Below are positions 1 through 64,000 of a stretch of DNA of 64,000 nt, piece after piece. This stretch comes from Anaerolineales bacterium (GTDB lineage Bacteria > Chloroflexota > Anaerolineae > Anaerolineales > UBA11579): the NCBI GenBank assembly GCA_024710875.1, contig JANJTX010000151.1:3173-67172 (forward strand), in the 5' to 3' direction. The notes under the pieces are model-generated. The model was given only the letters and a program-made list of their open reading frames with translations. It was not told where the DNA came from and did no database searches. Both the position numbers and the translations under genes were made by a program. How positions within the stretch are numbered: the first letter of the stretch is position 1; each line of letters begins with the position of its first letter.

Positions 1-1
1 C

Positions 2-283
2 CGCAAATGGGATGATGAAGACAAGCACGCCGGCTATGTCGCCACCCTGGCCGTGCGCCGCCCGTGGCGCAAACGCGGCCTCGGCCGTGCCCTGCTGCTG
101 CATGCCTTCCGTGCCTTTCAGGCCCGCGGCCTGACCGCCGGCACCCTGCATGTGGATGCTGGCAGCCTGACCGGGGCGGTGCGTCTGTACGAAAACGCCG
201 GCATGTCTGTGCACCGTCGGATAGACCGCTACGAAAAAGTGCTGCGCGACGGCGAAGAAATCTCCACCACCGCGCTGGACTGA
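2..283 (+). CDS. GNAT family N-acetyltransferase, C-terminal part (5' end outside window)
   Basis: The frame is open from base 2. The translation ...YVATLAVRRPWRKRGLGRALL... contains the R-x-x-G-x-G/A acetyl-CoA loop typical of GNATs. Confidence 0.75.
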   Translation, partial: RKWDDEDKHAGYVATLAVRRPWRKRGLGRALLLHAFRAFQARGLTAGTLHVDAGSLTGAVRLYENAGMSVHRRIDRYEKVLRDGEEISTTALD

Positions 284-314
284 ACCAGTCTGCAAGACTC
301 AAGGAGTGTGGCCC

Positions 315-929
315 ATGCCCATCCATGCCCTGTTATGGGACCTCGGCGGCGTCATCGCCCGCACCGAAGACCCGGCCCCGCGGGCCGCTCTGGCCGCCCG
401 GCTGGGGTGCAATCTGGCCGACCTGAACACCGCCATCTTTGGCCCAGTCGGCCACAACCCGCTACAACTGGGCGAGGTCGATCTGGCCGGATACCATGCC
501 CACATCGCGGCGGCGCTGGGCTGCCCGCTGGAGGCCGTGCCTGAAATACTGGCCGAGTTCTATGGCGGGGATGTGCTGGACTACGCCCTGGTGGAGGAAC
601 TGCGCCGCCTCAAGCGCAGCTACCGCCAGACACTGGTGAGCAACCACCTACCCGGCTTGCGAGAGCGGTTGGAGCACGAATGGCAGATTGACGACGCCTT
701 TCATCACCTCCTGATTTCGCACGAAATCGGCCTGATGAAACCCGACCCGGCCTTTTACCGGTTGGCGCTGGAGACCACCGGCTGTACGGCCGAGGAAAGC
801 GTGTTCATCGATGACCACGAACCGAATGTCGCCGCCGCCCGCGCCCTGGGCCTGCACGGCATCGTCTTCACCAGCCCGGAGCAGGCGCTGGCGGAGTTGC
901 AGGCGCTGCTGGCACAGGCGACACACTGA
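315..929 (+). CDS. HAD-superfamily hydrolase (subfamily IA-like)
   Basis: The N-terminal LLWDLGGVI matches the DxG/DxD-type motif I, and the C-terminal FIDDHEPNVAAARALG matches motif IV. AAGGAG lies 8 nt upstream of the ATG at 315. The track ORF starts at a GTG at 306. Confidence 0.8.
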   Translation: MPIHALLWDLGGVIARTEDPAPRAALAARLGCNLADLNTAIFGPVGHNPLQLGEVDLAGYHAHIAAALGCPLEAVPEILAEFYGGDVLDYALVEELRRLKRSYRQTLVSNHLPGLRERLEHEWQIDDAFHHLLISHEIGLMKPDPAFYRLALETTGCTAEESVFIDDHEPNVAAARALGLHGIVFTSPEQALAELQALLAQATH

Positions 930-967
930 ACGAAATTAACCGATAAGATTAGATTTAGGAAAACATC

Positions 968-2275
968 ATGTCAACTCTTAAGAAAATCCTTAAACATCCA
1001 CTGGCTGTATGGCGCGACATCAACCCCTCGGCGCGCCTGTTCCTGATTTCCAACGGCCTGTTCGGGCTCTTTTGGAGCGGCTGGGCTTTGTTCTTCAACT
1101 TCTACATCCTCGGGCTGGGCTTTGACCGCCAGTTCCTGGGGCTGGTCTCCGGCATGCCATCATTCGCCATGCTGCTGTTTTGCCTGCCAATGGGCTGGGT
1201 CTCTGACCGCATCGGTCGGCGCCGGGCGCTGCTGATTGGCGTGAGCGTTCTGATTTTAGGGTTTGGCCTGATGGCTCTGACCAGCGACCCGAACCTGATT
1301 CTGCTGGGCGCCTTCGTGGGCGGCGTCGGTGATGCCCTGTTTGTCGTCAGTGTATCGCCCTTGCTGGCCGGGCTCACCAAACCCCAGAATCGCAGCATGG
1401 TCTTCAGCCTCAATATGGCCTCGATGACCTTTGCCAGCGTGTTCGGCAACTATCTGGCCGGGCAACTGCCGGGCTGGCTGGAAGCCGGTTTAGGCCTGGC
1501 GGCGGGTAGCGGCGATTCTTACCGGGCAGTAGTGGTCATCAGCACTGCGCTTTCGGTCGTGAGCATCCTGCCGCTATTCTGGATTGTGATGCCGCGGCGC
1601 GCCCCGGAGGAGGAGCCGACCCAAACCCAGCACCTGACCACTTCCGGAAAAATGCAAGATATTTTGCTAAATAAGTCGGTTTGGAAACTGGTTGTGCCAA
1701 ATCTCATCATGGGTTTTGGCGCGGCGTTGCTCATCCCCTACCTCAACCTGTATCTGGTAGACCGTTTTGCGGTTACCGATGCCGGTCTGGGTACGATTTT
1801 TGGCGCCCTCTCGCTGGTGATTGCGCTCGGCGCGCTGGGCGGCCCGCGGCTGGAACGCCTGCTGAACTCGCGGGTGCGGGCGGTGGTCGCCAGTCAGGGC
1901 ACCTCGATGCTGTTCATGCTGCTGCTATGGCTCTCGCCCAGCCTGCCGCTGGCGGTGCTGGGCCTGTGGCTGCGCGGCGCCATCATCAACATGGCCGCCC
2001 CGCTCTGGGATGCCTTCGTGATGGACCAGGTTTCGCCCAAAGCGCAGGGTACGGTCGCCAGTTTGCAAATGCTCACCTGGCAGGCGGGCTGGGCCATCGG
2101 GCCATACATCTCCGGCGTGGTGCAGGAACGCGCCGGGTTCAACCCGCTGTTCCTGACCACCACCGTGCTGTACATCATCGCCATCAGCCTGACCTGGTTC
2201 TGGTTCCGTGACCACGACTACCAACCCGCGACCCAAACCAGCCCCGTGGCGGCCGAAGCCGCCCTCGGCAAGTAA
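968..2275 (+). CDS. MFS transporter
   Basis: The 435-aa protein is strongly hydrophobic with multiple TM segments. It carries the loop motif GWVSDRIGRRR between TM2 and TM3, typical of the MFS family. Confidence 0.85.
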   Translation: MSTLKKILKHPLAVWRDINPSARLFLISNGLFGLFWSGWALFFNFYILGLGFDRQFLGLVSGMPSFAMLLFCLPMGWVSDRIGRRRALLIGVSVLILGFGLMALTSDPNLILLGAFVGGVGDALFVVSVSPLLAGLTKPQNRSMVFSLNMASMTFASVFGNYLAGQLPGWLEAGLGLAAGSGDSYRAVVVISTALSVVSILPLFWIVMPRRAPEEEPTQTQHLTTSGKMQDILLNKSVWKLVVPNLIMGFGAALLIPYLNLYLVDRFAVTDAGLGTIFGALSLVIALGALGGPRLERLLNSRVRAVVASQGTSMLFMLLLWLSPSLPLAVLGLWLRGAIINMAAPLWDAFVMDQVSPKAQGTVASLQMLTWQAGWAIGPYISGVVQERAGFNPLFLTTTVLYIIAISLTWFWFRDHDYQPATQTSPVAAEAALGK

Positions 2276-2276
2276 C

Positions 2277-2750
2277 ATGTACCGCGACGACCTGCGTGAA
2301 CTACTGGTAGATGTGCGCGCCGCCGCCCGCCTCGGCGATGCCGAAAGCATTGGCATCGCCCTGGCCGGGCTGCTGGACTGGCCGGAAGTGGCCGGCAACC
2401 CGGATATGGAACTGGCTTTTGTCAGCCAGGTGCTGGCGCCGGTAGGCGCGGCCCTGGCCGCCCCCGGCGTGCCCACCAACCTGCTGCTGGGCATGGCCCA
2501 GGACTCACAGGCCGCCTTCCGCGCCCTGGCCGCCGCCGCCCTGTGTTCACGCGCCCTCGCCGAAGTCCAGGCCACACGCCGGGCGCTGAACGACCTCGCC
2601 AATGACCACCGCCCGGAAGTGCGCCAGGCGATTGCCATTGCCCTGCGCCCCCAACGGGCCGAACCCGCTACCCAGACCCTGCTGGCCGAGTGGGCCGCCA
2701 GTGACAAACCCAAATGGCAAGCGCTGGCCGCTGAAATTCTGGCCGGCTGA
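2277..2750 (+). CDS. Hypothetical protein, Ala/Leu-rich helical (HEAT-like) repeat
   Basis: The ATG lies 1 nt after the upstream stop. The sequence is helical-repeat-like with recurring ...DHRPEVRQAIAIAL... segments. I recognise no catalytic motif. Confidence 0.5.
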   Translation: MYRDDLRELLVDVRAAARLGDAESIGIALAGLLDWPEVAGNPDMELAFVSQVLAPVGAALAAPGVPTNLLLGMAQDSQAAFRALAAAALCSRALAEVQATRRALNDLANDHRPEVRQAIAIALRPQRAEPATQTLLAEWAASDKPKWQALAAEILAG

Positions 2751-2793
2751 ACCCAACCACCCATCGCTGGCTGCGGCTGGCGGAGACACTGAC

Positions 2794-4143
2794 ATGAACC
2801 CAAAGACCAACGAAACCCTGATAGAAGACCTCGGCGAGGGCCTGACTCTGCGCCACGCCACCCCGGCGGATGCTGAATCGCTGGCCGATTTCAACAGCCG
2901 CGTCCATTCCGATGACGGCTGGGACCAACCCGAAGCTTTTCTCTACCACTGGACGCACGACTCACTGACCAAACCGCACCCAACCCTTAAACCCTCCGAC
3001 TTTCTGATTGTGGAAGATAGGGTTAAGGGCCGGATTGCCTCGACCATGAACCTCATTCCGCAGACCTGGGCCTACAGCGGCGTGGAATTTGGCGTGGGGC
3101 GGCCGGAACTGGTGGCCACCCACCCGGACTACCGCCAGCGCGGCCTGATTCGCAAACAGTTTGACCTCGTCCACCGCTGGAGCGCCGAGCGCGGCCACCT
3201 GGTACAGGCCATCACCGGTATCCCCTGGTACTACCGCCAGTTTGGCTATGAAATGACCGTAGAACTTTCCGGCGGGCGGCGTTGCTACACGCCTCTGATT
3301 CCCAAACTCAAAGAAGGCGAGCAAGAAGCCTACCGCCTGCGCCGTGCCACCACCGCCGACATCCCCTTCATGAAAAGGCTGGATGACGCCAGCGCCCGCC
3401 GCAACCTGCTTTTCTGCGTGCGCGATGAAGCCCTCTGGCAACTCGAACTCACTGGCCGTTCCGAAGGCGCCGCCCTGCACTTTGAAATCATCGAAAACGC
3501 CGCCGGTGAAGCGGTGGGGTTTGTGCGCTGGCCAAACATGCTCTGGGGCGCGGCCCTGCCCGTCTGGGGTTTTGAAGTCGCCCCCGGCCACAACTGGCAA
3601 GCCATCTCCAACAGCGTGTTGCGCGGGTTGGCCCCGCTGGGCGAAGCGCTGCTAAAAGAAAAGAGCCCGGAACGCAGTCTGGAACAGATTTATTTTGTAC
3701 TCGGCAGCCAGCACCCGGTCTATGAAGTCATTCCCCACCGCCTGCAAGAGTCCACCGAACCCTATGCCTGGTACCTGCGCGTTCCGGACCTGCCGGCCTT
3801 CCTGAGTCACATCGCCCCGGCCCTGGAAGCACGCCTGGCGACCTCCCTGCTGCCCGGCTACACCGGCGACTTAATGCTCAACTTTTACCGCAGCGGTGTA
3901 CGCCTGGATTTTCAGGCGGGCAAACTGGCGGGCGTGGACACCTGGAAACCGACCACCGAACATGAAGGTCATGTCGCCTTCCCCGACCGCACCTTTGTTC
4001 AAATGCTCTTCGGCTACCGCAGTCTGGATGAACTGGAAGCCGCCTTCCCCGACTGCTGGGTAGACCGTGACAATCCAGATAAGGGCGTGCTGGCCCGCGT
4101 CCTGTTCCCCAAACAGCCTTCCTCCATCTGGGGCGTACAGTAG
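2794..4143 (+). CDS. GNAT-domain acetyltransferase with large C-terminal extension (Eis-like architecture)
   Basis: The N-terminal GNAT core includes VATHPDYRQRGLIRKQF (acetyl-CoA loop). About 280 further residues are of unknown function. I placed the start at the ATG at 2794, because the upstream part of the track ORF overlaps the previous gene. Confidence 0.7.
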   Translation: MNPKTNETLIEDLGEGLTLRHATPADAESLADFNSRVHSDDGWDQPEAFLYHWTHDSLTKPHPTLKPSDFLIVEDRVKGRIASTMNLIPQTWAYSGVEFGVGRPELVATHPDYRQRGLIRKQFDLVHRWSAERGHLVQAITGIPWYYRQFGYEMTVELSGGRRCYTPLIPKLKEGEQEAYRLRRATTADIPFMKRLDDASARRNLLFCVRDEALWQLELTGRSEGAALHFEIIENAAGEAVGFVRWPNMLWGAALPVWGFEVAPGHNWQAISNSVLRGLAPLGEALLKEKSPERSLEQIYFVLGSQHPVYEVIPHRLQESTEPYAWYLRVPDLPAFLSHIAPALEARLATSLLPGYTGDLMLNFYRSGVRLDFQAGKLAGVDTWKPTTEHEGHVAFPDRTFVQMLFGYRSLDELEAAFPDCWVDRDNPDKGVLARVLFPKQPSSIWGVQ

Positions 4144-4179
4144 GTTCAGCCGGCGCGCCTCGCCACCCTCACCAATCCC

Positions 4180-5439
4180 ATGCCCAAAAACCCTCTTCAA
4201 ATTCTCACGCCGGTCCTGCGCTGGTTCCTTGGCACGATGATCCTCGCCAACACCGCCGGCACGATGCTCCTGCCACTGATGGCGGTCTACCTCGCCCGCG
4301 ACCTGGGCGCCAGCGTGGCGCAGGTTGGCCTGACTTTCACCCTGGCGGCTCTGGTCCCGTTGGCCCTGCAAATTCTGGGCGGCTGGCTCTCGGATAGCAT
4401 TGGCCGCCTGAAAGCGATTGCCATTGGCGCCGCGATTGCCACGCTGGGGTACATCCTGCTGCTGTTTGCCGATTCGTGGCAGATGGCGGCCTTCGCCCTG
4501 ATGCTGGAATATGTCTCCGGCGCCTTCGTAGGCCCCTCCTTTGGGGCTTTCATTGCTGACCAGTCCACTGAAGCGACGCGTGGCCGGGTGTTTGGGCTGA
4601 TGCACACCCTGTTCGCGGTGGTTGGGGTGATTGGCCCGCCGCTGGGCGGCTGGGTGGCGGATGTTTACGGTTTTCCGCTGCTCATCCGGCTGGCCTTTCT
4701 GCTCTACGGCTCGGCCGCAGTCTTGCGCATCTGGATGGCGCTCACGTCGCGCTTTCGCCAGCAAAGCGCACTGCCCTCGGAGGAACGCCCCTCGCTGGCC
4801 TCGCTGCGCGCCAGCCTCGGCAGCCTGTTGGCGCTGCTGGTAGGCGGCGGGGTCTTTACCTGGTTGATTCTGACCGATGGGGTGCGCGATATCGCCTTCC
4901 GTATGTCCTTTGAATTCCAGTCGCTGTATTTCAATGAAATCGCCGGGTTGAGTTTGCTTCAGGTGGGTTGGCTGGGCAGCATCATCAGCCTGGCGCGCAT
5001 GCTGGTCATGACCCCGGCCGGCGCGCTTTCGGACCGCATCGGCGAGCGCCGCACCATCATGCTCGGGTTTGGGCTGCAAGCCGCCGGGATGGGCCTCTTC
5101 CTGCTGGCGGGCAACTTCGTGACCTTCGCCCTGGCCTGGGTGGTGCTGGGCGTGGGTTTTGGGATTGCCGACCCGGCCTTTGATGCCCTATTCTCCAAAG
5201 CGGTACCGGCCGAACGGCGCGGGGTGGCCTTCGGGTTGTTTGGTACCAGCCTCGGGCTGGTCAGCCTGCCCGCCCCGTATATCGGGGCGCGCCTGTGGGA
5301 AACCTTCTCGCCGCGCCTGCCGTTTATCCTGACCACGATTGCAGCCGCCATTTCAATTCTGCCGGTCTACCTGAAATTGCGCCTGCCGGAAAATCCACAA
5401 CCGGAAGCCGCAGAGCCAGCGGTCGCCGCCGCTCAATGA
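4180..5439 (+). CDS. MFS transporter
   Basis: The 419-aa polytopic protein carries the GWLSDSIGRLK and ALSDRIGERR MFS loop motifs in its two halves. Confidence 0.85.
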   Translation: MPKNPLQILTPVLRWFLGTMILANTAGTMLLPLMAVYLARDLGASVAQVGLTFTLAALVPLALQILGGWLSDSIGRLKAIAIGAAIATLGYILLLFADSWQMAAFALMLEYVSGAFVGPSFGAFIADQSTEATRGRVFGLMHTLFAVVGVIGPPLGGWVADVYGFPLLIRLAFLLYGSAAVLRIWMALTSRFRQQSALPSEERPSLASLRASLGSLLALLVGGGVFTWLILTDGVRDIAFRMSFEFQSLYFNEIAGLSLLQVGWLGSIISLARMLVMTPAGALSDRIGERRTIMLGFGLQAAGMGLFLLAGNFVTFALAWVVLGVGFGIADPAFDALFSKAVPAERRGVAFGLFGTSLGLVSLPAPYIGARLWETFSPRLPFILTTIAAAISILPVYLKLRLPENPQPEAAEPAVAAAQ

Positions 5440-5473
5440 AGAAACACGAGGGTGAGCGTGATACCATTTCGGC

Positions 5474-6031
5474 ATGCTCACTCTCGGAATCATCGCTGAC
5501 ACCCACATCCCGGACCGGGCGCGCCGCCTGCACCCCCAAACGCTGGAATTCTTTGAGCAGGCGGGGGTAAGTGAAATCCTGCATGCCGGCGATATTTGCG
5601 TGCCGCGCGTGCTGGCTGAACTGGGCAAAATCGCGCCGGTGACGGCGGTGCGCGGCAACCGCGACTGGTTCCGCCAGCCGCGCCTGCCCCTGCACCGAAC
5701 ACTTGCATACGAGGGCGTAACCATCGGCCTCACGCACGGGCATCTCTCATGGCGCGGGTATTTGAGTGACAAATGGCGCTACCTGACGCGCGGCCCGCAG
5801 ACCTACCGAGCCTTTGCGGAAAAGGCGCTCTCGGTTTTTCCAGCGGACATTGATGTAGTTATCTTCGGGCATAATCATGCCCCCTACAACAAACGGCACG
5901 GCCAGACGCTGGTCTTCAACCCCGGCTCGGCCACCGTGCCCAACCCGCTGGAACGCGGCCTGCGCCCCAGCGTAGGCCTGCTGAAAATTGAAGGCGCGCA
6001 GGTCGTTGCCGATATCTGCTTTCTGGATTAA
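5474..6031 (+). CDS. Metallophosphoesterase, YfcE/MJ0936-like
   Basis: The calcineurin-like signature motifs occur in order: IADTH, HAGD, GNRD, THGH, GHNH. Confidence 0.85.
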   Translation: MLTLGIIADTHIPDRARRLHPQTLEFFEQAGVSEILHAGDICVPRVLAELGKIAPVTAVRGNRDWFRQPRLPLHRTLAYEGVTIGLTHGHLSWRGYLSDKWRYLTRGPQTYRAFAEKALSVFPADIDVVIFGHNHAPYNKRHGQTLVFNPGSATVPNPLERGLRPSVGLLKIEGAQVVADICFLD

Positions 6032-7080
6032 TCGCCCACCAGCGTGCGCTCAAAGAACTCCAGCGTGCGCTGCATCAGCAAGAACTCATCCCACCCGAAC
6101 AGGTTGTGGCCCTCGTCTTCGTAATAAAAACATTCGACTACTTTACCCAGCCCGCCCAGCAGGCCGCATAATTCCTGTGACCATTCCACCGGCACGATGT
6201 CATCCGCATCGCCATGATGAATGCTGACCGGCACGGCAACCCGGTCGTAAAAGTTTAGCGGCGAGATGGCCGCCAGGGGCGCATCGGCAAAGGCGGCACG
6301 TTCTTCCAGGCCGCGCTGCTGCTCCGAGAGGTTGAAGTAGATGTGGTCGAAATTGCGCTGTTCGTCGCCGGACATGGCGGCGTAAATCACAGCCGCATCC
6401 ACCGCCGCGCCCAGAGTGAGCGCTCGCAGGGCGACCCCACCGCCCATGCTGTGGCCCCACAGGCCAATGCGCGCCCCATCTGCCTCGGCCAGCAGGCCGG
6501 GCTGACCGCTGCTGGCGCGCACGATTTCCACCAGATTCAGGGTGTCAATCGCAAAGCCGACTCGAAACAAATTCGGGCCAGAATCGGAAGGCGGGTAATT
6601 GCGGAAATTGGGGTGCAGCACGAGGTATCCGGCCTCAGCCAGCCGGTCGGCATAGATGCGGGTGTAAGCCACGGTTTCATACTCGGCCGGGTCAATGTAC
6701 CCATGCAGCAGGATGACCACGGGAAACGGACCGCGCCCGTGGGGGATATTGGCAAACCCATAAATCGTCAGGCCATCGCTAGGGTAGGTGAACAGGCGGC
6801 GGCTGAACAGACGGGTGCGCTCCAGTTCGCCCAAATCCCGCACTTCGCCACCGCCATAGGCCCGCGCCGCCAGCGCCTCAATCGTCAGGTCGGTATAGAT
6901 CACGTTGGGCGGCACATCCAAAGCGGGCGCGCTGGCGGTTGGCGAGGCTTCCGGTTGCAACACCTGTGGGGCGGGCAACACCGAGGGTGGCGCGGTTGGC
7001 AGCGGAGCCGGAGCAGTAAGCGGCAGATTGCAGGCCGCCAGCGCCAACAGCAACAGGGCCGAGCCGTGCTTTCGATTCAT
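6028..7080 (-). CDS. Secreted alpha/beta hydrolase (S9 / dienelactone-hydrolase-like), probable lipoprotein
   Basis: MNRKHGSALLLLALAAC reads as a lipobox signal. A GHSMGG nucleophile elbow and a C-terminal HHGDAD segment are present. The start is set at the internal Met because the upstream half of the 652-aa track ORF is antisense to the lipid kinase gene. Confidence 0.75.
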   Translation of the reverse strand: MNRKHGSALLLLALAACNLPLTAPAPLPTAPPSVLPAPQVLQPEASPTASAPALDVPPNVIYTDLTIEALAARAYGGGEVRDLGELERTRLFSRRLFTYPSDGLTIYGFANIPHGRGPFPVVILLHGYIDPAEYETVAYTRIYADRLAEAGYLVLHPNFRNYPPSDSGPNLFRVGFAIDTLNLVEIVRASSGQPGLLAEADGARIGLWGHSMGGGVALRALTLGAAVDAAVIYAAMSGDEQRNFDHIYFNLSEQQRGLEERAAFADAPLAAISPLNFYDRVAVPVSIHHGDADDIVPVEWSQELCGLLGGLGKVVECFYYEDEGHNLFGWDEFLLMQRTLEFFERTLVGD

Positions 7081-7158
7081 CACAGGTCTGATTATATCCA
7101 CCCGCCCAGCAGCGGCGCGGCTATAATAACCCCACCCTGCGCCCGAGGAGCGAGAGCC

Positions 7159-8088
7159 ATGTCTAAACCCCGTGTAAAACTCATCATTAATCCCAATGCC
7201 GATATGGGCAATGCCTGGCGCTATGCCGCCAACCTGAAACACATTGCCGACCAGCACGCCGAAGTGGACTGGGCTGGCACGGTCTACCCCACCCACGCCA
7301 CCGAGCTGGCCCGCAAAGCTGCCGAAGATGGTTATGACATCGTTGTCGCTCTGGGCGGCGATGGCACGGTGCATGAGGTCATCAACGGCCTGATGCAAGC
7401 CAAAGTAAGCAAACGCCCGGTACTGGGCGTGGTACCGTTTGGCTCCGGCAATGACTTTGCCCATAATGTGGGCGTACCGGCGGATGCCGAAGCCGCCCTG
7501 GCGGCCGTATTTACCGGCGCGCCCAAAGCGATTGACCTGGCGTCCATCAGCGATAACCTCGGCCGCACCGAGTACTGGAACAACACCCTCAATATGGGGT
7601 TTGGCGGGGCGGTTACCATCCATTCGCACAAAATGCCGCTGTTGCGAGGCTTCGTCATGTATCTGGCAGCCGTACTGCAAACCATCTTCATGTCTTACAT
7701 CACCCTGGATACGGAAATCACCGCTGACGGCCAGACCTGGCAGGACCGCCTGATGATGATTGCGGTCAACAACGGCCCGCGCGAAGGCGGCGGTTTTGTG
7801 ACCGGCCCGGAAGCCCGGCTGGACGACGGCATTCTCAATCTCTCGACTGTGCAGCGCGTCTCGCGCGGCCTGATGCTGGTGATGCTGCCCTTCTTTATGC
7901 AAGGCACCCAGAGCCGCTTCAAGCAGGTCAAGTTCTTCACCTTCAAAAAGCTGGCAATCAAGACCCAGCAGGACCTCGTCATCCACACCGATGGCGAAGT
8001 GTTCGCCGGGTTCAACAGTGGCGTGCGCCAGCTAACGATTGAGCTGCTGCCGTCGGCCCTGCAAGTGATGACACCCAAAGGCAAGTAG
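7159..8088 (+). CDS. Diacylglycerol/lipid kinase family protein (YegS/BmrU-like)
   Basis: The ALGGDGTVHEVINGL motif and the overall about 310-aa length fit the family. The start is set at MSKPRVKLIINP. Confidence 0.85.
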   Translation: MSKPRVKLIINPNADMGNAWRYAANLKHIADQHAEVDWAGTVYPTHATELARKAAEDGYDIVVALGGDGTVHEVINGLMQAKVSKRPVLGVVPFGSGNDFAHNVGVPADAEAALAAVFTGAPKAIDLASISDNLGRTEYWNNTLNMGFGGAVTIHSHKMPLLRGFVMYLAAVLQTIFMSYITLDTEITADGQTWQDRLMMIAVNNGPREGGGFVTGPEARLDDGILNLSTVQRVSRGLMLVMLPFFMQGTQSRFKQVKFFTFKKLAIKTQQDLVIHTDGEVFAGFNSGVRQLTIELLPSALQVMTPKGK

Positions 8089-8173
8089 GGCGGTATACAG
8101 GTATACAGGAGCATAAATCCCAACTTCTCCCAAAGCCTTCCCCCTTGTTTACTTGTTTACCCCCTTCTAACCC

Positions 8174-9808
8174 ATGCCCACTCTGCTCCAATCCCTGCAA
8201 GACCACGACCTCGGGCATCTGCGCCTTGTGGCCGAAGCCTGGGGGCTGGAACTAGATTTGCCGGATGCCCGCGCTGGCCGTAAGCTGCTCGCCAAAGCGC
8301 TGCTGAAAGCCGGGCGGCCGGAAGACCAGTTTGAACTGCTGCCGAAAGATGCCCGCGAGGCCGTACTGGCCCTGCAAGCCGCTGGTGGGCGGCTGCCCTG
8401 GCCGGAGTTTGCCCGCCAATGGGGCGAGCCGCGCCCGCTCGGCCCCGGCCGGCGCGACCGCGAGCGGCCTGACCGCCACCCGGCCAACCCGGCCGAACGC
8501 CTGTGGTACTGCGCCTTGCTGGGGCACGCTTTTTTTGATACCGTGAATGGGCCGCAGGAATTTGCTTATCTGCCCACGGACCTGGCCGTCCACCTGCCGC
8601 AACCGCCACCATCCGCCCGGTTACCGCTGGGCCGCCCCGCCACTCCCGCTGAACGCAAACGCCCCCGCCCGACCAGCACAGCCCTGCTGGACCACGCCAC
8701 CACCTTTCTTGCGGCTCGCCGCGCCGGCCTGCCGCTGCCCCCCGAAGCGGAAGACTGGGGCCTGCACGTGCCCTGGCTGGAAGCCCTGCTGACCGCCGCC
8801 GGCCTGCTGGATAAAAACGGCCAGCCCCAGGCCGAGAATGTACGGGCATTTCTGGAAGCGCCGCGCGGTGCGGCCCTGGCCCAACTGGTAGGGGTCTGGC
8901 TCGCCAGCCCGCGTCTCAACGACTTGCGCCTGATTCCCCACCTGCGCGCCCACGGCCGCTGGCAAAACGACCCGCTGAAAACCCGAACAGCTGTCCTTGG
9001 CCTGCTGCCCCCCGCCGAGCCAGCGACCTGGTGGGCATTGCCAGCCATTATTGCAGATATCAAAGCACATCAACATGATTTTCAACGCGCCGGGGGCGAG
9101 TACACCGCCTGGTACATTCAGGACACCCGCACCGGCGATTATCTGCGCGGTGAAGAATACTGGGACAACGTAGAGGGTGCGCTGCTCACCTTCCTCATCA
9201 CCGGCCCGCTGCACTGGCTGGGCCTGCTGGACCTCGCCGCCCCGGAAGCGGATGCGCCGGTATTGGCCTTTCGCTATTCGGCCCTGGCGCCGGCGCTGCT
9301 GGCCGGCAAAGCGCCAAAGAGCCTGCCCCCCGAAAAGGAACGCCTGCGGGTCGATTCGGCCTTGCGAGTGCTGGCACCGCCCAACACACCGCGGGCCGCC
9401 CGCTACCTCATCGCCCGGTTTTGTGAGTGGGAGGGGCTGCAAAAAGATTCCTACCGCTATCGCATCACCGCCGCCAGTCTGGGGCGTGCCCAATCGCAGG
9501 GCCTCGCCAGTGCGCAACTGCTGGCGCTGCTCAAGAAACATGCCGCCCCGCCCCTGCCGCCCAACCTCGCCCCGGCCCTCGCGGGCTGGGAAGAACACGG
9601 CCCGCAGGCTCACCTGGAAAGCGTGGTTGTCTTGCGCGTCAATCACCCGGACCTGTTGGCGCAAGTTCGCGCCAGCCGCGCCGCCCGCTTTCTGGGTGCG
9701 CCGTTAAGCCCCACCAGCATCACGATTCAGCCCGGCGCCCGTCAGAAAGTGCTTGAAATTCTGGCTGAACTGGGCATCCTTGGTCAGTTGGATGAACCGG
9801 AGCCGTAA
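8174..9808 (+). CDS. Hypothetical protein (544 aa), no recognisable catalytic motif
   Basis: The long ORF has natural amino-acid composition and high GC3. It is Ala/Leu/Pro-rich and helical. The C-terminal part (ITAASLGRAQSQGL...LLALLKKH) vaguely recalls helicase-associated winged-helix domains, but I cannot support that. Confidence 0.55.
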   Translation: MPTLLQSLQDHDLGHLRLVAEAWGLELDLPDARAGRKLLAKALLKAGRPEDQFELLPKDAREAVLALQAAGGRLPWPEFARQWGEPRPLGPGRRDRERPDRHPANPAERLWYCALLGHAFFDTVNGPQEFAYLPTDLAVHLPQPPPSARLPLGRPATPAERKRPRPTSTALLDHATTFLAARRAGLPLPPEAEDWGLHVPWLEALLTAAGLLDKNGQPQAENVRAFLEAPRGAALAQLVGVWLASPRLNDLRLIPHLRAHGRWQNDPLKTRTAVLGLLPPAEPATWWALPAIIADIKAHQHDFQRAGGEYTAWYIQDTRTGDYLRGEEYWDNVEGALLTFLITGPLHWLGLLDLAAPEADAPVLAFRYSALAPALLAGKAPKSLPPEKERLRVDSALRVLAPPNTPRAARYLIARFCEWEGLQKDSYRYRITAASLGRAQSQGLASAQLLALLKKHAAPPLPPNLAPALAGWEEHGPQAHLESVVVLRVNHPDLLAQVRASRAARFLGAPLSPTSITIQPGARQKVLEILAELGILGQLDEPEP

Positions 9809-9985
9809 ATACAGTAATTAATAACGAGTGAATGAGTGATGAGTTGCAGGGAAATGGCCGCGATCCCTCACTGTGCTCGGGATGACAAAGTCTTGCCGGG
9901 TGATGTTTGCCTCTGAATAACAGTTAATGACCACTTACTCGTTACCTATTACCAGTTAGCCTCTTTTCCCTTACAATCTTCGCTT

Positions 9986-11205
9986 ATGCAAGCTCTGCGC
10001 GACCGTCTCAACGCCTCCTGGCCGTGGCTGCTCGGCCTGTACACTTTCGCCAGCCTGGTGGAGACCATCTTCTACAGCCAGTTGCTGGCCTTCACCCCGT
10101 TGTACCTGCCGCGCCTGGGCGTGGCGGAAAGCGATATCCCGTATTATGTCGGGTTGATTACCGCCCTCGCCAATGCTCTCGGCATTCCGCTCCTGCCGTT
10201 CTGGGGCGCGCTGGCCGACCGCTACTCGCGCAAACCCATCATTATCCGCTCGTTCGTCGTGCTGTTGCTGGCCGGGCTGCTGGCCCTGCTGGCGCGTAAC
10301 ATCTGGGTCTTTGTAGTGGCGCGCGCCATCACCTCCTTCGCCCTCGGTAACAGCGGCCTGATGATGACGACCCTGACGGAACGCCTGCCGCGCCACCGCC
10401 TGGGCCTGGGCTTCTCGATCATGAACAGCGCCGCGCCGATCGGGGCTTTTCTCGGCCCGCTCATCGGCGGCCCGATTGTGGATGCCTATGGCTTCCCGAC
10501 CTTGCTGGTCTTCAATACGTCTCTGGTGCTGCTGGTGGTGCTGGGCCTGGCTTTCGGCTACCGGGATGCCTTCAAGGGTCGCAACACCGGGCCGCTGGCC
10601 CGCATGGCGCTTGAATCGTTTCGCATCCTGTGGGACTCGCGCCGCCTGCGCTGGCTGTTTCCGGCGCTGTTTTTCGTCTTTGGCGGCTGGATGCTGTCCT
10701 TCACTTATGTGCCGCTGGCGGTGGCCGAGCTCTATAGCGGCCCGGAGCCCGGCCGGGCGATTGGCCTGGTGCTGGGGGCCAGCGGGGTCGCGACTCTGAT
10801 ATTAAGCCCGCTGCTGGGCGCGCTGGCGGACCGCTTCGGCCAATGGCGGGTGCTGTTCCTCGGCGGGCTGGCTACGCTGGTGCTATGGCCGGTGCCCGCC
10901 TACATGCCGGAGATCGTCTCGTTTGGGGTGGTGTGGGCAATACTCAATGGCGTGGTGTCAGCCATTTTTGCGCTCTCGTTCAGCGTGCTGGCCGGTTCCA
11001 CGACCGACTCGGTGCGCGGCCGGGTGATGTCCTTCGCCTATCTGCCCGCCAATATCGGCTTCACCATGGGCGCGGCGCTCGGCACGCAAATTACTCAAAC
11101 CAGCGTGTTCAATGTCTTTCCGGCTTCAGCGGGCATGACCGCCATCGGCCTGCTGCTGCTGTGGGTCGCATCCCGCCAGCCGGTGCCAGCCGACGCGCCG
11201 CCAAC

Positions 11206-11209
<4 letters not shown>
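9986..11209 (+). CDS. MFS transporter
   Basis: The 407-aa polytopic protein carries the GALADRYSRKP and GALADRFGQWR MFS loop motifs. Confidence 0.85.
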
Positions 11210-12504
<1,295 letters not shown>

Positions 12505-12535
12505 TACCGGCTATAACCCCGCTGGCGTCTGAATG

Positions 12536-13768
12536 TCACGCCGCTTCCGGGGCGGCTGCCGCCAGGCGCGCTTTGGCCCGGCCATGCAGAGTCAGATAGC
12601 CCGCCATCGCAATGGCGCAGAACAGCATGCCCCACAGCCACAGGCTGTTCGGGTTGTAATTATCCAGCACCAGCCCGGCCAGAATTGGCCCAACCGCCCA
12701 GGGAATCGTCCAGGCCAGCGCAAAGACTGCCATGTAGCGGCCGCGCATATCTTCGGGGGCCAGTTGGGCCGCCAGCGATTGGGCTACTGGAATGACAATC
12801 ATTTCGCCGATGGTAATGAAAACCATGGCCAGAATGAACAGGGGCAGGCCATAGACAAACGCGTACATGCCGAACCCCACCAGATAGAACAGACCGCCGA
12901 GGACCATCAGCAACAGGGGCGGCCGGGTTTTCAGGCGGCGCGTCAGCCAGAATTGCAGCAACACGACCATGGCGGCGTTGATGCTCAAAATGAGACCGTA
13001 GTCGGTGGGCGGCGCGCCACGCGCATCCCGCAGGAAAACCGGCAAAGAGGAATTCATCTGGATATAAACGGTGTTGAGAAAGGTGGAGGCAACCAGGAAA
13101 CCGATGAAGGCCGTATCGCGCAGCACCACGCCATAACCGGCCAGCGTACGCCCAAAGGGTTCATGCTCATGGCCAGGGGCGGCGGCCGGTTTGGTTTCAG
13201 CCAGGGCGAAGAAAATAATGATGGCAGTGATGATGCTGGTTACCGCATCTGACCAGAAGAGCCAGAGGTAAGAACGGGTGGCCATAAGGCCGCCAATCAG
13301 TGGGCCAATCATCACCGCCAGATTGACCACTACCCGCCAGATGCCATAGCCCTCGGTACGCTGTTCTTCCGGAAGCAGGTCGGCCACCATGGCCTGCTGG
13401 GCGGGGCCGGCCATATCCGACAGTACGCCGACCACCCCCGCCACGATGTAGAACACCGCCAGGCTGTCCACATACGCCATGACCACGCTGCTGGAGGCGC
13501 TGACCACCAGCCCGAAAATGACCAGCACCTTGCGCCCGAAGCGGTCTGCCAGGGCGCCGCCCACAAAACCGCCCACCTGGCTGGAGAGGGCAAAGATAGC
13601 AAACAACCCGCCGACGACCGTCATCCCGACATCAAACCGGGCAGAAACATACAGGGCAAAGAACGGAAAAAGTATCGCCCCACCGAGGCGGTCAATGAAA
13701 GAAGACCCCATCAATATCCAGAAGGGGCGCGGAAAACGGCGGAAGGTTTCAGATGCAGCGGTCAGCAT
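12536..13768 (-). CDS. MFS transporter
   Basis: The 410-aa polytopic protein carries the GALADRFGRK motif. Confidence 0.85.
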   Translation of the reverse strand: MLTAASETFRRFPRPFWILMGSSFIDRLGGAILFPFFALYVSARFDVGMTVVGGLFAIFALSSQVGGFVGGALADRFGRKVLVIFGLVVSASSSVVMAYVDSLAVFYIVAGVVGVLSDMAGPAQQAMVADLLPEEQRTEGYGIWRVVVNLAVMIGPLIGGLMATRSYLWLFWSDAVTSIITAIIIFFALAETKPAAAPGHEHEPFGRTLAGYGVVLRDTAFIGFLVASTFLNTVYIQMNSSLPVFLRDARGAPPTDYGLILSINAAMVVLLQFWLTRRLKTRPPLLLMVLGGLFYLVGFGMYAFVYGLPLFILAMVFITIGEMIVIPVAQSLAAQLAPEDMRGRYMAVFALAWTIPWAVGPILAGLVLDNYNPNSLWLWGMLFCAIAMAGYLTLHGRAKARLAAAAPEAA

Positions 13769-13864
13769 GGCAGGTTCTCCTCACGGCCGATATTGTACAT
13801 TAGTTCTATAAATCCGGGCAGTCTGTCTTTTTGCCACCAATGGCTTTTGTGGTAGCATGCCGCC

Positions 13865-15196
13865 ATGAAAACGACCTTAAAATTGACCCTGCTTCTCTCG
13901 GCCGCCCTGCTGCTGGCCTGCCAGACCGTCACGGGTTTGCTTTCTCCGTCCACCGCCACGCCGCTGCCTGCCAGCGCGACCACCGTCTCCCCGCTGGCCC
14001 CCACCGCGGCCAGCCCGGCCGGCACGCCAGAAGCAGAAACCTTCAGCCTGCCCCAGCATCAGCAGCAGGAAATCCTAGATGCGCTCTGGCAAATCATCGC
14101 CACCGAATACCTGTACCCGGATCTGAACGGGCTGGATTGGGATGAAATCCATGCCGAATACAGCGACAAGATTGCGGCTGGCCTTAGCGACCAGGAATTT
14201 TATTTCGCCATGGATGAGATGATTTTCCGGCTGGGCGATGACCACTCTGCCTTTCTCAGCCCGGCACAGGTCGCCGAAGAAGAGGCTGTGTATGCCGGCA
14301 ACCTGGATTACGTCGGTATTGGCGTTTATCTGGGCGGCGTGCCGGAACGTGAGCGGGCCGTGATTTATATGATCATCCCCGGTGGCTCAGCCGAGGCGGC
14401 CGGTCTGCAGGCCCGCGACAGCATCCTGACGGTGGACGGCCAACCGGTACTGGATGAGTTCGGCTACCCCACCGATACCATTCGCGGGCCGGAGGGCACC
14501 CCGGTGGTGCTGGAAGTACAAACCCCCGGCGAAGCCCCGCGCACGCTTACCCTGACCCGCACCCGCATCACCGGCACGCTGCCGGTGCCATATAACCTAC
14601 TCACCACCCCGGCCGGGCAGCGCATCGGCTACATCTTTATCCCGACCTTTGCAGACAGCAACGTGGATGGGCTGGTGCGGGACGCGCTGGAAAACCTCAC
14701 CGCCAGCGGGCCGCTGGACGGCCTGATTCTGGACAACCGCCTCAACGATGGCGGCTTTGAAAGCGAACTGCGCGGCACCCTGCGCCTGTTTACGGATGGC
14801 GTGGTGGGTTATTTTGTCAACCGCGACGGGCGCGAGCCCCTGCGGGTGAGCGGGCTGGATATCAATGGCTCGCAAACCGTACCGCTGGTGGTGCTGGTGG
14901 GCGAGAACACCTACTCTTATGGAGAGGTCTTCTCCGGCGTGCTGGGCGACCAGAACCGCGCCACCCTGATTGGCGAAACGACCCTCGGCAATGTGGAAAC
15001 GCTGTGGAGTTATGACTTTTCAGACGGTTCACGCGCCTGGCTGGCGCATGACACCTTTGCCCCGGCCAATAACCCGGAAATCGATTGGGAGGAAACCGGT
15101 ATCGTGGTGGATATCCTCGCCCCAGCCGACTGGGACCTGACCACCCAGGCCGATGACCCCGCCATCCTGGCCGCCCTGAAATTTTTTGACGAGTAG
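13865..15196 (+). CDS. S41 family C-terminal processing peptidase, lipoprotein
   Basis: LLLSAALLLAC reads as a lipobox. A PDZ-like segment GGSAEAAGLQARDSILTVDG is present. The overall architecture is tail-specific-protease-like. Confidence 0.8.
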   Translation: MKTTLKLTLLLSAALLLACQTVTGLLSPSTATPLPASATTVSPLAPTAASPAGTPEAETFSLPQHQQQEILDALWQIIATEYLYPDLNGLDWDEIHAEYSDKIAAGLSDQEFYFAMDEMIFRLGDDHSAFLSPAQVAEEEAVYAGNLDYVGIGVYLGGVPERERAVIYMIIPGGSAEAAGLQARDSILTVDGQPVLDEFGYPTDTIRGPEGTPVVLEVQTPGEAPRTLTLTRTRITGTLPVPYNLLTTPAGQRIGYIFIPTFADSNVDGLVRDALENLTASGPLDGLILDNRLNDGGFESELRGTLRLFTDGVVGYFVNRDGREPLRVSGLDINGSQTVPLVVLVGENTYSYGEVFSGVLGDQNRATLIGETTLGNVETLWSYDFSDGSRAWLAHDTFAPANNPEIDWEETGIVVDILAPADWDLTTQADDPAILAALKFFDE

Positions 15197-15281
15197 CGCG
15201 ACCATAGAAGCTGTCTAGAAAGATCACACGCTTTCTACAATTTTTACACCTTTAGTTGCGCAGTTTGAGTGAAATTTTCGC

Positions 15282-15309
15282 GTAGGGGCGACCTGCAGGT
15301 CGCCCCTAC
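15282..15309. terminator. Perfect 12-bp-stem palindrome between convergent genes (REP-like / bidirectional terminator candidate)
   Basis: The sequence is GTAGGGGCGACC-TGCA-GGTCGCCCCTAC. It lies between the stop of the S41 peptidase (+) and the stop of nadD (-). There is no flanking U-run. Confidence 0.5.
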
Positions 15310-15341
15310 CAATCGCTATTCAAAGACTTGCTAAACAGTTC

Positions 15342-15953
15342 CTACTTCAAATACAGCCCTCGCTGCTGGATGACCGCCAGTACCGCTGGCGGCAGGTAAT
15401 AGCGGTGCGGGCGACCCTCAGCAATGCGCCGCCGAATCTGGCGCGAGGAGATTTCCAGTAACGGGGCGCGGATGAACTGCACCCGGGCGCTTACCCCCGG
15501 CAGTTTGGCCTCCAGGGTCGGCAGGTCAAAACGCTGGTAGGGCCGCCGCATCACCCCCAGAATGTCGCAGCCTTGCACAAAGTCCTGCGCCCGCCGCCAG
15601 CCGGGCAGGTCACGCAACGAATCGCCACCCATCAGAAAAGCCAGCGTGCTATCCGGGTATTGCTGGCGCACCAGTTGGACCGTATCGGCGCTGTAATGCG
15701 GGCCGGGGCGGTCAATTTCAATCGTGGAGAGTTCAAACAGCGGGTTATCGGCAATGGCGGCCTGCAGCATTTCAAGGCGCGCCACCAGCGGCGTCATCGG
15801 CCGACCGGATTTGTGTGGCGGTTGAGGCGTGAGTACCCACAGCAGACGGTCGAGCGCCAGCTGGCTGCGGGCTTCGGCTGCCAGAATCAGATGCCCCTGA
15901 TGGGGTGGGTCAAACGTGCCGCCAAAAACGCCGATACGCATCTGCTCGCTCAC
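15342..15953 (-). CDS. nadD: Nicotinate-nucleotide adenylyltransferase
   Basis: The GVFGGTFDPPHQGHL (H/T-x-G-H) motif is present and the length is about 200 aa. The track start is a GTG, and an in-frame ATG at 15941 (MRIGVFGG) is an alternative start. Confidence 0.9.
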   Translation of the reverse strand: MSEQMRIGVFGGTFDPPHQGHLILAAEARSQLALDRLLWVLTPQPPHKSGRPMTPLVARLEMLQAAIADNPLFELSTIEIDRPGPHYSADTVQLVRQQYPDSTLAFLMGGDSLRDLPGWRRAQDFVQGCDILGVMRRPYQRFDLPTLEAKLPGVSARVQFIRAPLLEISSRQIRRRIAEGRPHRYYLPPAVLAVIQQRGLYLK

Positions 15954-15988
15954 ATTACCAATTACAAGTTACCGGTTACCGACCAATT

Positions 15989-17251
15989 CTAATCTTCCCA
16001 TTCCAGTTCAAAATCACCAATCACCACCGTATCGCCCTGCTTGATGCCGGCTTCGCGCAAGGCTTCGTCGATGCCGAGGCTTTCCAGAATGCGCTGGAAG
16101 CGGCGGGCGGACTGGTCGTGCTCCCAGTAGGTCATGCTGGCAGCGCGTTCAATCGCCGTGCCGACCACCTGCCAGTAGCCTTCCACGGTGCGTTTGATTT
16201 CAAACTGATTTGGGTCTTCCTGTGGGCGGTAAACCGGCAGGGCCGCCACCGATGGCGGGGCGGGCGCTTCGGCCAGCAAGCTGTGAGCGCGGTAGAGCAG
16301 GGCGCGTACACCCTCCCCCGTGACGGCCGAAACCAGAAACGGTTGCAGGCCGCGCTGCTCAAAGGCCTGCTTCAGTTCCGGCCAGCGCGCCTTCACATCC
16401 GGCAAATCGGCTTTGTTGACTGCCACCAGTTGCGGTTTGCTACCCAGGGTTTCATCAAACAGGGCCAGTTCGCTGTTAATCTGGCTGTAATCGGCCAGCG
16501 GGTCCTCGTTACTGCCATCCAGCATATGAATCAGCACGCGGGTGCGCTGAATATGGCGCAGGAAGTCATGCCCCAGTCCCACGCCCATGTGGGCACCTTC
16601 AATCAGCCCGGGAATATCAGCCAGCACGAGGTCGTTGCTTTCATCCAGCAAGGCCACACCGAGGTTGGGCGTGAGAGTGGTAAACGGGTAGTCGGCGATT
16701 TTCGGTTTGGCGTTGGTGCTGGCCGCCAGCAGGGTGGACTTGCCCGCATTGGGCAAACCGACAATGCCGACATCCGCAATCAGTTTCAGTTCCAGTTTGA
16801 GCTGCCGTTCTACGGCCGGCTCGCCCTTGGTGGCGATGCGCGGGGTCTGGTTGCGCGAGGTGGCGTAATGCTGGTTGCCGCGCCCGCCCTTGCCGCCTTT
16901 GGCAACCACCAGTTGCTGGCCGTCTTCGGTCAAGTCGCCAATGGGTTCACCTGTCAGGGCATCATAGACAATCGTGCCAGTCGGGACGGGCAGAATCAGG
17001 TCACCGCCCGCCCGGCCGGAGCGCTGGCTGGGGCCGCCGGGGCGGCCATCATCGGCGGCGTGGCGCTTCTTACGGTGGTAGGCATTCAGGCTGGTCAGCC
17101 CGGCGCGCGCTTCCAGTATTACATCGCCGCCGCGACCGCCATCGCCGCCATCCGGGCCACCGCGCGGCACAAACTTTTCACGCCGGAAATGCACCATGCC
17201 ATTCCCGCCCTTGCCGGATTGTACTGTAATGGTCGTCTCGTCAATAAACAT
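15989..17251 (-). CDS. obg: GTPase Obg/CgtA
   Basis: The protein starts MFIDE and has a Gly-rich Obg fold. G1 is GLPNAGKST and G3 is DIPGLIEGA. A C-terminal OCT-like domain ends DFELEWED. The start is set at the ATG at 17251; the track uses the GTG at 17260. Confidence 0.95.
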   Translation of the reverse strand: MFIDETTITVQSGKGGNGMVHFRREKFVPRGGPDGGDGGRGGDVILEARAGLTSLNAYHRKKRHAADDGRPGGPSQRSGRAGGDLILPVPTGTIVYDALTGEPIGDLTEDGQQLVVAKGGKGGRGNQHYATSRNQTPRIATKGEPAVERQLKLELKLIADVGIVGLPNAGKSTLLAASTNAKPKIADYPFTTLTPNLGVALLDESNDLVLADIPGLIEGAHMGVGLGHDFLRHIQRTRVLIHMLDGSNEDPLADYSQINSELALFDETLGSKPQLVAVNKADLPDVKARWPELKQAFEQRGLQPFLVSAVTGEGVRALLYRAHSLLAEAPAPPSVAALPVYRPQEDPNQFEIKRTVEGYWQVVGTAIERAASMTYWEHDQSARRFQRILESLGIDEALREAGIKQGDTVVIGDFELEWED

Positions 17252-17370
17252 ATTCAACACTACGCTCTCTAATTAAAAACACGAAAGCCAATTATATCAT
17301 CCAGCGGTTGCACCTAAATTGTACAATTCTTGTGTGGAAAAGCACTATTAATGGTAAACTTAGCCGGTTA

Positions 17371-17390
17371 TTTGTACGAAATAATACAAA
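17371..17390. promoter_or_regulatory. Candidate Rex autoregulatory operator (weak)
   Basis: TTTGTAcgaaataaTACAAA has 6-bp inverted arms and lies 16 nt upstream of the rex start. It shares the outer TTGT...ACAA of the Rex consensus TTGTGAA-N4-TTCACAA, but the inner positions differ. Confidence 0.3.
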
Positions 17391-17405
17391 CGGAGAGTTC
17401 CCGTA

Positions 17406-18026
17406 ATGGCGCAAAAAAATATCCCGGATATTGTCATTGGCCGACTGCCAATTTATCTTCGCTCGCTGCAACGTATGGAAGACGAGGGTCGGCAGGTCAC
17501 TTCATCCCAGGAGTTGGGCGAACGGCTGGGCATTTCGGCGGCCCAGATTCGCAAAGACCTTTCCCAGTTTGGCGAATTCGGCAAACAGGGCACCGGCTAC
17601 AACATTGAGTTCCTGTCCAAAAAAATCCGCGACATCCTGAATGTCGAGCGAGTGTGGGAGGTGGCGCTGGTGGGCGCTGGAGACATCGGCTCGGCCCTCG
17701 CCCGCTACAACGGCTTCAACCAGCGCGGCTTTCTAATTAAACTCATCTTTGACAACGACCCGCGCAAGATCGGCTCGCGGATCGGCGAATTCACCATCCT
17801 GGATGCCACCCGCATGGCGGCTGAAATCCAGCGCGCCGGGGTACAGGTGGCGATGGTTTCCGTGCCAGCCGCCCATGCCCAAGGCGTAGCCGACCAGTTG
17901 GTAGAAGCGGGCATCAAGGCCATCCTGAACTATGCGCCGGTTAATCTCAATGTGCCGGCCGGGGTGCGCGTCCAGCACATTGACCCGGTCGTGCATCTGC
18001 AACGCATGACCTATTATCTGGATTGA
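17406..18026 (+). CDS. rex: Redox-sensing transcriptional repressor Rex
   Basis: The N-terminal winged helix reads RLPIYLRSL...SSQELGERLGISAAQIRKDLSQFGEFGKQGTGY. A Rossmann motif LVGAGDIGSAL follows. Confidence 0.95.
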   Translation: MAQKNIPDIVIGRLPIYLRSLQRMEDEGRQVTSSQELGERLGISAAQIRKDLSQFGEFGKQGTGYNIEFLSKKIRDILNVERVWEVALVGAGDIGSALARYNGFNQRGFLIKLIFDNDPRKIGSRIGEFTILDATRMAAEIQRAGVQVAMVSVPAAHAQGVADQLVEAGIKAILNYAPVNLNVPAGVRVQHIDPVVHLQRMTYYLD

Positions 18027-18039
18027 GTCCAGTACATCA

Positions 18040-18079
18040 AAAAAACGCCCTGCCTTTTTGAACCGGCAGGGCGTTTTTA
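18040..18079. terminator. Bidirectional rho-independent terminator
   Basis: The ACGCCCTGCC/GGCAGGGCGT 10-bp stem is flanked by an A-run and a T-run. It lies between convergent rex (+) and mreB (-). Confidence 0.85.
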
Positions 18080-18105
18080 TATCCCTTTGATGAGGCGGGG
18101 CTGGC

Positions 18106-19116
18106 TTAGAACTGGGGCAGGTTGCGCTGCAAGAGCTTATAGAGGTCCTGGGCGCGGCAGGCGCCCTCGGCCACGCAGGTCAGCGGGTTATCCACCAGGT
18201 AGGTAGGTACGCCCAGTTTCTGGGTCATCAATTTTTCCATGCCGCGCAGCAATGCGCCGCCACCGCACAGGGCAATGCCGCGGTCAATGATGTCGCTGGC
18301 CAGTTCCGGGGGCGTTTTTTCCAGCACCCGGCGCACGGTTTCAAAGATCTGGTCGAGGGTGTCTTCCACGGCTTCTACAATCTCGCCGGTAGTTAGCGTG
18401 AGGGGTTTGGGCAGGCCGCTCACCTGATCCTGGCCCTGAATGTCAATGCTCAATTCCTGGTCCTGCGGTACGGCGGCCCCGATGCGGATTTTCACCTGTT
18501 CAGCCGTGGGCAGGCCGATAATCAGCCCGTATTTGCGACGCACATAGGTCACAATCGCTTCGTCCAAATCCAGCCCACCGAGGCGCAGGGTTTCAGCAGA
18601 GACGATGTCATGCATGGCGATGACCGCCGCTTGCGAGCAGCCGCCGCCCAGTAGCACAATCATGTTGCCCGAGGGGGTGCCAATCGGCAAGTCCACGCCG
18701 AGGGCCGCGGCCAGGGGTTGAGGGATTAACTGGGCATCACCCACATCCAGGGCGGCTTCATGCACCGCCCGCCGCTCAACGCTGGTGATGCCGTACGGGT
18801 GGGTGATCATTATTTTGGGACGCAGTTTAATGAAGCCAAACCCGCCGCCAATCCGTTCCAGCAACTGGCTGAGCAAAATCTGGGTGTACTCGTAGTAGGC
18901 TACTACGCCATGCCGCAAGACTCGCGTTACCTGGATATGGTCTTCGTCCACCCGGCCAAGCATGTTCTGGGCGGCGCGGCCAATTTCCACCATTTTTTGG
19001 GCTTCGAGGTCTACCGCCACAATGCTGGGTTCTTCGAGGATGACTGCGCCTGCTTCGGCAATGCGCGTGAACATCGTCCCCAGATCAATCCCCAGCTCTT
19101 TTGAAAAAATACCCAT
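18106..19116 (-). CDS. mreB: Rod shape-determining protein MreB
   Basis: The actin-like ATPase motifs GIDLGT and LCGGGALLRG are present in a 336-aa protein. Confidence 0.95.
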   Translation of the reverse strand: MGIFSKELGIDLGTMFTRIAEAGAVILEEPSIVAVDLEAQKMVEIGRAAQNMLGRVDEDHIQVTRVLRHGVVAYYEYTQILLSQLLERIGGGFGFIKLRPKIMITHPYGITSVERRAVHEAALDVGDAQLIPQPLAAALGVDLPIGTPSGNMIVLLGGGCSQAAVIAMHDIVSAETLRLGGLDLDEAIVTYVRRKYGLIIGLPTAEQVKIRIGAAVPQDQELSIDIQGQDQVSGLPKPLTLTTGEIVEAVEDTLDQIFETVRRVLEKTPPELASDIIDRGIALCGGGALLRGMEKLMTQKLGVPTYLVDNPLTCVAEGACRAQDLYKLLQRNLPQF

Positions 19117-19122
19117 AGGGGT

Positions 19123-19584
19123 TTAGCGGGATTCGCCCGAATCCTCGCTGCGACTGCTCATCCGGCTGCGGCCGGAACGGAAACGCTGGACGACATCCAA
19201 CCGCAGGTTGGAGCGCCGCAGGGCGGCTTCCATCGCCAGATAGGTATCCAGGTCGCCGCCAGTTTTGGCGTCCGTCAGCATTTCCTGGGCGCGCTTGCGG
19301 GCTTCTTCGGCCCGCCCAATGTCAATTTCATCCACGCTTTCAGCGGCATCTGCCAGAATGGTTACGATGTCCGGCTGTACTTCCACCAGGCCACCGGTAA
19401 CCGTAAAGACTTCTTCTTCGGCGCCTTTACGTACCCGGATGACACCCAAACCAAGGGTAGCCAGCACCGGGGCATGGCGCGGCAGGATGCCCATCTCGCC
19501 CGACGAGCCGGGGACGACCACCATATCGACATCTTCTTCGTAGACCAGCCGGTCCTGCGAGACGATTTCACAGCGGATTGTCAC
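19123..19584 (-). CDS. atpC: F1 ATP synthase epsilon subunit (with Ser/Arg-rich C-terminal tail)
   Basis: The protein reads IVSQDRLVYEEDVDMVVVPGSSGEMGILPRHAP and lies immediately after atpD. The tail RSGRSRMSSRSEDSGESR extends beyond the usual length. Confidence 0.9.
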   Translation of the reverse strand: MTIRCEIVSQDRLVYEEDVDMVVVPGSSGEMGILPRHAPVLATLGLGVIRVRKGAEEEVFTVTGGLVEVQPDIVTILADAAESVDEIDIGRAEEARKRAQEMLTDAKTGGDLDTYLAMEAALRRSNLRLDVVQRFRSGRSRMSSRSEDSGESR

Positions 19585-19605
19585 AGCCTACCTCCTGGGA
19601 CCTGA

Positions 19606-21920
<2,315 letters not shown>

Positions 21921-21939
21921 AATCCGTTAACCTAGCCGC

Positions 21940-23598
21940 TTAGAAGGTAGCGTTGAAAGCGTCAATGGCGGCGCGCAGTTTCTTTTCGGATTCGTCCGTA
22001 AGACGCTTCTCTTCGCGAATGGCCTTGACCACTTCCGGGTGGGAGGTGTGCATAAAGCGCAGCAGGCCGGTTTCCCATTCCTGCATCCGGTCGAGGTCAA
22101 TCTCATCCGCATAGCCCTTGGTACCAGCAAAAATCGCGATGACCTGATCTTCCATTTCAACCGGCTGGTACTGGGGCTGTTTGAGGATTTCCTGCAAACG
22201 CTGGCCGCGGTTCAGGCGTGCCTGCGTGCCCTTGTCCAGGCCGGAGCCGAACTGGGCGAAGGCTGCCAGCTCACGGAAGGAGGCCATATCGAGGCGCAGA
22301 CCGCCAGCCACCTGCTTCATGGCTTTGGTCTGGGCATCGCCACCCACGCGCGAGACCGAGAGGCCAGCATTCACCGCCGGGCGAATGCCGGCGTAGAACA
22401 GGTCGCTTTCCAGATAAATCTGGCCGTCCGTGATGGAAATCACGTTGGTCGGCACATAAGCCGAAACGTCGCCTAGCAGAGTTTCAATAATCGGCAGGGC
22501 GGTCAGTGAGCCACCCGAGCCCTTGAGTTTCACCAGTTTGTAATCGGCGGCCTTGTCCATCGCCTTGAGGGCTTCTTCGGCATTGTGCTTCGCCAGCGGA
22601 CCTTCGTAGGTCTGGCCATTGGCAGCGTCTTTGGGATCGGCTTCAGACCCGGCGAAATCCTTCTTCACGATGACGAAGTTGTCCGAAAGACGGGCGGCGC
22701 GCTCCAGCAGGCGGGAGTGCAGGTAGAACACATCACCCGGGTAGGCTTCACGGCCGGGCGGGCGGCGCAGCAGCAAAGACACCTGGCGGTAAGCCCAGGC
22801 GTGCTTGGAGAGGTCGTCGTACACAATCAGGGCATCCCGACCGGTTTCCATAAATTCTTCGCCGATGGAACAACCCGCGTAGGGGGCAATGTACTGGAGG
22901 GCGGCTGATTCATCCGCCGCCGCCACCACGATGACCGTGTTGGACATGGCGCCGTTGGCTTCCAGAATGGCGACGGTGCGGGCAATGGCAGCCTTCTTCT
23001 GGCCGATAGCGACGTAGATACACACGACGCCCTTGTCTTTCTGGTTGATGATGGCGTCAATCGCCAGTGCGGTCTTGCCGGTCTGGCGGTCGCCGATGAT
23101 GAGCTCGCGCTGGCCGCGGCCGACCGGGGTCAGGGCATCCACGGCCTTGATGCCGGTCTGCACCGGGGTGTCCACGTCCTTGCGGACGATAACGCCGGGG
23201 GCGATACGTTCAATCGGGCGGAAGCCGGTGGCGGCGATGGGGCCTTTCCCGTCAATCGGTTCGCCGAGCGCATTGACCACGCGGCCAATCATGGCATCGC
23301 CGACCGGTACGGAAGCGATACGGCCGGTGGAGCGCACGGTCATGCCTTCTTCAATACCGGTGAATTCGCCCATCACGATGATGCCGACGCTTTCGGCCTC
23401 AAGGTTGAAGGCGATGCCCATCACCCCGTTATCAAACTGGACGAGTTCCTGGGCTTTCACATCCCGCAGGCCGCGGGCACGGGCGATGCCGTCGCCGGCT
23501 TCGTACACCGTACCGACGTCGCGCACGCCCAGGTCGGGCTGGAAATCCTGGATTTGTTTTTGCAGGCTGGCAGAAAGGTCTTTAAGCATGTCAGACAT
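21940..23598 (-). CDS. atpA: F1 ATP synthase alpha subunit carrying an internal insertion of about 50 aa
   Basis: Walker A GDRQTGKT and the conserved [10 protein letters not shown] block are present. At 552 aa it is longer than the roughly 500-aa alpha subunits I recall. The extra segment lies between [10 protein letters not shown] and GGSLTALP. Confidence 0.95.
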
Positions 23599-23721
23599 CA
23601 GTCCATCTCCAATTGTCGGGCTGTGTTAGATTTTATGTACAGGCCCTACCGGGCAGGTTGCACCTTAAAAATCGAGCCAATGTGAGTTAAGGCGCGGTAA
23701 TCATACCTGATTGCAGGGTAT

Positions 23722-23739
23722 TTGTCCAGTAATTCACAA
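23722..23739. promoter_or_regulatory. Candidate Rex operator in the atpA / J-domain gene divergent region
   Basis: TTGTCCA-GTAA-TTCACAA is compared with the recalled Rex consensus TTGTGAA-N4-TTCACAA. The right half-site is perfect and the left has 2 mismatches. The site is 124 nt upstream of the atpA start. Confidence 0.5.
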
Positions 23740-23838
23740 TTGGGCAGTGCAGTTCGCAGGATTTGACATTTCGCGGTAGTTGGGCAGACTTGCGGTATAA
23801 TTGCGTTTTGTACTTCGCACGGTCAAAACCCTGACTCT

Positions 23839-24708
23839 ATGCCGCCCCGCAAACGTTCAACCACCCCCCGATCCAAAGACACCCGCCTTTCAACCAGCAG
23901 CGAACTGGAAGCGTTGCGCGACCGCTTGAACAAAAAGCGGGAGTTCATTGCAATTCTGGAACTGGAGCTCTTCAACACCCGCGCCGAACTGGCCGAGTGG
24001 GGCAAGCTCTACAACCTGCGAGTCGCCCCGCTGGATGCGCGCCTGCGCCAGTTACGTCGCCGCCTCTATGAGATGCTGGAAGCCCAGCGCAGCCCCGGCG
24101 AAGACGGCCCCGAGCCCTCGGATTTCGATCTGCATGAGGAAGAACAGGCCGAAGAAGAAGCCTTTGCCTACCGTGACCGCACCAACGGCCACAATGGCAA
24201 AATCAACGGCGAGGACAAGAACGGCAAAGCCCTCAGCCCCAAACTGGAAGAAGAACTGCGCCGCCTGTTCCGCGAGCTGGCCAAACGCTTCCACCCTGAC
24301 CTGACCAGCGACCCGGACGAGAAAGCCCAGCGCGACCAGATTATGACCCGCGTCAACCAGGCCTACACCGCCCGCGACATCGAAGCCCTGCGCAAACTGG
24401 CCGATGAACCAGACCGCCCGGCCGAGCCACGCCAGAGCCGCCAGGAAGAAGCCAACGCCCTGCGCAAGGAACTCAAACGGCTGGATGGCGTGATTCAAGA
24501 CCTGAAAACCACCATCCGCGTGTTGGAAGAATCACCCGCGATGCAGCTCAAGCTGGAAGCCCGCCTGCAACGCCGCGACGGGCGCGACCTGCTGACCGAA
24601 ATGGAAGCCAGCCTCAAAGAGCAGATAGAAGACCTGGAAGAGCGCCTGCTGGTGCTGGGCGTGGACGTGCATGATGTCCACCCTGACCAGAGCGTCCCGG
24701 CCAGTTAA
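23839..24708 (+). CDS. J-domain (DnaJ-like) protein with coiled-coil regions
   Basis: The central segment LFRELAKRFHPDLTSDPDEKAQRDQIMTRVNQAY contains the HPD tripeptide. The flanks are charged and coiled-coil-like. Confidence 0.75.
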   Translation: MPPRKRSTTPRSKDTRLSTSSELEALRDRLNKKREFIAILELELFNTRAELAEWGKLYNLRVAPLDARLRQLRRRLYEMLEAQRSPGEDGPEPSDFDLHEEEQAEEEAFAYRDRTNGHNGKINGEDKNGKALSPKLEEELRRLFRELAKRFHPDLTSDPDEKAQRDQIMTRVNQAYTARDIEALRKLADEPDRPAEPRQSRQEEANALRKELKRLDGVIQDLKTTIRVLEESPAMQLKLEARLQRRDGRDLLTEMEASLKEQIEDLEERLLVLGVDVHDVHPDQSVPAS

Positions 24709-24735
24709 CTCGGCCGCCACCGCTACAAACGCATA

Positions 24736-24764
24736 CCGCGCCAGCCAACGGCGCGGTTTTTTTA
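24736..24764 (+). terminator. Rho-independent terminator
   Basis: The CCGCGCC/GGCGCGG stem is followed by T7, directly after the J-domain gene. Confidence 0.8.
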
Positions 24765-24787
24765 TTTTCCCAAGTTTTTTTGGCGAT

Positions 24788-26332
24788 TTACTTGCTCTTG
24801 CGCCCCAGCAACCTTAATAACCGGGCGCGCACGTACTGGCTGACCAGCGCCAGCCCGGCCACGCCCACCCCAAAACCTACTCCGGCGCCCACGGCCACAC
24901 TCTGCACCCCCACCGGCGGCAGGATGGCCGCCATGCCCGCCGCCGCGCCCCACACCGCCAACCCCACCAGTAGGCCCGGCAGGTAAGCGGCCCGCAACAA
25001 ATCTACCAGCGACTGCGCCAGCGTTTTCATTAACATCGGCGGGTAGATGAGCGTGCCCTGGGCCAGCAGCACCAGCGCCCAGCCGGCCGCCGCCCCGCGG
25101 ATGCCCCAACCGCCTGCCATCAGCCCGACCGCCAGCGCCAGCCCCGCAACGCTGGCCGCCAGGAAGCCCCAACTCACCGCCCAGTGCTTGCCGACCCCCT
25201 GCAAGAGCGAGCGCGCCGCCAGTTGCGGCAGACCGACCGCCAGAGCGGCGGCCATCAGCGTCAGGGCCGCGGCGGCGGCTTCATAATCGGCATTGGTCCA
25301 GTCACTGCGTCCCAGCCACAGGCGCAGGGCGGGTTCGCCGTACACCGCCAGCCCGGCGGCGGCGCTGGCACCCAGCGCAAAAGTCACCCGCAGCACGCCA
25401 TCCGAGAGCGCCCGCAGTTGTTTTATATCGCCGCGCCCCTGGGCTTCGCTGGCCAGCGTGAGCAGCGGGTTGCCGATTTGCGAAATCAGCCCTGAAATAC
25501 GCATGATGAGCGTGAGTACCACGCCGTACACCCCGGCGGCCCCGGCCCCCAGTAGCGGCCCGGCCGCCAGCACAATCCCTTCGCGGTAAATAGAAGAGCC
25601 AAAGGCCATCACCATTGAGGCCAGCCCCAGGCCCAGTACCTCTTTGGCGAGTGGCAGGTCGGGCCGCGCCCACAGCCGCCGCCAACCGCCGCCCACCCGC
25701 CCGGCCACCGCCAGCAAAATCAGGTACTGCACCAGCGAGGCAACCGCCATCGCAATAGCCAGTGAAATCAAAGTAAAGGCGTTGAAGGCCAGCAGCCCCA
25801 GCACCAGCGCCACCCGCAAGAGTGAGTACACCGCCTGCATTCCGTTCACCCAGCCATAACGCTGGTAGCCGGTCAGCACGCCCGCCCCGATGCGCAACGG
25901 CAGGGCCAGTGCCAACCCGCTGGCACTGATGAGAAACACCGCCCGCGCTAGGGCATAATCCGCCGGTTGAATCCCCAGCCAGCCCGGCAGCGGCCCAACG
26001 ATGAACAGGCTGACCAGAAAAATCGCCCCGCCCGAGAGCGCCATCAAAAACAGGCTGGTGCTGGTTACGGCCGCCAGCTGGTGGGCATCCTCCGCGGCGC
26101 GCGCCCGCGCCACAAACCGCCCCACTGAATTGGATACACCCAAATTGGAGAGAATCAGAAAACTGATGGTCTGTCCGACGAGAGTCCAGATGCCGTACTG
26201 TTCCTTGCCCAGCGCTGCCACCATCAGCGGTAGCACCAGCAAGCTGAAAACCAGGTCAATCAGGTTGCCGAGCAGGCTGGCGGCCGAGCCGGTCAGGATG
26301 ACCGCACTCGGGTTGGGGCGCTTTTCAATCAT
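24788..26332 (-). CDS. Polysaccharide/oligosaccharide flippase (Wzx-like, MOP superfamily)
   Basis: The 514-aa protein has about 12-14 hydrophobic segments and a Gly/Ala/Leu-rich composition typical of Wzx/MurJ-type exporters. It is the last gene of the glycan operon. Confidence 0.7.
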   Translation of the reverse strand: MIEKRPNPSAVILTGSAASLLGNLIDLVFSLLVLPLMVAALGKEQYGIWTLVGQTISFLILSNLGVSNSVGRFVARARAAEDAHQLAAVTSTSLFLMALSGGAIFLVSLFIVGPLPGWLGIQPADYALARAVFLISASGLALALPLRIGAGVLTGYQRYGWVNGMQAVYSLLRVALVLGLLAFNAFTLISLAIAMAVASLVQYLILLAVAGRVGGGWRRLWARPDLPLAKEVLGLGLASMVMAFGSSIYREGIVLAAGPLLGAGAAGVYGVVLTLIMRISGLISQIGNPLLTLASEAQGRGDIKQLRALSDGVLRVTFALGASAAAGLAVYGEPALRLWLGRSDWTNADYEAAAAALTLMAAALAVGLPQLAARSLLQGVGKHWAVSWGFLAASVAGLALAVGLMAGGWGIRGAAAGWALVLLAQGTLIYPPMLMKTLAQSLVDLLRAAYLPGLLVGLAVWGAAAGMAAILPPVGVQSVAVGAGVGFGVGVAGLALVSQYVRARLLRLLGRKSK

Positions 26333-27218
26333 TCGTATAGCCTTGAAGATAGCCCAACCGCTGCGCCAGCGGCGCGGTCACGCGCCACACCGCGGCCTGC
26401 TCAGCGGCACTCAAGACATCAAAGGTCAAGTCCGGCGGCCGGATGCCGGGGAATTTCTCGCCCGCCGCCCCCACCAGCGAGCGCGCCCCCAGCACATGCC
26501 CGGGGCGCACTTCGCCGGGGCGCAGCATATCGGGCTGAAAGTCCAGGCCGAGGAATTCGCAAATGCGGGTCAGAGTGACCTGTGGTGCAGTACACAGGTC
26601 TTCATAGCGAATGTGCAGATAGGCCGTATCCGGTCGCAAGCGCGCCGCCTGCATCACGCGCTGGTTGTAGAACCGCCACTCGCGCCCCAGGTCTGCCAGC
26701 GATTGGTGCGCCCGCGCCGTGCGTTTACGAAACGAAATCACCTGCGCCAGCGGATGCTTGGTGAGGTGCAGCACCCGCGCCGGCGTGCCGGCCGCCAGCG
26801 GCAGCAACAGGTCGGCCAGCCGTTTGCGGCCAAAGAAAGCCACCGGCGCGCCGCTGAGTGCCTGTACTTGCGCCGGATAATCCAGCAAATGAGCGGTGTA
26901 GCGTTGGAGAGCCGCCGAAGTGGCGTAGAGCAGTTTTTGCAGAGCAAACAAACCCGGCAGCGAGAACACGGTTTTCAGCGGCCCGCTTTGAAATTCATCC
27001 CGCAGGGCGGCGTAGCCCGGCCAGCCCCGCAACGCGCCCCAGAATTCGCACTGCATGAACGGCTGGCCGCAGGCGCAGTGCGCCCGCTCATTGAGGTGGG
27101 CACGCAGAATCGTATCGCCGGTATGGCTGATTTGCGGGTGCGCATCCAGCAACAGGGCCAGCAACGAGTGACCGGAGGCCGAGACAGCCATGGATGCATG
27201 ATAAACCGGCTGGCTCAT
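26325..27218 (-). CDS. Sulfotransferase family protein
   Basis: Three sulfotransferase-like elements are present: a 5'-PSB-like loop SASGHSLLALLLDAHPQI, a 3'-PB-like LHLTKHPLAQVISFRKR, and a C-terminal YLHIRYEDLCTAPQVTLTRICEFLGL. ATGA overlap with the upstream gene indicates translational coupling. Confidence 0.7.
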   Translation of the reverse strand: MSQPVYHASMAVSASGHSLLALLLDAHPQISHTGDTILRAHLNERAHCACGQPFMQCEFWGALRGWPGYAALRDEFQSGPLKTVFSLPGLFALQKLLYATSAALQRYTAHLLDYPAQVQALSGAPVAFFGRKRLADLLLPLAAGTPARVLHLTKHPLAQVISFRKRTARAHQSLADLGREWRFYNQRVMQAARLRPDTAYLHIRYEDLCTAPQVTLTRICEFLGLDFQPDMLRPGEVRPGHVLGARSLVGAAGEKFPGIRPPDLTFDVLSAAEQAAVWRVTAPLAQRLGYLQGYTND

Positions 27219-27922
27219 TCCGCCGCTCGCCGCCCCATGAAAAACTCGGCCAACGCCAACCCCAAATCATCTTCCACATATACCCCGCGTTCGGGCGGCA
27301 TCTCATAATGCAGCATCGTGCGGCCATAGAATGAAGCATTGCGGATAAAGGCATCCCGCCGGGCGGCCAGCACCGCCCCATTGCGGATGTAGGGCAGGGC
27401 CAGATGCCGCCGTTGAACACCTAACGGCGCCTTGAACAGCGGCTCCAGCCGCTCGCCTTTAAGCGTGTAAGCCAGGTAGGGATTATCGTTCAGCGGCGGG
27501 CTGACGGAAATCACCGAGTCAGCCCTGGGATTATCCAGCAGCAGCTGGAGGGTGTTGTCAATATCCTCGGCGGTGCGTAACGGTGCGCCGGGCGAGAGCA
27601 AAACCACTATGTCTGGCTGGATATTTTCCGCCGCTTCCAGCCAACCCAGCGCATGCAGGGCTACCGCCACCGGAGAAATGTCCTCCCCGGCAAGGTGCTC
27701 CGGCCGGTTGAAGGGCACTTCGCCGCCATACTCACGCGCCAGTGCCCGGATGCGACCATCTTCAGTAGAAACGATGGTACGCGTGAGCAGCTGGCTGGCC
27801 TGGGCCGCCCGCAGGGTATGCACCAGCAAGGGCAGGCCCGCCAGTTGGCGGGTATTTTTTTGAATCAACCCCTGGCTGCCGCCCCGGGCCGGAACCACCC
27901 CAAATATATAGGGCTTGGACAT
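27215..27922 (-). CDS. CMP-sugar cytidylyltransferase (NeuA/KdsB family), paralog 1
   Basis: The N-terminal VPARGGSQGLIQKNTRQLAGLPLL motif matches the acylneuraminate cytidylyltransferase signature P-A-R-x-x-S-x-x-x-x-x-K-N. Confidence 0.8.
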   Translation of the reverse strand: MSKPYIFGVVPARGGSQGLIQKNTRQLAGLPLLVHTLRAAQASQLLTRTIVSTEDGRIRALAREYGGEVPFNRPEHLAGEDISPVAVALHALGWLEAAENIQPDIVVLLSPGAPLRTAEDIDNTLQLLLDNPRADSVISVSPPLNDNPYLAYTLKGERLEPLFKAPLGVQRRHLALPYIRNGAVLAARRDAFIRNASFYGRTMLHYEMPPERGVYVEDDLGLALAEFFMGRRAAE

Positions 27923-27972
27923 AGCGCTGCGCTCCTTGCCAGTGTGCGGCGATTATACAGGACAAGCCCCGC

Positions 27973-28866
27973 CTAGCTGCGGCGCGGCACAAGCCCCAGC
28001 CAGAGCGCCAAAGCATACAGCATGCGGTGGCTGTGTTTGAGGGCGTAGGCCGGGTCATTCTTCAACGCGCGGGCGTAGGCTTGCAGAGCCGGGCCGGGCG
28101 CGCCGCCATCCAGCAGGTAGCGCGCCGCCAGCCGGTGCGCCCCGCCCTGTACCCGCCGCGGGCGTTGTTGAATGCGCCGGGCCAATTCCGGCTGGGTTTG
28201 AGCCCATTCGAGAATGCGGTAGATTTCGGTACTGAAACCACCCGCCTGGGCAGTGTTCTTGGCGGCCGGGTGGTGGCGGGCCGCGGCCCACACTTGCGGC
28301 ACATAGCGCAGGCCACCCTGCTGCCCCAGCCGCAGCCACAACTGATGGTCAAGTAGAAAATGATAAGAAGGGTCCAGCAGGCCAGCTTTTTCCAGGGCGC
28401 TGCGGCGCATGAACACGCTTGGCTGGCCGATGATGCGAAAGGCCAGCAGGTCATCCAGCGTATAGGGTGCGTAACGGATGGTGTTGAAGACCTGCCCGGC
28501 CGCATCCAGCGATTCGAGGTCGCCAAACACGAACGCCAGGGTCGGGTCAGCCGCCAGCGCAGCCAGCGCCGCCTGCGCCGCCCCGGGGCGGTACACATCG
28601 TCGGAGTTCAGCCAGGCGACCACCTCGCCAGTGGCGCGCCCCAACCCTTTGTTAATCGCCTCGGCCTGGCCGCTATCCGGCTCGGAAACCCAGTAGGCCA
28701 GCCGTTCAGCGTAGCGCCGGATGATGTCCACGCTGCCATCGGTCGAGCCGCCATCCATGACGATGTACTCCAGGTTAGGGATATCCTGCCCCAGCACGGA
28801 CTGGATGGTTGCCTCCAGATAGGCAGCCTGGTTATAGGACGGGGTAATTATGGAAAGCGAAGTCAC
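27973..28866 (-). CDS. Glycosyltransferase family 2
   Basis: The protein reads SIITPSYNQAAYLEATIQSVLGQ...IVMDGGSTDGS, with a later DxD-like SDD. Confidence 0.85.
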   Translation of the reverse strand: MTSLSIITPSYNQAAYLEATIQSVLGQDIPNLEYIVMDGGSTDGSVDIIRRYAERLAYWVSEPDSGQAEAINKGLGRATGEVVAWLNSDDVYRPGAAQAALAALAADPTLAFVFGDLESLDAAGQVFNTIRYAPYTLDDLLAFRIIGQPSVFMRRSALEKAGLLDPSYHFLLDHQLWLRLGQQGGLRYVPQVWAAARHHPAAKNTAQAGGFSTEIYRILEWAQTQPELARRIQQRPRRVQGGAHRLAARYLLDGGAPGPALQAYARALKNDPAYALKHSHRMLYALALWLGLVPRRS

Positions 28867-30356
28867 GGAATGAGAGGCTTGCGCAGGTCAAAAATGGTCA
28901 GCGCGCCTTCCTGATGCAGCAGGATTTCATAGTTGGCATACAGGTGGTCGCGCAATTCGGGCTGGCGTTCCAACTGATTGTTGGTCGTGACCAGAAAGAC
29001 ATCCATACCCTCGGTGTACTGCGCCCACTGCTCGGCAAAGGACCGCGTATCCACGCCGCGCGCCTCGGCCAACGCCAGTTCGCCGGTGACCGGCCACAAC
29101 CGCACCTGGCGCCAGCCATAATAGGAAAGCGGGTAGCCGTACTGCTGGGTCAGGGCGATGACTTTTGCCTCCGGCGGTAAATGCGCCCCGACTTGAATCC
29201 AGTATTCCGGGTCTTTACGATGGTCCACCGAAAGCATTTGCGAACGCGCCAGCCAGCCCGGCAGGGCAACCGCCACCAGCGCCAGCCCGACCGCCGCCGC
29301 CCGCCAGAAGCGCGGCTGGTTGGCAAGGTGCGGCAACACTGCCGCCGCCAGCGGCGCCAGCGAGAGCGCAATCACTGGCACCAGTTGCAGGTGGTAATAA
29401 TCATGGGTGATGGTCTGGTGCGGCACCGAGAGACCGTAAAGGCCATAGCCCAGCCACAGGCCCAGCAAAGCCGCCCGGCCGGCGCCGCGCGCCAGTACCA
29501 GCCCGAACAGACCCAGAAACACAAAGGCCAGCCCCACCAGTTCGCCCAGCCACAGCGCCCAGCGGATGTAGAACTCCGGCGTGAGCAGCATCCCGGCCAG
29601 CGCCACGAACCAGGCCTGGAAATAGTTGCCGGCCGCGTCGCCGCGCCCCACAAAGTACGCCAGGAGGTTGGGGAGCAGCATCAGAGCCGCCATCGCCCAC
29701 ACCTGGCGGTTTTTGAAGGCCGCCCGCAAACCCAGCGCCTGCCACACCACCGCCACCATCAGCCCCGCCACCATATAGGCCGCAAACAGCTTCACCAGCG
29801 CCGCCAGCCCGCCGAACAACCCGGCCAGCAGGGCATACTTCCATGTTTTTTCCTCGGCCCAGCCCAGCGCCGCCCAGATAGCGAGGCACAGAAACATCAC
29901 CATCAGCGGCTCGGGCTGGAAGGAACGGCTGGCAATCACCGCAAACGGCAGAAACAGCATATACGCCAGCGATACCAATGCCGCGCCCGGAGTCGCCAGC
30001 CGCCGGGCGGCCGCCGCCAGCGCCGCGGCCGCCACCCCCCAGAACAGGATGGCATAGATACGCGCCACCCACAGTTCGGTGATGCCGGTCACGCGCCAGG
30101 TGGCCGCCACCAGCGTTTCAAAAATAGGGGGCTCAAAATCCACGATGGACTCGCGCAGCGCTACCGCGGTTTCGCGTTCAGCCTGGGTAGCTTCCGGCAG
30201 GTTCAGGTAGTAGATGCCGCGGGTGATAATCGCCGCCCGCAACTGGCGCGTGGGGCTGAAATCCAGCGGAGCATCGGTCAGGTCAATGAAACGCAGGCCG
30301 AGCCCCAGCAGGATCAGGGTGGCCATCAGCAGGAGAAAGTTTCGGTTGGTCATCAC
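28863..30356 (-). CDS. GT-C fold glycosyltransferase (ArnT/PMT_2-like, family 39-like)
   Basis: The 497-aa protein has about 11 TM segments plus a soluble C-terminal domain. An early loop FIDLTDAPLDFSP reads as an acidic motif. It overlaps the GT2 gene by 4 nt. Confidence 0.7.
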   Translation of the reverse strand: MMTNRNFLLLMATLILLGLGLRFIDLTDAPLDFSPTRQLRAAIITRGIYYLNLPEATQAERETAVALRESIVDFEPPIFETLVAATWRVTGITELWVARIYAILFWGVAAAALAAAARRLATPGAALVSLAYMLFLPFAVIASRSFQPEPLMVMFLCLAIWAALGWAEEKTWKYALLAGLFGGLAALVKLFAAYMVAGLMVAVVWQALGLRAAFKNRQVWAMAALMLLPNLLAYFVGRGDAAGNYFQAWFVALAGMLLTPEFYIRWALWLGELVGLAFVFLGLFGLVLARGAGRAALLGLWLGYGLYGLSVPHQTITHDYYHLQLVPVIALSLAPLAAAVLPHLANQPRFWRAAAVGLALVAVALPGWLARSQMLSVDHRKDPEYWIQVGAHLPPEAKVIALTQQYGYPLSYYGWRQVRLWPVTGELALAEARGVDTRSFAEQWAQYTEGMDVFLVTTNNQLERQPELRDHLYANYEILLHQEGALTIFDLRKPLIP

Positions 30357-30398
30357 GGATTAGTATACAGGAATCCGGCGGAGGGTCGGTAGCCAGTG

Positions 30399-31202
30399 TC
30401 AGAACAAGCTGGCGTAGTCCACCTTGTCAAAGACAGTCAGCTTGCCACCCACCGTCGCATCCAGCACCTGCCGCCCGGCCCGCACATAGGCCTGGCGCGC
30501 CATGCGGTAGCCGATTTCCGAAGTCTCCAGGTCCGGCAGTTGCCAGCGGAAGCCTTTGCCAAAGTAGCTGGCATGGAAATGGTCGGGGTCATCACCCGCC
30601 GAGGTGATGGTGGTGTTGGGCGTGCCCCGGGTGGCGAAGTTATGGTCCACGCCAATCAGAATCACCTGTTGAAAGCCCATGTGAAAGGCCAGTTGCAGGG
30701 CCACATAAGTAACGGTCGCCCCTTCCCACAGGCGGCCGCGCGCATCCCGGGCGAACTTAGGGCCGATGTAGGTGGTGTGCAGAAAAGAAGTGTACTCATC
30801 CAGCCCGACCCACTCACGGGCGCGCCAGGTCAGGAACTTGGGCATGTTGAGGGCCGCGATTTCAGCGGCGGTCTGTTGAATGACAAGGTCATTAACCGAC
30901 ACGAAGAAAGAGGTTTCAAAGCCCCAATCTTGAAAGGCCAGATAAATCCGGTTGAGGCCAAAGGTGTATTCGTTTTCCAGTTTGCTGACATCGGTGTGTT
31001 TCAAGCTCGGCCCGTTGCCGATGATGAAACAGCGTTCTCCTGCAAAAAGGTCTTTTTGTTCTCCCAGCCGCCGGATGCTGGCGCGCCGCCACGGGTGAAA
31101 AGTCGCCTGCGGCCACTGGCGGGCATGCAACAACCCCAGATAGGCCGCCCGGCCAGCCCGCCACACGAGTTCCGGGGTGAGTTGCTTCAGCCGGTTGCGC
31201 AT
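30399..31202 (-). CDS. DUF115 / MptE-like protein with GT42 (Cst-type sialyltransferase)-like motifs
   Basis: FIIGNGPSLKHTDVSKLENEYTFGLNRIYL parallels the recalled Campylobacter Cst-II N-terminus IIAGNGPSLKEIDYSRLPNDFDVFRCNQFYF. The later MGFQQVILIGVDHNF parallels LGYKEIYLSGIDFY. Confidence 0.65.
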   Translation of the reverse strand: MRNRLKQLTPELVWRAGRAAYLGLLHARQWPQATFHPWRRASIRRLGEQKDLFAGERCFIIGNGPSLKHTDVSKLENEYTFGLNRIYLAFQDWGFETSFFVSVNDLVIQQTAAEIAALNMPKFLTWRAREWVGLDEYTSFLHTTYIGPKFARDARGRLWEGATVTYVALQLAFHMGFQQVILIGVDHNFATRGTPNTTITSAGDDPDHFHASYFGKGFRWQLPDLETSEIGYRMARQAYVRAGRQVLDATVGGKLTVFDKVDYASLF

Positions 31203-31207
31203 GCCCG

Positions 31208-31972
31208 TTACTCGGTACTTAAGCGAGTGGTGGCCCCGCCATCCACCACCAGCGGCTGGCCGGTCATGAAGGACGATTGTTCGTTATCGGCGAGGAAATA
31301 AATCCCACGGGCGATTTCATCCGGCGTGCCAATCCGGCCGATGACGGTACGCGCCGCCAGGGCGTCCAGCCGGTCTTCTACGCTGGCGCTGCCAAAGGTA
31401 CTGCGCTTCACCCCGCCGCGTAGCATTTTGGTATCCACCGCGCCAGGCAAAATGGCGTTGGCGCGCACGCCATCCGGGGCGAACTCAATCGCCATGGCAC
31501 GCGTCAGGGCCAGCAGTGCGCCCTTGCTGGCGGCATAGGCTGCTACTTCAGCGCTGGTGGCAACCGCGTGCACCGATGCCACATTCACCACCGCCCCGCC
31601 GGCGGCTTTGAGCAGCGGGTAGGCTGCTTTGGTACACAGAAACGGCGCCCGTAGATTGACGGCCATGAGGGCTTCCCACTCTTCCAGTGAGGTATCGACC
31701 AGTTTTTTACCCAATCCTACGGCCGCGTTATTCACCAACGCATCCAGCGATTTGGTTGCGCGCTTCACCTGCTTGAAAATCACTTGGATGTCTTCGGGTT
31801 TGGCGATGTCCTGCTTGATGAATAGGCCGCTGGCCGGGAAGCCTTTACCGAACTGAATGCGGTCCACCCCAAACACCCGCCAGCCCTGGGCGGCGAAATG
31901 CAAGACCGTGGCGCGGCCAATACCGCCGGCCGCCCCGGTAATCAGTACGGTGCGCGGTGGGCTGGCGGTCAT
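31208..31972 (-). CDS. Short-chain dehydrogenase/reductase (SDR)
   Basis: The TGAAGGIGRAT cofactor motif, NNAAV, and the catalytic Y-x3-K (YAASKGAL) are present. The start is set at MTASPP, giving an ATGA overlap with the upstream gene. Confidence 0.85.
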   Translation of the reverse strand: MTASPPRTVLITGAAGGIGRATVLHFAAQGWRVFGVDRIQFGKGFPASGLFIKQDIAKPEDIQVIFKQVKRATKSLDALVNNAAVGLGKKLVDTSLEEWEALMAVNLRAPFLCTKAAYPLLKAAGGAVVNVASVHAVATSAEVAAYAASKGALLALTRAMAIEFAPDGVRANAILPGAVDTKMLRGGVKRSTFGSASVEDRLDALAARTVIGRIGTPDEIARGIYFLADNEQSSFMTGQPLVVDGGATTRLSTE

Positions 31973-32940
31973 TTCTGGTTGACCCATGTGTCCAAATCCG
32001 GATGGGGAATGTCCAGGCCCTGCAAGAGGTTGCGGATGGAATTCCAATGCACCGCTTCCCACGCCCGCGGGCTGGAGTTGGCGTTGTGGGGAGCCAGCAT
32101 GACATTGTCCATCGTCAGCAGGGGGCTGTCTTTGGGTAATGGTTCGTATTCAAAGACATCCAGCGCCGCCCCGCCGAGGTGGCTGCTTTGCAGGGCGGCT
32201 ATCAAGGCCGGCTCATCCACCAGCGGGCCACGCGCGGCGTTAATCACCACCGCGCCGGGCTTCATCTGGGCCAGCGTCTCGGCGTTCACGATGTGGCGGC
32301 TGGTGGGATTGAGGTCGCAGGTGAGGGCGACAAAGTCAGCCCCCGCCAGTAGATTTTCGAGCGAGGTCATTTCCACGCCGACTTCGGCCACAAAAGCCGG
32401 GTCAATGTCAATAATATCGGTGCCGAGCAGGGTCATGCCAAAGGCCTGCGCCCGCCGCAACGCAGCCTTGCCGATGTTGCCCACCCCCACCACGCCCAGC
32501 GTGCACTCGCCCAGGCTGTGGCCAGCGATTTTCTGCCACTCGCCGCGCTTCATGGCCGCATCCATCCACGGCTGGCGGCGGGCAAAGGCCAGCATGTAGC
32601 CCAGAATGGTATCGGCCACCGGGATGGTGAAGGCATTGGGGGTATTGCCCACCAGCACGCCGTTGGCGTTGGCAAAGGCCTTATCAATCGAGTCGATTCC
32701 TGTGCCCCACTTGGAGATCACTTTGAGGCGCGGTAGGCAGGCCTGAATGACTTCCGGGGTGTAGCGGTCATCGCCGCAGATGGTGCCGTCAAACTGCCCG
32801 GCATAAGCCAGCAGGTCGGCGGCTTCCATGCGTTCTTCCACGGCTGGCACAAGTACCTCGAGCCCGTAATAATCAAAAACGGGCTGAAAGCGTTCCCGAA
32901 AGGGAATCATGTAGGGGGCGGTCAGGAGGACGGTGGGCAT
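31969..32940 (-). CDS. D-isomer-specific 2-hydroxyacid dehydrogenase family protein
   Basis: The NAD motif GVVGVGNIGKAALRRAQAFGM is present. The catalytic-region sequences ARGPLVDE and PHNANSS are also present. Confidence 0.85.
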   Translation of the reverse strand: MPTVLLTAPYMIPFRERFQPVFDYYGLEVLVPAVEERMEAADLLAYAGQFDGTICGDDRYTPEVIQACLPRLKVISKWGTGIDSIDKAFANANGVLVGNTPNAFTIPVADTILGYMLAFARRQPWMDAAMKRGEWQKIAGHSLGECTLGVVGVGNIGKAALRRAQAFGMTLLGTDIIDIDPAFVAEVGVEMTSLENLLAGADFVALTCDLNPTSRHIVNAETLAQMKPGAVVINAARGPLVDEPALIAALQSSHLGGAALDVFEYEPLPKDSPLLTMDNVMLAPHNANSSPRAWEAVHWNSIRNLLQGLDIPHPDLDTWVNQK

Positions 32941-32970
32941 GGCGGGATTCTAACAGAGCGCGGGGCGTAG

Positions 32971-33684
32971 TTACCCGCCCCTGATTCGCTCCAGCATCAT
33001 GTACTCAGCCACTTTGAAATCCAGTTCCTCATCAATATCCACCGCTTCGTCGCGCGGGATTTCAAACATGCGCGGCCGCGCCCCAAGGCGGTGGTTACGC
33101 GCCACCAGATTTTCACGCGTGAAAATGTAAATGCAGGAGTTTTCTTCGTAAATCGGGGGGAGGTCCTGGGTGCGCAGCAGTTCGCCCGGGTTGTGGTTCA
33201 CCGCTTGCCCGGCCGCATCATACAGCCGGGTTTGTAGGCGCGTGACAGAGAACAGCGAATCGTATTCGGCCCGCCCGGCCAGAAAAGCCTGGATCGCGCC
33301 GGAAATCGTCTCGGCTTTCAGCAGCGGATTGGTGCTGTGGGTTTGCAGGTAATAGTCGCTCGGGAATGCGGCGGTGTCATGCAGCAGGATGTCGTTCATC
33401 GGGATCATGCCATCCCGCAGGTGTTCGGGGCGCAGCAGGCGTTGCACCTGTGGGTATTCTTTTTCAAGGCCTTCCAGAATCACCGGGCTATCAGTATCCA
33501 CCACCACCCGCGTAACCTCCGCGCAGGCCAGCAGGGCTTCCAGAATGTGCTGGTATAGCGGTTTGCCCGCCAACGGGCGGTAGTTTTTGCCCGGTACCCG
33601 CTCCGAGGAGTGGCGCATGGGCAGCAGGGCGGTAAGGGTGGGTGTCGCTTGGGTCACGTCTGGCTCCGCATATTCTCTCGCCAT
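32971..33684 (-). CDS. Cytidylyltransferase (NeuA/SpsF-like family), paralog 2, divergent N-terminal motif
   Basis: LLPMRHSSERVPGKNYRPLAGKPL is a P-x-R-x-x-S-x-R-x-P-x-K-N variant. The start is set at MAREYAE, because the upstream 67 codons of the track ORF look non-coding. Confidence 0.7.
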   Translation of the reverse strand: MAREYAEPDVTQATPTLTALLPMRHSSERVPGKNYRPLAGKPLYQHILEALLACAEVTRVVVDTDSPVILEGLEKEYPQVQRLLRPEHLRDGMIPMNDILLHDTAAFPSDYYLQTHSTNPLLKAETISGAIQAFLAGRAEYDSLFSVTRLQTRLYDAAGQAVNHNPGELLRTQDLPPIYEENSCIYIFTRENLVARNHRLGARPRMFEIPRDEAVDIDEELDFKVAEYMMLERIRGG

Positions 33685-33772
33685 TATACGGGAAAGCCTT
33701 CGGCAAAGGGACAACCATGCCGGATTTATGGGACATCTGCCCCTGCTCGCGTCTGTCCGCTGGGTTGACAAT

Positions 33773-33792
33773 ATATTCAGGAATTTGAATAT
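33773..33792. promoter_or_regulatory. ArsR/SmtB-type operator candidate
   Basis: ATATTCA-ggaatt-TGAATAT is a perfect 7-bp inverted repeat. It overlaps the arsR-family start codon and sits just downstream of a TTGACA hexamer at 33765-33770. Confidence 0.55.
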
Positions 33793-34153
33793 GAAACCCC
33801 CGAGCTTTGAATCCGCCGCCAGCCACACCCTGCAAGCCTTGCGCCAGCCCTTCCGCATCCGACTTTTGCGCGCCATTGGCAGCAACGAATGCTGTGTGTG
33901 CCATCTGGAGGCTCAATTGGGCCAGCGTCAGGCTTACATCTCTCAACACCTGATGGCGTTACGGGCGGCGGGTTTGCTGCGGGCACGGCGGCGCGGCAAG
34001 TTTGTGTATTACCGGCTGGCAAAACCAGCCGTGCTGGACCTACTGGAAGCCGCTGCCGCTTTGGGCGGAATAGAAGTGGAGCCGCTTCCGCTGTTGCCAG
34101 CACAAGAAGACTGCGCCTGTGCAGCCTGTCAGACATCTATAGAAGACAGATAG
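33791..34153 (+). CDS. ArsR/SmtB family metalloregulator
   Basis: The helix-turn-helix region ECCVCHLEAQLGQRQAYISQHLMALRAAGLL is an ELCVCDL-like metal site. A C-terminal Cys cluster CACAAC is also present. Confidence 0.85.
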   Translation: MKPPSFESAASHTLQALRQPFRIRLLRAIGSNECCVCHLEAQLGQRQAYISQHLMALRAAGLLRARRRGKFVYYRLAKPAVLDLLEAAAALGGIEVEPLPLLPAQEDCACAACQTSIEDR

Positions 34154-34166
34154 AAAAGGAGCTACC

Positions 34167-34412
34167 ATGTTGGAAATAAAAGTCCTCGGTCCCGGTTGCG
34201 CCAATTGCAAGCGACTGGAACAAATGGCCGAACGCGCGATCAGCGAACTTGGCCTGCAAGCCACGATCCTCAAAGTTACAGATTATGAGGAAATCATGGA
34301 TCTGGGTGTGATGAGTACCCCCGGGCTGGTCATCAACGGGCAGGTGGTCGTCAGTGGTCGTCTGCCACTGATGCAGGAAGTAAGCGACTGGCTGGCGGCC
34401 GCTGCCGGATAA
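34167..34412 (+). CDS. Small thioredoxin-fold protein (redox-active disulfide protein 2-like)
   Basis: The 81-aa protein carries the GPGCANCKRL CxxC motif and ...MSTPGLVINGQVV. Confidence 0.8.
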   Translation: MLEIKVLGPGCANCKRLEQMAERAISELGLQATILKVTDYEEIMDLGVMSTPGLVINGQVVVSGRLPLMQEVSDWLAAAAG

Positions 34413-34416
34413 CCCC

Positions 34417-35721
34417 ATGCCCACTCTGTTGAGTCTGATAGAAGTAGGCTGGCTGGCGCTGCTGGACTACCTGGCGGCGCACGTCATCCTTTGCCTGTTG
34501 CCGGCGTTCTTCATCGCTGGTGCGCTTTCCACTCTCATCCCCAAAGAGGCCATTACCCGCTATCTGGGGCCGGATGCCAGCAAGTGGGTATCGTACCCGG
34601 CGGCGGCGTTGGGCGGCTTTGTTCTGGCGGTGTGTTCCTGCACCATCCTGCCATTGTTCGCTGGCATCTGGCGGCGCGGGGCCGGGTTGGGGCCGGCGAT
34701 TACCTTTTTGTTCGTAGGGCCGGCAGTCAATATCCTGGCCATCGCCTACACCGGCGCGGCCCTGGGGCTGGACTTCGCCACCGCCCGCATTGTGCTGGCT
34801 TTAAGCTTCGGGCTCATCATCGGGTTACTAATGGCCTTTTTCTTCCGGCATGAAGTTCGGGAAAAACCCAAAGCGGCTTTTGGCAGCGAGGAACGTATCC
34901 GCCCCGCCGTTTGGGCATTTCTGGGGTTGATGATTCTGTTGCTGGTGGCGGGCACCCTCCAAATTGACCTGCTGACCAACGCGGCCCTGAGCTGGCAGAT
35001 TGCGAATCACCTGCCCAACTCTCTGCAAACCGGGCTAAACAGCCTGCACCTGACTGCACAGGGCGCCTTGCTGGTGGCGTTACTGGTGTTGCTGGGCGGT
35101 GCGGGCTGGCTGGGCCTGGAAAAGGTGCTTGACGGCTTTTCCGGCTGGACGCGCCTGGCCCTGGCGCTCGTGGCCCTGACGATGCTGGCCGCCGCGCCGG
35201 TAGTTACAGAAACCAACAGCTACCTGATTGAGATTACCGGGCGCACACTGGCCGTTACCCTGCTGCTGGCGGCCATTGCGCTGGTGGCCTGGCGCGGCTT
35301 CAGCCACAGTGAACTGGCTGGCTGGTTGTGGGAAACCTGGAAGTTCGTAAAGCAAATCTTCCCCATCCTCATTCTGGGCGTTTTCCTGGCTGGTGTAGCC
35401 CGTGCGCTGGTGCCGGGAGCGTGGGTGCAGTCATTGGCGGGCGAAAACACCCTACTGGCGAACTTCCTCGGCGTGGTATTTGGCGTATTCATGTACTTCC
35501 CCACCCTGGTGGAAGTGCCGGTTGCGCGCGCATTTCTTGACCTGGGTATGCACCGCGGGCCACTGCTGGCCTACCTGCTGGCCGACCCGGAACTCTCGTT
35601 GCAAAGCATGCTGGTTACCGGCCGCATTTTGGGGCGAAGCAAAACCATCGTGTATGTGGTGCTGGTGGCAATTTTCAGCACGGTGGCCGGGTATGCCTTT
35701 GGCTTGTGGGTAACCCCGTAA
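34417..35721 (+). CDS. Permease (ArsP/DUF318-like)
   Basis: The 434-aa polytopic protein has a conserved CSC motif (AVCSCTILPLF). It shows the usual genetic linkage to ArsR plus a thioredoxin-like protein. Confidence 0.7.
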   Translation: MPTLLSLIEVGWLALLDYLAAHVILCLLPAFFIAGALSTLIPKEAITRYLGPDASKWVSYPAAALGGFVLAVCSCTILPLFAGIWRRGAGLGPAITFLFVGPAVNILAIAYTGAALGLDFATARIVLALSFGLIIGLLMAFFFRHEVREKPKAAFGSEERIRPAVWAFLGLMILLLVAGTLQIDLLTNAALSWQIANHLPNSLQTGLNSLHLTAQGALLVALLVLLGGAGWLGLEKVLDGFSGWTRLALALVALTMLAAAPVVTETNSYLIEITGRTLAVTLLLAAIALVAWRGFSHSELAGWLWETWKFVKQIFPILILGVFLAGVARALVPGAWVQSLAGENTLLANFLGVVFGVFMYFPTLVEVPVARAFLDLGMHRGPLLAYLLADPELSLQSMLVTGRILGRSKTIVYVVLVAIFSTVAGYAFGLWVTP

Positions 35722-35758
35722 CGCGTGAATTTGTTGGGCGGGTATAATTTTCGCACCC

Positions 35759-36859
35759 ATGCCCGCCCAACTTCCGCTGGACCAGATACTGCAAGGCGAT
35801 TGCATCCAGACGCTGGCCGATTTACCGGCTGAAAGCGTGGACCTCGTCTTTGCTGACCCACCCTATAACCTTCAACTCCAAAACGACCTCTACCGCCCCA
35901 ACCGCACCAAGGTCAGCGCGGTGGACGATGCCTGGGACCAGTTCGCCGACTTTGCCGCCTACGACGACTTCACCCGCGCCTGGCTGGCAGCCTGCCGCCG
36001 GGTGCTCAAACCCAGCGGGGCGTTGTGGGTCATCGGCACTTATCACAACATCCACCGCATTGGCGCGCTGTTGCAGGACCTCGACTTCTGGCTATTGAAC
36101 TCGATTGTGTGGGTCAAAACCAACCCCATGCCGAATTTTCGCGGGGTGCGCTTTACCAACGCCCATGAAACCCTGCTGTGGGCGCAAAAAGAGCGCGGCG
36201 CGCCCTACACGTTTCACCACCACGCCATGAAGGGGCTGAATGACGACAAGCAGATGCGCAGCGATTGGGAAATCCCACTGTGCAGCGGAGCCGAGCGCAT
36301 CAAAATCAACGGCGAACGCGCCCACTCAACCCAGAAACCGGAAGCCCTGCTCTACCGGGTGATTCTCGCCAGCACCCACCCGGGCGATGTGATTCTGGAC
36401 CCGTTTTTTGGCAGCGGTACAACCGGCGCAGTCGCCAAAAAACTGCGCCGCCATTGGATTGGCATAGAACGCGACCCGGCCTATATCGAAGTCGCCCGGG
36501 CGCGCATCGCCGCCATCCCGACCCCCACAACAGCAGACACCCTGTTTGCCACGCCCAACCCGCGCAAACTGCCGCGCCTGCCCTTTGGCCGCCTGCTGGA
36601 AGCCGGGCTGCTGCAACCCGGCCAGAAACTCTTCCTTAGAAAATCTGGAGAGATTTTTGCGCAGGTACGCGCCGACGGGTTGCTGGAGTACAATCAGCAG
36701 CGCGCCTCGATTCACGCTCTGGCACGCGACCTCGCCAACGGCCCGGCCAATGGCTGGGAAGTCTGGCACTACGAGCAGGACGGCCAGCGTTACCCGATTG
36801 ACCGCCTGCGCCAGCAGTTGCGCCAGCAGGATTCTGAAATCAAAAACTCTATTTCATAA
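35759..36859 (+). CDS. Beta-class N6-adenine DNA methyltransferase, CcrM-like, no adjacent endonuclease
   Basis: Motif IV (FADPPYN) precedes motif I (DPFFGSGTTGAVA). The length of about 366 aa includes a C-terminal extension (RLPFGRLLEAGLL...) as in CcrM-type enzymes. Confidence 0.85.
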   Translation: MPAQLPLDQILQGDCIQTLADLPAESVDLVFADPPYNLQLQNDLYRPNRTKVSAVDDAWDQFADFAAYDDFTRAWLAACRRVLKPSGALWVIGTYHNIHRIGALLQDLDFWLLNSIVWVKTNPMPNFRGVRFTNAHETLLWAQKERGAPYTFHHHAMKGLNDDKQMRSDWEIPLCSGAERIKINGERAHSTQKPEALLYRVILASTHPGDVILDPFFGSGTTGAVAKKLRRHWIGIERDPAYIEVARARIAAIPTPTTADTLFATPNPRKLPRLPFGRLLEAGLLQPGQKLFLRKSGEIFAQVRADGLLEYNQQRASIHALARDLANGPANGWEVWHYEQDGQRYPIDRLRQQLRQQDSEIKNSIS

Positions 36860-36877
36860 CGCCAAGGAGAGAAAGAG

Positions 36878-38644
36878 ATGACCGAAGCCACCGCCGCCAA
36901 CCAACTGGGCCGCTGGGATTTAAGCGACCTCTACCCCGGGCCAGCTACCCCCGAACTGGACGCCGCCTTCAAGGAACTCGAAAGCCGGGTCACGAAATTC
37001 GAGGGGCTGCGCGAAAAACTCTCGGCCGATATGGATTTTGAAGAGTTCATGGATGCCCTCGAACATCAGGAAGCCTCCAGCCGCATCGCCAACCGGGTCG
37101 CCCAGTTTGCCGGGCTGTACTTTTCTGAAGACACCCAGAATCAGACCGCCCAGAGCCTGCAGGCCAAGGTCGACCAGTTTATGGCCACCATGCAGAACCG
37201 TACCCTGTTCTTCAGCCTGTGGTGGAAAGGGCTGGAGCAGGACGCCGCTGACCGCCTGATGAAGGATGCTGGCGAATACAAATACTTCCTGCAGCAAATT
37301 CGCAATTTCAAGCCCTACACCTTGAGCGAAGCCGAGGAGAAAATCCTCAACATCAAGAACGTGACCGGCCAAAGCGCCCTGCAAACCCTGTACAGCATGA
37401 TCACCGACCGCTATGTCTTCCGTCTGGAAGTGGATGGCGAAATCAAGGAAATGACCCGCGGCCAGCTCATGACCCTCGTTCAGGGCCCCAACCCGGACCT
37501 GCGCGCCGCAGCCTACCAGGAACTCTACAAGGTCTATGGCAACGACGGCCCGATTTTGGGCAACATGTACCAGACTCTGGTGCGCGATTACCACAACGAG
37601 AACATTGACCTGCGCGGTTTCGAAGCGCCGATTGCCGTCCGCAACCTGACCAATGACATCCCGGATGAGGTCGTGGAAACCCTGCTGAATGTCGCCCAGA
37701 AGAACGGCGGCGTGTTCCAGCGTTTCTTCAAGATGAAAGCCCGCCTGCTGAAGATGGACAAACTGCGCCGCTACGACATCTACGCTCCGGTATCCGCCTC
37801 CGACAAGAAATATGACTGGCGCGAAGCGGTGCAGATGACGCTCGACTCGTTTGGCGGGTTTGACGGCCAGGTGAAGACTCTCGCCCAGCGCGTTTTTGAT
37901 GAAGACCACATTGACAGCGAAGTGCGCAAGGGCAAGCGCGGCGGGGCCTTCTGCTCCTCCGGCGACCCGGCCGTTACCCCATTCGTGCTGGTGAACTACG
38001 ACGGCAGCGCCCGCGATGTCAGCACCCTGGCGCACGAACTCGGCCATGCCATCCACGCCATGCTTGCCGAACACCATAACGTCTTCAACTTCCACAGCAC
38101 CCTGCCGCTGGCTGAAACCGCCAGCACATTCTATGAAATGGTGCTGGTGGATTACATGCTGGCTCATGAGAAGGACGAAGCGGTCAAGCGCGACATCCTG
38201 TTCGCCCAGGTGGATGACAACTACGCCACCATCATGCGCCAGATTTTCTTCGCCATCTTTGAGCGCACCGCTCACAAGATGGTGCAGGAAGGCGCTTCAG
38301 TGGATGAGTTGAATGCCGCCTACATGGAAAACCTCAAGACCCAGTTTGGCGATGCGCTCGAAATCGGCGAAGAGTTCAAATGGGAATGGGTCTCCATCCC
38401 GCACATCTACTACTACCCCTTCTATGTATACGCCTATGCCTTTGGGCAGTTGCTGGTGCTGGCGCTCTACCAGCAGTACAAGAAGGAAGGCCAGTCGTTC
38501 GTGCCGCGCTTCCTGAAGATTCTGTCCTCGGGTGGCTCGATGCCGCCGGTCGAAATTCTGGACGCCGCCGGGGTGGACATCCGCAAGGCAGAGTTCTGGC
38601 AGGGCGGCTTTGATGTCCTCGCCCGCATGGTGGACGAGCTCTAA
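36878..38644 (+). CDS. pepF: Oligoendopeptidase F (M3B family)
   Basis: The HELGHAIH zinc motif is present in a 588-aa protein. Confidence 0.9.
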   Translation: MTEATAANQLGRWDLSDLYPGPATPELDAAFKELESRVTKFEGLREKLSADMDFEEFMDALEHQEASSRIANRVAQFAGLYFSEDTQNQTAQSLQAKVDQFMATMQNRTLFFSLWWKGLEQDAADRLMKDAGEYKYFLQQIRNFKPYTLSEAEEKILNIKNVTGQSALQTLYSMITDRYVFRLEVDGEIKEMTRGQLMTLVQGPNPDLRAAAYQELYKVYGNDGPILGNMYQTLVRDYHNENIDLRGFEAPIAVRNLTNDIPDEVVETLLNVAQKNGGVFQRFFKMKARLLKMDKLRRYDIYAPVSASDKKYDWREAVQMTLDSFGGFDGQVKTLAQRVFDEDHIDSEVRKGKRGGAFCSSGDPAVTPFVLVNYDGSARDVSTLAHELGHAIHAMLAEHHNVFNFHSTLPLAETASTFYEMVLVDYMLAHEKDEAVKRDILFAQVDDNYATIMRQIFFAIFERTAHKMVQEGASVDELNAAYMENLKTQFGDALEIGEEFKWEWVSIPHIYYYPFYVYAYAFGQLLVLALYQQYKKEGQSFVPRFLKILSSGGSMPPVEILDAAGVDIRKAEFWQGGFDVLARMVDEL

Positions 38645-38681
38645 GCCCTGCCGGCCGCGTAACCTTGTTTTGACAGTATGC

Positions 38682-38714
38682 AAAGCGCCCTGCGAATTCG
38701 CAGGGCGCTTTTTG
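38682..38714. terminator. Bidirectional rho-independent terminator
   Basis: The GCGCCCTGCG-aatt-CGCAGGGCGC stem is flanked by AAA and TTTTT. It lies between convergent pepF (+) and a lipoprotein gene (-). Confidence 0.85.
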
Positions 38715-38734
38715 TTGGTAATCGACTGGATGTC

Positions 38735-39706
38735 TTAGCGGGTGTCGCGCAGATCCCACAGCCGCAGGTTCGTCATCGTGTAGGTGAAGTTATCAGTATC
38801 GCCGGCGTTCACATACAGACCGAAGCGCCCGCCGCTGAAAGTATCGTCAAAGGCGGTGGCAATCAGGTAACCATTGGCATAGATACTGATTTCGCCAGCG
38901 CGGATGAGCACGCCGAGTTTGTTGCTCTGGTTCGGCCCGGCCAGAATCAGGTCATCGGCCTGGTAGGCAAAGAGCGCATCGGCCGAGTAGGGATTGCTGC
39001 TGTTCAGGCGGCGCAGCAGGTAGGTGCCATCGCAGGCAAACGCCACGATGTAGCCATGCGCCCCGGTGCTGCTGGTGCCGGCCTCCGGGCCGTACAAAAT
39101 CAGCCCATACGAGGAGCGCCCGCTGCACACTGCACCGGTGGTGACATCCATTTCTACATACAGCTCTTCCAGATAGGGGCCGGAGAACCACCAGGTATCA
39201 AACTCGCGGAACTTGCCGGTCACGCTGATGTTGCCAGCCGCATCGCTGGTCATCTGGATTTCGCTGGTATTCGGCAGGCGGCCGGTCGATCGGTCGGCCC
39301 AGTATTGCGTGCCCATGGCAGCATGCGTGAGGCGCGGCCCGCCAAAAGCCAGCACCGGGTCAAAAGGCGGGTCAGAGGGGGTCGGTGCCGGGGTGCGGCT
39401 GGCGGTGGGTTGGGCAGCCTGGGTGGCGGCTTGCTCGGCCTGCTCGGTCTCCACGATCGGTTCGGGCGTGACGCTCGGTTCAGGCGTGGGGCTGAAGGCG
39501 CTGGTGGGGGTGATGATGAAGGGCGTGGGGGTCGGCGCGGCCGGGCTGTCGCCGGTGGGGGCGGCGCTGGGGCTGGCCAGAACAATCACCGCCGTGGGGG
39601 CGGCCAGAGTCGGGAATTCAAACGGTGTCGGTTCGGCGATGGGCGCGCTGCGCACGCAAGCCGCCAGTACCAGCGAAGACATCAGCAGAAGGGCAAGTCG
39701 TTTCAT
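38735..39706 (-). CDS. Secreted lipoprotein with Pro/Thr-rich linker and C-terminal beta-rich (jelly-roll-like) domain
   Basis: MKRLALLLMSSLVLAAC reads as a lipobox. A long PT-rich linker follows. The C-terminus is ...FSGGRFGLYVNAGDTDNFTYTMTNLRLWDL. Function is unknown. Confidence 0.6.
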   Translation of the reverse strand: MKRLALLLMSSLVLAACVRSAPIAEPTPFEFPTLAAPTAVIVLASPSAAPTGDSPAAPTPTPFIITPTSAFSPTPEPSVTPEPIVETEQAEQAATQAAQPTASRTPAPTPSDPPFDPVLAFGGPRLTHAAMGTQYWADRSTGRLPNTSEIQMTSDAAGNISVTGKFREFDTWWFSGPYLEELYVEMDVTTGAVCSGRSSYGLILYGPEAGTSSTGAHGYIVAFACDGTYLLRRLNSSNPYSADALFAYQADDLILAGPNQSNKLGVLIRAGEISIYANGYLIATAFDDTFSGGRFGLYVNAGDTDNFTYTMTNLRLWDLRDTR

Positions 39707-39763
39707 ACGATTGAGGATAGCATAAAAGCCTGAAACGCGAATTGAAATGCGCAACCGCGCAGG

Positions 39764-40294
39764 CTACCCCCCCTCCATACGATAGGCCACCGCGGTCATA
39801 TCTCCCACAAACTCCGGCAGGCCGGTATGACCCAGCAGTTGCCGTACCGCCAGGCCCTCGCCAAGGTGATACCAGTAATGATAAATGTTGCGGTACAGCA
39901 TCGTGCCGATGCTCTCGGGCAAGGTGCGGCCTTTAAAGTCGATGTGCTGGCTCAATTTTTCCGTCGTCAGCGTCTCCAGAAACGTATCGGCGGCGTCGGT
40001 GATGTCGCGCCACGCCGCCCACATGGCGCTCACGTCCGGCGTGCTGGGTGGGCGGCCGCTGGCGGTCAGTTCCACCACCTGCGGGTGCAGTTTGATGTCC
40101 TGGGCGGCCCGCACCCAGTAGTAATTTTCCTGGCTGGCCAGATGCCCCACCATCCAGCCGATGCAGTTCAGCGCCTCAAAGCGGCGGCGGCCTTCCTCAT
40201 CCGTCACGCCCGCCAGCCCGCGGGCAAACTCAGTCCGCGCAAAACGCAGTTGTACCACCAGTGGGTGCGGCATAACGGTCTCCATTTCAGCCAA
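39764..40294 (-). CDS. DinB family protein
   Basis: This is a four-helix-bundle-type protein of about 175 aa with spaced His residues (GWMVGH..., YHYWYHLGE). The exact start is uncertain. Confidence 0.7.
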   Translation of the reverse strand: MAEMETVMPHPLVVQLRFARTEFARGLAGVTDEEGRRRFEALNCIGWMVGHLASQENYYWVRAAQDIKLHPQVVELTASGRPPSTPDVSAMWAAWRDITDAADTFLETLTTEKLSQHIDFKGRTLPESIGTMLYRNIYHYWYHLGEGLAVRQLLGHTGLPEFVGDMTAVAYRMEGG

Positions 40295-41249
40295 AGATAT
40301 ATTTCAGGGCGTAAGCCAGGCGGTCGTTGAAATCCGCCGGGTATTCGTGCGCCAACCCGGGGATGGTTTCCAATTCAGTAGAAACACCGTGCTGGTTGAG
40401 GCGCGCTACCAGTTCGCGGATGTTGTCGAGCGGGATGGTGGCATCCGCCTCGCCGGCCAGAATCAGGCCGCGCAGCCCGCGGCCGCGGCCCTGCTCCAGC
40501 AACGGCTGCCACTGGTCGAGGTCATCCATGTAGGGGCCGCCGGGGCCAATCAGCACAAAGCCCTGGGCCGGAATCTGGCCGGAGAGCGCCAGCCCCAGCG
40601 CGACTTCGCCGCCCATCGAGAAGCCGCCCAATAGAATCTGGGTTGGGTCCACGTTGTACTGGCGACCCACGCTGGCAAAGTGGCCTGCGACCTCCTCGGC
40701 CGCGCTTTCATAATCCGCCCAGGCATAGGCTCCCGCCCACATGGCGCGGGCCGACTGCGGCAGGCCCACCAGCCAGCCGCGCAGCGCCAGCGGACTCCAG
40801 CGCGGCAGATTGGCCTGCACGCTGTCCATATTGCCATGTAAGAAGAAAGCCAGCGGGCAACCTGGGCCGTCGGCAGCGCAGGCGGCTTCCGGGCGCACCA
40901 CCAGCACCGGCAGGGCGGCGGCCGGGTCGGCGGCCTGCATCTGGGCGCAGATGGCCGCCACGCGCTCGAATTCATCTTTGCCCTGCAAACCCGCAAACGA
41001 GGGCGATTGGCGCATGATGAGGTCGGAGTACCAGGTGCCGGCCGTCAGGCTGGTTTCCAGTATCTGGCAGGCGAGGGCCGGTTGTTCCATGCGGGCGGCA
41101 AAGCAGGCCCGCCAGTAGTTAATCAGCGGGAAATCATCCGGGTGGTCGAGCAGGGCGGCGGTGGTGTAATCCAGCCCCTGCTGGTAGGTCTGGGCGGCAA
41201 AGTGCTGCTGCACCTGCGCCCCAATCTGTTGCATGTTTTCAAGGGTCAT
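40287..41249 (-). CDS. Alpha/beta hydrolase (carboxylesterase/phospholipase-like) with helical N-terminal domain
   Basis: The GGFSMGG nucleophile elbow, a late LAGEADATIP segment and GLAHEY (His) are present. Confidence 0.7.
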   Translation of the reverse strand: MTLENMQQIGAQVQQHFAAQTYQQGLDYTTAALLDHPDDFPLINYWRACFAARMEQPALACQILETSLTAGTWYSDLIMRQSPSFAGLQGKDEFERVAAICAQMQAADPAAALPVLVVRPEAACAADGPGCPLAFFLHGNMDSVQANLPRWSPLALRGWLVGLPQSARAMWAGAYAWADYESAAEEVAGHFASVGRQYNVDPTQILLGGFSMGGEVALGLALSGQIPAQGFVLIGPGGPYMDDLDQWQPLLEQGRGRGLRGLILAGEADATIPLDNIRELVARLNQHGVSTELETIPGLAHEYPADFNDRLAYALKYIFG

Positions 41250-41343
41250 ACGGCCTCCTGCGCAAATCTTAGCATAGAAGCGCCCGCCCGCCGCCGCCCG
41301 TTATGGTATTCTTAATTCATCTTTTTTCAGGAGCGCCGCACAC

Positions 41344-41982
41344 ATGTACATCGCTGTCGAAGGGGTCATTGGCGTGGGCAAAACCAGCCTGGCGCGTTTG
41401 CTCCAGCCGCGTTTTGAAGCCGACCTGCAACTGGAGGTCTTTGAGGAGAACCCGTTTCTGGCCGATTTTTACAGCGACCGCCAGCGTTATGCCTTCCAGA
41501 CCCAGATTTTCTTTTTGCTGAGCCGTTACCACCAGCAACGCCGCTCGGTGCGGGAAGTGCTGGATACCGGCCGCAACCTCTTCACCGACTATACCTTTGC
41601 TAAGGATGCGCTGTTCGCCCAGATTAACCTGGCGGGCGACGAACTGGAAATGTATTACAAGGTCCATGAAGCCCTCGGCGAAAAAGTGCGCCTGCCCGAC
41701 CTGATTGTGTACCTGCGGGCCGAGACCGAGACCCTGATGCAACGGATTGCCCTGCGCGACCGGGCCTACGAGCGCAATATGGAAAGCGACTACATCGCCC
41801 GGCTCAACCAGGCCTATGACGACCACTACGGCCCCGGCTACCAGGGCCCGCCGGTGCTGATTATCAATTCCAATGGCCTGGATTTTGTGAAAAACCCGGC
41901 CGACCTGGACAAGATTGAAGCGGACGTGCGCGCCGCTCTGGAAAACGCCCCTCACCAGCCCGAGCTGCCGCTGAACGGCTAA
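41344..41982 (+). CDS. Deoxynucleoside kinase
   Basis: The P-loop EGVIGVGKTSLA is present, together with F.ENPFL, an FQTQIFFL-type substrate site and an LRDRAYE motif. Confidence 0.85.
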   Translation: MYIAVEGVIGVGKTSLARLLQPRFEADLQLEVFEENPFLADFYSDRQRYAFQTQIFFLLSRYHQQRRSVREVLDTGRNLFTDYTFAKDALFAQINLAGDELEMYYKVHEALGEKVRLPDLIVYLRAETETLMQRIALRDRAYERNMESDYIARLNQAYDDHYGPGYQGPPVLIINSNGLDFVKNPADLDKIEADVRAALENAPHQPELPLNG

Positions 41983-41986
41983 CCTG

Positions 41987-42994
41987 ATGCGAATTACCCG
42001 CGACTTACTGCTGAAAATTGCCAACGAAACCGTGACCGAACGCGCCCGGGCGGATAAATCCATCCTCGCCGCTTACCTGCACGGCAGTTTGCTGGAAGGC
42101 CGCGAACCGCTGCTGGGCGGGGCGGCCGATATTGACCTGAGCTTCGTGCACATCGGGGCCGATGCGCCGCGCGAAATCGTGCGCCTGACGGATGACGTCA
42201 CGCTGGATATCCTGCACCATGAACGCGCCGCCTACGAACCCGCCCGCACCCTGCGCCAGCATTCCTGGCTGGGGCCGGCGGTGTTCTACGCCAAAGCCCT
42301 GTACGACCCGCAGCACTTTCTGGATTTCACCCAGGCCAGCGCCCGCGGCATGTACGACGAGCCGGAGAATGTACTGGCGCGCGCCGAGCCGCTGCTGCAA
42401 ACCGCCCGCCAGACCTGGTTCCAGTTTTACAACCAGCAACTCACGGATGACACCGCCCGGGTGCGCGGCTTTCTGCTGGCGGTGGAAGCGGCCGCCAACG
42501 CCGCCGCCAGCCTGACCGGCCAGCCCCTGCCCACCCGCCGCCTGCTGCTGGAGTTCCCGGCCCGCGCCGCGGCCCTCGGCCAGCCGGGGCTGGCGGCCGG
42601 CCTGCTGGGCCTGCTGGGGGCACGTGACCTCACACCGGCGCAGGTAACCGCCTGGCTGCCGGACTGGCAAAGCGCCTACACCGAAGCCGCCACCAGCGGC
42701 CAGACCGAGCCGGACCTGCACCCCCTGCGCCGCAGGTATTACCAGCAGGCGATTCTCTCACTGGCCGAAGGCGGCTACCCGCAGGAAGCCGCCTGGCCGC
42801 TGCTGCGCACCTGGGCCGGGGCCGCCGCCGGGCTGCTGCCCGCCAGCCCGCCCCACCAGCGCTGGCTGGACGCGATGAGCGAACTGGGCCTGGCCGGGCC
42901 AGCATTGGAAGACCGCCTGGCCGGGCTGGATGCCTACCTGGATACGCTGGAAGAATTGTTTGACAGCTGGAAAAAAGAACGCGGCGTGGGGTAA
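41987..42994 (+). CDS. Hypothetical protein with minimal nucleotidyltransferase (Pol-beta-fold) motif
   Basis: LHGSLLEGREPLLGGAADIDLSFV fits G-S-x(n)-D-x-D. The rest of the protein is helical. It starts 4 nt after the dNK stop. Confidence 0.5.
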   Translation: MRITRDLLLKIANETVTERARADKSILAAYLHGSLLEGREPLLGGAADIDLSFVHIGADAPREIVRLTDDVTLDILHHERAAYEPARTLRQHSWLGPAVFYAKALYDPQHFLDFTQASARGMYDEPENVLARAEPLLQTARQTWFQFYNQQLTDDTARVRGFLLAVEAAANAAASLTGQPLPTRRLLLEFPARAAALGQPGLAAGLLGLLGARDLTPAQVTAWLPDWQSAYTEAATSGQTEPDLHPLRRRYYQQAILSLAEGGYPQEAAWPLLRTWAGAAAGLLPASPPHQRWLDAMSELGLAGPALEDRLAGLDAYLDTLEELFDSWKKERGVG

Positions 42995-43004
42995 TGCCCC
43001 GCTC

Positions 43005-43388
43005 TTAAATATTGCTCTTTTCTACCTGATGTAATACCCACCACTCTCTTTGATCAGTTACGGACTGAAACAAAATCGCCTCATTCCCAGGATAATCGCC
43101 TTCCAGCGGAAGCACCAATGTCGTTTCAACTCCAAATTCAAGCAATATCTCATTGTTTTCAAAGCTTACACTCGTCACTTCTTTGGGAATAAGATCTATG
43201 AGCGCTAGCTTAAACGCATCCGAAGGGAAGGTTATCTCCTTTTGCCCCGCCTTCCTGATTATTGGATCAGTGGTTACGTTTATACGGAACTCTTCAATAT
43301 TCAACTGGAGATAATCCATCACAAAGGTGACCGATTCAAGTCGCTTCGCAATTAATTTCTCGAGGCTGGTAAGTTCAACTCTTTTCAT
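43005..43388 (-). CDS. Hypothetical 127-aa protein in an AT-rich islet (immunity-protein-like composition)
   Basis: The GC content is markedly lower than in the flanking sequence. The protein is small, acidic and beta-rich, with a VMDYLQLNIEEF segment of the D-Y-[ILV]-x-L-x-F type that I associate with small orphan immunity-like proteins. This association was not verified. Confidence 0.45.
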   Translation of the reverse strand: MKRVELTSLEKLIAKRLESVTFVMDYLQLNIEEFRINVTTDPIIRKAGQKEITFPSDAFKLALIDLIPKEVTSVSFENNEILLEFGVETTLVLPLEGDYPGNEAILFQSVTDQREWWVLHQVEKSNI

Positions 43389-43538
43389 TGGATAGCCTAT
43401 GATGTTAACAGTTACATGATTATGTGAACCAAGAGATTGGTCGGAAAAATTATCTGACTACCTATCATCTTGATGTGGGGTAACAGCCTTCAATAGAACT
43501 CCTCCCCATCGCTTGTTCTGTTAAGAATTCTTGGGCTG

Positions 43539-44846
43539 TTACAAATTCCCCGCCAGCAACTGCCCGGTGGCTTTCTTGCCCGCCAGCGGCAGCAGCACGT
43601 AGAAAATCGCGCCCTGATCCGGGCCTTCGCTCTCGGCCCACACCCGCCCGCCATGCAACTGCACGATGCCGCGCGCAATCGCCAACCCGAGGCCCATGCC
43701 ACCGTAGGTACGCGTCATGTGGCCTTCCACCTGGTAGAAATCCTCAAAGATGCGCTGCAACTGGTCTTTCGGGATGCCGATACCATCGTCCTGAATGGCG
43801 GTCAGCGCCCCATCCGGGTGGCCGGTTACGGCGATGTTGATTTTGCCGTTGTTGGGCGTAAAGCGGATGGCGTTGTTCAGGACGTTCAGGAACACCCGCT
43901 TGAGCTTGTCGGCATCGGCGTTGACCGTCAGCGGCTCTTTCGGCAGGCGGATATTGAACTCCTGGCCCTTCTCGCGCGCCAGCGCCTGGGTTTCGCTGTA
44001 GGCTTCGGCCACAATCCGCTGTACCGGCTGGGCGGTGGGCTGGAACTCCTGCGTACCGGCCTGCAACAGGTTCATGTTGGTCATGTCGTCCACCAGCGTG
44101 CGCATTTGCAGGGCGGCCTTGTTCAGTTTCTCGGCAAAGCCGGCCAGTTCGGGCGGGGCATCTTCGCTTAAGAACTGCGAGTAGCCCAGCACAGTGTTGA
44201 GCGGGATGCGCAACTCATGTGAAGCAATGGCGATGAAATCGCTCTTGCGCTTATCCAGTTGGGCCAGTTCGTCAAAGGCGCTCTGCAGGGACTGCATCAG
44301 GCGGGCGTTGTTGATAGCGACCGCCGCCTGCGAGGCGATGACCGAGAGGATGTCCACATCCTCCTTGGAGAAATCGCCCAGCTTCTTGTTCACGCCCTCC
44401 AGCACGCCGATGGTCTTCTCGCTGATTTTCATCGGCACGCCCACCAGATTGCGGGTGTGGAACTGGGTCTTTTCGCCCACTTCGCTGAAGTGCTGCGGGT
44501 TGTTCTCCGCTTCGTTGATAATTTCCGGCCGGTCGGAGAGGAAAATCGCACCGGCGATGCTGGATTCCAGCGGCACCGGGATTTTCGCCAGTTCTTCCGG
44601 GTCGGAGCCGGTGGCAGCCGCAAAGCGCAGTTCGCCGGTCTTTTCGTTAAACAGTAACACCGAGACGCTCTCGCATTCGAGGATCTCGGTGCCGGTATCA
44701 ATGATGAAGTTCAGCAGGCGGTCGGGGTCGAGGGTGGAGTTGAGGGTCAGGCTGATTTCCACCAGCCGCGCGAACTGGCCGAGGGTGCGCTTCATCTCGA
44801 CCAGTGAATCGACCAATTGTCCGGTTGCGGGGTGTACCTGGCTCAT
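43539..44846 (-). CDS. GAF-domain sensor histidine kinase (orphan, no adjacent response regulator)
   Basis: An N-terminal GAF-like region is followed by the H-box ASHELRIPLN, the N-box VLNNAIRFT and the G-boxes DDGIGI and GGMGLGLAI. Confidence 0.9.
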   Translation of the reverse strand: MSQVHPATGQLVDSLVEMKRTLGQFARLVEISLTLNSTLDPDRLLNFIIDTGTEILECESVSVLLFNEKTGELRFAAATGSDPEELAKIPVPLESSIAGAIFLSDRPEIINEAENNPQHFSEVGEKTQFHTRNLVGVPMKISEKTIGVLEGVNKKLGDFSKEDVDILSVIASQAAVAINNARLMQSLQSAFDELAQLDKRKSDFIAIASHELRIPLNTVLGYSQFLSEDAPPELAGFAEKLNKAALQMRTLVDDMTNMNLLQAGTQEFQPTAQPVQRIVAEAYSETQALAREKGQEFNIRLPKEPLTVNADADKLKRVFLNVLNNAIRFTPNNGKINIAVTGHPDGALTAIQDDGIGIPKDQLQRIFEDFYQVEGHMTRTYGGMGLGLAIARGIVQLHGGRVWAESEGPDQGAIFYVLLPLAGKKATGQLLAGNL

Positions 44847-44896
44847 GGTTTTCCTAGTGTAGCGTGAAAGCGGCCTTTTGTCTATTCCCTCTTTAT

Positions 44897-44912
44897 TGCA
44901 TAATATTATGCA
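44897..44912. promoter_or_regulatory. Perfect 16-bp AT-rich palindrome upstream of the histidine kinase gene
   Basis: TGCATAATATTATGCA lies 51 nt upstream of the kinase start codon. Confidence 0.4.
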
Positions 44913-44974
44913 TTATTTTATATACAGCACGATATTGTGCTATACAGAAGAATTGAAATCCCCGCCCTCCGCAA

Positions 44975-45007
44975 GAAAAAGGGCCGGATTTCTCCGGCCC
45001 AAAAAAC
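44975..45007 (-). terminator. Rho-independent terminator of the GntR/ABC operon
   Basis: On the minus strand the sequence reads GGGCCGGA-gaaa-TCCGGCCC followed by TTTTT. It lies directly after the stop at 45009. Confidence 0.85.
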
Positions 45008-45008
45008 C

Positions 45009-45776
45009 TCAATCGTAGCGGGTGTCATCCAGTTGTTTGCGCAGCGTTTCCTGCGCATCCAGCTCGGGCGTCAGCCCACCGGCGCCGTCTTCGGCGGCCA
45101 GGCGCGCTTCGGCCGCTGCCAGCTCCTCCGGCCCTGCCCGCCGCACCAAAGACCACTTGCGGCAATGCGGGCAGTTTTCCAGCCGACTGAAACCGAGCTT
45201 GAGGCCCAGGGCGCTTAAGCGATAGGGCTTGCCGCACTTGGGGCACACCGCGCCGCCCAGCCAGCCATATTCGCCGGGACGATGGGCTTTCTTGCGGCCG
45301 GTGGCCAGCAGGGGCGCCAACGCGCTGACCGCCAGCAACGCAACCACAATCACCGCCAGCGGCACACCAATCCGACCCATCATCTCGCCAGCCTGCTCAC
45401 GGCCCACGAACAGCCGCACCAGTTCCTGCGAGCGCAACTCCGTACCATCGGCTCGCACGCCAACCGCCACCAGCGTGTGCTGGCCGGGCGGGTAATCATC
45501 GGTCACAAACGCTACCCGGAACGCTGGGGTCTCGCCGGACTCTCCCAGCAGGGTCTCGCCATCCAGATAGTAGCGCACGGATACCAGGTCGGCCGGGCCT
45601 TCCACGGTGACACTGAAGTTGCCCTGAATATCCCCATTGAAGCCGCCATAGCCCCAGTCGCGGCGCAGTTTGAGAATCAGTTCGGGCGACTCGCTTTGCG
45701 CCAGCGCCGGGCTGGCAATGCCGAGCAACAGCGCCAGCAGGACCAGCCACAGCAAATTTTTCTTCATTCGCATCAT
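45009..45776 (-). CDS. Single-pass membrane protein: signal peptide, extracytoplasmic beta domain, TM, cytoplasmic zinc ribbon
   Basis: The signal peptide reads MKKNLLWLVLLALLLGIASPALA. A TM segment VPLAVIVVALLAVSALAPLL follows. The motif CPKCG...CPHC is a zinc ribbon. The C-terminal tail is RKQLDDTRYD. Confidence 0.6.
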   Translation of the reverse strand: MMRMKKNLLWLVLLALLLGIASPALAQSESPELILKLRRDWGYGGFNGDIQGNFSVTVEGPADLVSVRYYLDGETLLGESGETPAFRVAFVTDDYPPGQHTLVAVGVRADGTELRSQELVRLFVGREQAGEMMGRIGVPLAVIVVALLAVSALAPLLATGRKKAHRPGEYGWLGGAVCPKCGKPYRLSALGLKLGFSRLENCPHCRKWSLVRRAGPEELAAAEARLAAEDGAGGLTPELDAQETLRKQLDDTRYD

Positions 45777-45787
45777 ACGACCTCTTT

Positions 45788-46579
45788 TTACTTCCAGCGG
45801 GTCAGGATGGTTTCACGCTGGAACAGTTGAATCGCCAGCGTGAGCAGGGCCGCATCCACCAGCACCAGCACCAGCGCCAGCCACACCACCACCGACTGAT
45901 CGACCTGAATCAGGCCAAAGGTCTGGCCCATGAACAGCCCCAGCACCGGCAGCATCACCAGCGCCGAAATCTGCTCGGCGACCCGGGGGTCATTAACGCG
46001 CGAGGAGACCATCACCGCCAAACTGACGGCCGCCACCGAGAGCAGCGGCCCGACCACCGCAATTGCCAGCAACCACAGCGGTTTGAGCAGTTGCGCCGCA
46101 ATCACGCTGCTGCCGGTAATCCACACCGCCCCGATGACGAAGACGATGTAGGCCCCCCAGGTCACGAATACCGCCGGCAGGGCTGCCCCCAGGGCTTTGC
46201 CCGCCAGCAATTGCAGGGTGCTGATGGGCGCCGCCAGCAGCGGCTCCAGCGTGCGGGTGCGCTTCTCGCCCACGATGCTGTAGGAAGCAATCGTCACCGG
46301 GATGATGACCGGCATCAGCAGGAAGAGCATCAGGAACTGGCTGACCAGAAAGAACTGGGCGCAATCCGCCCCGGCCAGGTCGCCGCACAGGGCCATGAAC
46401 TCCGGTGGGATTTCCGAAAGCCCCAGGGCCTGCTCCGGGCTGGCCCCGCGCATGCTGTACAGCACCCCGAGCGGGATGGCAATGAACAACAGCGGCATGA
46501 ACGCCACCGAGAAAAACACAAACCGATTCTTGAAGACCTCGGCCCACTCTTTACGAACCATCACCCAGACTTTATCCAT
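45788..46579 (-). CDS. ABC-2 type transporter permease
   Basis: The 263-aa protein has 6 hydrophobic segments. It overlaps the upstream ATPase gene by 8 nt. Confidence 0.8.
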   Translation of the reverse strand: MDKVWVMVRKEWAEVFKNRFVFFSVAFMPLLFIAIPLGVLYSMRGASPEQALGLSEIPPEFMALCGDLAGADCAQFFLVSQFLMLFLLMPVIIPVTIASYSIVGEKRTRTLEPLLAAPISTLQLLAGKALGAALPAVFVTWGAYIVFVIGAVWITGSSVIAAQLLKPLWLLAIAVVGPLLSVAAVSLAVMVSSRVNDPRVAEQISALVMLPVLGLFMGQTFGLIQVDQSVVVWLALVLVLVDAALLTLAIQLFQRETILTRWK

Positions 46580-47519
46580 GATTACCTTCTTCCTTGTCCA
46601 TCAGGTGCAGGTAGACATCTTCCAGACTGCGGCGCACCTCACCCACAAAGCGCAGCTCGGCCCCGGCCTCCACCAACCGCCGGATGATGGCCGGGTTGTG
46701 CGCCTCCGGGTCATCCAGCGTCACCACCAGTTTCTGGTCAATTAACTCGGCCTTTTGCACAAAATCAAAGCCGCTCACTGCCTCCGCCAGCCGGGGCTCG
46801 GCCTGCGCCAGATGAAAGACCACCATCCGGCCAAAGAGCTGGCCGCGCAGGTTGGCGGGGGTATCCAGCGCCAGCAGGCGGGCTTTGAACACGCCCACCC
46901 GGTCGCACAACCGGTCGGCTTCATCCAGATTGTGGGTGCACATGATGATGGTGCGCCCCTGCTGGCGCAATTCGGCGATGAATTCGCGCACCAGACGCGC
47001 CGCCTCGGGGTCCAACCCGGAGGTCGGTTCATCCAGATACAACACCGGCGGCTCGTGCAGCAGGGCACGCGCAATCGCCAACTTCTGGCGCATGCCCTTG
47101 GAGAATTCGCCGACTTCGTCGCCGCGCCGCGCCCACAAACCGAGCATGCGCAGGTATTTCTCCACCTGGCCGGGAATATCGGCCACATCGTAGAGGGCCG
47201 CAAAGAAGGCCAGGTTGCGCTCGGCGCTTAACTGGTCGTACATGCCCGGCGTTTCAGTCAGGATGCCGACCTTGCGGCGCACATCCATATCCTCTTTGCC
47301 AATCTCATGCCCGGCCACCACTGCCCGCCCACTGGTCGGCGCAATCAGGGCACTCAACATCCGGATGGTGGTGGTTTTGCCGGCCCCGTTGGGCCCGAGC
47401 AAGCCAAAGACTTCGCCCGCCCGCACTTGCAGCGAGAGGTTGTCCACCGCCAGTACGGCCTGCTCCCCTTTGCCAAAACGCTTGGTCAGGTTTTCTACCA
47501 CAATCGCATGTTCAGTCAT
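46572..47519 (-). CDS. ABC transporter ATP-binding protein
   Basis: Walker A GPNGAGKTT, the signature FSKGMRQK (LSGGQ variant) and Walker B LYLDEPTSGLD are present. Confidence 0.92.
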   Translation of the reverse strand: MTEHAIVVENLTKRFGKGEQAVLAVDNLSLQVRAGEVFGLLGPNGAGKTTTIRMLSALIAPTSGRAVVAGHEIGKEDMDVRRKVGILTETPGMYDQLSAERNLAFFAALYDVADIPGQVEKYLRMLGLWARRGDEVGEFSKGMRQKLAIARALLHEPPVLYLDEPTSGLDPEAARLVREFIAELRQQGRTIIMCTHNLDEADRLCDRVGVFKARLLALDTPANLRGQLFGRMVVFHLAQAEPRLAEAVSGFDFVQKAELIDQKLVVTLDDPEAHNPAIIRRLVEAGAELRFVGEVRRSLEDVYLHLMDKEEGNHG

Positions 47520-48462
47520 AACGGCTGTCCTCTATCTGTTCTCTTTTCGGCCGGGCCGGCGCCAGCGGCTGCAGCGCCGGGGCGTCAATCAGTTCCGGCT
47601 GGGCGGGCAGCAACGGCAAGACTCGCTTCAACCACAGGATAATGCCCACGCTCACCGCCGCCAGCCCCAGCAGCAACGCCTCGGCAATGTAGATGCTATA
47701 GGTCTGGCTGACAAAGACCGTAAGGCCATTTAGCAAAGCGTGCCAGCCCACGGCGGCCCACAACCAGCGGCTGCGGCCACTCACCACGGCCTGCATCACC
47801 AGCAGGCCGGCGCTCAAATGAAACACGAGGGCGCTCACGCGCTCCAGCGCGCCGAGCAACTGGTCGTACCAGGGAATGTCCCAATAGGCGGCCATGGCAG
47901 CCCGCACCTGCTCCAGATTGTCTCCGCCCACGAGGACCACCAACGCTTCCGGGCTGGCGCCATATAGCACAATCATCTGCAAAAAGGCGTATAGCACCAA
48001 CGCTCCGAGGATCATAGCCTCGATACCGCCATGCCCGGCGCCCACCATCAGCCCCTCGGCCCAGCTGCGGGCCTCCGGCAGAAAACGGCGCAGCGTAATC
48101 CAGCGGGCGACTTCTTCGAACAAGCCAGAAGACAGGCCCAGCGCCACCGCCATCCACACCAGCCCCCAGCTGCCCGGCTCGGGCGTCAGCCCCAGCCGCT
48201 CCAGAAGCGGGTTGAGCAGGAAGACATTGAACGGAATGTGCAACACCTGGGCCGCCACAAAGGTCATCGCCCCGATGCCGAACAGCCGCCATTCCTGCCG
48301 CCAGCGCCGCGCAATCCAGATGCCCAGCGCCAGCGGCATGGCAATCATCAGCGCGCCGTTGAGAAACGGCGGGATGGCATGCGGGTTGCTGACCAAAAAC
48401 CACAGCCCGCCGCCCAGCAGGAGCACCACGACCAGTGTACTTACAATGCGCAAAAACTTCAT
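47512..48462 (-). CDS. YhfC-like / CPBP-type intramembrane metalloprotease
   Basis: The polytopic protein carries GLFEEVARW (E-E-x-x-x-R), GAGHGGIE, ERVSALVFH and WHALLNG motifs. The C-terminal tail is REQIEDSRYD. Confidence 0.65.
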   Translation of the reverse strand: MKFLRIVSTLVVVLLLGGGLWFLVSNPHAIPPFLNGALMIAMPLALGIWIARRWRQEWRLFGIGAMTFVAAQVLHIPFNVFLLNPLLERLGLTPEPGSWGLVWMAVALGLSSGLFEEVARWITLRRFLPEARSWAEGLMVGAGHGGIEAMILGALVLYAFLQMIVLYGASPEALVVLVGGDNLEQVRAAMAAYWDIPWYDQLLGALERVSALVFHLSAGLLVMQAVVSGRSRWLWAAVGWHALLNGLTVFVSQTYSIYIAEALLLGLAAVSVGIILWLKRVLPLLPAQPELIDAPALQPLAPARPKREQIEDSRYD

Positions 48463-48481
48463 TCAACACCTCTCAAAGACC

Positions 48482-48499
48482 ATGTTTCACATGAAACAT
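48482..48499. promoter_or_regulatory. Operator-like palindrome 1
   Basis: ATGTTTCA-ca-TGAAACAT lies 20 nt upstream of the protease gene start. Confidence 0.5.
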
Positions 48500-48528
48500 T
48501 CGCCCACTATTGTACTGCGCTCAAATTG

Positions 48529-48544
48529 TGTTTCACGTGAAACA
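48529..48544. promoter_or_regulatory. Operator-like palindrome 2 (perfect)
   Basis: TGTTTCACGTGAAACA is a perfect 16-bp palindrome that shares the TGTTTCA/TGAAACA arms with palindrome 1. Centre-to-centre spacing is about 46 bp. Confidence 0.5.
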
Positions 48545-48590
48545 ACCCGCCCGCATAGGCTGTTTAGAACAGGCTACCTACCCCGGCTGA

Positions 48591-49559
48591 CTATCCGGAT
48601 CTCTCTTGCGGCTTCTGGTTCTGGGCCAGCGCCACCATACCGCTCAAGCCACCCAGGTTCATCGTGTCCACCGCGCTGGAAGGCACAATCACCAATGCGC
48701 CTTTTTCTTTCAGGCCTTCAAAGAGCATGTTCATCGCCCGCAGGTGCAGGGCGGTCGGGTTGTTGATGTAGGCCTCCGAGGCGGTCGCGAAGGAGTGTGC
48801 AATCTGTTCTTCCGATTCACCCAAAATCACGCGCGCCTGGCGTTCGCGTTCGGCCTGGGCCTGGCGCGACATGGCATCTTCCAGATCCTTGGGGATGACG
48901 ATATCCCGGATTTCCACCGACTGCACGCTCACGCCCCAGGGGGTGGTGCGCTCATCGATGATTTTCTGCAGGTCGGCATCCATCTTGGCCCGCCCGGCCA
49001 GTACATCCGCCAGCATCAGCGAACCAATCACTTCGCGCAGGGCGGTCTGCGAAGCCCAGGTGATGGCGGTGCGGTAGTTCTCCACTTCGAGGGCGGCCTT
49101 TTCGGCATCCCACACCACCCAGAACAGCACCGCATCTACATCCACCGGCACCGTGTCTTTGGTGAGGGTTTTCTCGGCGCTGAAGGGCGAGACCATCACG
49201 CGGTGGTCAATCCATTCGGTCGCCACATCCACAATCGGGATGAGCCAGAACACGCCCGGCCCTTTCAACCCGTGGAACTTGCCAAACCGCAGCACCACGG
49301 CTTTCTCCCACTGGTTGGCGACCTTGAGTGAGAACAGCACATAGATGGCCGCCAGCACCCACACCGCCAGCCAGGCAAAGATGGCGAAGTCCGAGGCGTT
49401 CAGACTGACATCCATATAGATGGTGCCGAGGGTGGCGATGAGAAAACCCACCGTGGCCAGAGTGGCCGAGAGGCCATTCAGCCGCTGCGGGTTATTGTCC
49501 ACGCCGAAGTTCTTCAAACGCTGGTCAAAAATTTTGTTGATGCTCATGTCATTCTCCAT
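48591..49559 (-). CDS. SPFH/band-7 (stomatin-like) membrane protein
   Basis: An N-terminal TM hairpin is followed by the SPFH core (VVLRFGKFHGLKGPGVFWLIPIVD ... TKDTVPVDVDAVLFW) and a coiled-coil QAERERQARV. Confidence 0.85.
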   Translation of the reverse strand: MENDMSINKIFDQRLKNFGVDNNPQRLNGLSATLATVGFLIATLGTIYMDVSLNASDFAIFAWLAVWVLAAIYVLFSLKVANQWEKAVVLRFGKFHGLKGPGVFWLIPIVDVATEWIDHRVMVSPFSAEKTLTKDTVPVDVDAVLFWVVWDAEKAALEVENYRTAITWASQTALREVIGSLMLADVLAGRAKMDADLQKIIDERTTPWGVSVQSVEIRDIVIPKDLEDAMSRQAQAERERQARVILGESEEQIAHSFATASEAYINNPTALHLRAMNMLFEGLKEKGALVIVPSSAVDTMNLGGLSGMVALAQNQKPQERSG

Positions 49560-49983
49560 TAGTGGATATTTCAGGTTCGTCGCTGGCGGCCGGGTGACCT
49601 TCGGCCTCCCAGCTGGCTAACGCCTGTTCAAAGGCGGCCCGCGCCTCGGCCGGGCTGAAATTCAAACGATCGGCCTCGACCGCATAAATTTGTGCCAGCC
49701 GCGTCAGACTGCGCTGGCGCAGGCGGGCGGTCTCTTCTACTGAAACGGGCTCCAGGATAAATGTGCCGCGCCCATGCTGGGTGGAGATGATGCCTTCTTC
49801 ATCCATCAGGCGGTAGGCGCGTGCCACAGTGTTGAAATTCACCCGCAGGTCGGCGGCCAGTTGGCGCACGGTCGGCAGTTGGTGGCCGGGCTGCAACTCC
49901 CCGGTGGCGATGGCATGCTTGATCTGGTCCATCAACTGGATGTAAATGGGGACGTGGGTGGTGAAGTCAATGTCAAAGTTCAT
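49549..49983 (-). CDS. GntR family transcriptional regulator, short YtrA-like subtype
   Basis: The winged HTH reads IYIQLMDQIKHAIATGELQPGHQLPTVRQLAADLRVNFNTVARAYRLMDEEGII. The C-terminal domain is short (144 aa total). The start is set at MNFDIDF, because the track ORF extension is low-complexity. Confidence 0.85.
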   Translation of the reverse strand: MNFDIDFTTHVPIYIQLMDQIKHAIATGELQPGHQLPTVRQLAADLRVNFNTVARAYRLMDEEGIISTQHGRGTFILEPVSVEETARLRQRSLTRLAQIYAVEADRLNFSPAEARAAFEQALASWEAEGHPAASDEPEISTNGE

Positions 49984-50134
49984 CTGTTTCGTCCTGTTTG
50001 TATCATTGTTTGTTTGTATGATTGTATATTTGTTGGATTGTTTTGTCAAGCGCGCTCCCGGGCCTGGATTCGGGCCGTACGGGCGGGTAAAATCGGGTAT
50101 CCTATAGCGGCTGTATCTATCCCCTTTCAAGGAC

Positions 50135-50800
50135 TTGTGTGTGACTGACCCCTGGCATTCTTACAATGAATTTATGCTCACCGGTGAGGCTGAACGCTTC
50201 ACCAAGCTCTTTGCCCGCTACGAACTCTTCAAGCAGGTGCTGGAGCTGCCCGGCGACATCGTCGAGTGCGGCGTATTGAAAGGCACCGGCCTGTTCCTGT
50301 GGGCGCGACTGCTCGAAATCTACTCGCCGCGCTCCAAGCGCAAAGTGGTGGGGTTTGATACCTTTGCCGGCTACCCCGCCGATACCAGTCTGGAGGTGGA
50401 CCGCCAGACCGGGCAGGAATACAAACGCCAGCAAATTCAGGATCCGGCCGATGTCAGCCGCGAGCGGTTGCTGCAAACCGCCGAATCGCTCGGCCTCTCG
50501 CACCGCATTGAACTGATTCCCGGCAACGCCACCCAGACCATCCCGCAGTATGTGGCCAGCCAGCCCGGCTTCCGCATCGCCCTGCTGGACCTGGACTTTG
50601 TGCTCTACGACCCCACCAAAACCGCCCTCGAAACCTTCTACCCGCTGGTGGTGCCGCACGGCATCATCGTCTTTGATGAGTATGCCGTCTCCGGCATGGG
50701 CGAATCAGACGCGGTGGATGAGTACTTCAAGGACAAGTCGGTGGTCTTCAACCAGTTCACCTGGGCCGCCAGCCCGACCGCCTACTGCGTGAAACCATGA
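50135..50800 (+). CDS. TylF/MycF-like SAM-dependent O-methyltransferase
   Basis: GDIVECGVLKGTGLFLWA, GFDTFAGYP, and LLDLDFVLYDPTKTALETFYPLVVPHGIIVFDEY resemble the macrocin-O-methyltransferase family. The start codon is uncertain: TTG at 50135, GTG at 50141 and ATG at 50174 are all possible. Confidence 0.7.
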   Translation: MCVTDPWHSYNEFMLTGEAERFTKLFARYELFKQVLELPGDIVECGVLKGTGLFLWARLLEIYSPRSKRKVVGFDTFAGYPADTSLEVDRQTGQEYKRQQIQDPADVSRERLLQTAESLGLSHRIELIPGNATQTIPQYVASQPGFRIALLDLDFVLYDPTKTALETFYPLVVPHGIIVFDEYAVSGMGESDAVDEYFKDKSVVFNQFTWAASPTAYCVKP

Positions 50801-51723
50801 TCGATCAGGAAGCCAAACTCAAGCGCATCGCCGCTCTGGGCTTTGACTATGAGGCCCAGCCCAAAGAGCACCAGACCGCCTGTAACCTGTGCGGCGAAAC
50901 CCGCCTGGTGGTCATTACGCACCAAGACCGCTACGGCTACCCAGCACCCGCCAATACCTGCTGGCGCTGTGGCCTGACCTTCATTAACCCGCGCATGACC
51001 GCCAGCGCTTACGAAGCGTTCTATGGCGGCACGTACCGCCCGCTGGTCAGCGCCTACCACGGCCGCGACATCAACGCTCAATCGATTCAGGCCGAGCAAC
51101 TCACCTACACCATCGAGCGCGAGGCCTTCCTCACGCCGTTTCTGGCCGGGCGGGCGGTCCGTACCATGCTGGATATCGGCGGCTCGACCGGCGTGGTGGC
51201 CGAGCGCTTAGCCCAAACCTACAACCTGACTGCCACCGTGCTGGACCCCTCGCCGGATGAACTGGAAGAAGCCCGCCGCCGCGGCCTGGAGACCATCACC
51301 GGCCTGGTGGAAGATGCCGACTTCGGCCAGCAGCAGTTTGACTTCGTCATCCTGTGCCAGACGATTGACCACCTGCTGGATATTCGCGGCACGTTGGCGA
51401 AAATCCGCCAGTTGCTGGCCCCCGAAGGCCTGTTCTTTGTGGACATCGTCGATTTCCGGGCCGCCTATCTGCGGCACTGGCGCATCAATGAAGCCCTCAA
51501 AATCGACCATCCCTATTACCTCACCCAGGCGACCGCCGAGGCCTACCTGGCCCGCGCCGGCTTTGACATCCTCGGCAAGGCCTACGCCGCCGACCATCTG
51601 CACATCTCCTACCTGTGCGCCGCCGGCACGCCGGACCCGGCCGCCCTGCCCAGCCCGGAGAGTGTGAACGAGCAACTGCACGAAATCCGCACCGTCCAGA
51701 ACACCGGCCACCGGTGGGCGTAA
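50797..51723 (+). CDS. Class I SAM-dependent methyltransferase with N-terminal Cys4 zinc ribbon
   Basis: CNLCGE...CWRCG is the zinc ribbon. SAM motif I reads MLDIGGSTGVVAERL, and an acidic loop VLDPS follows. It overlaps the upstream gene by 4 nt. Confidence 0.8.
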   Translation: MIDQEAKLKRIAALGFDYEAQPKEHQTACNLCGETRLVVITHQDRYGYPAPANTCWRCGLTFINPRMTASAYEAFYGGTYRPLVSAYHGRDINAQSIQAEQLTYTIEREAFLTPFLAGRAVRTMLDIGGSTGVVAERLAQTYNLTATVLDPSPDELEEARRRGLETITGLVEDADFGQQQFDFVILCQTIDHLLDIRGTLAKIRQLLAPEGLFFVDIVDFRAAYLRHWRINEALKIDHPYYLTQATAEAYLARAGFDILGKAYAADHLHISYLCAAGTPDPAALPSPESVNEQLHEIRTVQNTGHRWA

Positions 51724-51724
51724 G

Positions 51725-51774
51725 TAGTTGGCCGCAAGTTGTTAGCATTTGAAATGCACTCGAACGGCCAACTA
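51725..51774. other. 10-bp-stem hairpin in an AT-richer 138-bp spacer inside the plus-strand glycan cluster
   Basis: TAGTTGGCCG ... CGGCCAACTA has perfect arms and a 30-nt loop. The loop itself contains GCATTTGAAATGC. There is no U-run. Confidence 0.4.
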
Positions 51775-51861
51775 TTAAAAGTAGTCATTGGGAATCTATG
51801 AGTGCAAACATGCTGAAATTTGAGGACAACATGCCTAAAGACTTTCGGTGGACTACTTAGC

Positions 51862-52560
51862 ATGACCGCGGTGTTGGGGCTCATCCCGGCCCGCGGTGGC
51901 TCCAAGGGCATCCCGGGCAAGAACATCCGCCCGCTGGCGGGCAAACCCCTGCTGGCCTACACCGCCGAAGCAGCCCGCGCCAGCGGCGTGCTTGACCGCC
52001 TGATTCTCTCTACGGATGCCGAAGACATTGCCGCGGTGGGCCGCTCCGCCGGGCTGGAGGTGCCGTTCATACGCCCGCCCGAACTGGCCGCCGATGACAC
52101 CCCGATGCTGGCCGTCATCCAACATGCGCTGGCATACCTCGCCACTGAAGGCTACACCCCGGAGATCATTGTGCTGCTCCAACCGACTTCGCCGCTGCGC
52201 ACCCCGCAACACATCCGCACCGCGGTGGCCGAACTGCAATCCCGCGACGTAGATAGCGTGGCGAGCGTGGTGGCGGTACCGGCGGTGTATTCGCCGTATT
52301 ATGTAATGAAGATAGAAGATGACCGCCTGTTGAATTTTCTACCGGGCGGCCAGCAATACACCCGCCGCCAGGACGCCCCGCCGGCCTACTGCCGGGATGG
52401 CACGGTCTATGCCTTCTGGCGCAAGACTCTGGAAGAAAAAGGCAGTATTTACGGCGATAGCTGCTGGCCGCTGATTCTTGCGGAAGATGAATCCATCACG
52501 GTGGATACCCTTGCGGACTGGCAAAAGGCCGAGGATCGGCTCGCCCGTTTTTCTGGCTGA
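51862..52560 (+). CDS. CMP-sugar cytidylyltransferase (NeuA family), paralog 3
   Basis: The canonical N-terminus reads IPARGGSKGIPGKNIRPLAGKPLLAYT, with a later LQPTSPLR motif. Confidence 0.85.
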   Translation: MTAVLGLIPARGGSKGIPGKNIRPLAGKPLLAYTAEAARASGVLDRLILSTDAEDIAAVGRSAGLEVPFIRPPELAADDTPMLAVIQHALAYLATEGYTPEIIVLLQPTSPLRTPQHIRTAVAELQSRDVDSVASVVAVPAVYSPYYVMKIEDDRLLNFLPGGQQYTRRQDAPPAYCRDGTVYAFWRKTLEEKGSIYGDSCWPLILAEDESITVDTLADWQKAEDRLARFSG

Positions 52561-52569
52561 TTTGACCCG

Positions 52570-53871
52570 ATGAAAAAACCATTGCGATTCGGTTTTCTGG
52601 TTTATCGCACTCCAGTCTTGAAGACGATGGGAGTTTTGATAGATGCTTGTCTGAATCAGGGACTGGACGTGTACATTTTCTATTCTGGCGAAACATCAGA
52701 TCCCGGCAAGAGCTACCAAAACGCAACCCCGGCAAATATTCCCCGCTTTCCAGATCGCCAACCCCAGTATGTGGCTTGCCAGCCGCATGAAATCAGTCTG
52801 CTGGCGGCTGAATATCGCCTCGACGCATTCATCACCCATGAGGGCTATCACACCCTGCAGGGCTTCGGCCAGTTGGAGAGCGTTCGCACCCTGCGCCAGC
52901 AAGGCACGGCTGTCTTTTCGCTGACCCATTTCTTTGAGGTCTCGCGCCTGCCGCTGGAAGCCCTCGACCACTTTGACCTGACCTTCTTCATGAGCGAGTT
53001 TGGCATCGAGCTGATGTTTGACCTCAACGCCGCCACCCCAGCCGAGCGCGCCCACTACCGGCCGCGCATGGCCACCGCCGGTTCGCCAACCTTTGACCAG
53101 CTCGCGGGGTTGGATCAGACCGCCGCCCGCGCTCACTTCGGCCTGCCGCCCGACCGGCCAGTGGTGGTGCTGGCCGCCCCGGTGCTCTCGCCCGTGACCC
53201 TGTGGCGCTGGGTGGTGTGGCGCGAACCCGCCCTGCGCACCCGCCTGAAACGCGCTCTCAGCGCCCGCCGGCTGGACTTCCTGCCCCAGATTTTCAGCGG
53301 CCCGTCGTTTGAACGCTGTGTGGCGGCCGTGCGCGCCTTCTGCGACCGCCACAACGCCGTGCTGGTGGTCAAGTCGCGCCTCAAGCAAGACGACCCGCCC
53401 TACCTGATTGCCGCCGCCGACCATTATCTGGACGGCGCCGATGAAGAATATTATCCGCTTTTCACCATGTACCGCCTGCTGGCCGCCGCTGACCTGGTGG
53501 TGAGCGCCCAGAGCATGTCTTTGGTGGAGGCGGTGGCCGCCAACGTCCCGGCCGTCAATATCCATGTGCCTTTCCGCGAAATCGATGAACCCAGCCGCAG
53601 CACCTATGCCCGCTACCTGGAAGTGCTGCTCGGCAGCGCCCCGGACAGCCTGATGAACACCCCCGGTTGCATGTGGAGCCAGCCGTGGCAATCCTTCCCG
53701 CGCTGGCTGAACGGCAAAACGCTGGCCGACTTCCGGCTCGATTCAACCCGGGCCGATGAATACCGCCAGCACTATCTGGGCATGGAAGCCACCCCCAGCA
53801 GCCAGCGCATACTGGACACCATTCGCGACTACCTCAACACCCCTGTGGAGGCCCGCCATGCGCATGTCTGA
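52570..53871 (+). CDS. Hypothetical 433-aa protein, possible GT-B-like / capsule-type transferase
   Basis: I recognise no signature motif. The two-lobed alpha/beta-like pattern (FGFLVYR...VYIFYS; VVVLAAP...VLVVKSR...AADLVVSAQSMSLVEAVAANVPAVNI) is reminiscent of GT-B enzymes such as KpsS- or TagF-type transferases. This is inference only. Confidence 0.35.
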   Translation: MKKPLRFGFLVYRTPVLKTMGVLIDACLNQGLDVYIFYSGETSDPGKSYQNATPANIPRFPDRQPQYVACQPHEISLLAAEYRLDAFITHEGYHTLQGFGQLESVRTLRQQGTAVFSLTHFFEVSRLPLEALDHFDLTFFMSEFGIELMFDLNAATPAERAHYRPRMATAGSPTFDQLAGLDQTAARAHFGLPPDRPVVVLAAPVLSPVTLWRWVVWREPALRTRLKRALSARRLDFLPQIFSGPSFERCVAAVRAFCDRHNAVLVVKSRLKQDDPPYLIAAADHYLDGADEEYYPLFTMYRLLAAADLVVSAQSMSLVEAVAANVPAVNIHVPFREIDEPSRSTYARYLEVLLGSAPDSLMNTPGCMWSQPWQSFPRWLNGKTLADFRLDSTRADEYRQHYLGMEATPSSQRILDTIRDYLNTPVEARHAHV

Positions 53872-54760
53872 ACTCGGTTCCAGTCCGGCCGACCGCCGCC
53901 GGCGCTGGCGCAGTTGGCTAACCGCGCAACGACTGTGGGACGAGGACTTTGCCCCGGTTTTCATTTGCGGCGCCTCCGGCAGCGGCACGACCCTCATCGC
54001 CAGTCTGCTGAATCAGAACTATGAAGTCGGTCTGTACCTGAACGAAAGCGTGCGCATGCTGAACACCGGCCGCGACCTGTGGATGGACAAAGCCGATGAA
54101 TACCCGGATGTAAACGCCTATTACAACGCTCTCTTCATTCCCGCTCACCGCCCCCCGGCCGCCATCCGCCGCCAGTTGCTGCGGCTGTACCGCCGCGAAA
54201 TCATCTATCCCAAAACCAGCCCGGTAGTGATTGATAAAGGCCCAAACGCCCATCTGGTGCGTTTTGAATGGCTGCGCTCGGCTTTTCCAGCTGCCCGCTT
54301 TGTGTTCCTCTTCCGCCAGCCGGTCGAATCGGTTGAAGGTCTGCGCCGTAAGTGGAAGCAGGTGTTTGGCGGCTCACCCCTTACCGACCTGTGCGATTTC
54401 TGGCTTAATATGCATGAACGCTTTCTGGAAGATTCAGCCGACTACCGCGGGCAGGTCTACCCGCTGGCCTACGACACGCTGGTCGCCGACCCGCCCGCCA
54501 GCCTGGCCCGGGTGGCGGCCTTTGCCAGGCTCACGACCCGTCCCACCCCCCTGCCGCTGCCAGACCGCCCGGCCAAACCCGGCAAGGGCCTGCGCAATGT
54601 GGTGGATGGCAAAATTGTGGTGATGCCCGCTGCCCACCAGCGAGTGGACTCCAGCCTGACGCCTGAAGAAGAACTCCTGGTAGCCGAACGCCTGCTGCCG
54701 GCCTACACGCGTTACAAGCAAATCGAAGCCGCCTTTCTGGCCGGCCAGCCCCAGCCATGA
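53858..54760 (+). CDS. Sulfotransferase family protein
   Basis: Three sulfotransferase-like elements are present: a 5'-PSB loop FICGASGSGTTLIASLL, a 3'-PB-like FLFRQPVESVEGL, and a C-terminal LAYDTLVADPPASLARVAAFARL. The start is set at the ATG at 53858, overlapping the upstream gene by 14 nt. Confidence 0.75.
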   Translation: MRMSELGSSPADRRRRWRSWLTAQRLWDEDFAPVFICGASGSGTTLIASLLNQNYEVGLYLNESVRMLNTGRDLWMDKADEYPDVNAYYNALFIPAHRPPAAIRRQLLRLYRREIIYPKTSPVVIDKGPNAHLVRFEWLRSAFPAARFVFLFRQPVESVEGLRRKWKQVFGGSPLTDLCDFWLNMHERFLEDSADYRGQVYPLAYDTLVADPPASLARVAAFARLTTRPTPLPLPDRPAKPGKGLRNVVDGKIVVMPAAHQRVDSSLTPEEELLVAERLLPAYTRYKQIEAAFLAGQPQP

Positions 54761-55848
54761 GCCGCAAACCGCGCATCGCCTTTCTGCTGCAAATGTTCGG
54801 CGTGGGCGGCATGCCACAATGGCTGTACCGCCTGGCCGCCAGTCTGCGCGACGAGTTCGATTTCTACTTCATCGCCACCCACTCGGATTACATCCTGCCC
54901 GAATACCGGGCCGTCGCCCACACCGCCCACCTGCCCCCCAGCAAGTGGCGGCTGGCCGCCTGGCTGGCGCGCCACCAGATTGACCTGGTGCAGTTCGCCA
55001 ATCTGCGCCTGTATGCAGATGCCGCCCGGCTGGCGGGTGTCCCGGCGATTGTGGAGCGCACCGATGGCCTGCGCAACGGGGCCGCCCTCGGCCCAAAACA
55101 CGGTTTGGCAGCGGTGGTCGCCAGCACGCAGGGCACCATCCCGCACATTGCGCGCCTGATTGACCGCCAGAAAATCCACCTGATTTACAATGGCATTGAC
55201 CACGCCCATTACCAACAGGCCACCCCGGAGCGCTTTGGCTTTGCTCCCGAGGATGTGCTGATTGGCCGGACATCACGGCTGGCGGGCGGCAAGAACATCT
55301 CGCTGCTCATTCAGGCGGTACTGCGCCTGCGGGCCGAGCCGCGCCACGAGCACGTGCGGCTGGTCATCTGTGGCGGAGATAACACCGAACGCGGCGCACC
55401 GCCAATGCTGGCCGCCCTGCAGGCCGAGGCCGCCCCGCTGGGCGCGAGCGTGGTCTTCACCGGCGAAGTCGCCGACCCGGCCGCCATCACCGCCGGCTAT
55501 GACATCGCCACCTGCACCTCGCGCCCGGAAAACGAAGGCATCCCGAATTCGCTGCTGGAAGGCATGGCGGCCGGCAAGCCGCTGGTCGCCACCGCCGTGG
55601 GCGACATCCCCGAAATCCTCACCGAAGGCGATAACGGCCTGCTGGTACCCAGCGATGATTTGCCGGCTCTGACCGAAGCCCTGGCGCGCCTCATCGCCGA
55701 CCCGGCCCTGCGCCAGCAGATGGGCGCCGCCGGGCAGGCTCGCATTGCCCGTGACTTTGACCTCGCAGCCCAGGCCGAAAAATACGCTGCCCTCTACCGC
55801 CAGTTGCTGGCCGAACACGGCCGCTGGCCGCGCCGCGCCTGGCGCTAA
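54757..55848 (+). CDS. Glycosyltransferase family 4 (GT-B, group 1)
   Basis: The C-terminal E-x7-E-type region reads SRPENEGIPNSLLEGMAAGKPLVAT, followed by GLLVP. It overlaps the sulfotransferase gene by 4 nt. Confidence 0.85.
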   Translation: MSRKPRIAFLLQMFGVGGMPQWLYRLAASLRDEFDFYFIATHSDYILPEYRAVAHTAHLPPSKWRLAAWLARHQIDLVQFANLRLYADAARLAGVPAIVERTDGLRNGAALGPKHGLAAVVASTQGTIPHIARLIDRQKIHLIYNGIDHAHYQQATPERFGFAPEDVLIGRTSRLAGGKNISLLIQAVLRLRAEPRHEHVRLVICGGDNTERGAPPMLAALQAEAAPLGASVVFTGEVADPAAITAGYDIATCTSRPENEGIPNSLLEGMAAGKPLVATAVGDIPEILTEGDNGLLVPSDDLPALTEALARLIADPALRQQMGAAGQARIARDFDLAAQAEKYAALYRQLLAEHGRWPRRAWR

Positions 55849-55855
55849 CCCTCCC

Positions 55856-56452
55856 ATGCCGCCCCTCCCGCGCCGCTTTTACAACCGCCCCACGCTGGAA
55901 GTCGCCCGCGATCTGCTGGGGACGCGGCTGGTGCGCATCGAGAACGGCCAGCGCATCAGCGGCCTCATCCTTGAAACCGAAGCCTACTGCGGCGAAACCG
56001 ACCTCGGCTGCCACGCCAAAGCCGGCCTCACGAATCGCACCGCCCCGCTCTACGGCCCACCGGGCCACGCCTATGTGTATTTCACGTACGGCCATCACTG
56101 GCTGTTCAATGTGGTCACCCGCCCCGCCGGTGAGCCGGAAGCGGTTCTGGTTCGGGCGATCCTGCCGCTGGAAGGAATCGATGTCATCGAACAGCGGCGC
56201 GGCCAGCAACCGCGCCAACGCTGGACCGACGGCCCCGGCAAACTGGCCCAGGCCCTCGGCATCGATGGCCGCTTGAACACCCACAACCTCACCGCCCTGG
56301 ATGCCGAAGTCTTCATCGAACGCGCCCGCCCGCTGCCGGATGCTTTCGTAACCACCACGCCCCGCATCGGGTTATATACTGTGCCGGAGCCGTGGAAGAG
56401 CACCCCCTGGCGCTTTCTGGCGACCCTGCCGGAAAACTTCACAGTAGAATAA
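55856..56452 (+). CDS. mpg: DNA-3-methyladenine glycosylase (Mpg/AAG family)
   Basis: The protein reads FYNRPTLEVARDLLGTRLV, ETEAY, and AHAYVYFTYGHHWLFNVV. Confidence 0.9.
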   Translation: MPPLPRRFYNRPTLEVARDLLGTRLVRIENGQRISGLILETEAYCGETDLGCHAKAGLTNRTAPLYGPPGHAYVYFTYGHHWLFNVVTRPAGEPEAVLVRAILPLEGIDVIEQRRGQQPRQRWTDGPGKLAQALGIDGRLNTHNLTALDAEVFIERARPLPDAFVTTTPRIGLYTVPEPWKSTPWRFLATLPENFTVE

Positions 56453-56494
56453 GCCCGCACAATCGCAAGTCAGACCGACCCACAAGGAGCACGT

Positions 56495-57295
56495 ATGAAA
56501 CTCTTGGAAGGAAAAAACGCCCTCGTTTTTGGCGTGGCCAATAACCGCTCGATTGCCTGGGGCATCACCCAGGCCTTTCACCAACACGGCGCAAAGGTCG
56601 GCATTTCCTATGCCGGCGAGATGATGGAAAAACGCGCCCGCCCGCTGGGCGAATCGCTCGGGCTGGACTTCATCGAGCCCTGCGATGTCTCCAGCGATGC
56701 CGAGATTGAGGCGGTGGCCGCCAAAGCCAAAGCCCATTTCGGCCAGATTGACATCCTCGTGCATGCCATCGCCTTTGCCCCGCGCGAAGAACTAACCGGC
56801 GCCTTTTACACCACCAGCCGGGCCGGCTTCGCCACTGCTCTCGACATCAGCGTGTATTCTTTTATTGCGCTGGCGCGCGCCTTCCAGCCCCTGCTGCGGT
56901 CGGGCGGTTCCATGATGACGCTCTCGTACTACGCCGCCGAAAAGGTCGTACCGAATTACAACGTAATGGCGATTGCCAAGGCCGCCCTCGAGAACACCAC
57001 CCGCTACCTGGCGCGCGACTTTGGCCCGCAGGGTGTGCGCGTCAACGCCATTTCGGCCGGCCCCATCCGTACCCTGGCCGCCGCCGGCGTGGGCGGCTTC
57101 CGCGACCTCTACAAACGCTTTGCCGAGGTCTCGCCCATGCGTCAGGAAATCACGATTGAGGATGTCGGCGGCACGGCGGTGTACCTCGCCTCCGATCTCT
57201 CGGCCAAGACGACTGGCGAAATCATCTTTGTGGATGGCGGCTTCAACATCGTCGCCATTGCGGATGACATCGTTAGCGACGACAGCGCCGAATAA
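56495..57295 (+). CDS. fabI: Enoyl-[acyl-carrier-protein] reductase (NADH)
   Basis: The GVANNRSIAWGI motif and the Y-x6-K catalytic pair (YNVMAIAKAALE) are present in a 266-aa protein. Confidence 0.92.
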   Translation: MKLLEGKNALVFGVANNRSIAWGITQAFHQHGAKVGISYAGEMMEKRARPLGESLGLDFIEPCDVSSDAEIEAVAAKAKAHFGQIDILVHAIAFAPREELTGAFYTTSRAGFATALDISVYSFIALARAFQPLLRSGGSMMTLSYYAAEKVVPNYNVMAIAKAALENTTRYLARDFGPQGVRVNAISAGPIRTLAAAGVGGFRDLYKRFAEVSPMRQEITIEDVGGTAVYLASDLSAKTTGEIIFVDGGFNIVAIADDIVSDDSAE

Positions 57296-57313
57296 GACGA
57301 CCGAATGAATGCG

Positions 57314-57347
57314 CCGGGGCATGGCCAACGGTCATGCCCCGGTTTCT
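57314..57347 (+). terminator. Rho-independent terminator after fabI
   Basis: The CCGGGGCATG/CATGCCCCGG 10-bp stem is followed by TTTCT. Confidence 0.75.
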
Positions 57348-57383
57348 GTACTAGAATAGGGGGAATCGGAATGAGGAACTCGC

Positions 57384-57839
57384 ATGTTTCGTAAACGCAC
57401 AGACGCACAAACAACTACCGCCGCCCCGGCCAGCACGCCGGAACGCATCACCTCTGTACTGGGCGATGGCGTGGTCTTCCTCGGCAAAATCAGCGGGCGC
57501 GGCGGCGTGCGCATTGAAGGCGCGTTTGAAGGCGAAATCGCCCTCAACGGCACGCTGGTGGTTGGCACCACCGGGCGCGTGACCTGCCCGCATTTGCAGG
57601 CCCAGACCGTCATTGTGGCGGGTGCCCTGCGCGGCGACATCACCGCCGAGAAGGTCGAAATCCGCAGCACCGGCCGGGTGTGGGGTAACGTGACCACCGT
57701 GGCCTTCTCCACCGAAGAAGGCGCGTTCTTGCGCGGCCAAATTCAAATGGAAGAACAGGTAGAGCTGGACCTGCCTGAAACCGGAGATGCCAGCGTAGAA
57801 GCCCCGCCTCCGTTGAATGAAACCACTCCCTCTGCATAA
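57384..57839 (+). CDS. Bactofilin family cytoskeletal protein
   Basis: The beta-helical repeat pattern reads GKISGRGGVRIEGAFEGEIALNGTLVVGTTGRVTCPHLQAQTVIVAGALRGDITAEKVEIRSTGRVWGNV. Confidence 0.85.
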   Translation: MFRKRTDAQTTTAAPASTPERITSVLGDGVVFLGKISGRGGVRIEGAFEGEIALNGTLVVGTTGRVTCPHLQAQTVIVAGALRGDITAEKVEIRSTGRVWGNVTTVAFSTEEGAFLRGQIQMEEQVELDLPETGDASVEAPPPLNETTPSA

Positions 57840-57877
57840 AAAGAAGGCCTGCTTTCCAGCAGGCCTTCTTTTTTTCA
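57838..57877. terminator. Bidirectional rho-independent terminator
   Basis: The AAGAAGGCCTGC/GCAGGCCTTCTT 12-bp stem is flanked by an A-run and a T-run. It lies between convergent genes. Confidence 0.85.
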
Positions 57878-57890
57878 TCGGATTGTGCGA

Positions 57891-58985
57891 TTATTGTTGG
57901 GCAATCACAATTGTCAGGCCCGTGCCGCTGGCCGCCGGCCCCGCAAACAGGGTGACAATCGCCCCGCTGCTACTGCTGAAAGTCAGCGTACCAACCGGCG
58001 GAAATACACTTTCGCTGGTCAGGGTATAGCCGAGCGCCGCCATTTCGGTCTTGTAGAATTCAATCACCAGTTCGAGGGACGAATCGGTTTCATAGGTCAT
58101 CAGGCCCGGCAGGGTGGTGAGGTTGCGGGCATCCGGCATGGCAGGGTACGGGGTGGCGCCCTCTTCGCCGGGCGGTGGGCAATCCGCCGGGGGCTGGATA
58201 TCAAACGCCTGACTGGCCGGGATGACATCCCACTGGTAGCGCACATCGCCCTCAAAGTTGCGATCGTTGGTCAGCACTTCGCTCACGCCCCGCCCGTTCA
58301 GCACCAACCGGATAATGGCGCCATCCGTCTGGCTGATGTACAGCGCCCCTTCTTCCAGGCTGCGCACTTCGCCGCCCGCCACGGTCGTGAGGTCTACGTT
58401 GTCCATCGTGATGGCGTAACGGTCAGTCAGCACGCCGTTAATCGTGACGCCGGTTTCCACCCGCTGGGCGGTGCCATGCAACAGGCCGCCGGTATCCATC
58501 ATGGCGTCGTAGGGATTTTGCTGTTCCGAGTTGGCGGTCACGATGCAGCCAAAGGAAGGCGAATAGAGATAGTCGGTTTCTTCGATGTCGGCCACTTCGA
58601 GCCATTCCAGCCCACCAGCAATGGCGAGGTCGTTGGGCTCAAACCGGAAATAGGAACGCGGCGGCAGTTGGTTGCGCTGGCCGTTCACCAGTACCTGCCG
58701 GAAATATTCGCTGCCGTCCGGGTTGGTCGCGGTGAAATTGAAATCCATCCGGACTTCATAAGCCGGACTGCTGGTTTCTTCGTACAATGCCGGGTCATCC
58801 AAGTTGAGTTCCTGCGGGTTGGGCGAATCTCCGCCGGGTGCGGCCGCCGGTGCGCCGCCAGAGTCTCCACTGGCATCTGTTTGAGCCGGTGCAGACGATT
58901 CGCCGCTTCCCGGCAGCGACACACCCGAACAGGCCAGGGCCGCCACGCCGAGGACCAGCAAAACCAGAAATAATCGCTTGTGCAT
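57891..58985 (-). CDS. Hypothetical lipoprotein
   Basis: LVLLVLGVAALAC reads as a lipobox. A Gly/Ser/Pro linker follows. I recognise no domain. Confidence 0.6.
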   Translation of the reverse strand: MHKRLFLVLLVLGVAALACSGVSLPGSGESSAPAQTDASGDSGGAPAAAPGGDSPNPQELNLDDPALYEETSSPAYEVRMDFNFTATNPDGSEYFRQVLVNGQRNQLPPRSYFRFEPNDLAIAGGLEWLEVADIEETDYLYSPSFGCIVTANSEQQNPYDAMMDTGGLLHGTAQRVETGVTINGVLTDRYAITMDNVDLTTVAGGEVRSLEEGALYISQTDGAIIRLVLNGRGVSEVLTNDRNFEGDVRYQWDVIPASQAFDIQPPADCPPPGEEGATPYPAMPDARNLTTLPGLMTYETDSSLELVIEFYKTEMAALGYTLTSESVFPPVGTLTFSSSSGAIVTLFAGPAASGTGLTIVIAQQ

Positions 58986-59167
58986 TCAATCCTCCTTCAA
59001 GGAACAGGGCCAAAGTTGTATCTCCCGCTACCCAAAATTGTAGCACTTTTGTCTGTCTGGAACTCAACCGCCCAAAAGTACGGATAGCGCCAACTTCGAC
59101 TCGCCAACCTTGACACAGCCGTGAGCCAGGCATACACTAATGAAACCTTTTAAGGTCAAACTATTTT

Positions 59168-59650
59168 ATGCCCACCCACTTTAGCGGCTCTGACCGCGAA
59201 GTTCTGGCTCTCAATACGTATATAAAACTGACCCGCGCCACCGAGTCGTTTCTGACGCGCCTGTACCCGGGCGGCCGCTATCACGGTCTCACCGCCAGCC
59301 AGTTTGGCACGCTGGAAGTGCTGTACCACCTCGGCCCGCTGTGCCAGGGGGAGATTGGCGCCAAGCTGCTCAAAAGCCCCGGCAATATGACCCTCGTCAT
59401 CGACAACCTCGAGAAACGCAGCCTGGTGCGCCGGCAACGCGATAATGACGACCGCCGCCAGATTACCGTTCACCTGACGGCCGAAGGCCAGGCTCTGATG
59501 GCCGTGGTTTTCCCCCAGCATGTCGCTGACCTGGTAGCGATGTTCAGCGTATTGACCCCGGAAGAGCAGGCCGTCCTGGGCGACCTGATGAAGAAGCTGG
59601 GGCAGGCCTGCGAATCACCGGCCGCCGCCCCGCAGGATGCGCCCGGCTAA
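59168..59650 (+). CDS. MarR family transcriptional regulator
   Basis: The winged HTH reads LTASQFGTLEVLYHLGPLCQGEIGAKLLKSPGNMTLVIDNLEKRSLVRRQRDNDDRRQITVHLT. Confidence 0.88.
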   Translation: MPTHFSGSDREVLALNTYIKLTRATESFLTRLYPGGRYHGLTASQFGTLEVLYHLGPLCQGEIGAKLLKSPGNMTLVIDNLEKRSLVRRQRDNDDRRQITVHLTAEGQALMAVVFPQHVADLVAMFSVLTPEEQAVLGDLMKKLGQACESPAAAPQDAPG

Positions 59651-59663
59651 AAGTGCAGCACGC

Positions 59664-59699
59664 AAAAAAGTCGACCATTTGGAATGGTCGGCTTTTTTA
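59664..59699. terminator. Bidirectional rho-independent terminator
   Basis: The GTCGACCATT/AATGGTCGGC stem has one G-U pair and is flanked by A6 and T6. It lies between marR (+) and spoVS (-). Confidence 0.85.
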
Positions 59700-59739
59700 T
59701 ATTTGTACTGATCTTCGGTACGGCCCTATCCGGCCGCTT

Positions 59740-60015
59740 TTATTCGGTAATGCCGTTGCGCAATTCCACGGTGATCTTTATCGCCGTGCGGACTTTGCCG
59801 TCAATGTCCACATCCGAGAACGCGGCGGTGAAAATCGTGTCCAGCCCATCTTCGGCCAGGTAGCCTTTGGCCAACACCAGAGCTTTGACCGCCTGGTTGA
59901 CTGCCCCGGCCCCAATCGCCTGCACTTCGGCGCGTTTATTTTCGCGAAAAACGCCCGCGATGGCACCCGCCACCGCCGACGTGCGGGATGTTCCGGAGAC
60001 CTTGATGATATCCAT
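59740..60015 (-). CDS. spoVS: SpoVS-like protein
   Basis: The 91-aa protein reads IKVSGTSRTSAVAGAIAGVFRENKRAEVQAIGAGAVNQAVKALVLAKGYL and closely follows the SpoVS pattern. Confidence 0.9.
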   Translation of the reverse strand: MDIIKVSGTSRTSAVAGAIAGVFRENKRAEVQAIGAGAVNQAVKALVLAKGYLAEDGLDTIFTAAFSDVDIDGKVRTAIKITVELRNGITE

Positions 60016-60142
60016 GGGTGCGCTCCTCTGTTCGGTGCGATGTACTACAGCGACCCGTGCCGGGGCATTTCACTTTCAAAAAGGCCAATTTATGAATAAT
60101 TGTACAGGATTTCGAATTTCGAATCAACGGGGGAAAATTCGC

Positions 60143-60625
60143 CTAAGTTGGCAAATCCTCCATCAGCACTCCAAACAGCTGGGGCGGCTGGTGGCCGAGC
60201 CAGGTCAGGTAATTGGCCAACTGACTGCGGTGGTGGACTTCATGTTCCACCGTTGCCAGCAGGTAGCGCCAGCCACTGGCGGCATGGCCGGTCTGCCCGA
60301 CCCGTTTTTCGGCCAGCACGCTTTCCGGCTGGCCTTTAAGGAGTGCGACCCCTTCGGCGTGGCAGGCATCCAGGTAGGCCGTGGCGGCCGCCAGATCCGC
60401 CCCCAACTCTGGCGCGTGTCCGGGGTATTTCAGTCGCTCGCCCGCCACCAGCCGCCAATTCATCAATTGCACACTGCCCAGATGCCGGACGATGTCGCTG
60501 CAGGTGTATTCGCCCGGCGCTGGCGACCAATCCGCCAGGGTGGGTGGCACAGCCTCTATGAACAGGTGCGTGCGTTTGCGGACGCCCTCAAAATAGGCCA
60601 GGTAATCAGCCAGACGGGTAATCAT
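60143..60625 (-). CDS. DinB family protein
   Basis: This is a 160-aa helical bundle with conserved His residues (IVRHLG..., HEVHHRSQL). Confidence 0.75.
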   Translation of the reverse strand: MITRLADYLAYFEGVRKRTHLFIEAVPPTLADWSPAPGEYTCSDIVRHLGSVQLMNWRLVAGERLKYPGHAPELGADLAAATAYLDACHAEGVALLKGQPESVLAEKRVGQTGHAASGWRYLLATVEHEVHHRSQLANYLTWLGHQPPQLFGVLMEDLPT

Positions 60626-61674
60626 TTCGCCAGCAACCGGCGCAGCACCACCGTGCGCTCACCGATCATATTGCCATAGGTTTGGGCCTGCCCGGCCCCG
60701 TTATACATCGTGGCAAAGGCCACAAAATCCTCATTGCGCAGGGCGGGCAGGCCGCGGTTGTACGGGTCATTTTCAATGAATTTGAACATCGCCAGCAATT
60801 GATGCCGGGCGCCGTGCTCGCGGTCATTGAAGGCGGCAAACATGTCATTCACATGGGCATAACCCACTCGTTTGAAGTTACTGCCGAGAATCTGCGGGGC
60901 GCCCATGCTGATGGACATACGCGCCGCGGCAGTGTGGAACCCGCTGGCGAATTCCAGCACCGCCCACTCTTTGAGCTGGTCGCCATGAAACGGCCGCCAT
61001 TCCTCGGTCGTGGCGGTACGGTAAAGATGGTCCTTCCAGCGCTGGGTGGCATTGAATTTGAAGTGCTGGTCGTATTTGGCTTTGTTCTGTTTGCCCCAGT
61101 AGTCAAAAAACAGATGGTTTTCAAAACGGATAATCATGCGGTTGTTGGGGCCAAAGGCCGCCCCGCCCGATTCTACGGATACCACCGCCGCCAGGATGGC
61201 CGGGTCAATGCCATATTTTGGAGCCAGGGCGGTCAACAGCCCACCGTAACGGTTCCAGGTCTGGGCGACCTGCTTTTCCACCGCCGTGGCCGTATCGGTC
61301 AGTTGCTTGGCCGCCTCCAGCGGTGCGCTTTCCGGGGCATCCGCAGGCAGGGTCGGGGGCTTTTGCACCGGCGGGGCGCTGGCTTCCTGCTTCACGACCT
61401 GCTGTACTTCGGCGGGCGGCGGGCCGCTCGGCACGCTGTTGGCTTCGGTGGCTAAATCCGGCGTAGCGCTGGCCCGGCCGCGCGGTGGTTGGATCGCCCG
61501 GTACGAGATAAAGCCCCGGGCATTGTTGGCGGCTTCCACCAGCAGCCAGGTCTTCTGTAGGTCAAGTACCAGCACAGTCAACCCGGCCGGCAATTGGCCC
61601 AGCACCTTGCTCTGGGAATTGGGTTGCTCATATAGAGGGGTGGTCTGATACAGGCGGCGGGAATAAACGGGCAT
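60622..61674 (-). CDS. N-acetylmuramidase-family (DUF3380-like) peptidoglycan hydrolase with N-terminal SH3-like domain and Pro-rich linker
   Basis: The C-terminal domain AILAAVVSVESGGAAFGPNNRMIIRFENHLF...GAPQILGSNF matches the pattern I recall for PF11860-type muramidases. The N-terminal about 60 aa are SH3b-like. Confidence 0.7.
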   Translation of the reverse strand: MPVYSRRLYQTTPLYEQPNSQSKVLGQLPAGLTVLVLDLQKTWLLVEAANNARGFISYRAIQPPRGRASATPDLATEANSVPSGPPPAEVQQVVKQEASAPPVQKPPTLPADAPESAPLEAAKQLTDTATAVEKQVAQTWNRYGGLLTALAPKYGIDPAILAAVVSVESGGAAFGPNNRMIIRFENHLFFDYWGKQNKAKYDQHFKFNATQRWKDHLYRTATTEEWRPFHGDQLKEWAVLEFASGFHTAAARMSISMGAPQILGSNFKRVGYAHVNDMFAAFNDREHGARHQLLAMFKFIENDPYNRGLPALRNEDFVAFATMYNGAGQAQTYGNMIGERTVVLRRLLAK

Positions 61675-61740
61675 GAATACCTCACTTGCAAGTGAATAAG
61701 GACTGCTTTATTGTAGGAGGGCGAATGCCGCGTGTCAATT

Positions 61741-61815
61741 GCTTTGCTGATTGTAGTTCTTTAAAAGAGATTTCTCTTTATGTCTTGTGGAAAGTAAAGT
61801 TAATTAGTAGTACCA
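61741..61815. other. AT-rich tract (candidate DNA-unwinding element)
   Basis: TTTGCTGATTGTAGTTCTTTAAAAGAGATTTCTCTTTATGTCTTGTGGAAAGTAAAGTTAATTAGTAGTA is conspicuously AT-rich in a GC-rich genome. Confidence 0.4.
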
Positions 61816-61821
61816 GTAGGG

Positions 61822-61830
61822 GCTGGGGAT
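61822..61830 (-). promoter_or_regulatory. DnaA box, 1 mismatch
   Basis: TGGGGATAA is the reverse complement of TTATCCCCA. The consensus is TTATCCACA. Confidence 0.5.
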
Positions 61831-62090
61831 AAGTGGAGAACCCGTTTGAGCTGGTTGCTTTGTGCCATATTTACCGCACTCGCTCTGCGGCTGCCTGCAT
61901 CTGGCGGCTGGGTGGGGCAGTTTCCTCCCCAGCCGCCCTGTGCATGAAACGCGCATAACATTTGCCGCTCGCCGCTGCCTGATTGCCCTTTTAGAAAATA
62001 TGGGGCTCTTAATCACCCACCCCCCATATATAGGGGCGGGGCGTACCGGTCTGAACCAGACTAATCGGGGGGTTTTCCCCAGTTATGCCT

Positions 62091-62120
62091 GTTTATCCAC
62101 ACAATATCCGCACTTATCCA
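62091..62120 (+). promoter_or_regulatory. Two perfect DnaA boxes flanking a degenerate one
   Basis: TTATCCACA occurs at 62091-62099 and again at 62112-62120. ATATCCGCA lies between them. All three are in the same orientation. Confidence 0.65.
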
Positions 62121-62184
62121 CACACCTGCCCGCAAAACTTGCAGAATTGTCAGGCTAAATAGCGGATGAGCGGTTTTTGAGGGC

Positions 62185-62213
62185 TTGACAAACGTTTTTG
62201 GTTAGACTACAAT
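62185..62213 (+). promoter_or_regulatory. Sigma-70-type promoter for the 62278 gene
   Basis: TTGACA, a 17-nt spacer, then TACAAT. It is followed by a TGTCT-N5-AGACA inverted repeat in the leader. Confidence 0.6.
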
Positions 62214-62277
62214 CTTTGTTAGATGATTGTCTAATAAAGACAGCAACCTAACAGATTTGGCCTGACGGAGATACACC

Positions 62278-63192
62278 ATGCTCAATACACTGTCCTGGAG
62301 CCACCAGCTCGCAACCCATATTCTGGAAGACCTGGCCGCAGTCATGCGCCCGGCCATTCAGCAGGTGCTGCACACCTTTGGCCAGCCCGAAGCCACCGAT
62401 GTCTTCCTCGCCCAGTATGCCGTCGGGTTTGACCCTGAACCGCTCGGTCTGGCCCATATTTTCAAACGCTCCCCGTACCATAACCCGGAGCAATTCCAGT
62501 CTGACTTCAAAGCCGCTGTCTCCCGCGGCTGGCTGGCCGAGCGCACCCCCGGCGCATACGGCCCAACGCCTTCGGCGCAAGCCTTCGTGGCCGATCTCCA
62601 ACACGCCACCGCCCAGCGCCTTGCAGCACTGGCCCCGCAACCGGAAAACGAACTGAATCACCTGATTGATTTGCTGGGGCGCGTAACCACCGCCGCCCTT
62701 GAACTGCCGGACCTGGCCGAAACGCCCGCCCTGCGGATGAGCCGCCGCTTCAATCAGCCCGGCCAGCCGGCCATGCTGCGTTTGCGCCGCGCCCTGATTG
62801 ACCTGCTTTCCTTCCGCGACGATGCCCATGTGGCCGCCTGGGTGCAATATGAAATTGATGGCTACGCCTGGGAAGCCTTCACCCTGCTCTGGCGGGGTAC
62901 GGCCTGCACCCCGGAAGACCTGGCCGAAACCCTCGCCGCCCGCGCCTACACCGCCGCCGATTATGCCGCCGCCCTCGCCCGACTGGCCGAGCGCGGCTGG
63001 GTGAGCGCAACCGCTACCGGCTACGAAGTCACCCCGGAAGGCGGCCAGCTGCGCCAGGCGGTCGAAGACCTCACCGACCAGTATTACAACGCCGCCTTCG
63101 CTACGCTGACCACTGCTGAACTTGAAGTCCTTCACCAGCGCCTTACCTCCCTGGCCCAGGCGCTGCCCCTCGCCGTACCCGACCCGGCCTGA
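62278..63192 (+). CDS. Hypothetical protein with two MarR-like winged-helix half-repeats (pseudo-dimer)
   Basis: Two similar segments end ...SRGWLAERTPGAYGPTPSAQAFV and ...ERGWVSATATGYEVTPEGGQLRQAV. The composition is natural, whereas the overlapping 366-aa minus-strand ORF is Gly/Arg-rich antisense noise. Confidence 0.6.
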   Translation: MLNTLSWSHQLATHILEDLAAVMRPAIQQVLHTFGQPEATDVFLAQYAVGFDPEPLGLAHIFKRSPYHNPEQFQSDFKAAVSRGWLAERTPGAYGPTPSAQAFVADLQHATAQRLAALAPQPENELNHLIDLLGRVTTAALELPDLAETPALRMSRRFNQPGQPAMLRLRRALIDLLSFRDDAHVAAWVQYEIDGYAWEAFTLLWRGTACTPEDLAETLAARAYTAADYAAALARLAERGWVSATATGYEVTPEGGQLRQAVEDLTDQYYNAAFATLTTAELEVLHQRLTSLAQALPLAVPDPA

Positions 63193-63205
63193 AAGGATGT
63201 AAGCC

Positions 63206-63361
63206 ATGAGCTTCAACCGCATCCAGATTGTGCTAAGCAATGAAGTCCCGGACCCGCAGGAAAAGAGCGCCCCGCGCCCGATGCAGTCCGCCGTGTGCCC
63301 GGCCGAAGAAACCCGCGCCGCGGGCCTGCCCACCTGCCCACCCGCCACTGTGATTGTGTAA
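63206..63361 (+). CDS. Small ORF (51 aa), not in the ORF track
   Basis: The product is MSFNRIQIVLSNEVPDPQEKSAPRPMQSAVCPAEETRAAGLPTCPPATVIV. AAAGGA lies 8 nt upstream of the ATG. G/C strongly predominates at third codon positions. The ORF starts 13 nt after the upstream stop. Confidence 0.45.
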   Translation: MSFNRIQIVLSNEVPDPQEKSAPRPMQSAVCPAEETRAAGLPTCPPATVIV

Positions 63362-63376
63362 TCCTCCTCCGGATTT

Positions 63377-63409
63377 GGGGCGGGCGCATCCGATCAATGC
63401 GCCCGCCCC
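63377..63409. terminator. 13-bp perfect-stem hairpin after the small ORF (no U-run)
   Basis: The sequence is GGGGCGGGCGCAT-ccgatca-ATGCGCCCGCCCC. Confidence 0.5.
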
Positions 63410-63448
63410 CAGCATTCATCCCCCTTTATCCCCCTTCAGGAGACCCGC

Positions 63449-64000
63449 ATGTCCGACCTCACCTTCACCCAGACCTACCCCGTTTCGCCCACCCTGCTCT
63501 ACCAGGCTCTCACCCAGCCGCTCATGCTGGAAGGCTGGTTTGCCAATACCGTGGATATTGACCCGCGTCCGGAAGGCCGTTTTTATGCCTACTGGACCCA
63601 GGGTTACTCCACACACGGCCGGGTCACTGAAGCCAAAGAAAACGAAAAGCTGGTTTTTTCCTGGCACGGCAGTACCGACCCGGCCGCCAGCCAGGTAACC
63701 ATCACCCTCAACGCTGCGGGCAAAGACACCCAGCTTCATATTCAGCACAGCGGGTTGGGCGAAGGCGACGGCTGGGCAGAAACCCGCCCCGAATTGCAGG
63801 CCGGTTGGGAGGCAGCCCTGCTCAATCTCGAATCGCTGCTGGTGCGCGGGCTGGACAAGCGCATCTTTGACCGGCCGTTTCTCGGCATTCAGATTGCCGG
63901 CGCAATGACCGCTGAGCAGGCCAAAGAGCGCGGGCTGGGCATTGCCGGCGGCATCAACATCAGCGGCACGCTGCCCGGCACCGGCGCCGAAGCCGCCGGA
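63449..64000 (+). CDS. SRPBCC (AHSA1-like) domain protein fused to a PDZ-like domain, 3' end outside window
   Basis: The ORF is open to the window end and so is absent from the track. AGGAG lies 7 nt upstream. The N-terminal part reads ...LMLEGWFA...GRFYAYW...GRVTEAKENEKLVFSW. It continues ...GIAGGINISGTLPGTGAEAAG, which looks like the start of a PDZ domain. Confidence 0.7.
   Translation, partial: MSDLTFTQTYPVSPTLLYQALTQPLMLEGWFANTVDIDPRPEGRFYAYWTQGYSTHGRVTEAKENEKLVFSWHGSTDPAASQVTITLNAAGKDTQLHIQHSGLGEGDGWAETRPELQAGWEAALLNLESLLVRGLDKRIFDRPFLGIQIAGAMTAEQAKERGLGIAGGINISGTLPGTGAEAAG

Follow-up and report, generated by a model that had tools for sequence, protein, structure and literature searches.

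An Anaerolineales (Chloroflexota) bacterium carries a nine-gene operon for a cell-surface glycan, and the question it raises is which sugar these genes make and how they assemble it. The original prediction described nine tightly packed minus-strand genes, and all nine ORFs are indeed present at 24788-33684 of the window, the 64-kb stretch of DNA that was analysed: they are co-directional and close-packed, and in an HMM check each of the proposed family calls lies above the Pfam gathering threshold. None of the nine proteins reaches an NCBIfam equivalog cut-off. The features, in transcription order, are:

33685..33790, divergent intergenic region of 106 bp separating cyt1 from an ArsR-type (HTH_5) gene; probable promoter region
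32971..33684, minus strand, cyt1, divergent CTP_transf_3 cytidylyltransferase (PF02348, 110 bits)
31969..32940, minus strand, 2HADH, D-isomer 2-hydroxyacid dehydrogenase, phosphoglycerate-dehydrogenase-like (PF02826, 197 bits)
31208..31987, minus strand, SDR, classical oxidoreductase (PF13561, 184 bits; start from an independent gene call)
30399..31202, minus strand, DUF115/MptE-like single-domain protein (PF01973, 42 bits)
28863..30356, minus strand, GT-C, ArnT-like membrane glycosyltransferase (PF13231, 59 bits)
27973..28866, minus strand, GT2, glycosyltransferase of GT-A fold (PF00535, 96 bits)
27215..27922, minus strand, cyt2, NeuA/PseF-type cytidylyltransferase, first gene of the tail (PF02348, 65 bits)
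26325..27218, minus strand, sulfotransferase, Sulfotransfer_3 family (PF13469, 54 bits; PF00685, 24 bits)
24788..26332, minus strand, Wzx-like flippase of the MOP family, closing the operon (PF01943, 44 bits)
24735..24757, G+C-rich hairpin with a T-run on the plus strand, shortly after the wzx stop, where wzx and the DnaJ-like gene converge; probable terminator

Neighbouring genes overlap by 8 nt (wzx/sulfotransferase), 4 nt (sulfotransferase/cyt2 and GT2/GT-C) and 19 nt (SDR/2HADH, where the SDR start runs into the 2HADH stop); the remaining junctions are gaps of 5, 30, 42 and 50 nt. An independent gene call on the identical public contig recovered the same four upstream genes. Six operon genes can be compared with those of the 94% identical relative L002; their dN/dS of 0.05-0.10 (0.08 for cyt2) indicates purifying selection. 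Unrelated genes enclose the operon. Above it stand those for an ArsR-type regulator, a thioredoxin, an ArsP permease and a DNA methylase; below it, those for ATP synthase and a DnaJ-like protein.

Since a consensus scan of the region upstream of cyt1 found no full sigma-70 match, we infer rather than assign the promoter; a TATAAT is read at 33688-33683. This box is overlapped by the ATG of cyt1 at 33684. The GTG at 33657, preceded by GGAG 6 nt upstream, gives a product of 228 aa, homologues measuring 224-230 aa, and is likelier to be the true start.

Core and tail of the locus

The nine genes had been presented as one combination. Synteny comparison shows that this operon is no isolated case and consists of two layers, a conserved six-gene core (cyt1, 2HADH, SDR, DUF115, ArnT-like GT-C and GT2) and a lineage-specific three-gene tail. 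Most of 80 Anaerolineales genomes share the core in synteny, with identities of 45-70%, and the operon reads as this lineage's version of a cell-surface glycan locus conserved order-wide. Cyt1, 2HADH and SDR stand in this order upstream of DUF115 at 51 of 58 informative loci; downstream of it, GT-C is present in 52 and GT2 in 62 of 66. The tail (cyt2, sulfotransferase, Wzx) is found in the closest relatives only, orthologues of the sulfotransferase and of the Wzx-like protein being confined to L002 and L003. At least one sulfotransferase is encoded in 50 of the 80 loci, usually one to three beside the core, and in sister lineages cyt2 is likewise paired with a 2HADH of its own. Literature searches returned no description of this gene combination or of a matching pathway, in keeping with the original prediction.

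The reported lack of a nonulosonate synthase is true of the 64-kb window, which holds no NeuB-family ORF anywhere, but not as a general trait. Other Anaerolineales carry NeuB at the upstream end of the locus, adjoining a Capsule_synth-like gene (11 of the 15 loci with this region visible), and in several loci a PseF-like cytidylyltransferase lies further upstream. The core is accompanied in most relatives by DUF4910, aaRS-like, GNAT and N-acetyltransferase genes; DUF4910 has been tied to clusters for modified sugars in which a NeuB-type synthase is among the genes (PMC4000134).

The first four genes beyond Anaerolineales

The first four genes of the operon form a cassette spread across phyla. 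Proteins of the cyt1 type are 55-58% identical on unrelated metagenome contigs and a Pararhizobium megaplasmid; on three plasmids from Rhodobacterales and one from Acuticoccus the figure is 45-47%. At every inspected locus, a set leaving out that of Acuticoccus, the cyt1-type gene adjoins a PGDH-like 2HADH, with DUF115 genes near; this adjacency is kept in Chloroflexota, Rhizobiales and Rhodobacterales. Pararhizobium and Gemmobacter have the pair with no adjoining SDR, and GDP-Fuc genes are part of the Gemmobacter locus. At the seven non-Anaerolineales loci with the pair, the 8-31 kb of surrounding sequence that could be read contain no NeuB, and literature searches found no described function for the four genes together.

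An SMP-30/gluconolactonase gene is added on the Thalassovita and Sulfitobacter plasmids and on contigs L086 and L087. Both plasmids also add an SDR; the Thalassovita one was scored and gives 280 bits on D-xylose 1-dehydrogenase XylB. Such an SDR and the lactonase together look like an aldose-to-lactone-to-aldonate module. The same Thalassovita locus holds full local dTDP-Rha and CMP-Kdo pathways, with KdsA, KdsB and KpsF directly preceding the SDR, lactonase and DUF115.

In the operon itself, cyt1 scores 74 bits on the PseF equivalog (cut-off 205.7). Among solved structures it is closest to CMP-Neu5Ac synthetases (E 1.7e-12, full-length alignment), and the catalytic motifs of CMP-ulosonate synthetases are kept, including QD and DxD. 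With its own signature (M(R/K)xxS(E/Q)RxxGKN, LQTHSTNPL, TQDLxPxxEENS, DIDxxxD), it represents a separate orthologous group. Only ~25% identity links cyt1-type proteins to cyt2-type ones and to cyt3, which bears out the claim of two distinct cytidylyltransferases. The top PDB matches of 2HADH are D-3-phosphoglycerate dehydrogenases, its score on the PGDH equivalog being 204 bits (cut-off 454). Near the top for the SDR, the named PDB matches include glucose 1-dehydrogenase (3vtz) and aldohexose dehydrogenase (2dtd), with scores close to those of generic SDRs; its identity to the XylB-like SDR of Thalassovita is only 32%.

The AF2 model of the DUF115 protein (pLDDT 86) has as its top fold match the flagellin glycosyltransferase Maf (5mu5, E 1.4e-6), as the Maf-type call had anticipated, followed by the archaeal M. 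jannaschii HPPK (8sd5, E 1.4e-4) and human sialyltransferases; a GNGPSLK motif is common to it and CstII. We predict from the model that it is a Maf-like glycosyltransferase using a CMP-sugar. Maf enzymes accept several CMP-ulosonic acids (bioRxiv 10.1101/2020.06.03.131540). Unlike Maf, which has flanking domains, the operon protein is minimal, with one domain in 267 aa. Elsewhere, large multi-domain proteins join this domain to GT2, GT4, methyltransferase, FkbM and TPR modules; one such protein adjoins flagellin genes. The suggested likeness to flagellin-glycosylation islands extends to the Maf-like fold but not to the setting: no flagellin gene adjoins the operon or occurs among the window ORFs scanned.

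GT-C crosses the membrane with ~13 TM helices and ends in an alpha/beta domain. Its AF2 model (pLDDT 92) fits ArnT best (5f15 and 5ezm, TM 0.56-0.58), then STT3/PglB/AglB, so the ArnT-like assignment stands; three acidic residues that follow TM1 (D25, D28, D32) do not vary. GT2 finds its best PDB matches among soluble GT2 enzymes such as chondroitin synthase, and not in GtrB or DPMS. These matches speak against an ArnC- or GtrB-type polyprenyl-phosphate-sugar synthase, and GT2 resembles the soluble, elongating type. The operon itself therefore gives no source of the GT-C donor.

Among the tail proteins, cyt2 scores 101 bits on the PseF equivalog (cut-off 205.7) and has altered motifs, LSPGAP, RRHLAL and VYVEDD, where its closest relatives have LQPTAP, RRQDLP and INIDDD/INIDND. 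The 5'-phosphosulfate loop of the sulfotransferase reads SASGHS, lacking the usual K/R, and a KHPxxxxxS element is similar to the 3'-phosphate-binding motif; no cysC or cysDN was found among the window ORFs scanned. The Wzx-like protein also has weak MurJ and MatE matches.

Proposed pathway and alternatives

Enzymes of the 2HADH family interconvert 2-hydroxy-acids and 2-keto-acids at the carbon adjoining the carboxylate, and the cytidylyltransferase family of cyt1 needs a 2-keto acid as substrate. On this ground, and in view of the separate 2HADH partner of cyt2 in sister lineages, the lactonase and XylB-like SDR beside some cyt1-type genes, the lack of NeuB in the window and the loci beyond Anaerolineales, the Maf-like fold of DUF115 and the ArnT-like GT-C, we tentatively favour a route from aldose/aldonate oxidation through an ulosonic acid and CMP activation to a lipid-linked, sulfated and flipped glycan. 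Gene families, folds, synteny, linkage across phyla and purifying selection are observed; the substrates, order of steps, sulfation and acceptor (sheath, S-layer or lipid) we infer, and as a whole we hold the route to be possible, somewhat short of probable.

The SDR would oxidise an aldose at C1 and 2HADH would turn the C2 hydroxy-acid into a keto-acid, giving a 2-keto sugar acid (hex- or pent-2-ulosonic acid) from an ordinary aldose or aldonic acid, with no PEP-condensing synthase of the NeuB or KdsA type. Cyt1 would use CTP to make the CMP-sugar, and on the cytoplasmic side of the membrane the minimal Maf-like DUF115 would attach the sugar residue to a lipid-linked glycan. GT2 would attach a sugar taken from a nucleotide donor, cyt2 would give a second CMP-activated acid from a precursor made elsewhere, the sulfotransferase would put sulfate on the glycan and Wzx would flip the lipid-linked unit. 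Finally, GT-C may act extracytoplasmically, either by transfer from a polyprenyl-phosphate-linked donor or by attachment to the final acceptor.

Several observations sit against the favoured route. Equivalog and PDB comparisons give the window SDR no specific aldose-dehydrogenase signature, neither the window nor any of the 80 Anaerolineales loci has the lactonase gene, the pair stands without an SDR at its side in Pararhizobium and Gemmobacter, and 2HADH thermodynamics usually favour reduction. The sulfotransferase lacks the basic residue of its PAPS loop, and the catalytic motifs of cyt2 are non-canonical. No priming phosphoglycosyltransferase, Wzy or polyprenyl-phosphate-sugar synthase is found among the nine operon genes, so the assembly line is incomplete as read.

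As NeuB lies near most Anaerolineales loci, a NeuB product could be what the cassette works on; this is the main alternative. The starting material would be a nonulosonic acid (NulO) made by way of NeuB, or else Kdo, elsewhere in the genome. The SDR and 2HADH would oxidise one of its hydroxyls and reduce it again, cyt1 would re-activate the epimer and DUF115 would transfer it. The same three activities are combined in one module by EpaA, a CTP_transf_3-reductase fusion, and EpaB, an SDR, which convert Pse to 8-epi-Pse in A. baumannii (PMC12053666); in the operon the reductase is a 2HADH. The NeuB and PseF-like genes of other loci, the DUF4910, aaRS-like, GNAT and N-acetyltransferase companions of the core and the Kds/KpsF genes of Thalassovita fit such remodelling. 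However, 2HADH acts beside the carboxylate, at what is the anomeric C2 in NulO, and reduction there blocks CMP activation. NeuB is absent from the 64-kb window and from the 8-31 kb surrounding the pair at the seven non-Anaerolineales loci, the lactonase and XylB-like SDR seen in three contexts are left without a role, and the cyt1/2HADH pair survives without an SDR in Pararhizobium and Gemmobacter. We consider this alternative unlikely, if still a serious one.

The kinship of 2HADH with 3-phosphoglycerate dehydrogenases would also suit a teichoic-acid-like phosphodiester: 2HADH and SDR would supply a hydroxy-acid or polyol phosphate (glycerate, phosphoglycerate), cyt1 its CDP- or CMP-form, and DUF115, whose nucleotide-binding fold is common to pyrophosphokinases and CMP-releasing sialyltransferases, would be a CMP-releasing phosphotransferase. 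Bcs1/TarIJ systems offer a precedent, making CDP-ribitol with an SDR and a cytidylyltransferase. This reading is improbable in view of the full-length alignment of cyt1 with CMP-Neu5Ac synthetases, its kept QD and DxD motifs and the glycosyltransferase that tops the DUF115 fold matches; to our knowledge, CDP-alcohol-forming enzymes belong to other families (IspD/TarI and TagD), and IspD models score only ~20 bits on a cyt1-type protein.

Very doubtful is a DUF115 pyrophosphokinase of the MptE type, from which the Pfam family takes its name, with a soluble metabolite or cofactor as cassette product and no glycan residue: HPPK is the second-best fold match, but Maf matches better, polysaccharide-type proteins (one beside flagellin genes) carry the domain joined to GT2, GT4, FkbM and TPR modules, and GT2 and GT-C genes nearly always come after DUF115 in the loci examined. 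Scarcely credible, finally, is the idea that the operon is an orthologue of some O-antigen or capsule locus already described and variable between strains. Its Wzx, GT2 and sulfotransferase genes are generic, but the core is kept order-wide with no strain-to-strain variation, no protein reaches an equivalog cut-off, the searched literature holds no such description, and Chloroflexota lack LPS pathways (PMC13319060).

The favoured ulosonic-acid route has a chemical precedent in the hexulosonic acid of the E. coli K3 capsule, whose locus was genetically unassigned as of 2023 (PMC10433991). Altogether, the probable role of the four-gene cassette is to make an unusual acidic sugar in CMP-activated form and to transfer it.

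Genes of the operon and conservation of its core

All nine minus-strand genes of the original prediction, spanning 24788-33684, were found in the window as ORFs at the coordinates it named. In order of transcription they are:

32971-33684, minus strand: cytidylyltransferase (cyt1), first gene
31969-32940, minus strand: PGDH-like D-isomer 2-hydroxyacid dehydrogenase (2HADH), second gene
31208-31987, minus strand: SDR, third gene
30399-31202, minus strand: DUF115 protein, fourth gene
28863-30356, minus strand: GT-C enzyme, fifth gene
27973-28866, minus strand: GT2, sixth gene
27215-27922, minus strand: second cytidylyltransferase (cyt2), seventh gene
26325-27218, minus strand: sulfotransferase, eighth gene
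24788-26332, minus strand: Wzx-like flippase, ninth and last gene

The families proposed for them also stood: every product (9/9) scores above the Pfam gathering threshold for its named family, and none (0/9) reaches an NCBIfam equivalog cut-off. On these scores the nine families are certain, whereas their specificities are not fixed by the models.

Adjacent genes overlap by 4, 4, 8 and 19 nt or are otherwise separated by 5-50 nt, and the first four carry the same gene calls on an identical public contig. Against L002, a 94%-identical relative, dN/dS is 0.05-0.10 for the six comparable genes. For cyt1, the GTG at 33657 (GGAG 6 nt upstream; 228-aa product, a homologue-like length) is a more likely start than the ATG at 33684, which is overlapped by a TATAAT box. 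Scanning for consensus promoters revealed no sigma-70 site ahead of this gene.

The flanks are unrelated to the operon. Above it, and divergent from it, the plus-strand genes at 33791-36859 encode an HTH_5 regulator of ArsR type, a protein of the Thioredoxin_3 family, an ArsP permease and a RAMA-domain N6/N4 DNA methylase, accompanied on this flank by an M3 peptidase; the methylase also adjoins cyt1 in the relative L004. Below it come the genes for ATP synthase subunits and one DnaJ-like gene. This last (23839-24708, plus strand), located between those genes and the operon, encodes a 289-aa charged, coiled-coil-like protein with only a sub-threshold J-domain match; a G+C-rich hairpin past the wzx stop (24735-24757) is common to both sides. 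The ATP synthase alpha subunit (21940-23598, minus strand; 552 aa) has its nucleotide-binding domain matched by Pfam in two stretches, which suggests an insertion inside that domain. Farther off, 968-13768 holds five MFS-type transporter genes in 13 kb, as well as genes for a GNAT-domain protein and an S9/alpha-beta hydrolase.

A search of GTDB species genomes with the DUF115 protein gave 399 confirmed relatives, of which the best 80, at 61-94% identity, were used. Apart from one short contig labelled Aminicenantales, these best 80 of 399 are all named as Anaerolineales, Anaerolineae or Chloroflexota. We mapped the nine proteins onto the 80 loci and clustered all ORFs of these loci. The nine genes had been proposed as one unit: the six-gene core, from cyt1 to GT2, is conserved, but the tail of cyt2, sulfotransferase and Wzx is present only in the closest relatives. 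Upstream of DUF115, cyt1, 2HADH and SDR occur in that order in 51 of the 58 informative loci; downstream, GT-C is found in 52/66 and GT2 in 62/66. Among the 80 loci, L002 has all three tail genes, L003 has all three with two extra genes, and L004 only part of them; in both L003 and L004 a methyltransferase and a second 2HADH adjoin cyt2.

In most other Anaerolineales, the core is set within a larger locus, 20 kb or more in length. Upstream of the core come a class-II aaRS-like protein, a GNAT, an aminoglycoside-N-acetyltransferase-like protein, a DUF4910 protein, two Sulfotransfer_1 proteins and a GT2, and farther upstream a Capsule_synth-like protein, NeuB and a PseF-like cytidylyltransferase. 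Downstream are another sulfotransferase and a second GT2, followed either by Wzz-like, Wzy_C and InhA-like genes or by an ABC transporter and dTDP-rhamnose genes. One to three sulfotransferases, from three families, are present in 50 of the 80 loci. The window's lineage no longer has the upstream block.

The absence of a nonulosonate synthase, already part of the original prediction, holds for the whole 64-kb window: it contains three cytidylyltransferases and two sulfotransferases, and no NeuB ORF. A second glycan cluster (50135-55848, plus strand) lies 16 kb from the operon and encodes a TylF-type methyltransferase, a class I methyltransferase, the third CTP_transf_3 protein, a 433-aa protein, a Sulfotransfer_3 protein and a GT4. 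Its cytidylyltransferase (51820-52560) scores 164 bits against PseF and shares 41% identity with the PseF-like enzyme encoded in other Anaerolineales loci. For the 433-aa protein (52570-53871), neither Pfam nor NCBIfam gives a match, and BLASTP gave nothing significant between it and the Capsule_synth-like family of the relatives.

The DUF115 protein and its partner enzymes

The DUF115 protein belongs to PF01973 (42.1 bits, cut-off 34.6), a family it shares with the Maf enzymes of Magnetospirillum, Geobacillus and Clostridium. The top Foldseek match of its AF2 model (pLDDT 86) is the Magnetospirillum Maf flagellin glycosyltransferase (5mu5; E 1.4e-6, TM 0.49), followed by the archaeal pterin pyrophosphokinase MptE, SteA and human GT29 sialyltransferases. 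CstII, unlike the GT29 enzymes, is not among the top fold matches, and its alignment is confined to the GNGPSLK loop (E about 0.09). Maf enzymes use CMP-activated ulosonic acids, tolerating Neu5Ac, Kdo, Pse and Leg as donors.

A full HMMER scan returned 6229 DUF115-domain relatives. At 45-55% identity the domain is often found inside 600-2400-aa proteins, fused to GT2, GT4, FkbM-methyltransferase and TPR modules, and close relatives adjoin flagellin genes, as in Maf systems. In one locus (L082, 10001-16582), a 2193-aa protein has two DUF115 domains and three GT2 stretches along with a GT4 and TPR repeats; its neighbours are TPR proteins, an FGE-sulfatase-domain protein, flagellin, FliD, FlaG and FliS, and it looks like a giant flagellin-glycan synthase.

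The operon itself had been likened to PtmA/PtmB/Maf flagellin-glycosylation islands, a comparison that the gene content does not bear out: in addition to the missing NeuB, neither aminotransferase, dehydratase and flagellin genes nor any other flagellar genes were found among the window ORFs scanned, and the DUF115 protein is without the flagellin-binding multidomain architecture. Unlike Maf, it is a single domain of 267 aa devoid of flanking substrate-binding domains, placed in a lipid-linked glycan locus with no flagellin gene nearby. As it is embedded with GT-C, GT2 and Wzx, its acceptor is probably a lipid-linked glycan and not a protein.

The GT-C enzyme (PF13231, PMT_2; 59 bits) has no sequence-level match in the PDB; its fold matches come from the structure model (AF2, pLDDT 92), which ranks ArnT first, then the STT3/PglB/AglB oligosaccharyltransferases. 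With ArnT, the undecaprenyl-phosphate-L-Ara4N transferase of GT83, it shares about 13 TM helices, a C-terminal soluble domain and an acidic first external loop, in which D25, D28 and D32, after TM1, are invariant. It differs in context: the operon lacks Ara4N genes, the phylum has no lipid A, and no polyprenyl-phosphate-sugar synthase of the ArnC/GtrB/DPMS type is present in the locus. GT2, the sole candidate for such a partner, was rejected as an ArnC-like donor synthase, its homologues being soluble elongating GT2 enzymes (chondroitin synthase, PglI, SpsA). In locus L096 (10001-12592), an 863-aa GT-C::GT2 fusion, P0440, is called where the window has separate genes. We do not take it as Rosetta-stone evidence: in the predicted ArnT-like topology the C-terminus of the GT-C part lies outside the cell, and with a 4-nt overlap between the window genes a one-base error would join them. 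The fusion may be a frameshift or assembly artefact.

The sulfotransferase (PF13469, 54 bits) has a 5'-PSB loop, SASGHS, without the usual K/R, and retains a 3'-PB-like element, KHPLAQVIS; 5'-PSB and 3'-PB are the motifs expected of a PAPS-dependent sulfotransferase. The Wzx-like protein scores 44 bits against PF01943 (cut-off 28.2). No Wzy polymerase, chain-length regulator or initiating phosphoglycosyltransferase is found among the nine genes or in the flanks; in their place, relatives have Wzy_C and Wzz-like genes or else an ABC transporter. The 2HADH is closest to 3-phosphoglycerate dehydrogenases, which work oxidatively in vivo, and the SDR is generic, with aldose 1-dehydrogenases among its best named PDB matches.

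Both operon cytidylyltransferases have the PF02348 fold and the nucleotide- and metal-binding motifs of NeuA, KdsB, PseF and LegF, and both clear the PF02348 cut-off of 22.6 (cyt1 110 bits, cyt2 65.5 bits). They fall far below every equivalog cut-off, with 74 and 101 bits against PseF (cut-off 205.7) and at most 47 bits against KdsB models, so that no equivalog names the sugar. cyt1 keeps the N-terminal R/K...KN loop, the QD and the DxD metal site of the family (MRHSSERVPGKN, TQDL and DIDEE). It forms a separate orthologous group with its own signature, lacks the insert of about 20 residues found in NeuA and PseF types, and is only about 25% identical to cyt2-type proteins.

cyt2 departs from the family motifs, with RRHLAL and VYVEDD. 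Relative to L003 and L004, three conserved motifs are altered in the window and L002: LQPTAP to LSPGAP, RRQDLP to RRHLAL (RRNLAQ in L002), and INIDDD/INIDND to VYVEDD. The sister lineages keep the canonical residues, and there cyt2 also adjoins the methyltransferase and the second 2HADH. The idea of a decaying pseudogene was rejected on a dN/dS of 0.08; since purifying selection persists, the substitutions are likelier to reflect changed specificity than decay.

The cassette outside Chloroflexota

Genes for CTP_transf_3, 2-Hacid_dh and SDR proteins also precede single-domain DUF115 relatives of 42-54% identity in otherwise different glycan loci (L083, L086/L087, L089). Using tblastn against plasmids, we found four alphaproteobacterial ones on which a cyt1-type gene adjoins a gene for a PGDH-like 2HADH, with DUF115 genes close by:

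Pararhizobium sp. A13 plasmid: cyt1-type protein at 58% identity
Gemmobacter fulvus plasmid p5 (L092): cyt1-type protein at 45-46% identity
Thalassovita gelatinovora plasmid pAge77 (L093): cyt1-type protein at 45-46% identity
Sulfitobacter sp. D7 plasmid p4SUD7: cyt1-type protein at 45-46% identity

An Acuticoccus plasmid has both cyt1-type (47% identity) and DUF115 matches, as tblastn matches only. Judged from these loci, the invariant unit is the cyt1-type gene, 2HADH and DUF115, with the SDR usually there. No NeuB ORF is present in the inspected plasmid loci. Other nucleotide sugars have their pathways encoded locally: those for dTDP-Rha and CMP-Kdo in Thalassovita, and GDP-Fuc genes in Gemmobacter and Pararhizobium. 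The Gemmobacter locus includes a sulfotransferase.

An SMP-30/gluconolactonase gene accompanies the cassette on the Thalassovita and Sulfitobacter plasmids and in contigs L086/L087. The one SDR scored, from Thalassovita, reaches 280 bits with the D-xylose 1-dehydrogenase model, the next-best models trailing well behind. On both plasmids an SDR and an SMP-30 lactonase, as in the XylB/XylC pair of oxidative Weimberg/Dahms-type pathways, share a locus with the cyt1-type/2HADH pair, suggesting conversion of an aldose to a lactone and then to an aldonate. Unlike the XylB/XylC pathway, these are biosynthetic glycan loci with a 2HADH next in place of a dehydratase, and the window has no lactonase.

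Thalassovita pAge77 and Gemmobacter p5 belong to cultured Rhodobacterales and are non-mobilizable. Around the cassette, L093 and L092 contain rfbABCD, kpsF, kdsB, kdsA, the XylB-like SDR, the lactonase, GalE and GDP-fucose genes, with the sulfotransferase in Gemmobacter.

A candidate route to a CMP-activated ulosonic acid

We consider it highly probable that the operon directs a lipid-linked surface glycan, in which a CMP-activated acidic sugar is added by a Maf-like enzyme, followed by further glycosylation, probable sulfation, flipping by Wzx and completion outside the cell by the ArnT-like GT-C. For the acidic sugar, a complete route within the cassette and free of a synthase is a serious contender that stops somewhat short of being probable; its substrates, the sulfation and the acceptor are all things we infer. 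The SDR would oxidize an aldose at C1, helped by the lactonase where present; 2HADH would oxidize C2 of the aldonate, giving a 2-keto-aldonate, which is a 2-ulosonic acid by definition; cyt1 would convert this to a CMP-sugar, whose residue the DUF115 protein would transfer.

We favour this route because the known chemistry of each family fits it, because cytidylyltransferase and 2HADH are paired repeatedly (two such pairs in L003 and in L004), and because some loci have a XylB-like SDR with a lactonase. The plasmid loci, which carry the cassette without NeuB and encode pathways for their other nucleotide sugars, speak for it as well, and the hexulosonic acid of the E. coli K3 capsule is a chemical precedent. 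Against it count the non-specific SDR of the window, the absence of the lactonase from the locus in Anaerolineales, the lack of an SDR beside the pair in two plasmids, and the linkage of NeuB to the locus in most Anaerolineales.

The main rival is a remodelling module acting on a NeuB or KdsA product, as do EpaA/EpaB of Acinetobacter baumannii prophages, where a cytidylyltransferase, a reductase and an SDR turn Pse into 8-epi-Pse. There, one small module that joins a CTP_transf_3 protein to a pair of oxidoreductase activities, including an SDR, generates a new CMP-ulosonic acid, and the operon has three analogous activities. The reductase family differs, however, being an aldo-keto reductase fused to the cytidylyltransferase in EpaA and a separate PGDH-like 2HADH in the cassette, and a 2HADH acts next to a carboxylate. 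Moreover, EpaAB requires a Pse pathway, whereas no NulO (nonulosonic acid) pathway is seen in the window and the cassette has no linked NulO synthase there or in the non-Chloroflexota loci. Given this site of 2HADH action and these NeuB-free contexts, we regard remodelling as possible but doubtful.

A system based on a CDP-linked acid or polyol phosphate is improbable. A kinase role for the DUF115 protein, which has MptE among its fold matches, is very unlikely, since those matches as a whole and the fusions to GT modules favour a CMP-sugar glycosyltransferase. Least probable of all is an already characterised O-antigen or capsule locus: literature searches on the gene combination, Anaerolineae sulfotransferases and Chloroflexota nonulosonic acids found nothing specific, and no described function was found for the cytidylyltransferase/2HADH/DUF115 cassette.

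Short or sulfated ulosonic-acid glycans provide a chemical parallel to the synthase-free route, with no gene-to-structure link for any of them. Sulfated Kdo-containing O-polysaccharides have been reported from marine Rhodobacteraceae. The E. coli K3 capsule contains 4-deoxy-2-hexulosonic acid, and its gene cluster was still unassigned in 2023 (PMC10433991). A paper on DUF4910 tied that protein to modified-sugar clusters with DUF115 and NeuB-type genes; the present cassette is not described there (PMC4000134). Chloroflexota have no LPS, and the outer layers of their layered envelope are thought to be polysaccharide or protein (PMC13319060).

A polysaccharide biosynthesis operon is, as such, ordinary. 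Out of the ordinary are the order-wide conservation of its core in a phylum with undefined envelope polymers, the density of sulfotransferases, and a cross-phylum cassette without a described function. More tentatively still than the route itself, we propose that cyt1, 2HADH, DUF115 and, where present, the SDR represent an undescribed synthase-free route to a CMP-activated short 2-ulosonic acid, installed by a minimal Maf-like transferase; in Anaerolineales the residue, often with sulfate, would be a conserved building block of the Chloroflexota envelope, and the cassette would also explain hexulosonic-acid-type residues of proteobacterial capsules and O-antigens.

The cassette spans Chloroflexota and Alphaproteobacteria, and several of its carriers are cultured strains, Thalassovita gelatinovora and Gemmobacter fulvus being tractable hosts. 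A new nucleotide-sugar pathway could emerge from it, as could a new donor specificity among Maf-like enzymes, and it could help to assign orphan sugars such as the E. coli K3 hexulosonic acid. Sulfated acidic polymers in Anaerolineae would be relevant to the extracellular matrices of microbial mats. The Anaerolineales-wide locus, with up to three sulfotransferases, offers a genetic handle on the envelope of Chloroflexota.

Follow-up and report, generated by a model that had tools for sequence, protein, structure and literature searches.

Scavengers of sialic acid such as Haemophilus influenzae carry a CMP-sialate synthetase and a sialyltransferase without NeuB, and the sugar methyltransferase CalS11 acts on a nucleotide-activated sugar. 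In Tannerella forsythia, Tanf_01245, TFUB4_00887 and BFO_1060 have been validated by knock-out as transferases of Pse/Leg derivatives (Tomek et al., 2017, PMC5420450). These enzymes have a TagB-type domain, identical C-termini and divergent N-termini, and a methyltransferase gene is adjacent (PMC5420450).

The locus described here lies in a window of 64 kb, the whole stretch of DNA that was analyzed. It is a module of six genes in a surface-glycan island of an Anaerolineae genome, situated between the operon of a YtrA-type regulator and the genes mpg-fabI-bactofilin. On balance it is probable that this cassette of soluble cytoplasmic enzymes, whose functions are predicted, activates, attaches, methylates and sulfates a sialic-acid-like sugar. 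It is a fairly ordinary type of surface-sugar gene cluster, and it provides candidate genes for the sulfated slime of wastewater sludge, a poorly understood material rich in sialic acid.

Organization and Variability of the Island

Six co-oriented plus-strand genes, partly overlapping, fill positions 50141-55848 in the order TylF-like methyltransferase, four-cysteine methyltransferase, cytidylyltransferase, 433-aa orphan, Sulfotransfer_3 protein and GT4. All the ORFs of the original prediction were found, and its three overlaps were confirmed: those at 50797/50800 and 54757/54760 are exactly 4 nt, and that at 53858/53871 is 14 nt, provided that the sulfotransferase starts at the ATG at 53858, the start also chosen where an identical contig was annotated independently. 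Five of the six proteins score above Pfam gathering thresholds, which bears out the proposed TylF, SAM methyltransferase, sulfotransferase and GT4 classes; the exception is the orphan. No transmembrane segment was found in any of the six. GC3 is raised (0.72-0.82 against 0.61 for the genome) and dN/dS is low, at 0.008-0.11 for all six genes against the close relative L006 and 0.17-0.22 against L002 (four genes with a clear L002 orthologue). The genes are thus under purifying selection and are real genes rather than chance ORFs. The start of the TylF-like gene is probably 50141 rather than 50135, and that of the cytidylyltransferase gene probably 51862 (232 aa) rather than 51820. For the orphan, the start at 52570 (433 aa) is preferable to the 414-aa database model, because the latter loses the first conserved β-strand.

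Upstream, the module is divergent from the GntR operon, as had been noted. The YtrA-type GntR regulator (49549-49983, minus strand, 144 aa; Pfam GntR, 59.7 bits), whose ATG was read from the sequence at 49983, is the first gene of an operon that also contains Band_7, YhfC and ABC transporter genes, and this flank is also present in L002, L003 and L006. The 157-bp intergenic region between GntR and the TylF-like gene (49984-50140) contains a minus-strand sigma-70-like promoter at 50049-50021 (11/12 in a promoter scan) and, as read from the sequence, two 15-nt direct repeats, TGTTTGTAT(C/G)ATTGT, at 49995-50009 and 50011-50025; the scan of these 157 bp predicted no plus-strand promoter for the module. 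Downstream, a methylpurine-DNA glycosylase and a FabI-like SDR (55856-57295, plus strand; Pfam) are followed by a bactofilin gene (57384-57839), and the order mpg-fabI-bactofilin is common to L001, L002, L003 and L006.

Between these conserved flanks the module is a variable island. L006, from a near-identical relative, shows 88-93% nucleotide identity outside a mosaic segment at 52548-52886 (plus strand), which covers approximately the first 106 codons of the orphan. In blastn this segment has no L006 match, and L006 carries an extra sulfotransferase gene at the site. Residues 1-110 of the orphan are 44% identical to L006 with saturated dS (2.7), whereas residues 121-420 are 95% identical with a dS of 0.32. 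A second break in the blastn alignment is caused by an AT-rich insertion of 135 nt (51716-51850, 43% GC), missing in L006 and L002, where the methyltransferase and cytidylyltransferase genes abut. No second copy of it exists in any sequence compared, and its predicted fold energy is -38.8 kcal/mol, a raw value without a shuffle control. The arrangement without NeuB is kept in three lineages, with orphans 65-82% identical and varying sulfotransferase and GT4 content.

The Cytidylyltransferase and the Tailoring Enzymes

The TylF-like protein (50141-50800, plus strand, 219 aa; PF05711, 69.6 bits) is a predicted SAM-dependent sugar O-methyltransferase with a dN/dS of 0.008, and among solved structures its nearest relative is the TDP-rhamnose 3'-O-methyltransferase CalS11 (E = 2.5e-21). 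The two share the SAM-dependent TylF fold, but the module protein is shorter, spanning only profile positions 90-246 of 264, and its orthologue in L003 lies directly upstream of NeuB and not within a deoxysugar/polyketide cluster. The second gene encodes a class I SAM methyltransferase with an N-terminal four-cysteine zinc ribbon (50797-51723, plus strand, 308 aa; PF13489, Methyltransf_23, 61.6 bits), the CxxC...CxxC cysteines of which are kept among orthologues. It is 59% identical to the L005 gene between NeuC and CTP_transf_3, in an operon with the order NeuB-NeuC-MT-CTP.

The third gene (51862-52560, plus strand, 232 aa; PF02348, CTP_transf_3, 95.2 bits) encodes a cytidylyltransferase like the CMP-nonulosonate synthetases of the NeuA/PseF type. 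Its best solved relatives are CMP-Neu5Ac synthetases, with a full-length alignment to 6ifd (E = 5e-35), and with the copies next to NeuB it shares 58% (L003) and 55% (L005) identity. By sequence comparison, both this cytidylyltransferase and the zinc-ribbon methyltransferase have orthologues within operons that include NeuB. Three NeuA paralogs had been proposed for the window. Three cytidylyltransferases are indeed present, but "NeuA" is too specific, with PseF equivalog scores of 164 (the module enzyme), 101 and 73 bits all below the cut-off of 205.7, and the proposal is overstated because the window lacks NeuB and NeuC. NeuB, PseI, LegI and NeuC were found nowhere across the 64 kb, Pfam scans included, nor in the islands of the two closest relatives, and no initiating transferase or exporter for the module was found in the window. 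At least the first cytidylyltransferase copy sits in a cassette without NeuB wherever it is seen.

The sulfotransferase (53858-54760, plus strand, 300 aa; PF13469, 65.4 bits, profile positions 1-213 of 216) is soluble and presumably PAPS-dependent, with a GxSGSGTT loop read from the sequence. It is 91% identical to its L006 orthologue (dN/dS 0.108), and no relative of solved structure was found. The GT4-family glycosyltransferase (54757-55848, plus strand, 363 aa; PF13692, Glyco_trans_1_4, 107 bits; PF00534, 92.6 bits) is the most conserved module gene across island variants, being 76% identical to the L003 copy at the same position.

A CalS11-like methyltransferase, a NeuA-type enzyme and a methyltransferase with kin inside a NeuB operon fit the original prediction of a carbohydrate-tailoring module. 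Given these likenesses to CalS11, a NeuB-operon methyltransferase and CMP-Neu5Ac synthetases, the methylated and sulfated product that it suggested is a reasonable inference from the tailoring enzymes.

The 433-aa Orphan

The orphan (52570-53871, plus strand) was described from the outset as having no nameable motif, and Pfam and NCBIfam indeed gave no match, the Pfam search extending to E <= 10. The protein itself also matches neither PF04464 nor NF046086, nor any solved structure by sequence. Its predicted structure, one of the checks proposed at the start, is a confident two-Rossmann GT-B fold (AlphaFold2, pLDDT 89.3, pTM 0.89). The top Foldseek matches are BshA/MshA, UDP-GlcNAc 2-epimerases, TagF, LpxB and NeuC, with TM values of 0.5-0.57 that do not discriminate within the GT-B fold.

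Sequence searches place the orphan in a real but unnamed family of 877 representative clusters at 50% identity, which has no Pfam model and whose members are annotated as hypothetical. Its near-invariant residues (D136, G171, F257, C258, K268, R270, D284, P296, S315, E320) are almost all in the C-terminal, donor-side domain. Throughout, the family lacks the HP and D/E-D/E-G motifs that define the known GT-B sialyltransferases, and (H/E/Q)-E-G at residues 90-92 is kept only in an Anaerolineae subgroup. Weak links lead from family members to NF046086, the BFO_1060 family (19 of 62 members; best E-value 3.6e-9; individually checked members score 17-26 bits against a cut-off of 200), and to PF04464 (8 of 62; best 1.1e-6). 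The family profile reaches TarL, also weakly, with E = 0.0032, aligning VKSRxK with FKMHP and S315...E320 with SS...E of TarL.

Among the ten family gene contexts with usable flanks, nine contain CTP_transf_3 and four contain NeuB. The tenth has instead a CBS-domain nucleotidyltransferase, which we take to resemble PtmE of legionaminate synthesis, and PseB/PseC/PseG-like genes are present in two branches of the family. These correlative gene neighborhoods, together with the fold and the weak links, suggest that the orphan is probably a divergent CMP-nonulosonate transferase.

A Putative Pathway and Its Alternatives

We infer the following scheme, including its donor and acceptor, the sequence of its steps and the kind of product. 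The NeuA-type cytidylyltransferase would convert a nonulosonic (sialic-acid-like) sugar to its CMP form, and the orphan would move the nonulosonate from this donor to an acceptor glycan with release of CMP. As a TagB/TagF-like GT-B enzyme, the orphan would have an arginine (K268-S-R270) in place of the donor-phosphate-binding histidine of the HP motif; the cytidine nucleotide would sit in its C-terminal domain and the acceptor in its N-terminal one. GT4 may make part of the underlying glycan from an NDP-hexose, and the two methyltransferases and the sulfotransferase may modify the nonulosonate or an adjacent sugar. The cassette is insufficient alone: the nonulosonate synthase, priming transferase, PAPS supply and export must be encoded elsewhere, or the sugar must be scavenged; NeuB elsewhere in the genome and scavenging are equally possible.

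The sequence links from the orphan family to curated or solved families include TarL and PF04464, Foldseek gives TagF as one of its matches, and the window lacks a nonulosonate synthase. All of this could fit a TagF/TagB-type phosphotransferase that moves a CDP-activated polyol-phosphate or sugar-phosphate into a teichoic-acid-like linkage. We regard this as improbable, since the histidine of the TarL K-M-H-P motif is an arginine in the orphan family. This histidine would be equivalent to H584 of TagF, which together with a second histidine is reported to be important for catalysis (PMC5974469); the site of that second histidine is not alignable in the family. Furthermore, TagD/TarI/TarJ-type genes for CDP-glycerol or CDP-ribitol (PF01467-type or ribitol-phosphate dehydrogenase) occur in no context. 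In the nine contexts mentioned above, the cytidylyltransferase next to the orphan belongs to the type that makes CMP-acid sugars (PF02348), and four of the ten contexts have NeuB.

It is very improbable that the orphan is instead a GT-B enzyme of nonulosonate biosynthesis, either a NeuC-like hydrolysing 2-epimerase or a PseG-like hydrolase. UDP-GlcNAc 2-epimerases including NeuC do belong to its best Foldseek matches (TMt up to 0.65), and L003 has NeuB and a cytidylyltransferase with no recognizable NeuC. Nevertheless, Pfam Epimerase_2 is matched by none of the 62 family members at E <= 0.01, a true Epimerase_2 gene adjoins the orphan in L005 and L017, and L009 has a separate PseG-like gene. 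The orphans of the window, L002 and L006 are under purifying selection with NeuB absent from the island, and the hypervariable N-terminal half suits changing acceptors better than a fixed UDP-sugar substrate. That the whole module is a decaying remnant of a NeuB-NeuC locus, now without a product, is hardly credible: the equivalent islands in the more distant L003 and L005 do have NeuB and NeuC, which are absent here, and the 135-nt insertion parts genes that abut in relatives, but all six ORFs are intact, the dN/dS values given above are low against both L006 and L002, and the NeuB-less arrangement persists in three lineages.

The original prediction also joined the module to an operon at 24.8-33.9 kb, which encodes CTP_transf_3, 2-Hacid_dh, SDR, DUF115, a PMT_2 GT-C enzyme, GT2, a further CTP_transf_3, a sulfotransferase and Wzx. 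The two would be halves of one pathway, and a single glycoconjugate, methylated and sulfated, would depend on the upstream operon for its flipping and for extracytoplasmic transfer. Several observations agree with this. Membrane proteins are missing from the module, whereas the operon encodes a Wzx-like flippase with 14 segments and a GT-C enzyme; Sulfotransfer_3 and CTP_transf_3 genes are common to both; and the window and GCA_004297445.1 each carry both clusters on a single contig, with a spacing of about 15-16 kb. In that genome the module has an ABC exporter and the operon lacks Wzx and the sulfotransferase, the reverse of the window, but this complementarity comes from two genomes, and the co-location is explained by synteny of the whole region. 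The 16 kb between the clusters hold unrelated genes (ArsP permease, DNA methylase, PepF, DinB, dNK, histidine kinase). More than 7,500 homologues are known for the DUF115 protein of the upstream operon, and each of the 120 at the top of the listing is at least 64% identical, whereas the same tool finds 13 for the orphan. The upstream core recurs in a distant Chloroflexota contig that carries a Wzy gene and sulfotransferases of its own, and the 10 kb on each side yielded no call for an orphan homologue. The module varies between near-identical genomes. A joint pathway is only partly supported, because the upstream operon stands as a cassette by itself and is conserved very widely among Chloroflexota. 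We consider the joint pathway doubtful.

Comparison with Known Systems

With the orphan read as a probable nonulosonate transferase, the module resembles the sialic-acid scavengers in having an activating enzyme and a transferase without a local synthase, but no uptake system or lyase is linked to it. The GT38, GT52 and GT80 sialyltransferases (Freiberger et al., 2007, PMC2169525) share with the orphan a two-Rossmann GT-B fold, the CMP-nonulosonate donor proposed here, and a basic or hydrogen-bonding residue where the C-terminal domain begins, which in the sialyltransferases is the site of contact with the donor phosphate. They differ in their HP and D/E-D/E-G motifs, and no sequence or profile match to them was found. 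TagF/TagB/TarL (PF04464; PDB 3l7i, 8va1) have the same GT-B fold with alignable C-terminal motifs, K-x-[H/R] and S...E, and would likewise release CMP from a cytidine-nucleotide donor. On the other hand, the orphan has Arg for the K-M-H-P His and lacks a Pfam match even at the permissive threshold, and its neighboring genes would make CMP-acid sugars rather than CDP-glycerol or CDP-ribitol.

The T. forsythia transferases belong to Bacteroidota and have HP and D/E-D/E-G, whereas the orphan, whose function is predicted, is from Chloroflexota, has sulfotransferase partners, and lacks the HP dipeptide, with K-S-R at the aligned position. The individually checked matches of its family to NF046086 are partial and collinear along the profile. 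The orphan and the Tannerella enzymes are alike in being soluble, in their length (about 420-445 aa) and in having a TagB/GT-B-type domain. In both cases the gene neighbors those of CMP-nonulosonate biosynthesis and adjoins a methyltransferase gene, and the alleles, at the border of an exchanged block of genes, agree almost completely in the C-terminal part but diverge in the N-terminal part.

Gene organization of the module

The window has a G+C content of about 61%, and six plus-strand ORFs with a third-position GC of 0.72-0.82 lie between 50135 and 55848. The original prediction described them as co-oriented, partly overlapping genes for a TylF-like methyltransferase, a zinc-ribbon methyltransferase, a cytidylyltransferase, a protein without recognizable motif, a sulfotransferase and a GT4 glycosyltransferase. 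ORFs, overlaps and Pfam matches agree with this description, and only start codons and the label 'NeuA' had to be amended. Neighboring genes overlap by 4 nt at 50797/50800 and at 54757/54760. The overlap at 53858/53871 amounts to 14 nt if ATG 53858 is taken as the sulfotransferase start, as in genes called independently on an identical contig of 7.9 kb. Five of the six proteins exceed Pfam gathering thresholds (TylF/Methyltransf_24, Methyltransf_23, CTP_transf_3, Sulfotransfer_3 and Glycos_transf_1/Glyco_trans_1_4). The sixth, a 433-aa protein encoded at 52570..53871 (+) and called here the orphan, matches neither Pfam nor NCBIfam models, down to E <= 10. Transmembrane segments are found in none of the six proteins.

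As had also been noted, the module is divergent from a GntR gene (144 aa, ATG at 49983), the first gene of an operon that also includes Band_7, YhfC and ABC transporter genes. A minus-strand promoter before this gene (50049-50021) scores 11 of 12. Two 15-nt direct repeats, TGTTTGTAT(C/G)ATTGT, lie 16 nt apart at 49995-50025 and overlap the -10 box and the 5' leader of this promoter; they are a candidate operator for GntR autoregulation, and might also control the divergent glycan module. Downstream, a methylpurine-DNA glycosylase gene (55856-56452) begins 8 nt past the GT4 stop with no predicted terminator between, and it comes after the glycan island in all relatives examined. Given the short gap and the conserved order, this DNA-repair gene probably shares a transcript with the glycan genes. 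Further downstream, past the bactofilin gene, is a 364-aa ORF without Pfam match (57891-58985, minus strand), and the closest relative, L006, has a similarly sized ORF at the equivalent place (9193-10290, minus strand). Rfam and tRNA scans gave no hit in the window; the island thus has no association with a tRNA gene.

Enzymes encoded beside the orphan

The module cytidylyltransferase matches PF02348 (CTP_transf_3) with 95.2 bits (threshold 22.6) and aligns over its full length, residues 5-227, with a solved CMP-Neu5Ac synthetase (6ifd, E = 5e-35); KdsB (Kdo) enzymes align with its N-terminal half only. Because its score against the PseF equivalog TIGR03584, 164.2 bits, is below the cut-off of 205.7, a specific sugar cannot be named for this enzyme. 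The enzyme classes first assigned to the module stand, while the label 'NeuA' is over-specific. The cytidylyltransferase is 58 and 55% identical to copies that share an operon with NeuB at two loci carrying orphan homologues (L003 and L005, respectively), and the zinc-ribbon methyltransferase shares 59% identity with the gene that L005 has between NeuC and the cytidylyltransferase. The CxxC...CxxC pattern of this second methyltransferase is kept among its orthologues. The closest solved relative of the TylF-like enzyme is CalS11, a TDP-rhamnose 3'-O-methyltransferase.

The sulfotransferase covers positions 1-213 of 216 in PF13469 (Sulfotransfer_3; 65.4 bits, threshold 27), and GASGSGTT at residues 39-46 is its predicted 5'-phosphosulfate-binding loop. 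With a full-length domain and this loop, it is predicted to belong to the PAPS-dependent class. Its 3'-phosphate motif, RQPVESVEG as read by eye, is atypical. The GT4 matches PF13692 (107 bits) and PF00534 (92.6 bits) and reaches no NCBIfam equivalog, the top one being TIGR03088 (133 bits against a cut-off of 409).

A 135-nt AT-rich insertion (51716-51850; 43% GC vs 61% for the genome) separates the methyltransferase and cytidylyltransferase genes, which abut in L006 and in the next relative, L002. Within it lies a 9-bp inverted repeat, AGTTGGCCG / CGGCCAACT; the fold energy predicted for the insertion is -38.8 kcal/mol, a raw value without shuffle control. No second copy exists among the sequences compared.

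An unnamed protein family with a predicted GT-B fold

Structure prediction, which had been proposed for the 433-aa protein, gave a confident AlphaFold2 model from 13 homologues (pLDDT 89.3, pTM 0.89), with two Rossmann-like domains followed by C-terminal helices. Foldseek searches of the PDB with this model returned exclusively GT-B enzymes (BshA/MshA, UDP-GlcNAc 2-epimerases, TagF, LpxB and NeuC), with E values of 1e-10 to 1e-8, TM scores of 0.5-0.57 and 8-14% identity. These matches establish the GT-B fold of the model, and do not single out a subfamily. Near-invariant residues in a 62-sequence alignment (D136, G171, F257, C258, K268, R270, D284, P296, S315 and E320) are almost all in the C-terminal domain, the domain that binds the nucleotide donor in GT-B enzymes.

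A word-indexed search yielded the 13 homologues, and an exhaustive profile search recovered 877 representative clusters at 50% identity, 363 of them at E <= 1e-30. Members are labelled 'hypothetical' by NCBI and JGI, and the 14 proteins returned by a homologue search with the 62-sequence alignment included none with a name. By these sequence searches, the family is real, sizeable and unnamed. A scan of a genome collection with the orphan as single query found one locus, L006. A metagenome scan with an 8-sequence alignment gave no match and missed known JGI members; a search of solved structures with the 13-sequence profile found nothing meaningful. The public gene model of the orphan is a 414-aa protein from M20, probably 19 codons short (52570-52626), since the homologues begin at the site corresponding to residue 5, and the first beta-strand of the Rossmann domain (residues 6-10) precedes M20.

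A variable island and a mosaic gene

The module occupies a slot between the GntR operon and the mpg-fabI-bactofilin genes whose content differs among relatives. The L002 island encodes the same classes, with a different sulfotransferase ahead of the orphan and a non-orthologous GT4; that of L003 additionally has NeuB, three sulfotransferases and an ABC exporter. L006 is 88-93% identical to the window in DNA across 49.4-62 kb, and the TylF and FabI proteins are 99.5 and 98.9% identical. Within this stretch, nothing in L006 matches window 52548-52886 at the nucleotide level, and L006 bears an additional sulfotransferase gene at that position. The orphan itself is affected: its first ~110 residues are 44% identical between the two genomes, and residues 121-420 are 95% identical. 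Because dS is saturated in the first segment (2.7) and 0.32 in the remainder, the sequences indicate that this segment was imported by recombination rather than altered by fast local evolution. In the model, the swapped part makes up strands 1-4, the leading half of the N-terminal Rossmann domain. The N-terminal domain usually forms the acceptor site in GT-B enzymes. Since the orphan segment co-varies with a sulfotransferase gene, acceptor chemistry may be suggested to change along with it.

Genomic contexts and a probable nonulosonate connection

Ten independent contexts of the orphan family with usable flanks were read. CTP_transf_3 is within the cluster in nine of them, NeuB in four (L003/L004, L005, L011 and L013), and PseB-, PseC- and PseG-like genes lie near the homologue in L009. 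The sole context without CTP_transf_3, the 10.8 kb contig L012, carries a CBS-domain nucleotidyltransferase, which we take to resemble PtmE of legionaminic acid synthesis. The homologues usually have a class I methyltransferase as neighbor, and five contexts (L003, L005, L011, L012 and L013) include an ABC exporter. At an eleventh locus, L017 (2.8 kb), a true Epimerase_2 gene lies upstream of the homologue and a sulfotransferase-like gene downstream; Epimerase_2 is also found beside the homologue in L005. A role of the orphan as a NeuC-like epimerase was considered and rejected, because such genes adjoin its homologues and none of 62 family members matches PF02350 (UDP-GlcNAc 2-epimerase/NeuC) at E <= 0.01. 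From these contexts, the orthologues in NeuB operons and the matches to CMP-Neu5Ac synthetase and CalS11, a CMP-nonulosonate pathway with the orphan as transferase is the most economical reading.

This places the module in the nonulosonate world despite a missing synthase. Searches of the 64 kb window by tblastn with NeuB, NeuC and DegT, and Pfam scans of most ORFs, found no nonulosonate synthase, and NeuB is likewise missing from the islands of the two closest relatives, L006 and L002. The Pfam scans also found no PAPS synthesis genes and no priming transferase. No exporter for the module is present in the 64 kb besides the Wzx-like flippase of the upstream operon, and tblastn with the relatives' ABC exporter hit an unrelated ABC ATPase alone. 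Between 50.1 and 55.8 kb there is no initiating phosphoglycosyltransferase, flippase or ABC exporter, and no polymerase or oligosaccharyltransferase; the module is not a self-contained polysaccharide or O-glycan locus. A reading as a decaying remnant is rejected on dN/dS: the module genes give 0.008-0.11 in the comparison with L006, and the four of them that have a clear L002 orthologue give 0.17-0.22 in the comparison with it. Purifying selection despite the missing NeuB indicates that the module is functional yet dependent on genes elsewhere. Its nonulosonate may come from a distant synthase or from scavenging, or the substrate may be a different CMP-activated acid.

Relationship to the upstream operon

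The upstream operon (24788-33885, minus strand) comprises, in this order, genes for CTP_transf_3, a 2-hydroxyacid dehydrogenase, an SDR, a DUF115/MptE-like protein, a PMT_2 GT-C, a GT2, another CTP_transf_3, Sulfotransfer_3 and a Wzx-like flippase. The DUF115 protein has >7,500 homologues, and the best 120 listed are all at least 64% identical and from Anaerolineae and Chloroflexota. The core, from CTP_transf_3 to GT2, was found again at two places, in GCA_004297445.1 (L014, 7274-16101) and on a 409 kb distant Chloroflexota contig (L016, 7541-14198). In the former it has another tail (a methyltransferase, CTP_transf_3 and a second dehydrogenase, with neither Wzx nor sulfotransferase). The L016 cassette has several sulfotransferases to itself, a GT2-sulfotransferase fusion, Wzy and Capsule_synth. 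At the loci seen, NeuB is never near the core, and a 2-hydroxyacid dehydrogenase repeatedly accompanies the cytidylyltransferase. The operon looks like an uncharacterized core glycoconjugate system that uses an unnamed CMP-activated acid, and the very wide recurrence of its core in Chloroflexota marks it as a conserved system in its own right, to which the module is an accessory island. Nothing specific was found in the literature on the DUF115/2-hydroxyacid dehydrogenase/cytidylyltransferase cassette, or on sulfated or methylated bacterial nonulosonates.

The original prediction joined both clusters in a single pathway, with three 'NeuA' enzymes, leading to a methylated and sulfated glycan. 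Such a glycan is plausible; the single pathway is not established, because the 16 kb that separate the clusters hold unrelated genes and the upstream cassette is widespread. The two clusters do occur on the same contig in GCA_004297445.1 (L003 and L014), but this co-location reflects synteny of the whole region, and in L016 there is no orphan homologue and no NeuB within 10 kb of the cassette. A looser connection would be a functional hand-over, in which the module performs soluble assembly and the upstream operon then flips the product and transfers it by its GT-C enzyme. Exporters are reciprocal in a manner that hints at this, in two genomes only: the window has Wzx and a sulfotransferase upstream and no exporter in the module, whereas GCA_004297445.1 lacks both upstream and has an ABC exporter and a 306-aa protein without assignment in its module (L003, 13577-16410). 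Set against the unrelated intervening genes and the regional synteny, we regard a hand-over as improbable and favor an accessory island beside an independent core system.

Around the L016 cassette lie three Sulfotransfer_1 genes and a 615-aa GT2-Sulfotransfer_3 fusion (4852-6569, 12351-14198 and 19570-20295), so glycan sulfation may be a trait of Chloroflexota in general and not something peculiar to the window. An N6/N4 DNA methyltransferase with a C-terminal RAMA domain (35759-36859), with no adjacent restriction enzyme called, is kept at the same position in GCA_004297445.1 (L014, 5599-6702).

Comparison with TagF-type enzymes and sialyltransferases

TagF (3l7i) shares the two-Rossmann GT-B fold with the orphan model (Foldseek E = 1.4e-8, TM 0.53-0.55). 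Sequence links are remote: the TagF-type profile PF04464 is matched weakly by 8 of 62 family members (best 1.1e-6) and not by the orphan itself at E <= 10, and DUF6716 is matched by three of 62. With the ribitol-phosphate polymerase TarL (8va1), the family profile gives a match of E = 0.0032, in which FKMHP of TarL aligns with VKSRxK of the family and SS...E with S315...E320. The near-invariant R270 thus sits where the K-M-H-P of TarL has its histidine. Catalytically important histidines of TagF are H444 and H584 (PMC5974469). We equate the HP histidine with H584; for H444, an equivalent residue in the orphan family is not reliably alignable.

In GT-B bacterial sialyltransferases, the HP motif binds the CMP-sialate phosphate; its histidine contacts the donor phosphate in PmST1 and alters the CMP-Neu5Ac Km in a polysialyltransferase (PMC2169525). 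The orphan differs from GT38, GT52 and GT80 in having no HP dipeptide anywhere, K-S-R being at the aligned position. Those families have a D/E-D/E-G motif in the N-terminal domain; the orphan has H-E-G at residues 90-92, of which E91 and G92 are invariant in eight Anaerolineae-group sequences and are not kept family-wide.

Implications

All functions named here are predictions. The enzyme classes originally given for the module are correctly described, and what is added is an assignment of the orphan as a probable transferase, a tie of the module to nonulosonates and a recombination mosaic. A more far-reaching proposal can be made only tentatively, and is in our judgment rather doubtful: that the orphan represents a new CAZy-level family of CMP-nonulosonate transferases, with Arg for the HP histidine that other CMP/CDP-dependent GT-B enzymes conserve and an acceptor half-domain recombining with sulfotransferase genes, whose partners make O-methylated, sulfated, nonulosonate-capped glycans in Anaerolineae. 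With ~880 clusters at 50% identity, almost always accompanied by CMP-sugar synthetase genes, the family is a sizeable unannotated candidate, and lacking the HP motif it would escape motif-based searches for such enzymes. The mosaic among near-identical genomes is a natural experiment that could reveal the region of the transferase governing acceptor specificity.

Little is understood of the genes behind glycan sulfation in bacteria. Anaerolineae are a common sludge lineage, and the islands, which place sulfotransferases beside nonulosonate genes in this group, offer concrete targets to glycobiologists and to those working on sludge EPS. Sialylated and sulfated polymers have been found chemically in wastewater granules, with few matching genes (PMC10483923). 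If true, the proposal would provide a genetic basis for the 'sialylated and sulfated' polymers that occur together in granular-sludge EPS (PMC10483923).

Parallel with the nonulosonate transferases of Tannerella forsythia

The T. forsythia proteins BFO_1060, Tanf_01245 and TFUB4_00887 are transferases for pseudaminic- or legionaminic-acid derivatives, needed, as knock-outs show, for the terminal nonulosonate of the S-layer O-glycan, and have been described with a TagB/GT-B domain and HP and D/E-D/E-G motifs (PMC5420450; PMC5378307). The BFO_1060 family profile NF046086 is matched weakly by 19 of 62 orphan-family members (best E = 3.6e-9) and not by the window orphan itself; checked one by one, the relatives score 17-26 bits against a cut-off of 200, in partial hits that keep the same order along the profile. 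Given these remote links and the lack of the defining HP motif, the orphan family is related to TagF/BFO_1060-type enzymes, yet forms a distinct branch, and the orphan is probably a divergent TagB/TagF-like GT-B enzyme acting as a nonulosonate transferase. Like the BFO_1060 enzymes, it adjoins CMP-nonulosonate biosynthesis genes and combines a variable N-terminal with a conserved C-terminal region (PMC5420450). In the T. forsythia transferases the C-terminal 241-246 residues are identical and the N-terminal regions follow the Pse or Leg type, and the orphan mosaic, with its conserved C-terminal and divergent N-terminal parts, parallels this arrangement (PMC5420450).

Follow-up and report, generated by a model that had tools for sequence, protein, structure and literature searches.

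P0001, a 433-residue protein encoded in a glycan gene row of an Anaerolineales bacterium, is probably a cytoplasmic, metal-independent GT-B glycosyltransferase that uses CMP-activated nonulosonic (sialic-acid-like) acids as donors. We favour this reading because the protein has a GT-B fold, its nearest named sequence family is that of TagF and TarL, its gene is coupled to that of a CMP-sugar synthetase, the transfer step is otherwise unfilled in the loci concerned, and there is a precedent in Tannerella. Two points count against it: as judged from sequence alignments, the family has none of the histidines essential to TagF/TarL and to the HP motif of sialyltransferase type, and NeuB is missing from the window's own operon. 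The fold and general chemistry are already known; what is new is a family that has no Pfam or NCBIfam name, does without the histidine motifs found in its nearest relatives and would serve in a step with few known enzymes. In what follows, the window is the whole stretch of 64,000 nucleotides that was analysed.

Results

P0001 belongs to an unnamed family

The preliminary description regarded P0001 as an orphan with no recognisable signature motif. The second point is borne out, as P0001 matches none of the Pfam or NCBIfam models at E<=0.01, and a search of PDB sequences with P0001 gave no match at E<=10. The first is wrong, in that the protein is a member of an unnamed family and not a singleton. 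A word-indexed search with P0001 returned 13 relatives, and an exhaustive search of 1.84 billion representatives returned 397 at E<=1e-3, 226 at E<=1e-10 and 36 at E<=1e-30. The open reading frame at 52570..53871 (+ strand) is thus present and real, as judged by these 397 matches and by a structural model with a pLDDT of 96.3. The database copy of the protein (P0002) has only 414 residues, its gene caller having taken Met20 as the start. Since the N-terminus of the homologues, 'MRxGF', aligns to residues 5-9 of P0001, the ATG at 52570 is to be preferred.

The nearest ESM Atlas neighbour is an unnamed cluster of 889 members. Family members come from soil, groundwater and marine metagenomes, and are found in metagenome-assembled genomes (MAGs) of Anaerolineae and Bathyarchaeia. 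Within its own phylum the family is sporadic: it is present as a single copy in the window's genome, and a scan of 400 genomes gave one further match, a partial one (E 1.9e-11). A link to phages, raised by two ESM Atlas phage clusters (score 0.96), was rejected: a tblastn search of 50,697 phage records with P0001 was negative, and the family DNA pattern had no match when scanned over viral contigs.

The structural model shows a GT-B fold

AlphaFold2, run on an 84-sequence alignment, gave a model (pLDDT 96.3, pTM 0.94) in which two alternating beta/alpha lobes, each a Rossmann-like beta/alpha/beta unit, face each other across a cleft. This is the two-lobe GT-B architecture that had been proposed from the sequence, and all the top structural matches are GT-B proteins. 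The top Foldseek rows consist exclusively of GT-B enzymes, for example MshA (E 5.6e-11). Structural comparison placed NeuC (5zlr, score 22.6, rmsd 3.7 over 325 aligned residues) and the Thermus UDP-GlcNAc 2-epimerase (1v4v, 22.6) at the top, followed by BshA (6n1x, 20.0), TarL (8va1, 19.8), TagF (3l7i, 19.3), MurG (1f0k, 17.0), WaaA (2xci, 16.2) and a polysialyltransferase (5wc6, 15.4). As modelled, P0001 is therefore a GT-B enzyme with an intact predicted nucleotide-binding C-lobe. The best match, the UDP-GlcNAc 2-epimerase/NeuC family, had not been foreseen, and its position makes that family a real rival reading, which is weighed below.

Sequence comparison links the family to TagF and TarL

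P0001 had been likened to KpsS/KpsC or to TagF. The TagF half of this comparison stands, the TagF-type family being the nearest Pfam family by sequence, while nothing favours the KpsS/KpsC half. When 84 members were scanned singly, 17 weakly matched PF04464 Glyphos_transf (best E 1.1e-6), and one, P0112, was the only member seen to pass the cut-off (28.3 bits against 22.1); P0001 itself did not match this model at E<=0.01. Other Pfam matches among the 84 members were to the GT4 N-domain (12), DUF6716 (11), DUF6365 (8), LpxB (4) and the GT28 C-domain (4). The KpsS/KpsC model PF05159 is absent among the 25 listed of the 35 families matched by these members, and no KpsC chain appears among the best 50 of either structural list.

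A profile built from 122 sequences found TarL (8va1) in the PDB at E 0.0082, with three collinear stretches aligned. The first covers a G-x-P-x-x-D linker and the first strand of the C-lobe ('vGsPelD' and 'kkvVlll' in the profile, 'TGVPRTD...KKVILFAPTF' in TarL). The second spans a K-x-H/R element, where the profile 'alLvvKsRlK' is aligned to TarL 'AVVLFKMHPFVK', and an S...E element, where 'ihfyStavlEA' is aligned to 'ISDYSSLIYEY'. The third is the C-terminal DG-x-SS-x-R motif, with 'flgfddgkaSerIl' aligned to TarL 'FKYQDGRSSERLV'. Because the TarL segment 'FKMHPF' aligns to 'vKsRlK' of the profile, R270 occupies the position of the histidine in the TarL K-M-H-P sequence, where the second strand of the C-lobe ends.

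Conserved residues and their predicted roles

In the 122-sequence alignment, D136, G171, K268, R270, K272, P296, S315, E320 and G366 are at least 90% conserved; no histidine reaches this level in either the 84- or the 122-sequence alignment. We also counted residues in 107 sequences from the loci of relatives described below, each column being counted over the sequences that cover it. In this set K268, R270 and K272 are fixed by the search pattern and so are not independent.

The C-terminal segments singled out in the preliminary description (VLVVKSR, residues 264-270, and a second one, residues 306-331) had been taken for the nucleotide-binding lobe of a GT-B enzyme. This assignment agrees with our alignments. 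The second segment contains S315 and E320, which are aligned with the nucleotide-binding Ser and Glu of TarL ('DYSSLIYE') and of NeuC-like proteins ('NSSSGLIEA') and which are conserved as Ser in 105/105 and Glu in 97/103 covering sequences. By alignment, P0001 hence has the usual C-lobe nucleotide site of GT-B enzymes, namely a Ser/Gly loop at a helix N-terminus together with a ribose-binding Glu. From their position in the alignments, S315...E320 would bind the nucleotide phosphate and ribose, and the K268-S-R270-L-K272 motif may bind phosphate or carboxylate.

In the N-lobe, D136 is at least 90% conserved in both the 84- and the 122-sequence alignments and is Asp in 64 of 74 covering locus sequences, which makes it the candidate catalytic base. 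The loop after the first strand is also well kept, with Arg at position 13 in 66/67 and Lys or Arg at position 18 in 69/69 covering sequences; R13 falls one column away from the invariant Arg of NeuC-like proteins in an hhalign comparison. Further conserved positions are W212 (Trp in 85/95) and D284 (Asp in 99/105).

The gene lies in a conserved glycan gene row

P0001 is encoded within an operon-like row of six genes (Table 1). The stop codon (TGA) of the upstream cytidylyltransferase gene lies at 52558-52560, leaving a gap of 9 nt to P0001 and not the 10 nt first claimed, whereas the 14-nt overlap claimed with the downstream sulfotransferase gene is correct, the ATG of the latter being at 53858. 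The cytidylyltransferase scores 164.2 bits with TIGR03584 PseF, below the cut-off of 205.7. The TylF-like gene overlaps the next gene by 4 nt, and beyond the GT4 gene the window continues with genes for a methylpurine-DNA glycosylase and then FabI.

Table 1. Genes of the glycan row around P0001 and predicted functional elements of the protein
Feature	Coordinates	Strand	Description
TylF-like O-methyltransferase	50135..50800	+	PF05711 TylF, E 3.3e-19; first gene of the operon-like row
Class I SAM methyltransferase	50797..51723	+	Methyltransf_23/12/11/25, E 1e-17 to 1e-13
CTP_transf_3 cytidylyltransferase	51820..52560	+	CMP-ulosonic acid synthetase type, PseF-like; PF02348, E 6.3e-27
P0001	52570..53871	+	433 aa, ATG start; unnamed GT-B family, candidate CMP-nonulosonate transferase
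R13-x4-K18 loop	52606..52623	+	After first beta-strand of N-lobe
D136	52975..52977	+	Sole widely conserved acidic residue in N-lobe
K268-S-R270-L-K272 motif	53371..53385	+	End of strand 264-268, C-lobe
S315...E320	53512..53529	+	N-terminus of helix 316-323
Sulfotransfer_3 sulfotransferase	53858..54760	+	PF13469, E 9.4e-18
GT4 glycosyltransferase	54757..55848	+	Glyco_trans_1_4 E 1.1e-30, Glycos_transf_1 E 2.7e-26; ends the glycan row

The six-gene row, flanked by the same genes, is conserved in at least two MAG contigs, L001 and L002, both of which have a counterpart of the TylF-like gene and a GT4 gene at the matching place. The P0001 homologue of L001 is 82% identical, and here an additional sulfotransferase gene stands between the cytidylyltransferase gene and the family gene; the homologous sulfotransferase gene overlaps its neighbour by 14 nt, as in the window. 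In L002 the homologue is 50% identical and, as in the window, is immediately preceded by the CTP_transf_3 gene, which itself has NeuB immediately upstream. L002 also carries two further sulfotransferases and an ABC exporter. The operon of the window is without NeuB, and the three NeuB genes of the genome are on other contigs. A promoter and terminator scan of 49500-57500 is uninformative on the limits of the operon, because sites were no more frequent than in shuffled sequences and no + strand promoter was found.

Distant relatives are coupled to nonulosonate biosynthesis genes

A wider set of loci was collected from metagenome contigs with a back-translated pattern, F-C-D...A-x-L-[VI]-[VI]-K-S-R-x-K, which gave 105 stretches; all 105 are family members by the family HMM. 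By design this sample is biased to proteins keeping F-C-D...K-S-R-x-K, and it contains many close kin. We clustered 372 neighbours from 77 loci and compared 125 cluster representatives with Pfam and 18 neighbour proteins with NCBIfam; neighbour labels in the loci come from custom HMMs built on these clusters, the representatives alone being checked against Pfam or NCBIfam. Open reading frames were called crudely (longest ORF, greedy), and many opposite-strand neighbours of no family are probably not genes.

Within five genes of the family gene, CTP_transf_3 was found in 29 loci, GT4 in 22, Methyltransf_11 in 18, a GFO/IDH/MocA oxidoreductase in 12, NeuB in 11, and a DegT/LegC-type aminotransferase and a polysaccharide deacetylase in 8 each. 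One neighbour cluster is PseG (TIGR03590, 177.7 bits against a cut-off of 153.55) and another NeuC (TIGR03568, 401.7 bits against 235.9). PseB-type dehydratases, NeuD-type acetyltransferases, formyl- and carbamoyl-transferases, ABC exporters and flippases also recur. Flanking sequence of 3 kb or more is available for 55 metagenome loci, and 51 of these have at least one same-strand nonulosonate biosynthesis gene: CTP_transf_3 in 32, aminotransferase in 28, NeuB in 23, PseG-like in 21 and NeuC-like in 8. Since a PseG-like or NeuC-like gene is found in 29 of these 55 loci, the GT-B hydrolase step of the pathway is already filled there.

The gene directly upstream could be evaluated in 43 loci, those whose contig includes the N-terminus of the family protein and extends 900 nt or more beyond it upstream; loci without the N-terminus, and 19 that are too short upstream, were left out of the count. 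The same-strand upstream gene was CTP_transf_3 in 30 of the 43, NeuC-like in 8, NeuB in 2, PseG-like in 1 and other or unclassified in 2, and its end lay mostly between -4 and +8 nt from the family start. De-replication at 90% identity left 36 groups (CTP_transf_3 25, NeuC-like 6, NeuB 2, PseG-like 1, other 2), at 70% identity 18 groups (9, 4, 2, 1 and 2, respectively) and at 50% identity 8 groups (2, 2, 2, 1 and 1). The locus proteins are 25-37% identical to P0001, so the gene-order association spans the family.

By its position, the family gene is translationally coupled to the gene of an enzyme making CMP-activated nonulosonic acids. The preliminary description had placed P0001 in the pathway of its neighbours, possibly with a CMP or CDP donor; gene order favours pathway membership and a CMP donor in 41 of the 43 evaluable loci. 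Among the 125 neighbour representatives the only glycosyltransferases are GT4 and GT2, and none matches a known family of transferases for Kdo or nonulosonates; Maf, sialyltransferase, KpsS/C and TagB-type proteins are all absent from this set. In loci that encode a whole Pse/Leg/Neu-type pathway, CMP-sugar transfer is the step without a candidate.

Discussion

A proposed model for CMP-nonulosonate transfer

From the fold, the alignments and the gene order we infer a working model of the reaction, from donor and acceptor to residue roles and stereochemistry. The donor would be a CMP-activated nonulosonic sugar made by the cytidylyltransferase encoded immediately upstream, and P0001 would move this sugar onto a glycan acceptor built or decorated by the neighbouring GT4 enzyme, sulfotransferase and methyltransferases. 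The CMP moiety would sit in the C-lobe, with S315 at the helix N-terminus contacting the phosphate and E320 the ribose. The basic K268-S-R270-x-K272 loop may offset the charge of the phosphate and perhaps that of the C1 carboxylate, these three residues replacing the HP histidine as a clamp, and D136 of the N-lobe would be the likely general base activating the acceptor hydroxyl. The polysialyltransferases of GT38 and WaaA of GT30 are bacterial GT-B sialyl and Kdo transferases that need no metal to use CMP-ulosonic acid donors, and in its proposed metal independence and donor type P0001 would resemble these.

Comparison with the Tannerella transferases

One study (PMC5420450) presents the enzymes that transfer pseudaminic, legionaminic and related nonulosonic acids as scarcely known, and according to another (PMC6137143), none that transfers legionaminic acid in protein glycosylation had yet been identified. 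The former describes two transferases of Pse/Leg derivatives from Tannerella forsythia, Tanf_01245 and TFUB4_00887, as TagB-superfamily GT-B proteins with knock-out support, encoded together with nonulosonate biosynthesis genes and proposed to use CMP-nonulosonates (PMC5420450). They are the one class of glycan-modifying Pse/Leg transferases with genetic support (PMC5420450). They carry DXD, D/E-D/E-G and HP motifs (PMC5420450).

P0001 is like these proteins in having a GT-B fold and a gene that travels with nonulosonate genes. Unlike them, the P0001 family carries K-S-R-x-K at the position that aligns with the sialyltransferase-type HP motif. Of the D/E-D/E-G motif, the family shows E-G at 91-92 in close relatives only: E91-G92 is invariant in the eight closest sequences and extends to E-E-G in P0004 and P0008, but is not kept family-wide. 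In literature searches on pseudaminic and legionaminic acid transferases, and on nonulosonic acid together with TagF, we found no description of the P0001 family among the titles, abstract openings and passages covered. The Pse/Leg transferases that these searches do bring up are Maf enzymes and the Tannerella enzymes.

Alternative readings

The strongest competitor, which we nevertheless consider unlikely, is that P0001 is a divergent nucleotide-sugar hydrolase or epimerase of the UDP-GlcNAc 2-epimerase/NeuC type that makes or remodels a nonulosonate precursor, or acts on the CMP-sugar, and transfers nothing. The structural ranking speaks for it, with NeuC and the Thermus epimerase at the top, as does an hhalign comparison of the family with six NeuC-like proteins from related loci (93.3% probability over 284 columns), although this indicates remote homology only. 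A similar comparison with 10 PseG-like neighbours reached just 37.8% over the C-terminal 110 columns alone, and a PseG-like reading was rejected. Sequence models point away from an epimerase: P0001 is unmatched by the family models PF02350 (Pfam) and TIGR03568 (NCBIfam), only 4 of the 84 members match Epimerase_2 (PF02350; best E 0.012), and neither PDB profile search retrieved an epimerase at E<=10. Residues E91, E123 and E130 of P0001 lie near what we take to be the positions of the N-lobe catalytic acidic residues of epimerases and NeuC. However, these are poorly conserved across the family, with Asp or Glu in 40/73 covering sequences at position 91 and in 56/74 at position 123, and Glu in 22/73 at position 130, and the subgroup P0010-P0014 has an 8-residue deletion in this segment. 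Genuine NeuC genes co-occur with the family gene, lying directly upstream of it in 8 of the 43 evaluable loci, and with a canonical NeuC or PseG homologue already in 29 of 55 loci P0001 would not be the sole hydrolase or epimerase of the pathway there.

It is rather improbable that P0001 is instead an ordinary NDP-hexose GT-B transferase riding in nonulosonate clusters, using a UDP- or GDP-sugar to attach an adjacent residue of the glycan, which might be linked to the nonulosonic acid itself. In 30 of the 43 loci the gene is tightly joined to the stop codon of the cytidylyltransferase gene, usually with an overlap, which is not expected of an arbitrary transferase of the cluster, and GT4 and GT2 enzymes that could handle the other sugars are already encoded in the loci. 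P0001 also has no E-x7-E, the signature of GT4 enzymes of the retaining type, as had been stated at the outset, E320 being followed by AVAANVPA.

We regard as very improbable a third reading, in which P0001 is a 2-epimerase-like enzyme shifted to CMP-nonulosonates and thus neither a transferase nor a classical epimerase. The Arg/Lys loop would then grip both the phosphate of CMP and the carboxylate of the sugar, and an acid/base of the N-lobe would eliminate CMP across C2-C3 to give a 2,3-dehydro nonulosonate, or a re-added sugar with altered stereochemistry. If true, this would add a new class of reaction to the bacterial metabolism of sialic-acid-like sugars.

The least probable reading is a true TagF/TagB-type phosphotransferase, moving a polyol- or sugar-phosphate from a CDP-activated donor, in spite of the sequence link to TarL: the CDP-polyol phosphotransferases TagF, TagB and TarL (PF04464) use an HP histidine and the PDB titles name mutated H444 and H548 of TagF and H300 of TarL, whereas the P0001 family has Arg (R270) at the HP position and no conserved His that could stand for the catalytic cleft histidine (H444 of TagF, H300 of TarL); their donors come from CDP-glycerol or CDP-ribitol synthases, whereas the activating enzyme adjacent to P0001 is CTP_transf_3 of the CMP-ulosonate type; the 125 neighbour representatives include no TagD-, TarI- or IspD-type cytidylyltransferase and one NTP_transferase; and a search of 151 genomes of the phylum for PF04464 was negative.

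Significance

The P0001 family provides good candidates for the poorly known enzymes that attach sialic-acid-like sugars to cell-surface glycans. If P0001 is a CMP-nonulosonate transferase, the family would serve to mark glycans decorated with nonulosonates in bacteria and archaea that are uncultured, would supply an enzyme set for chemoenzymatic synthesis, and would exemplify how a GT-B enzyme can use a CMP-sugar without relying on the HP histidine. In the Anaerolineales MAG studied here, the glycan would then be sulfated and methylated as well, which is unusual for bacteria.

The glycan row as a possible variable island

When the glycan row of the window was compared with those of L001 and L002, the two metagenome-assembled contigs carrying P0001 homologues, the row lay between a Band_7 gene and a methylpurine-DNA glycosylase gene across the three genomes. 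The Band_7 flank was observed in the window and L002, with GntR also present on that side in the window, and FabI comes after the glycosylase gene in the window and in L001. Gene content between the flanks differs among all three: L002 additionally carries NeuB, an ABC exporter and further sulfotransferases, and L001 one Sulfotransfer_1. The glycan row appears to be an island of variable content at one constant position.

Coordinates of the features described
Feature	Sequence	Position	Strand
First glycan cluster	window	24788-33885	-
N6_N4_Mtase DNA methylase fused to a RAMA domain	window	35759-36859	
Glycan row and flanks, as compared	window	48591-56452	
Mirror-image ORFs	window	57885-58985	362 aa (+), 364 aa (-)
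Second P0001-family match	L041	10539-12464	
Cytidylyltransferase ORF	L056	8271-9371	

Members of the P0001 family in metagenomes and the search for phage relatives

Upstream of most soil-metagenome family members, including those of L056, L073 and L043, the cytidylyltransferase was called as an ORF of ~430 aa, a length that comes from longest-ORF calling and may include an over-extended N-terminus. Its CTP_transf_3 part matches KdsB models weakly, at about 70 bits. Genes for a GFO/IDH/MocA oxidoreductase and for methyltransferases usually lie ahead of the ORF. This cytidylyltransferase is of another subtype than the 246-aa PseF-like enzyme of the window. In the metagenome locus L041, the main family gene is immediately followed by a second, weak family match (E = 1.4e-9), which may be a tandem divergent paralogue.

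In the ESM Atlas, which relies on language-model features, P0001 was placed with two clusters labelled 100% viral (Uroviricota) at a score of 0.96. Searches by tblastn among 50,697 phage records found no relatives of P0001, and the family DNA pattern had no match in viral_contigs.

Other features of the window

The mirror-image ORFs occupy a single stretch, and neither matches Pfam at E ≤ 0.01. The methylase-RAMA gene is solitary, its neighbours being a permease and an M3 peptidase.

Nonulosonate genes in the window and its genome

Domain matches in the first glycan cluster comprise a Polysacc_synt flippase, Sulfotransfer_3, two CTP_transf_3 proteins, GT2, PMT_2 (GT-C type), an SDR, a D-2-hydroxyacid dehydrogenase and an MptE-like/DUF115 protein, a member of the family to which the Maf flagellin nonulosonate transferases belong. 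With these genes the window totals three CTP_transf_3 genes and two sulfotransferases, together with two candidate nonulosonate transferase types that differ from each other.

Outside the window, the same genome has three NeuB genes (L003-L005). According to HMMs that we built from neighbour-gene clusters of P0001-family loci, NeuB abuts a NeuC-like gene on contig C30 and lies near CTP_transf_3 on C90 and near a GFO-type oxidoreductase on C37; additional CTP_transf_3-like genes are found on C12 and C127. Sialic-acid-like sugars are a heavy investment of this 2.5-Mb metagenome-assembled genome.
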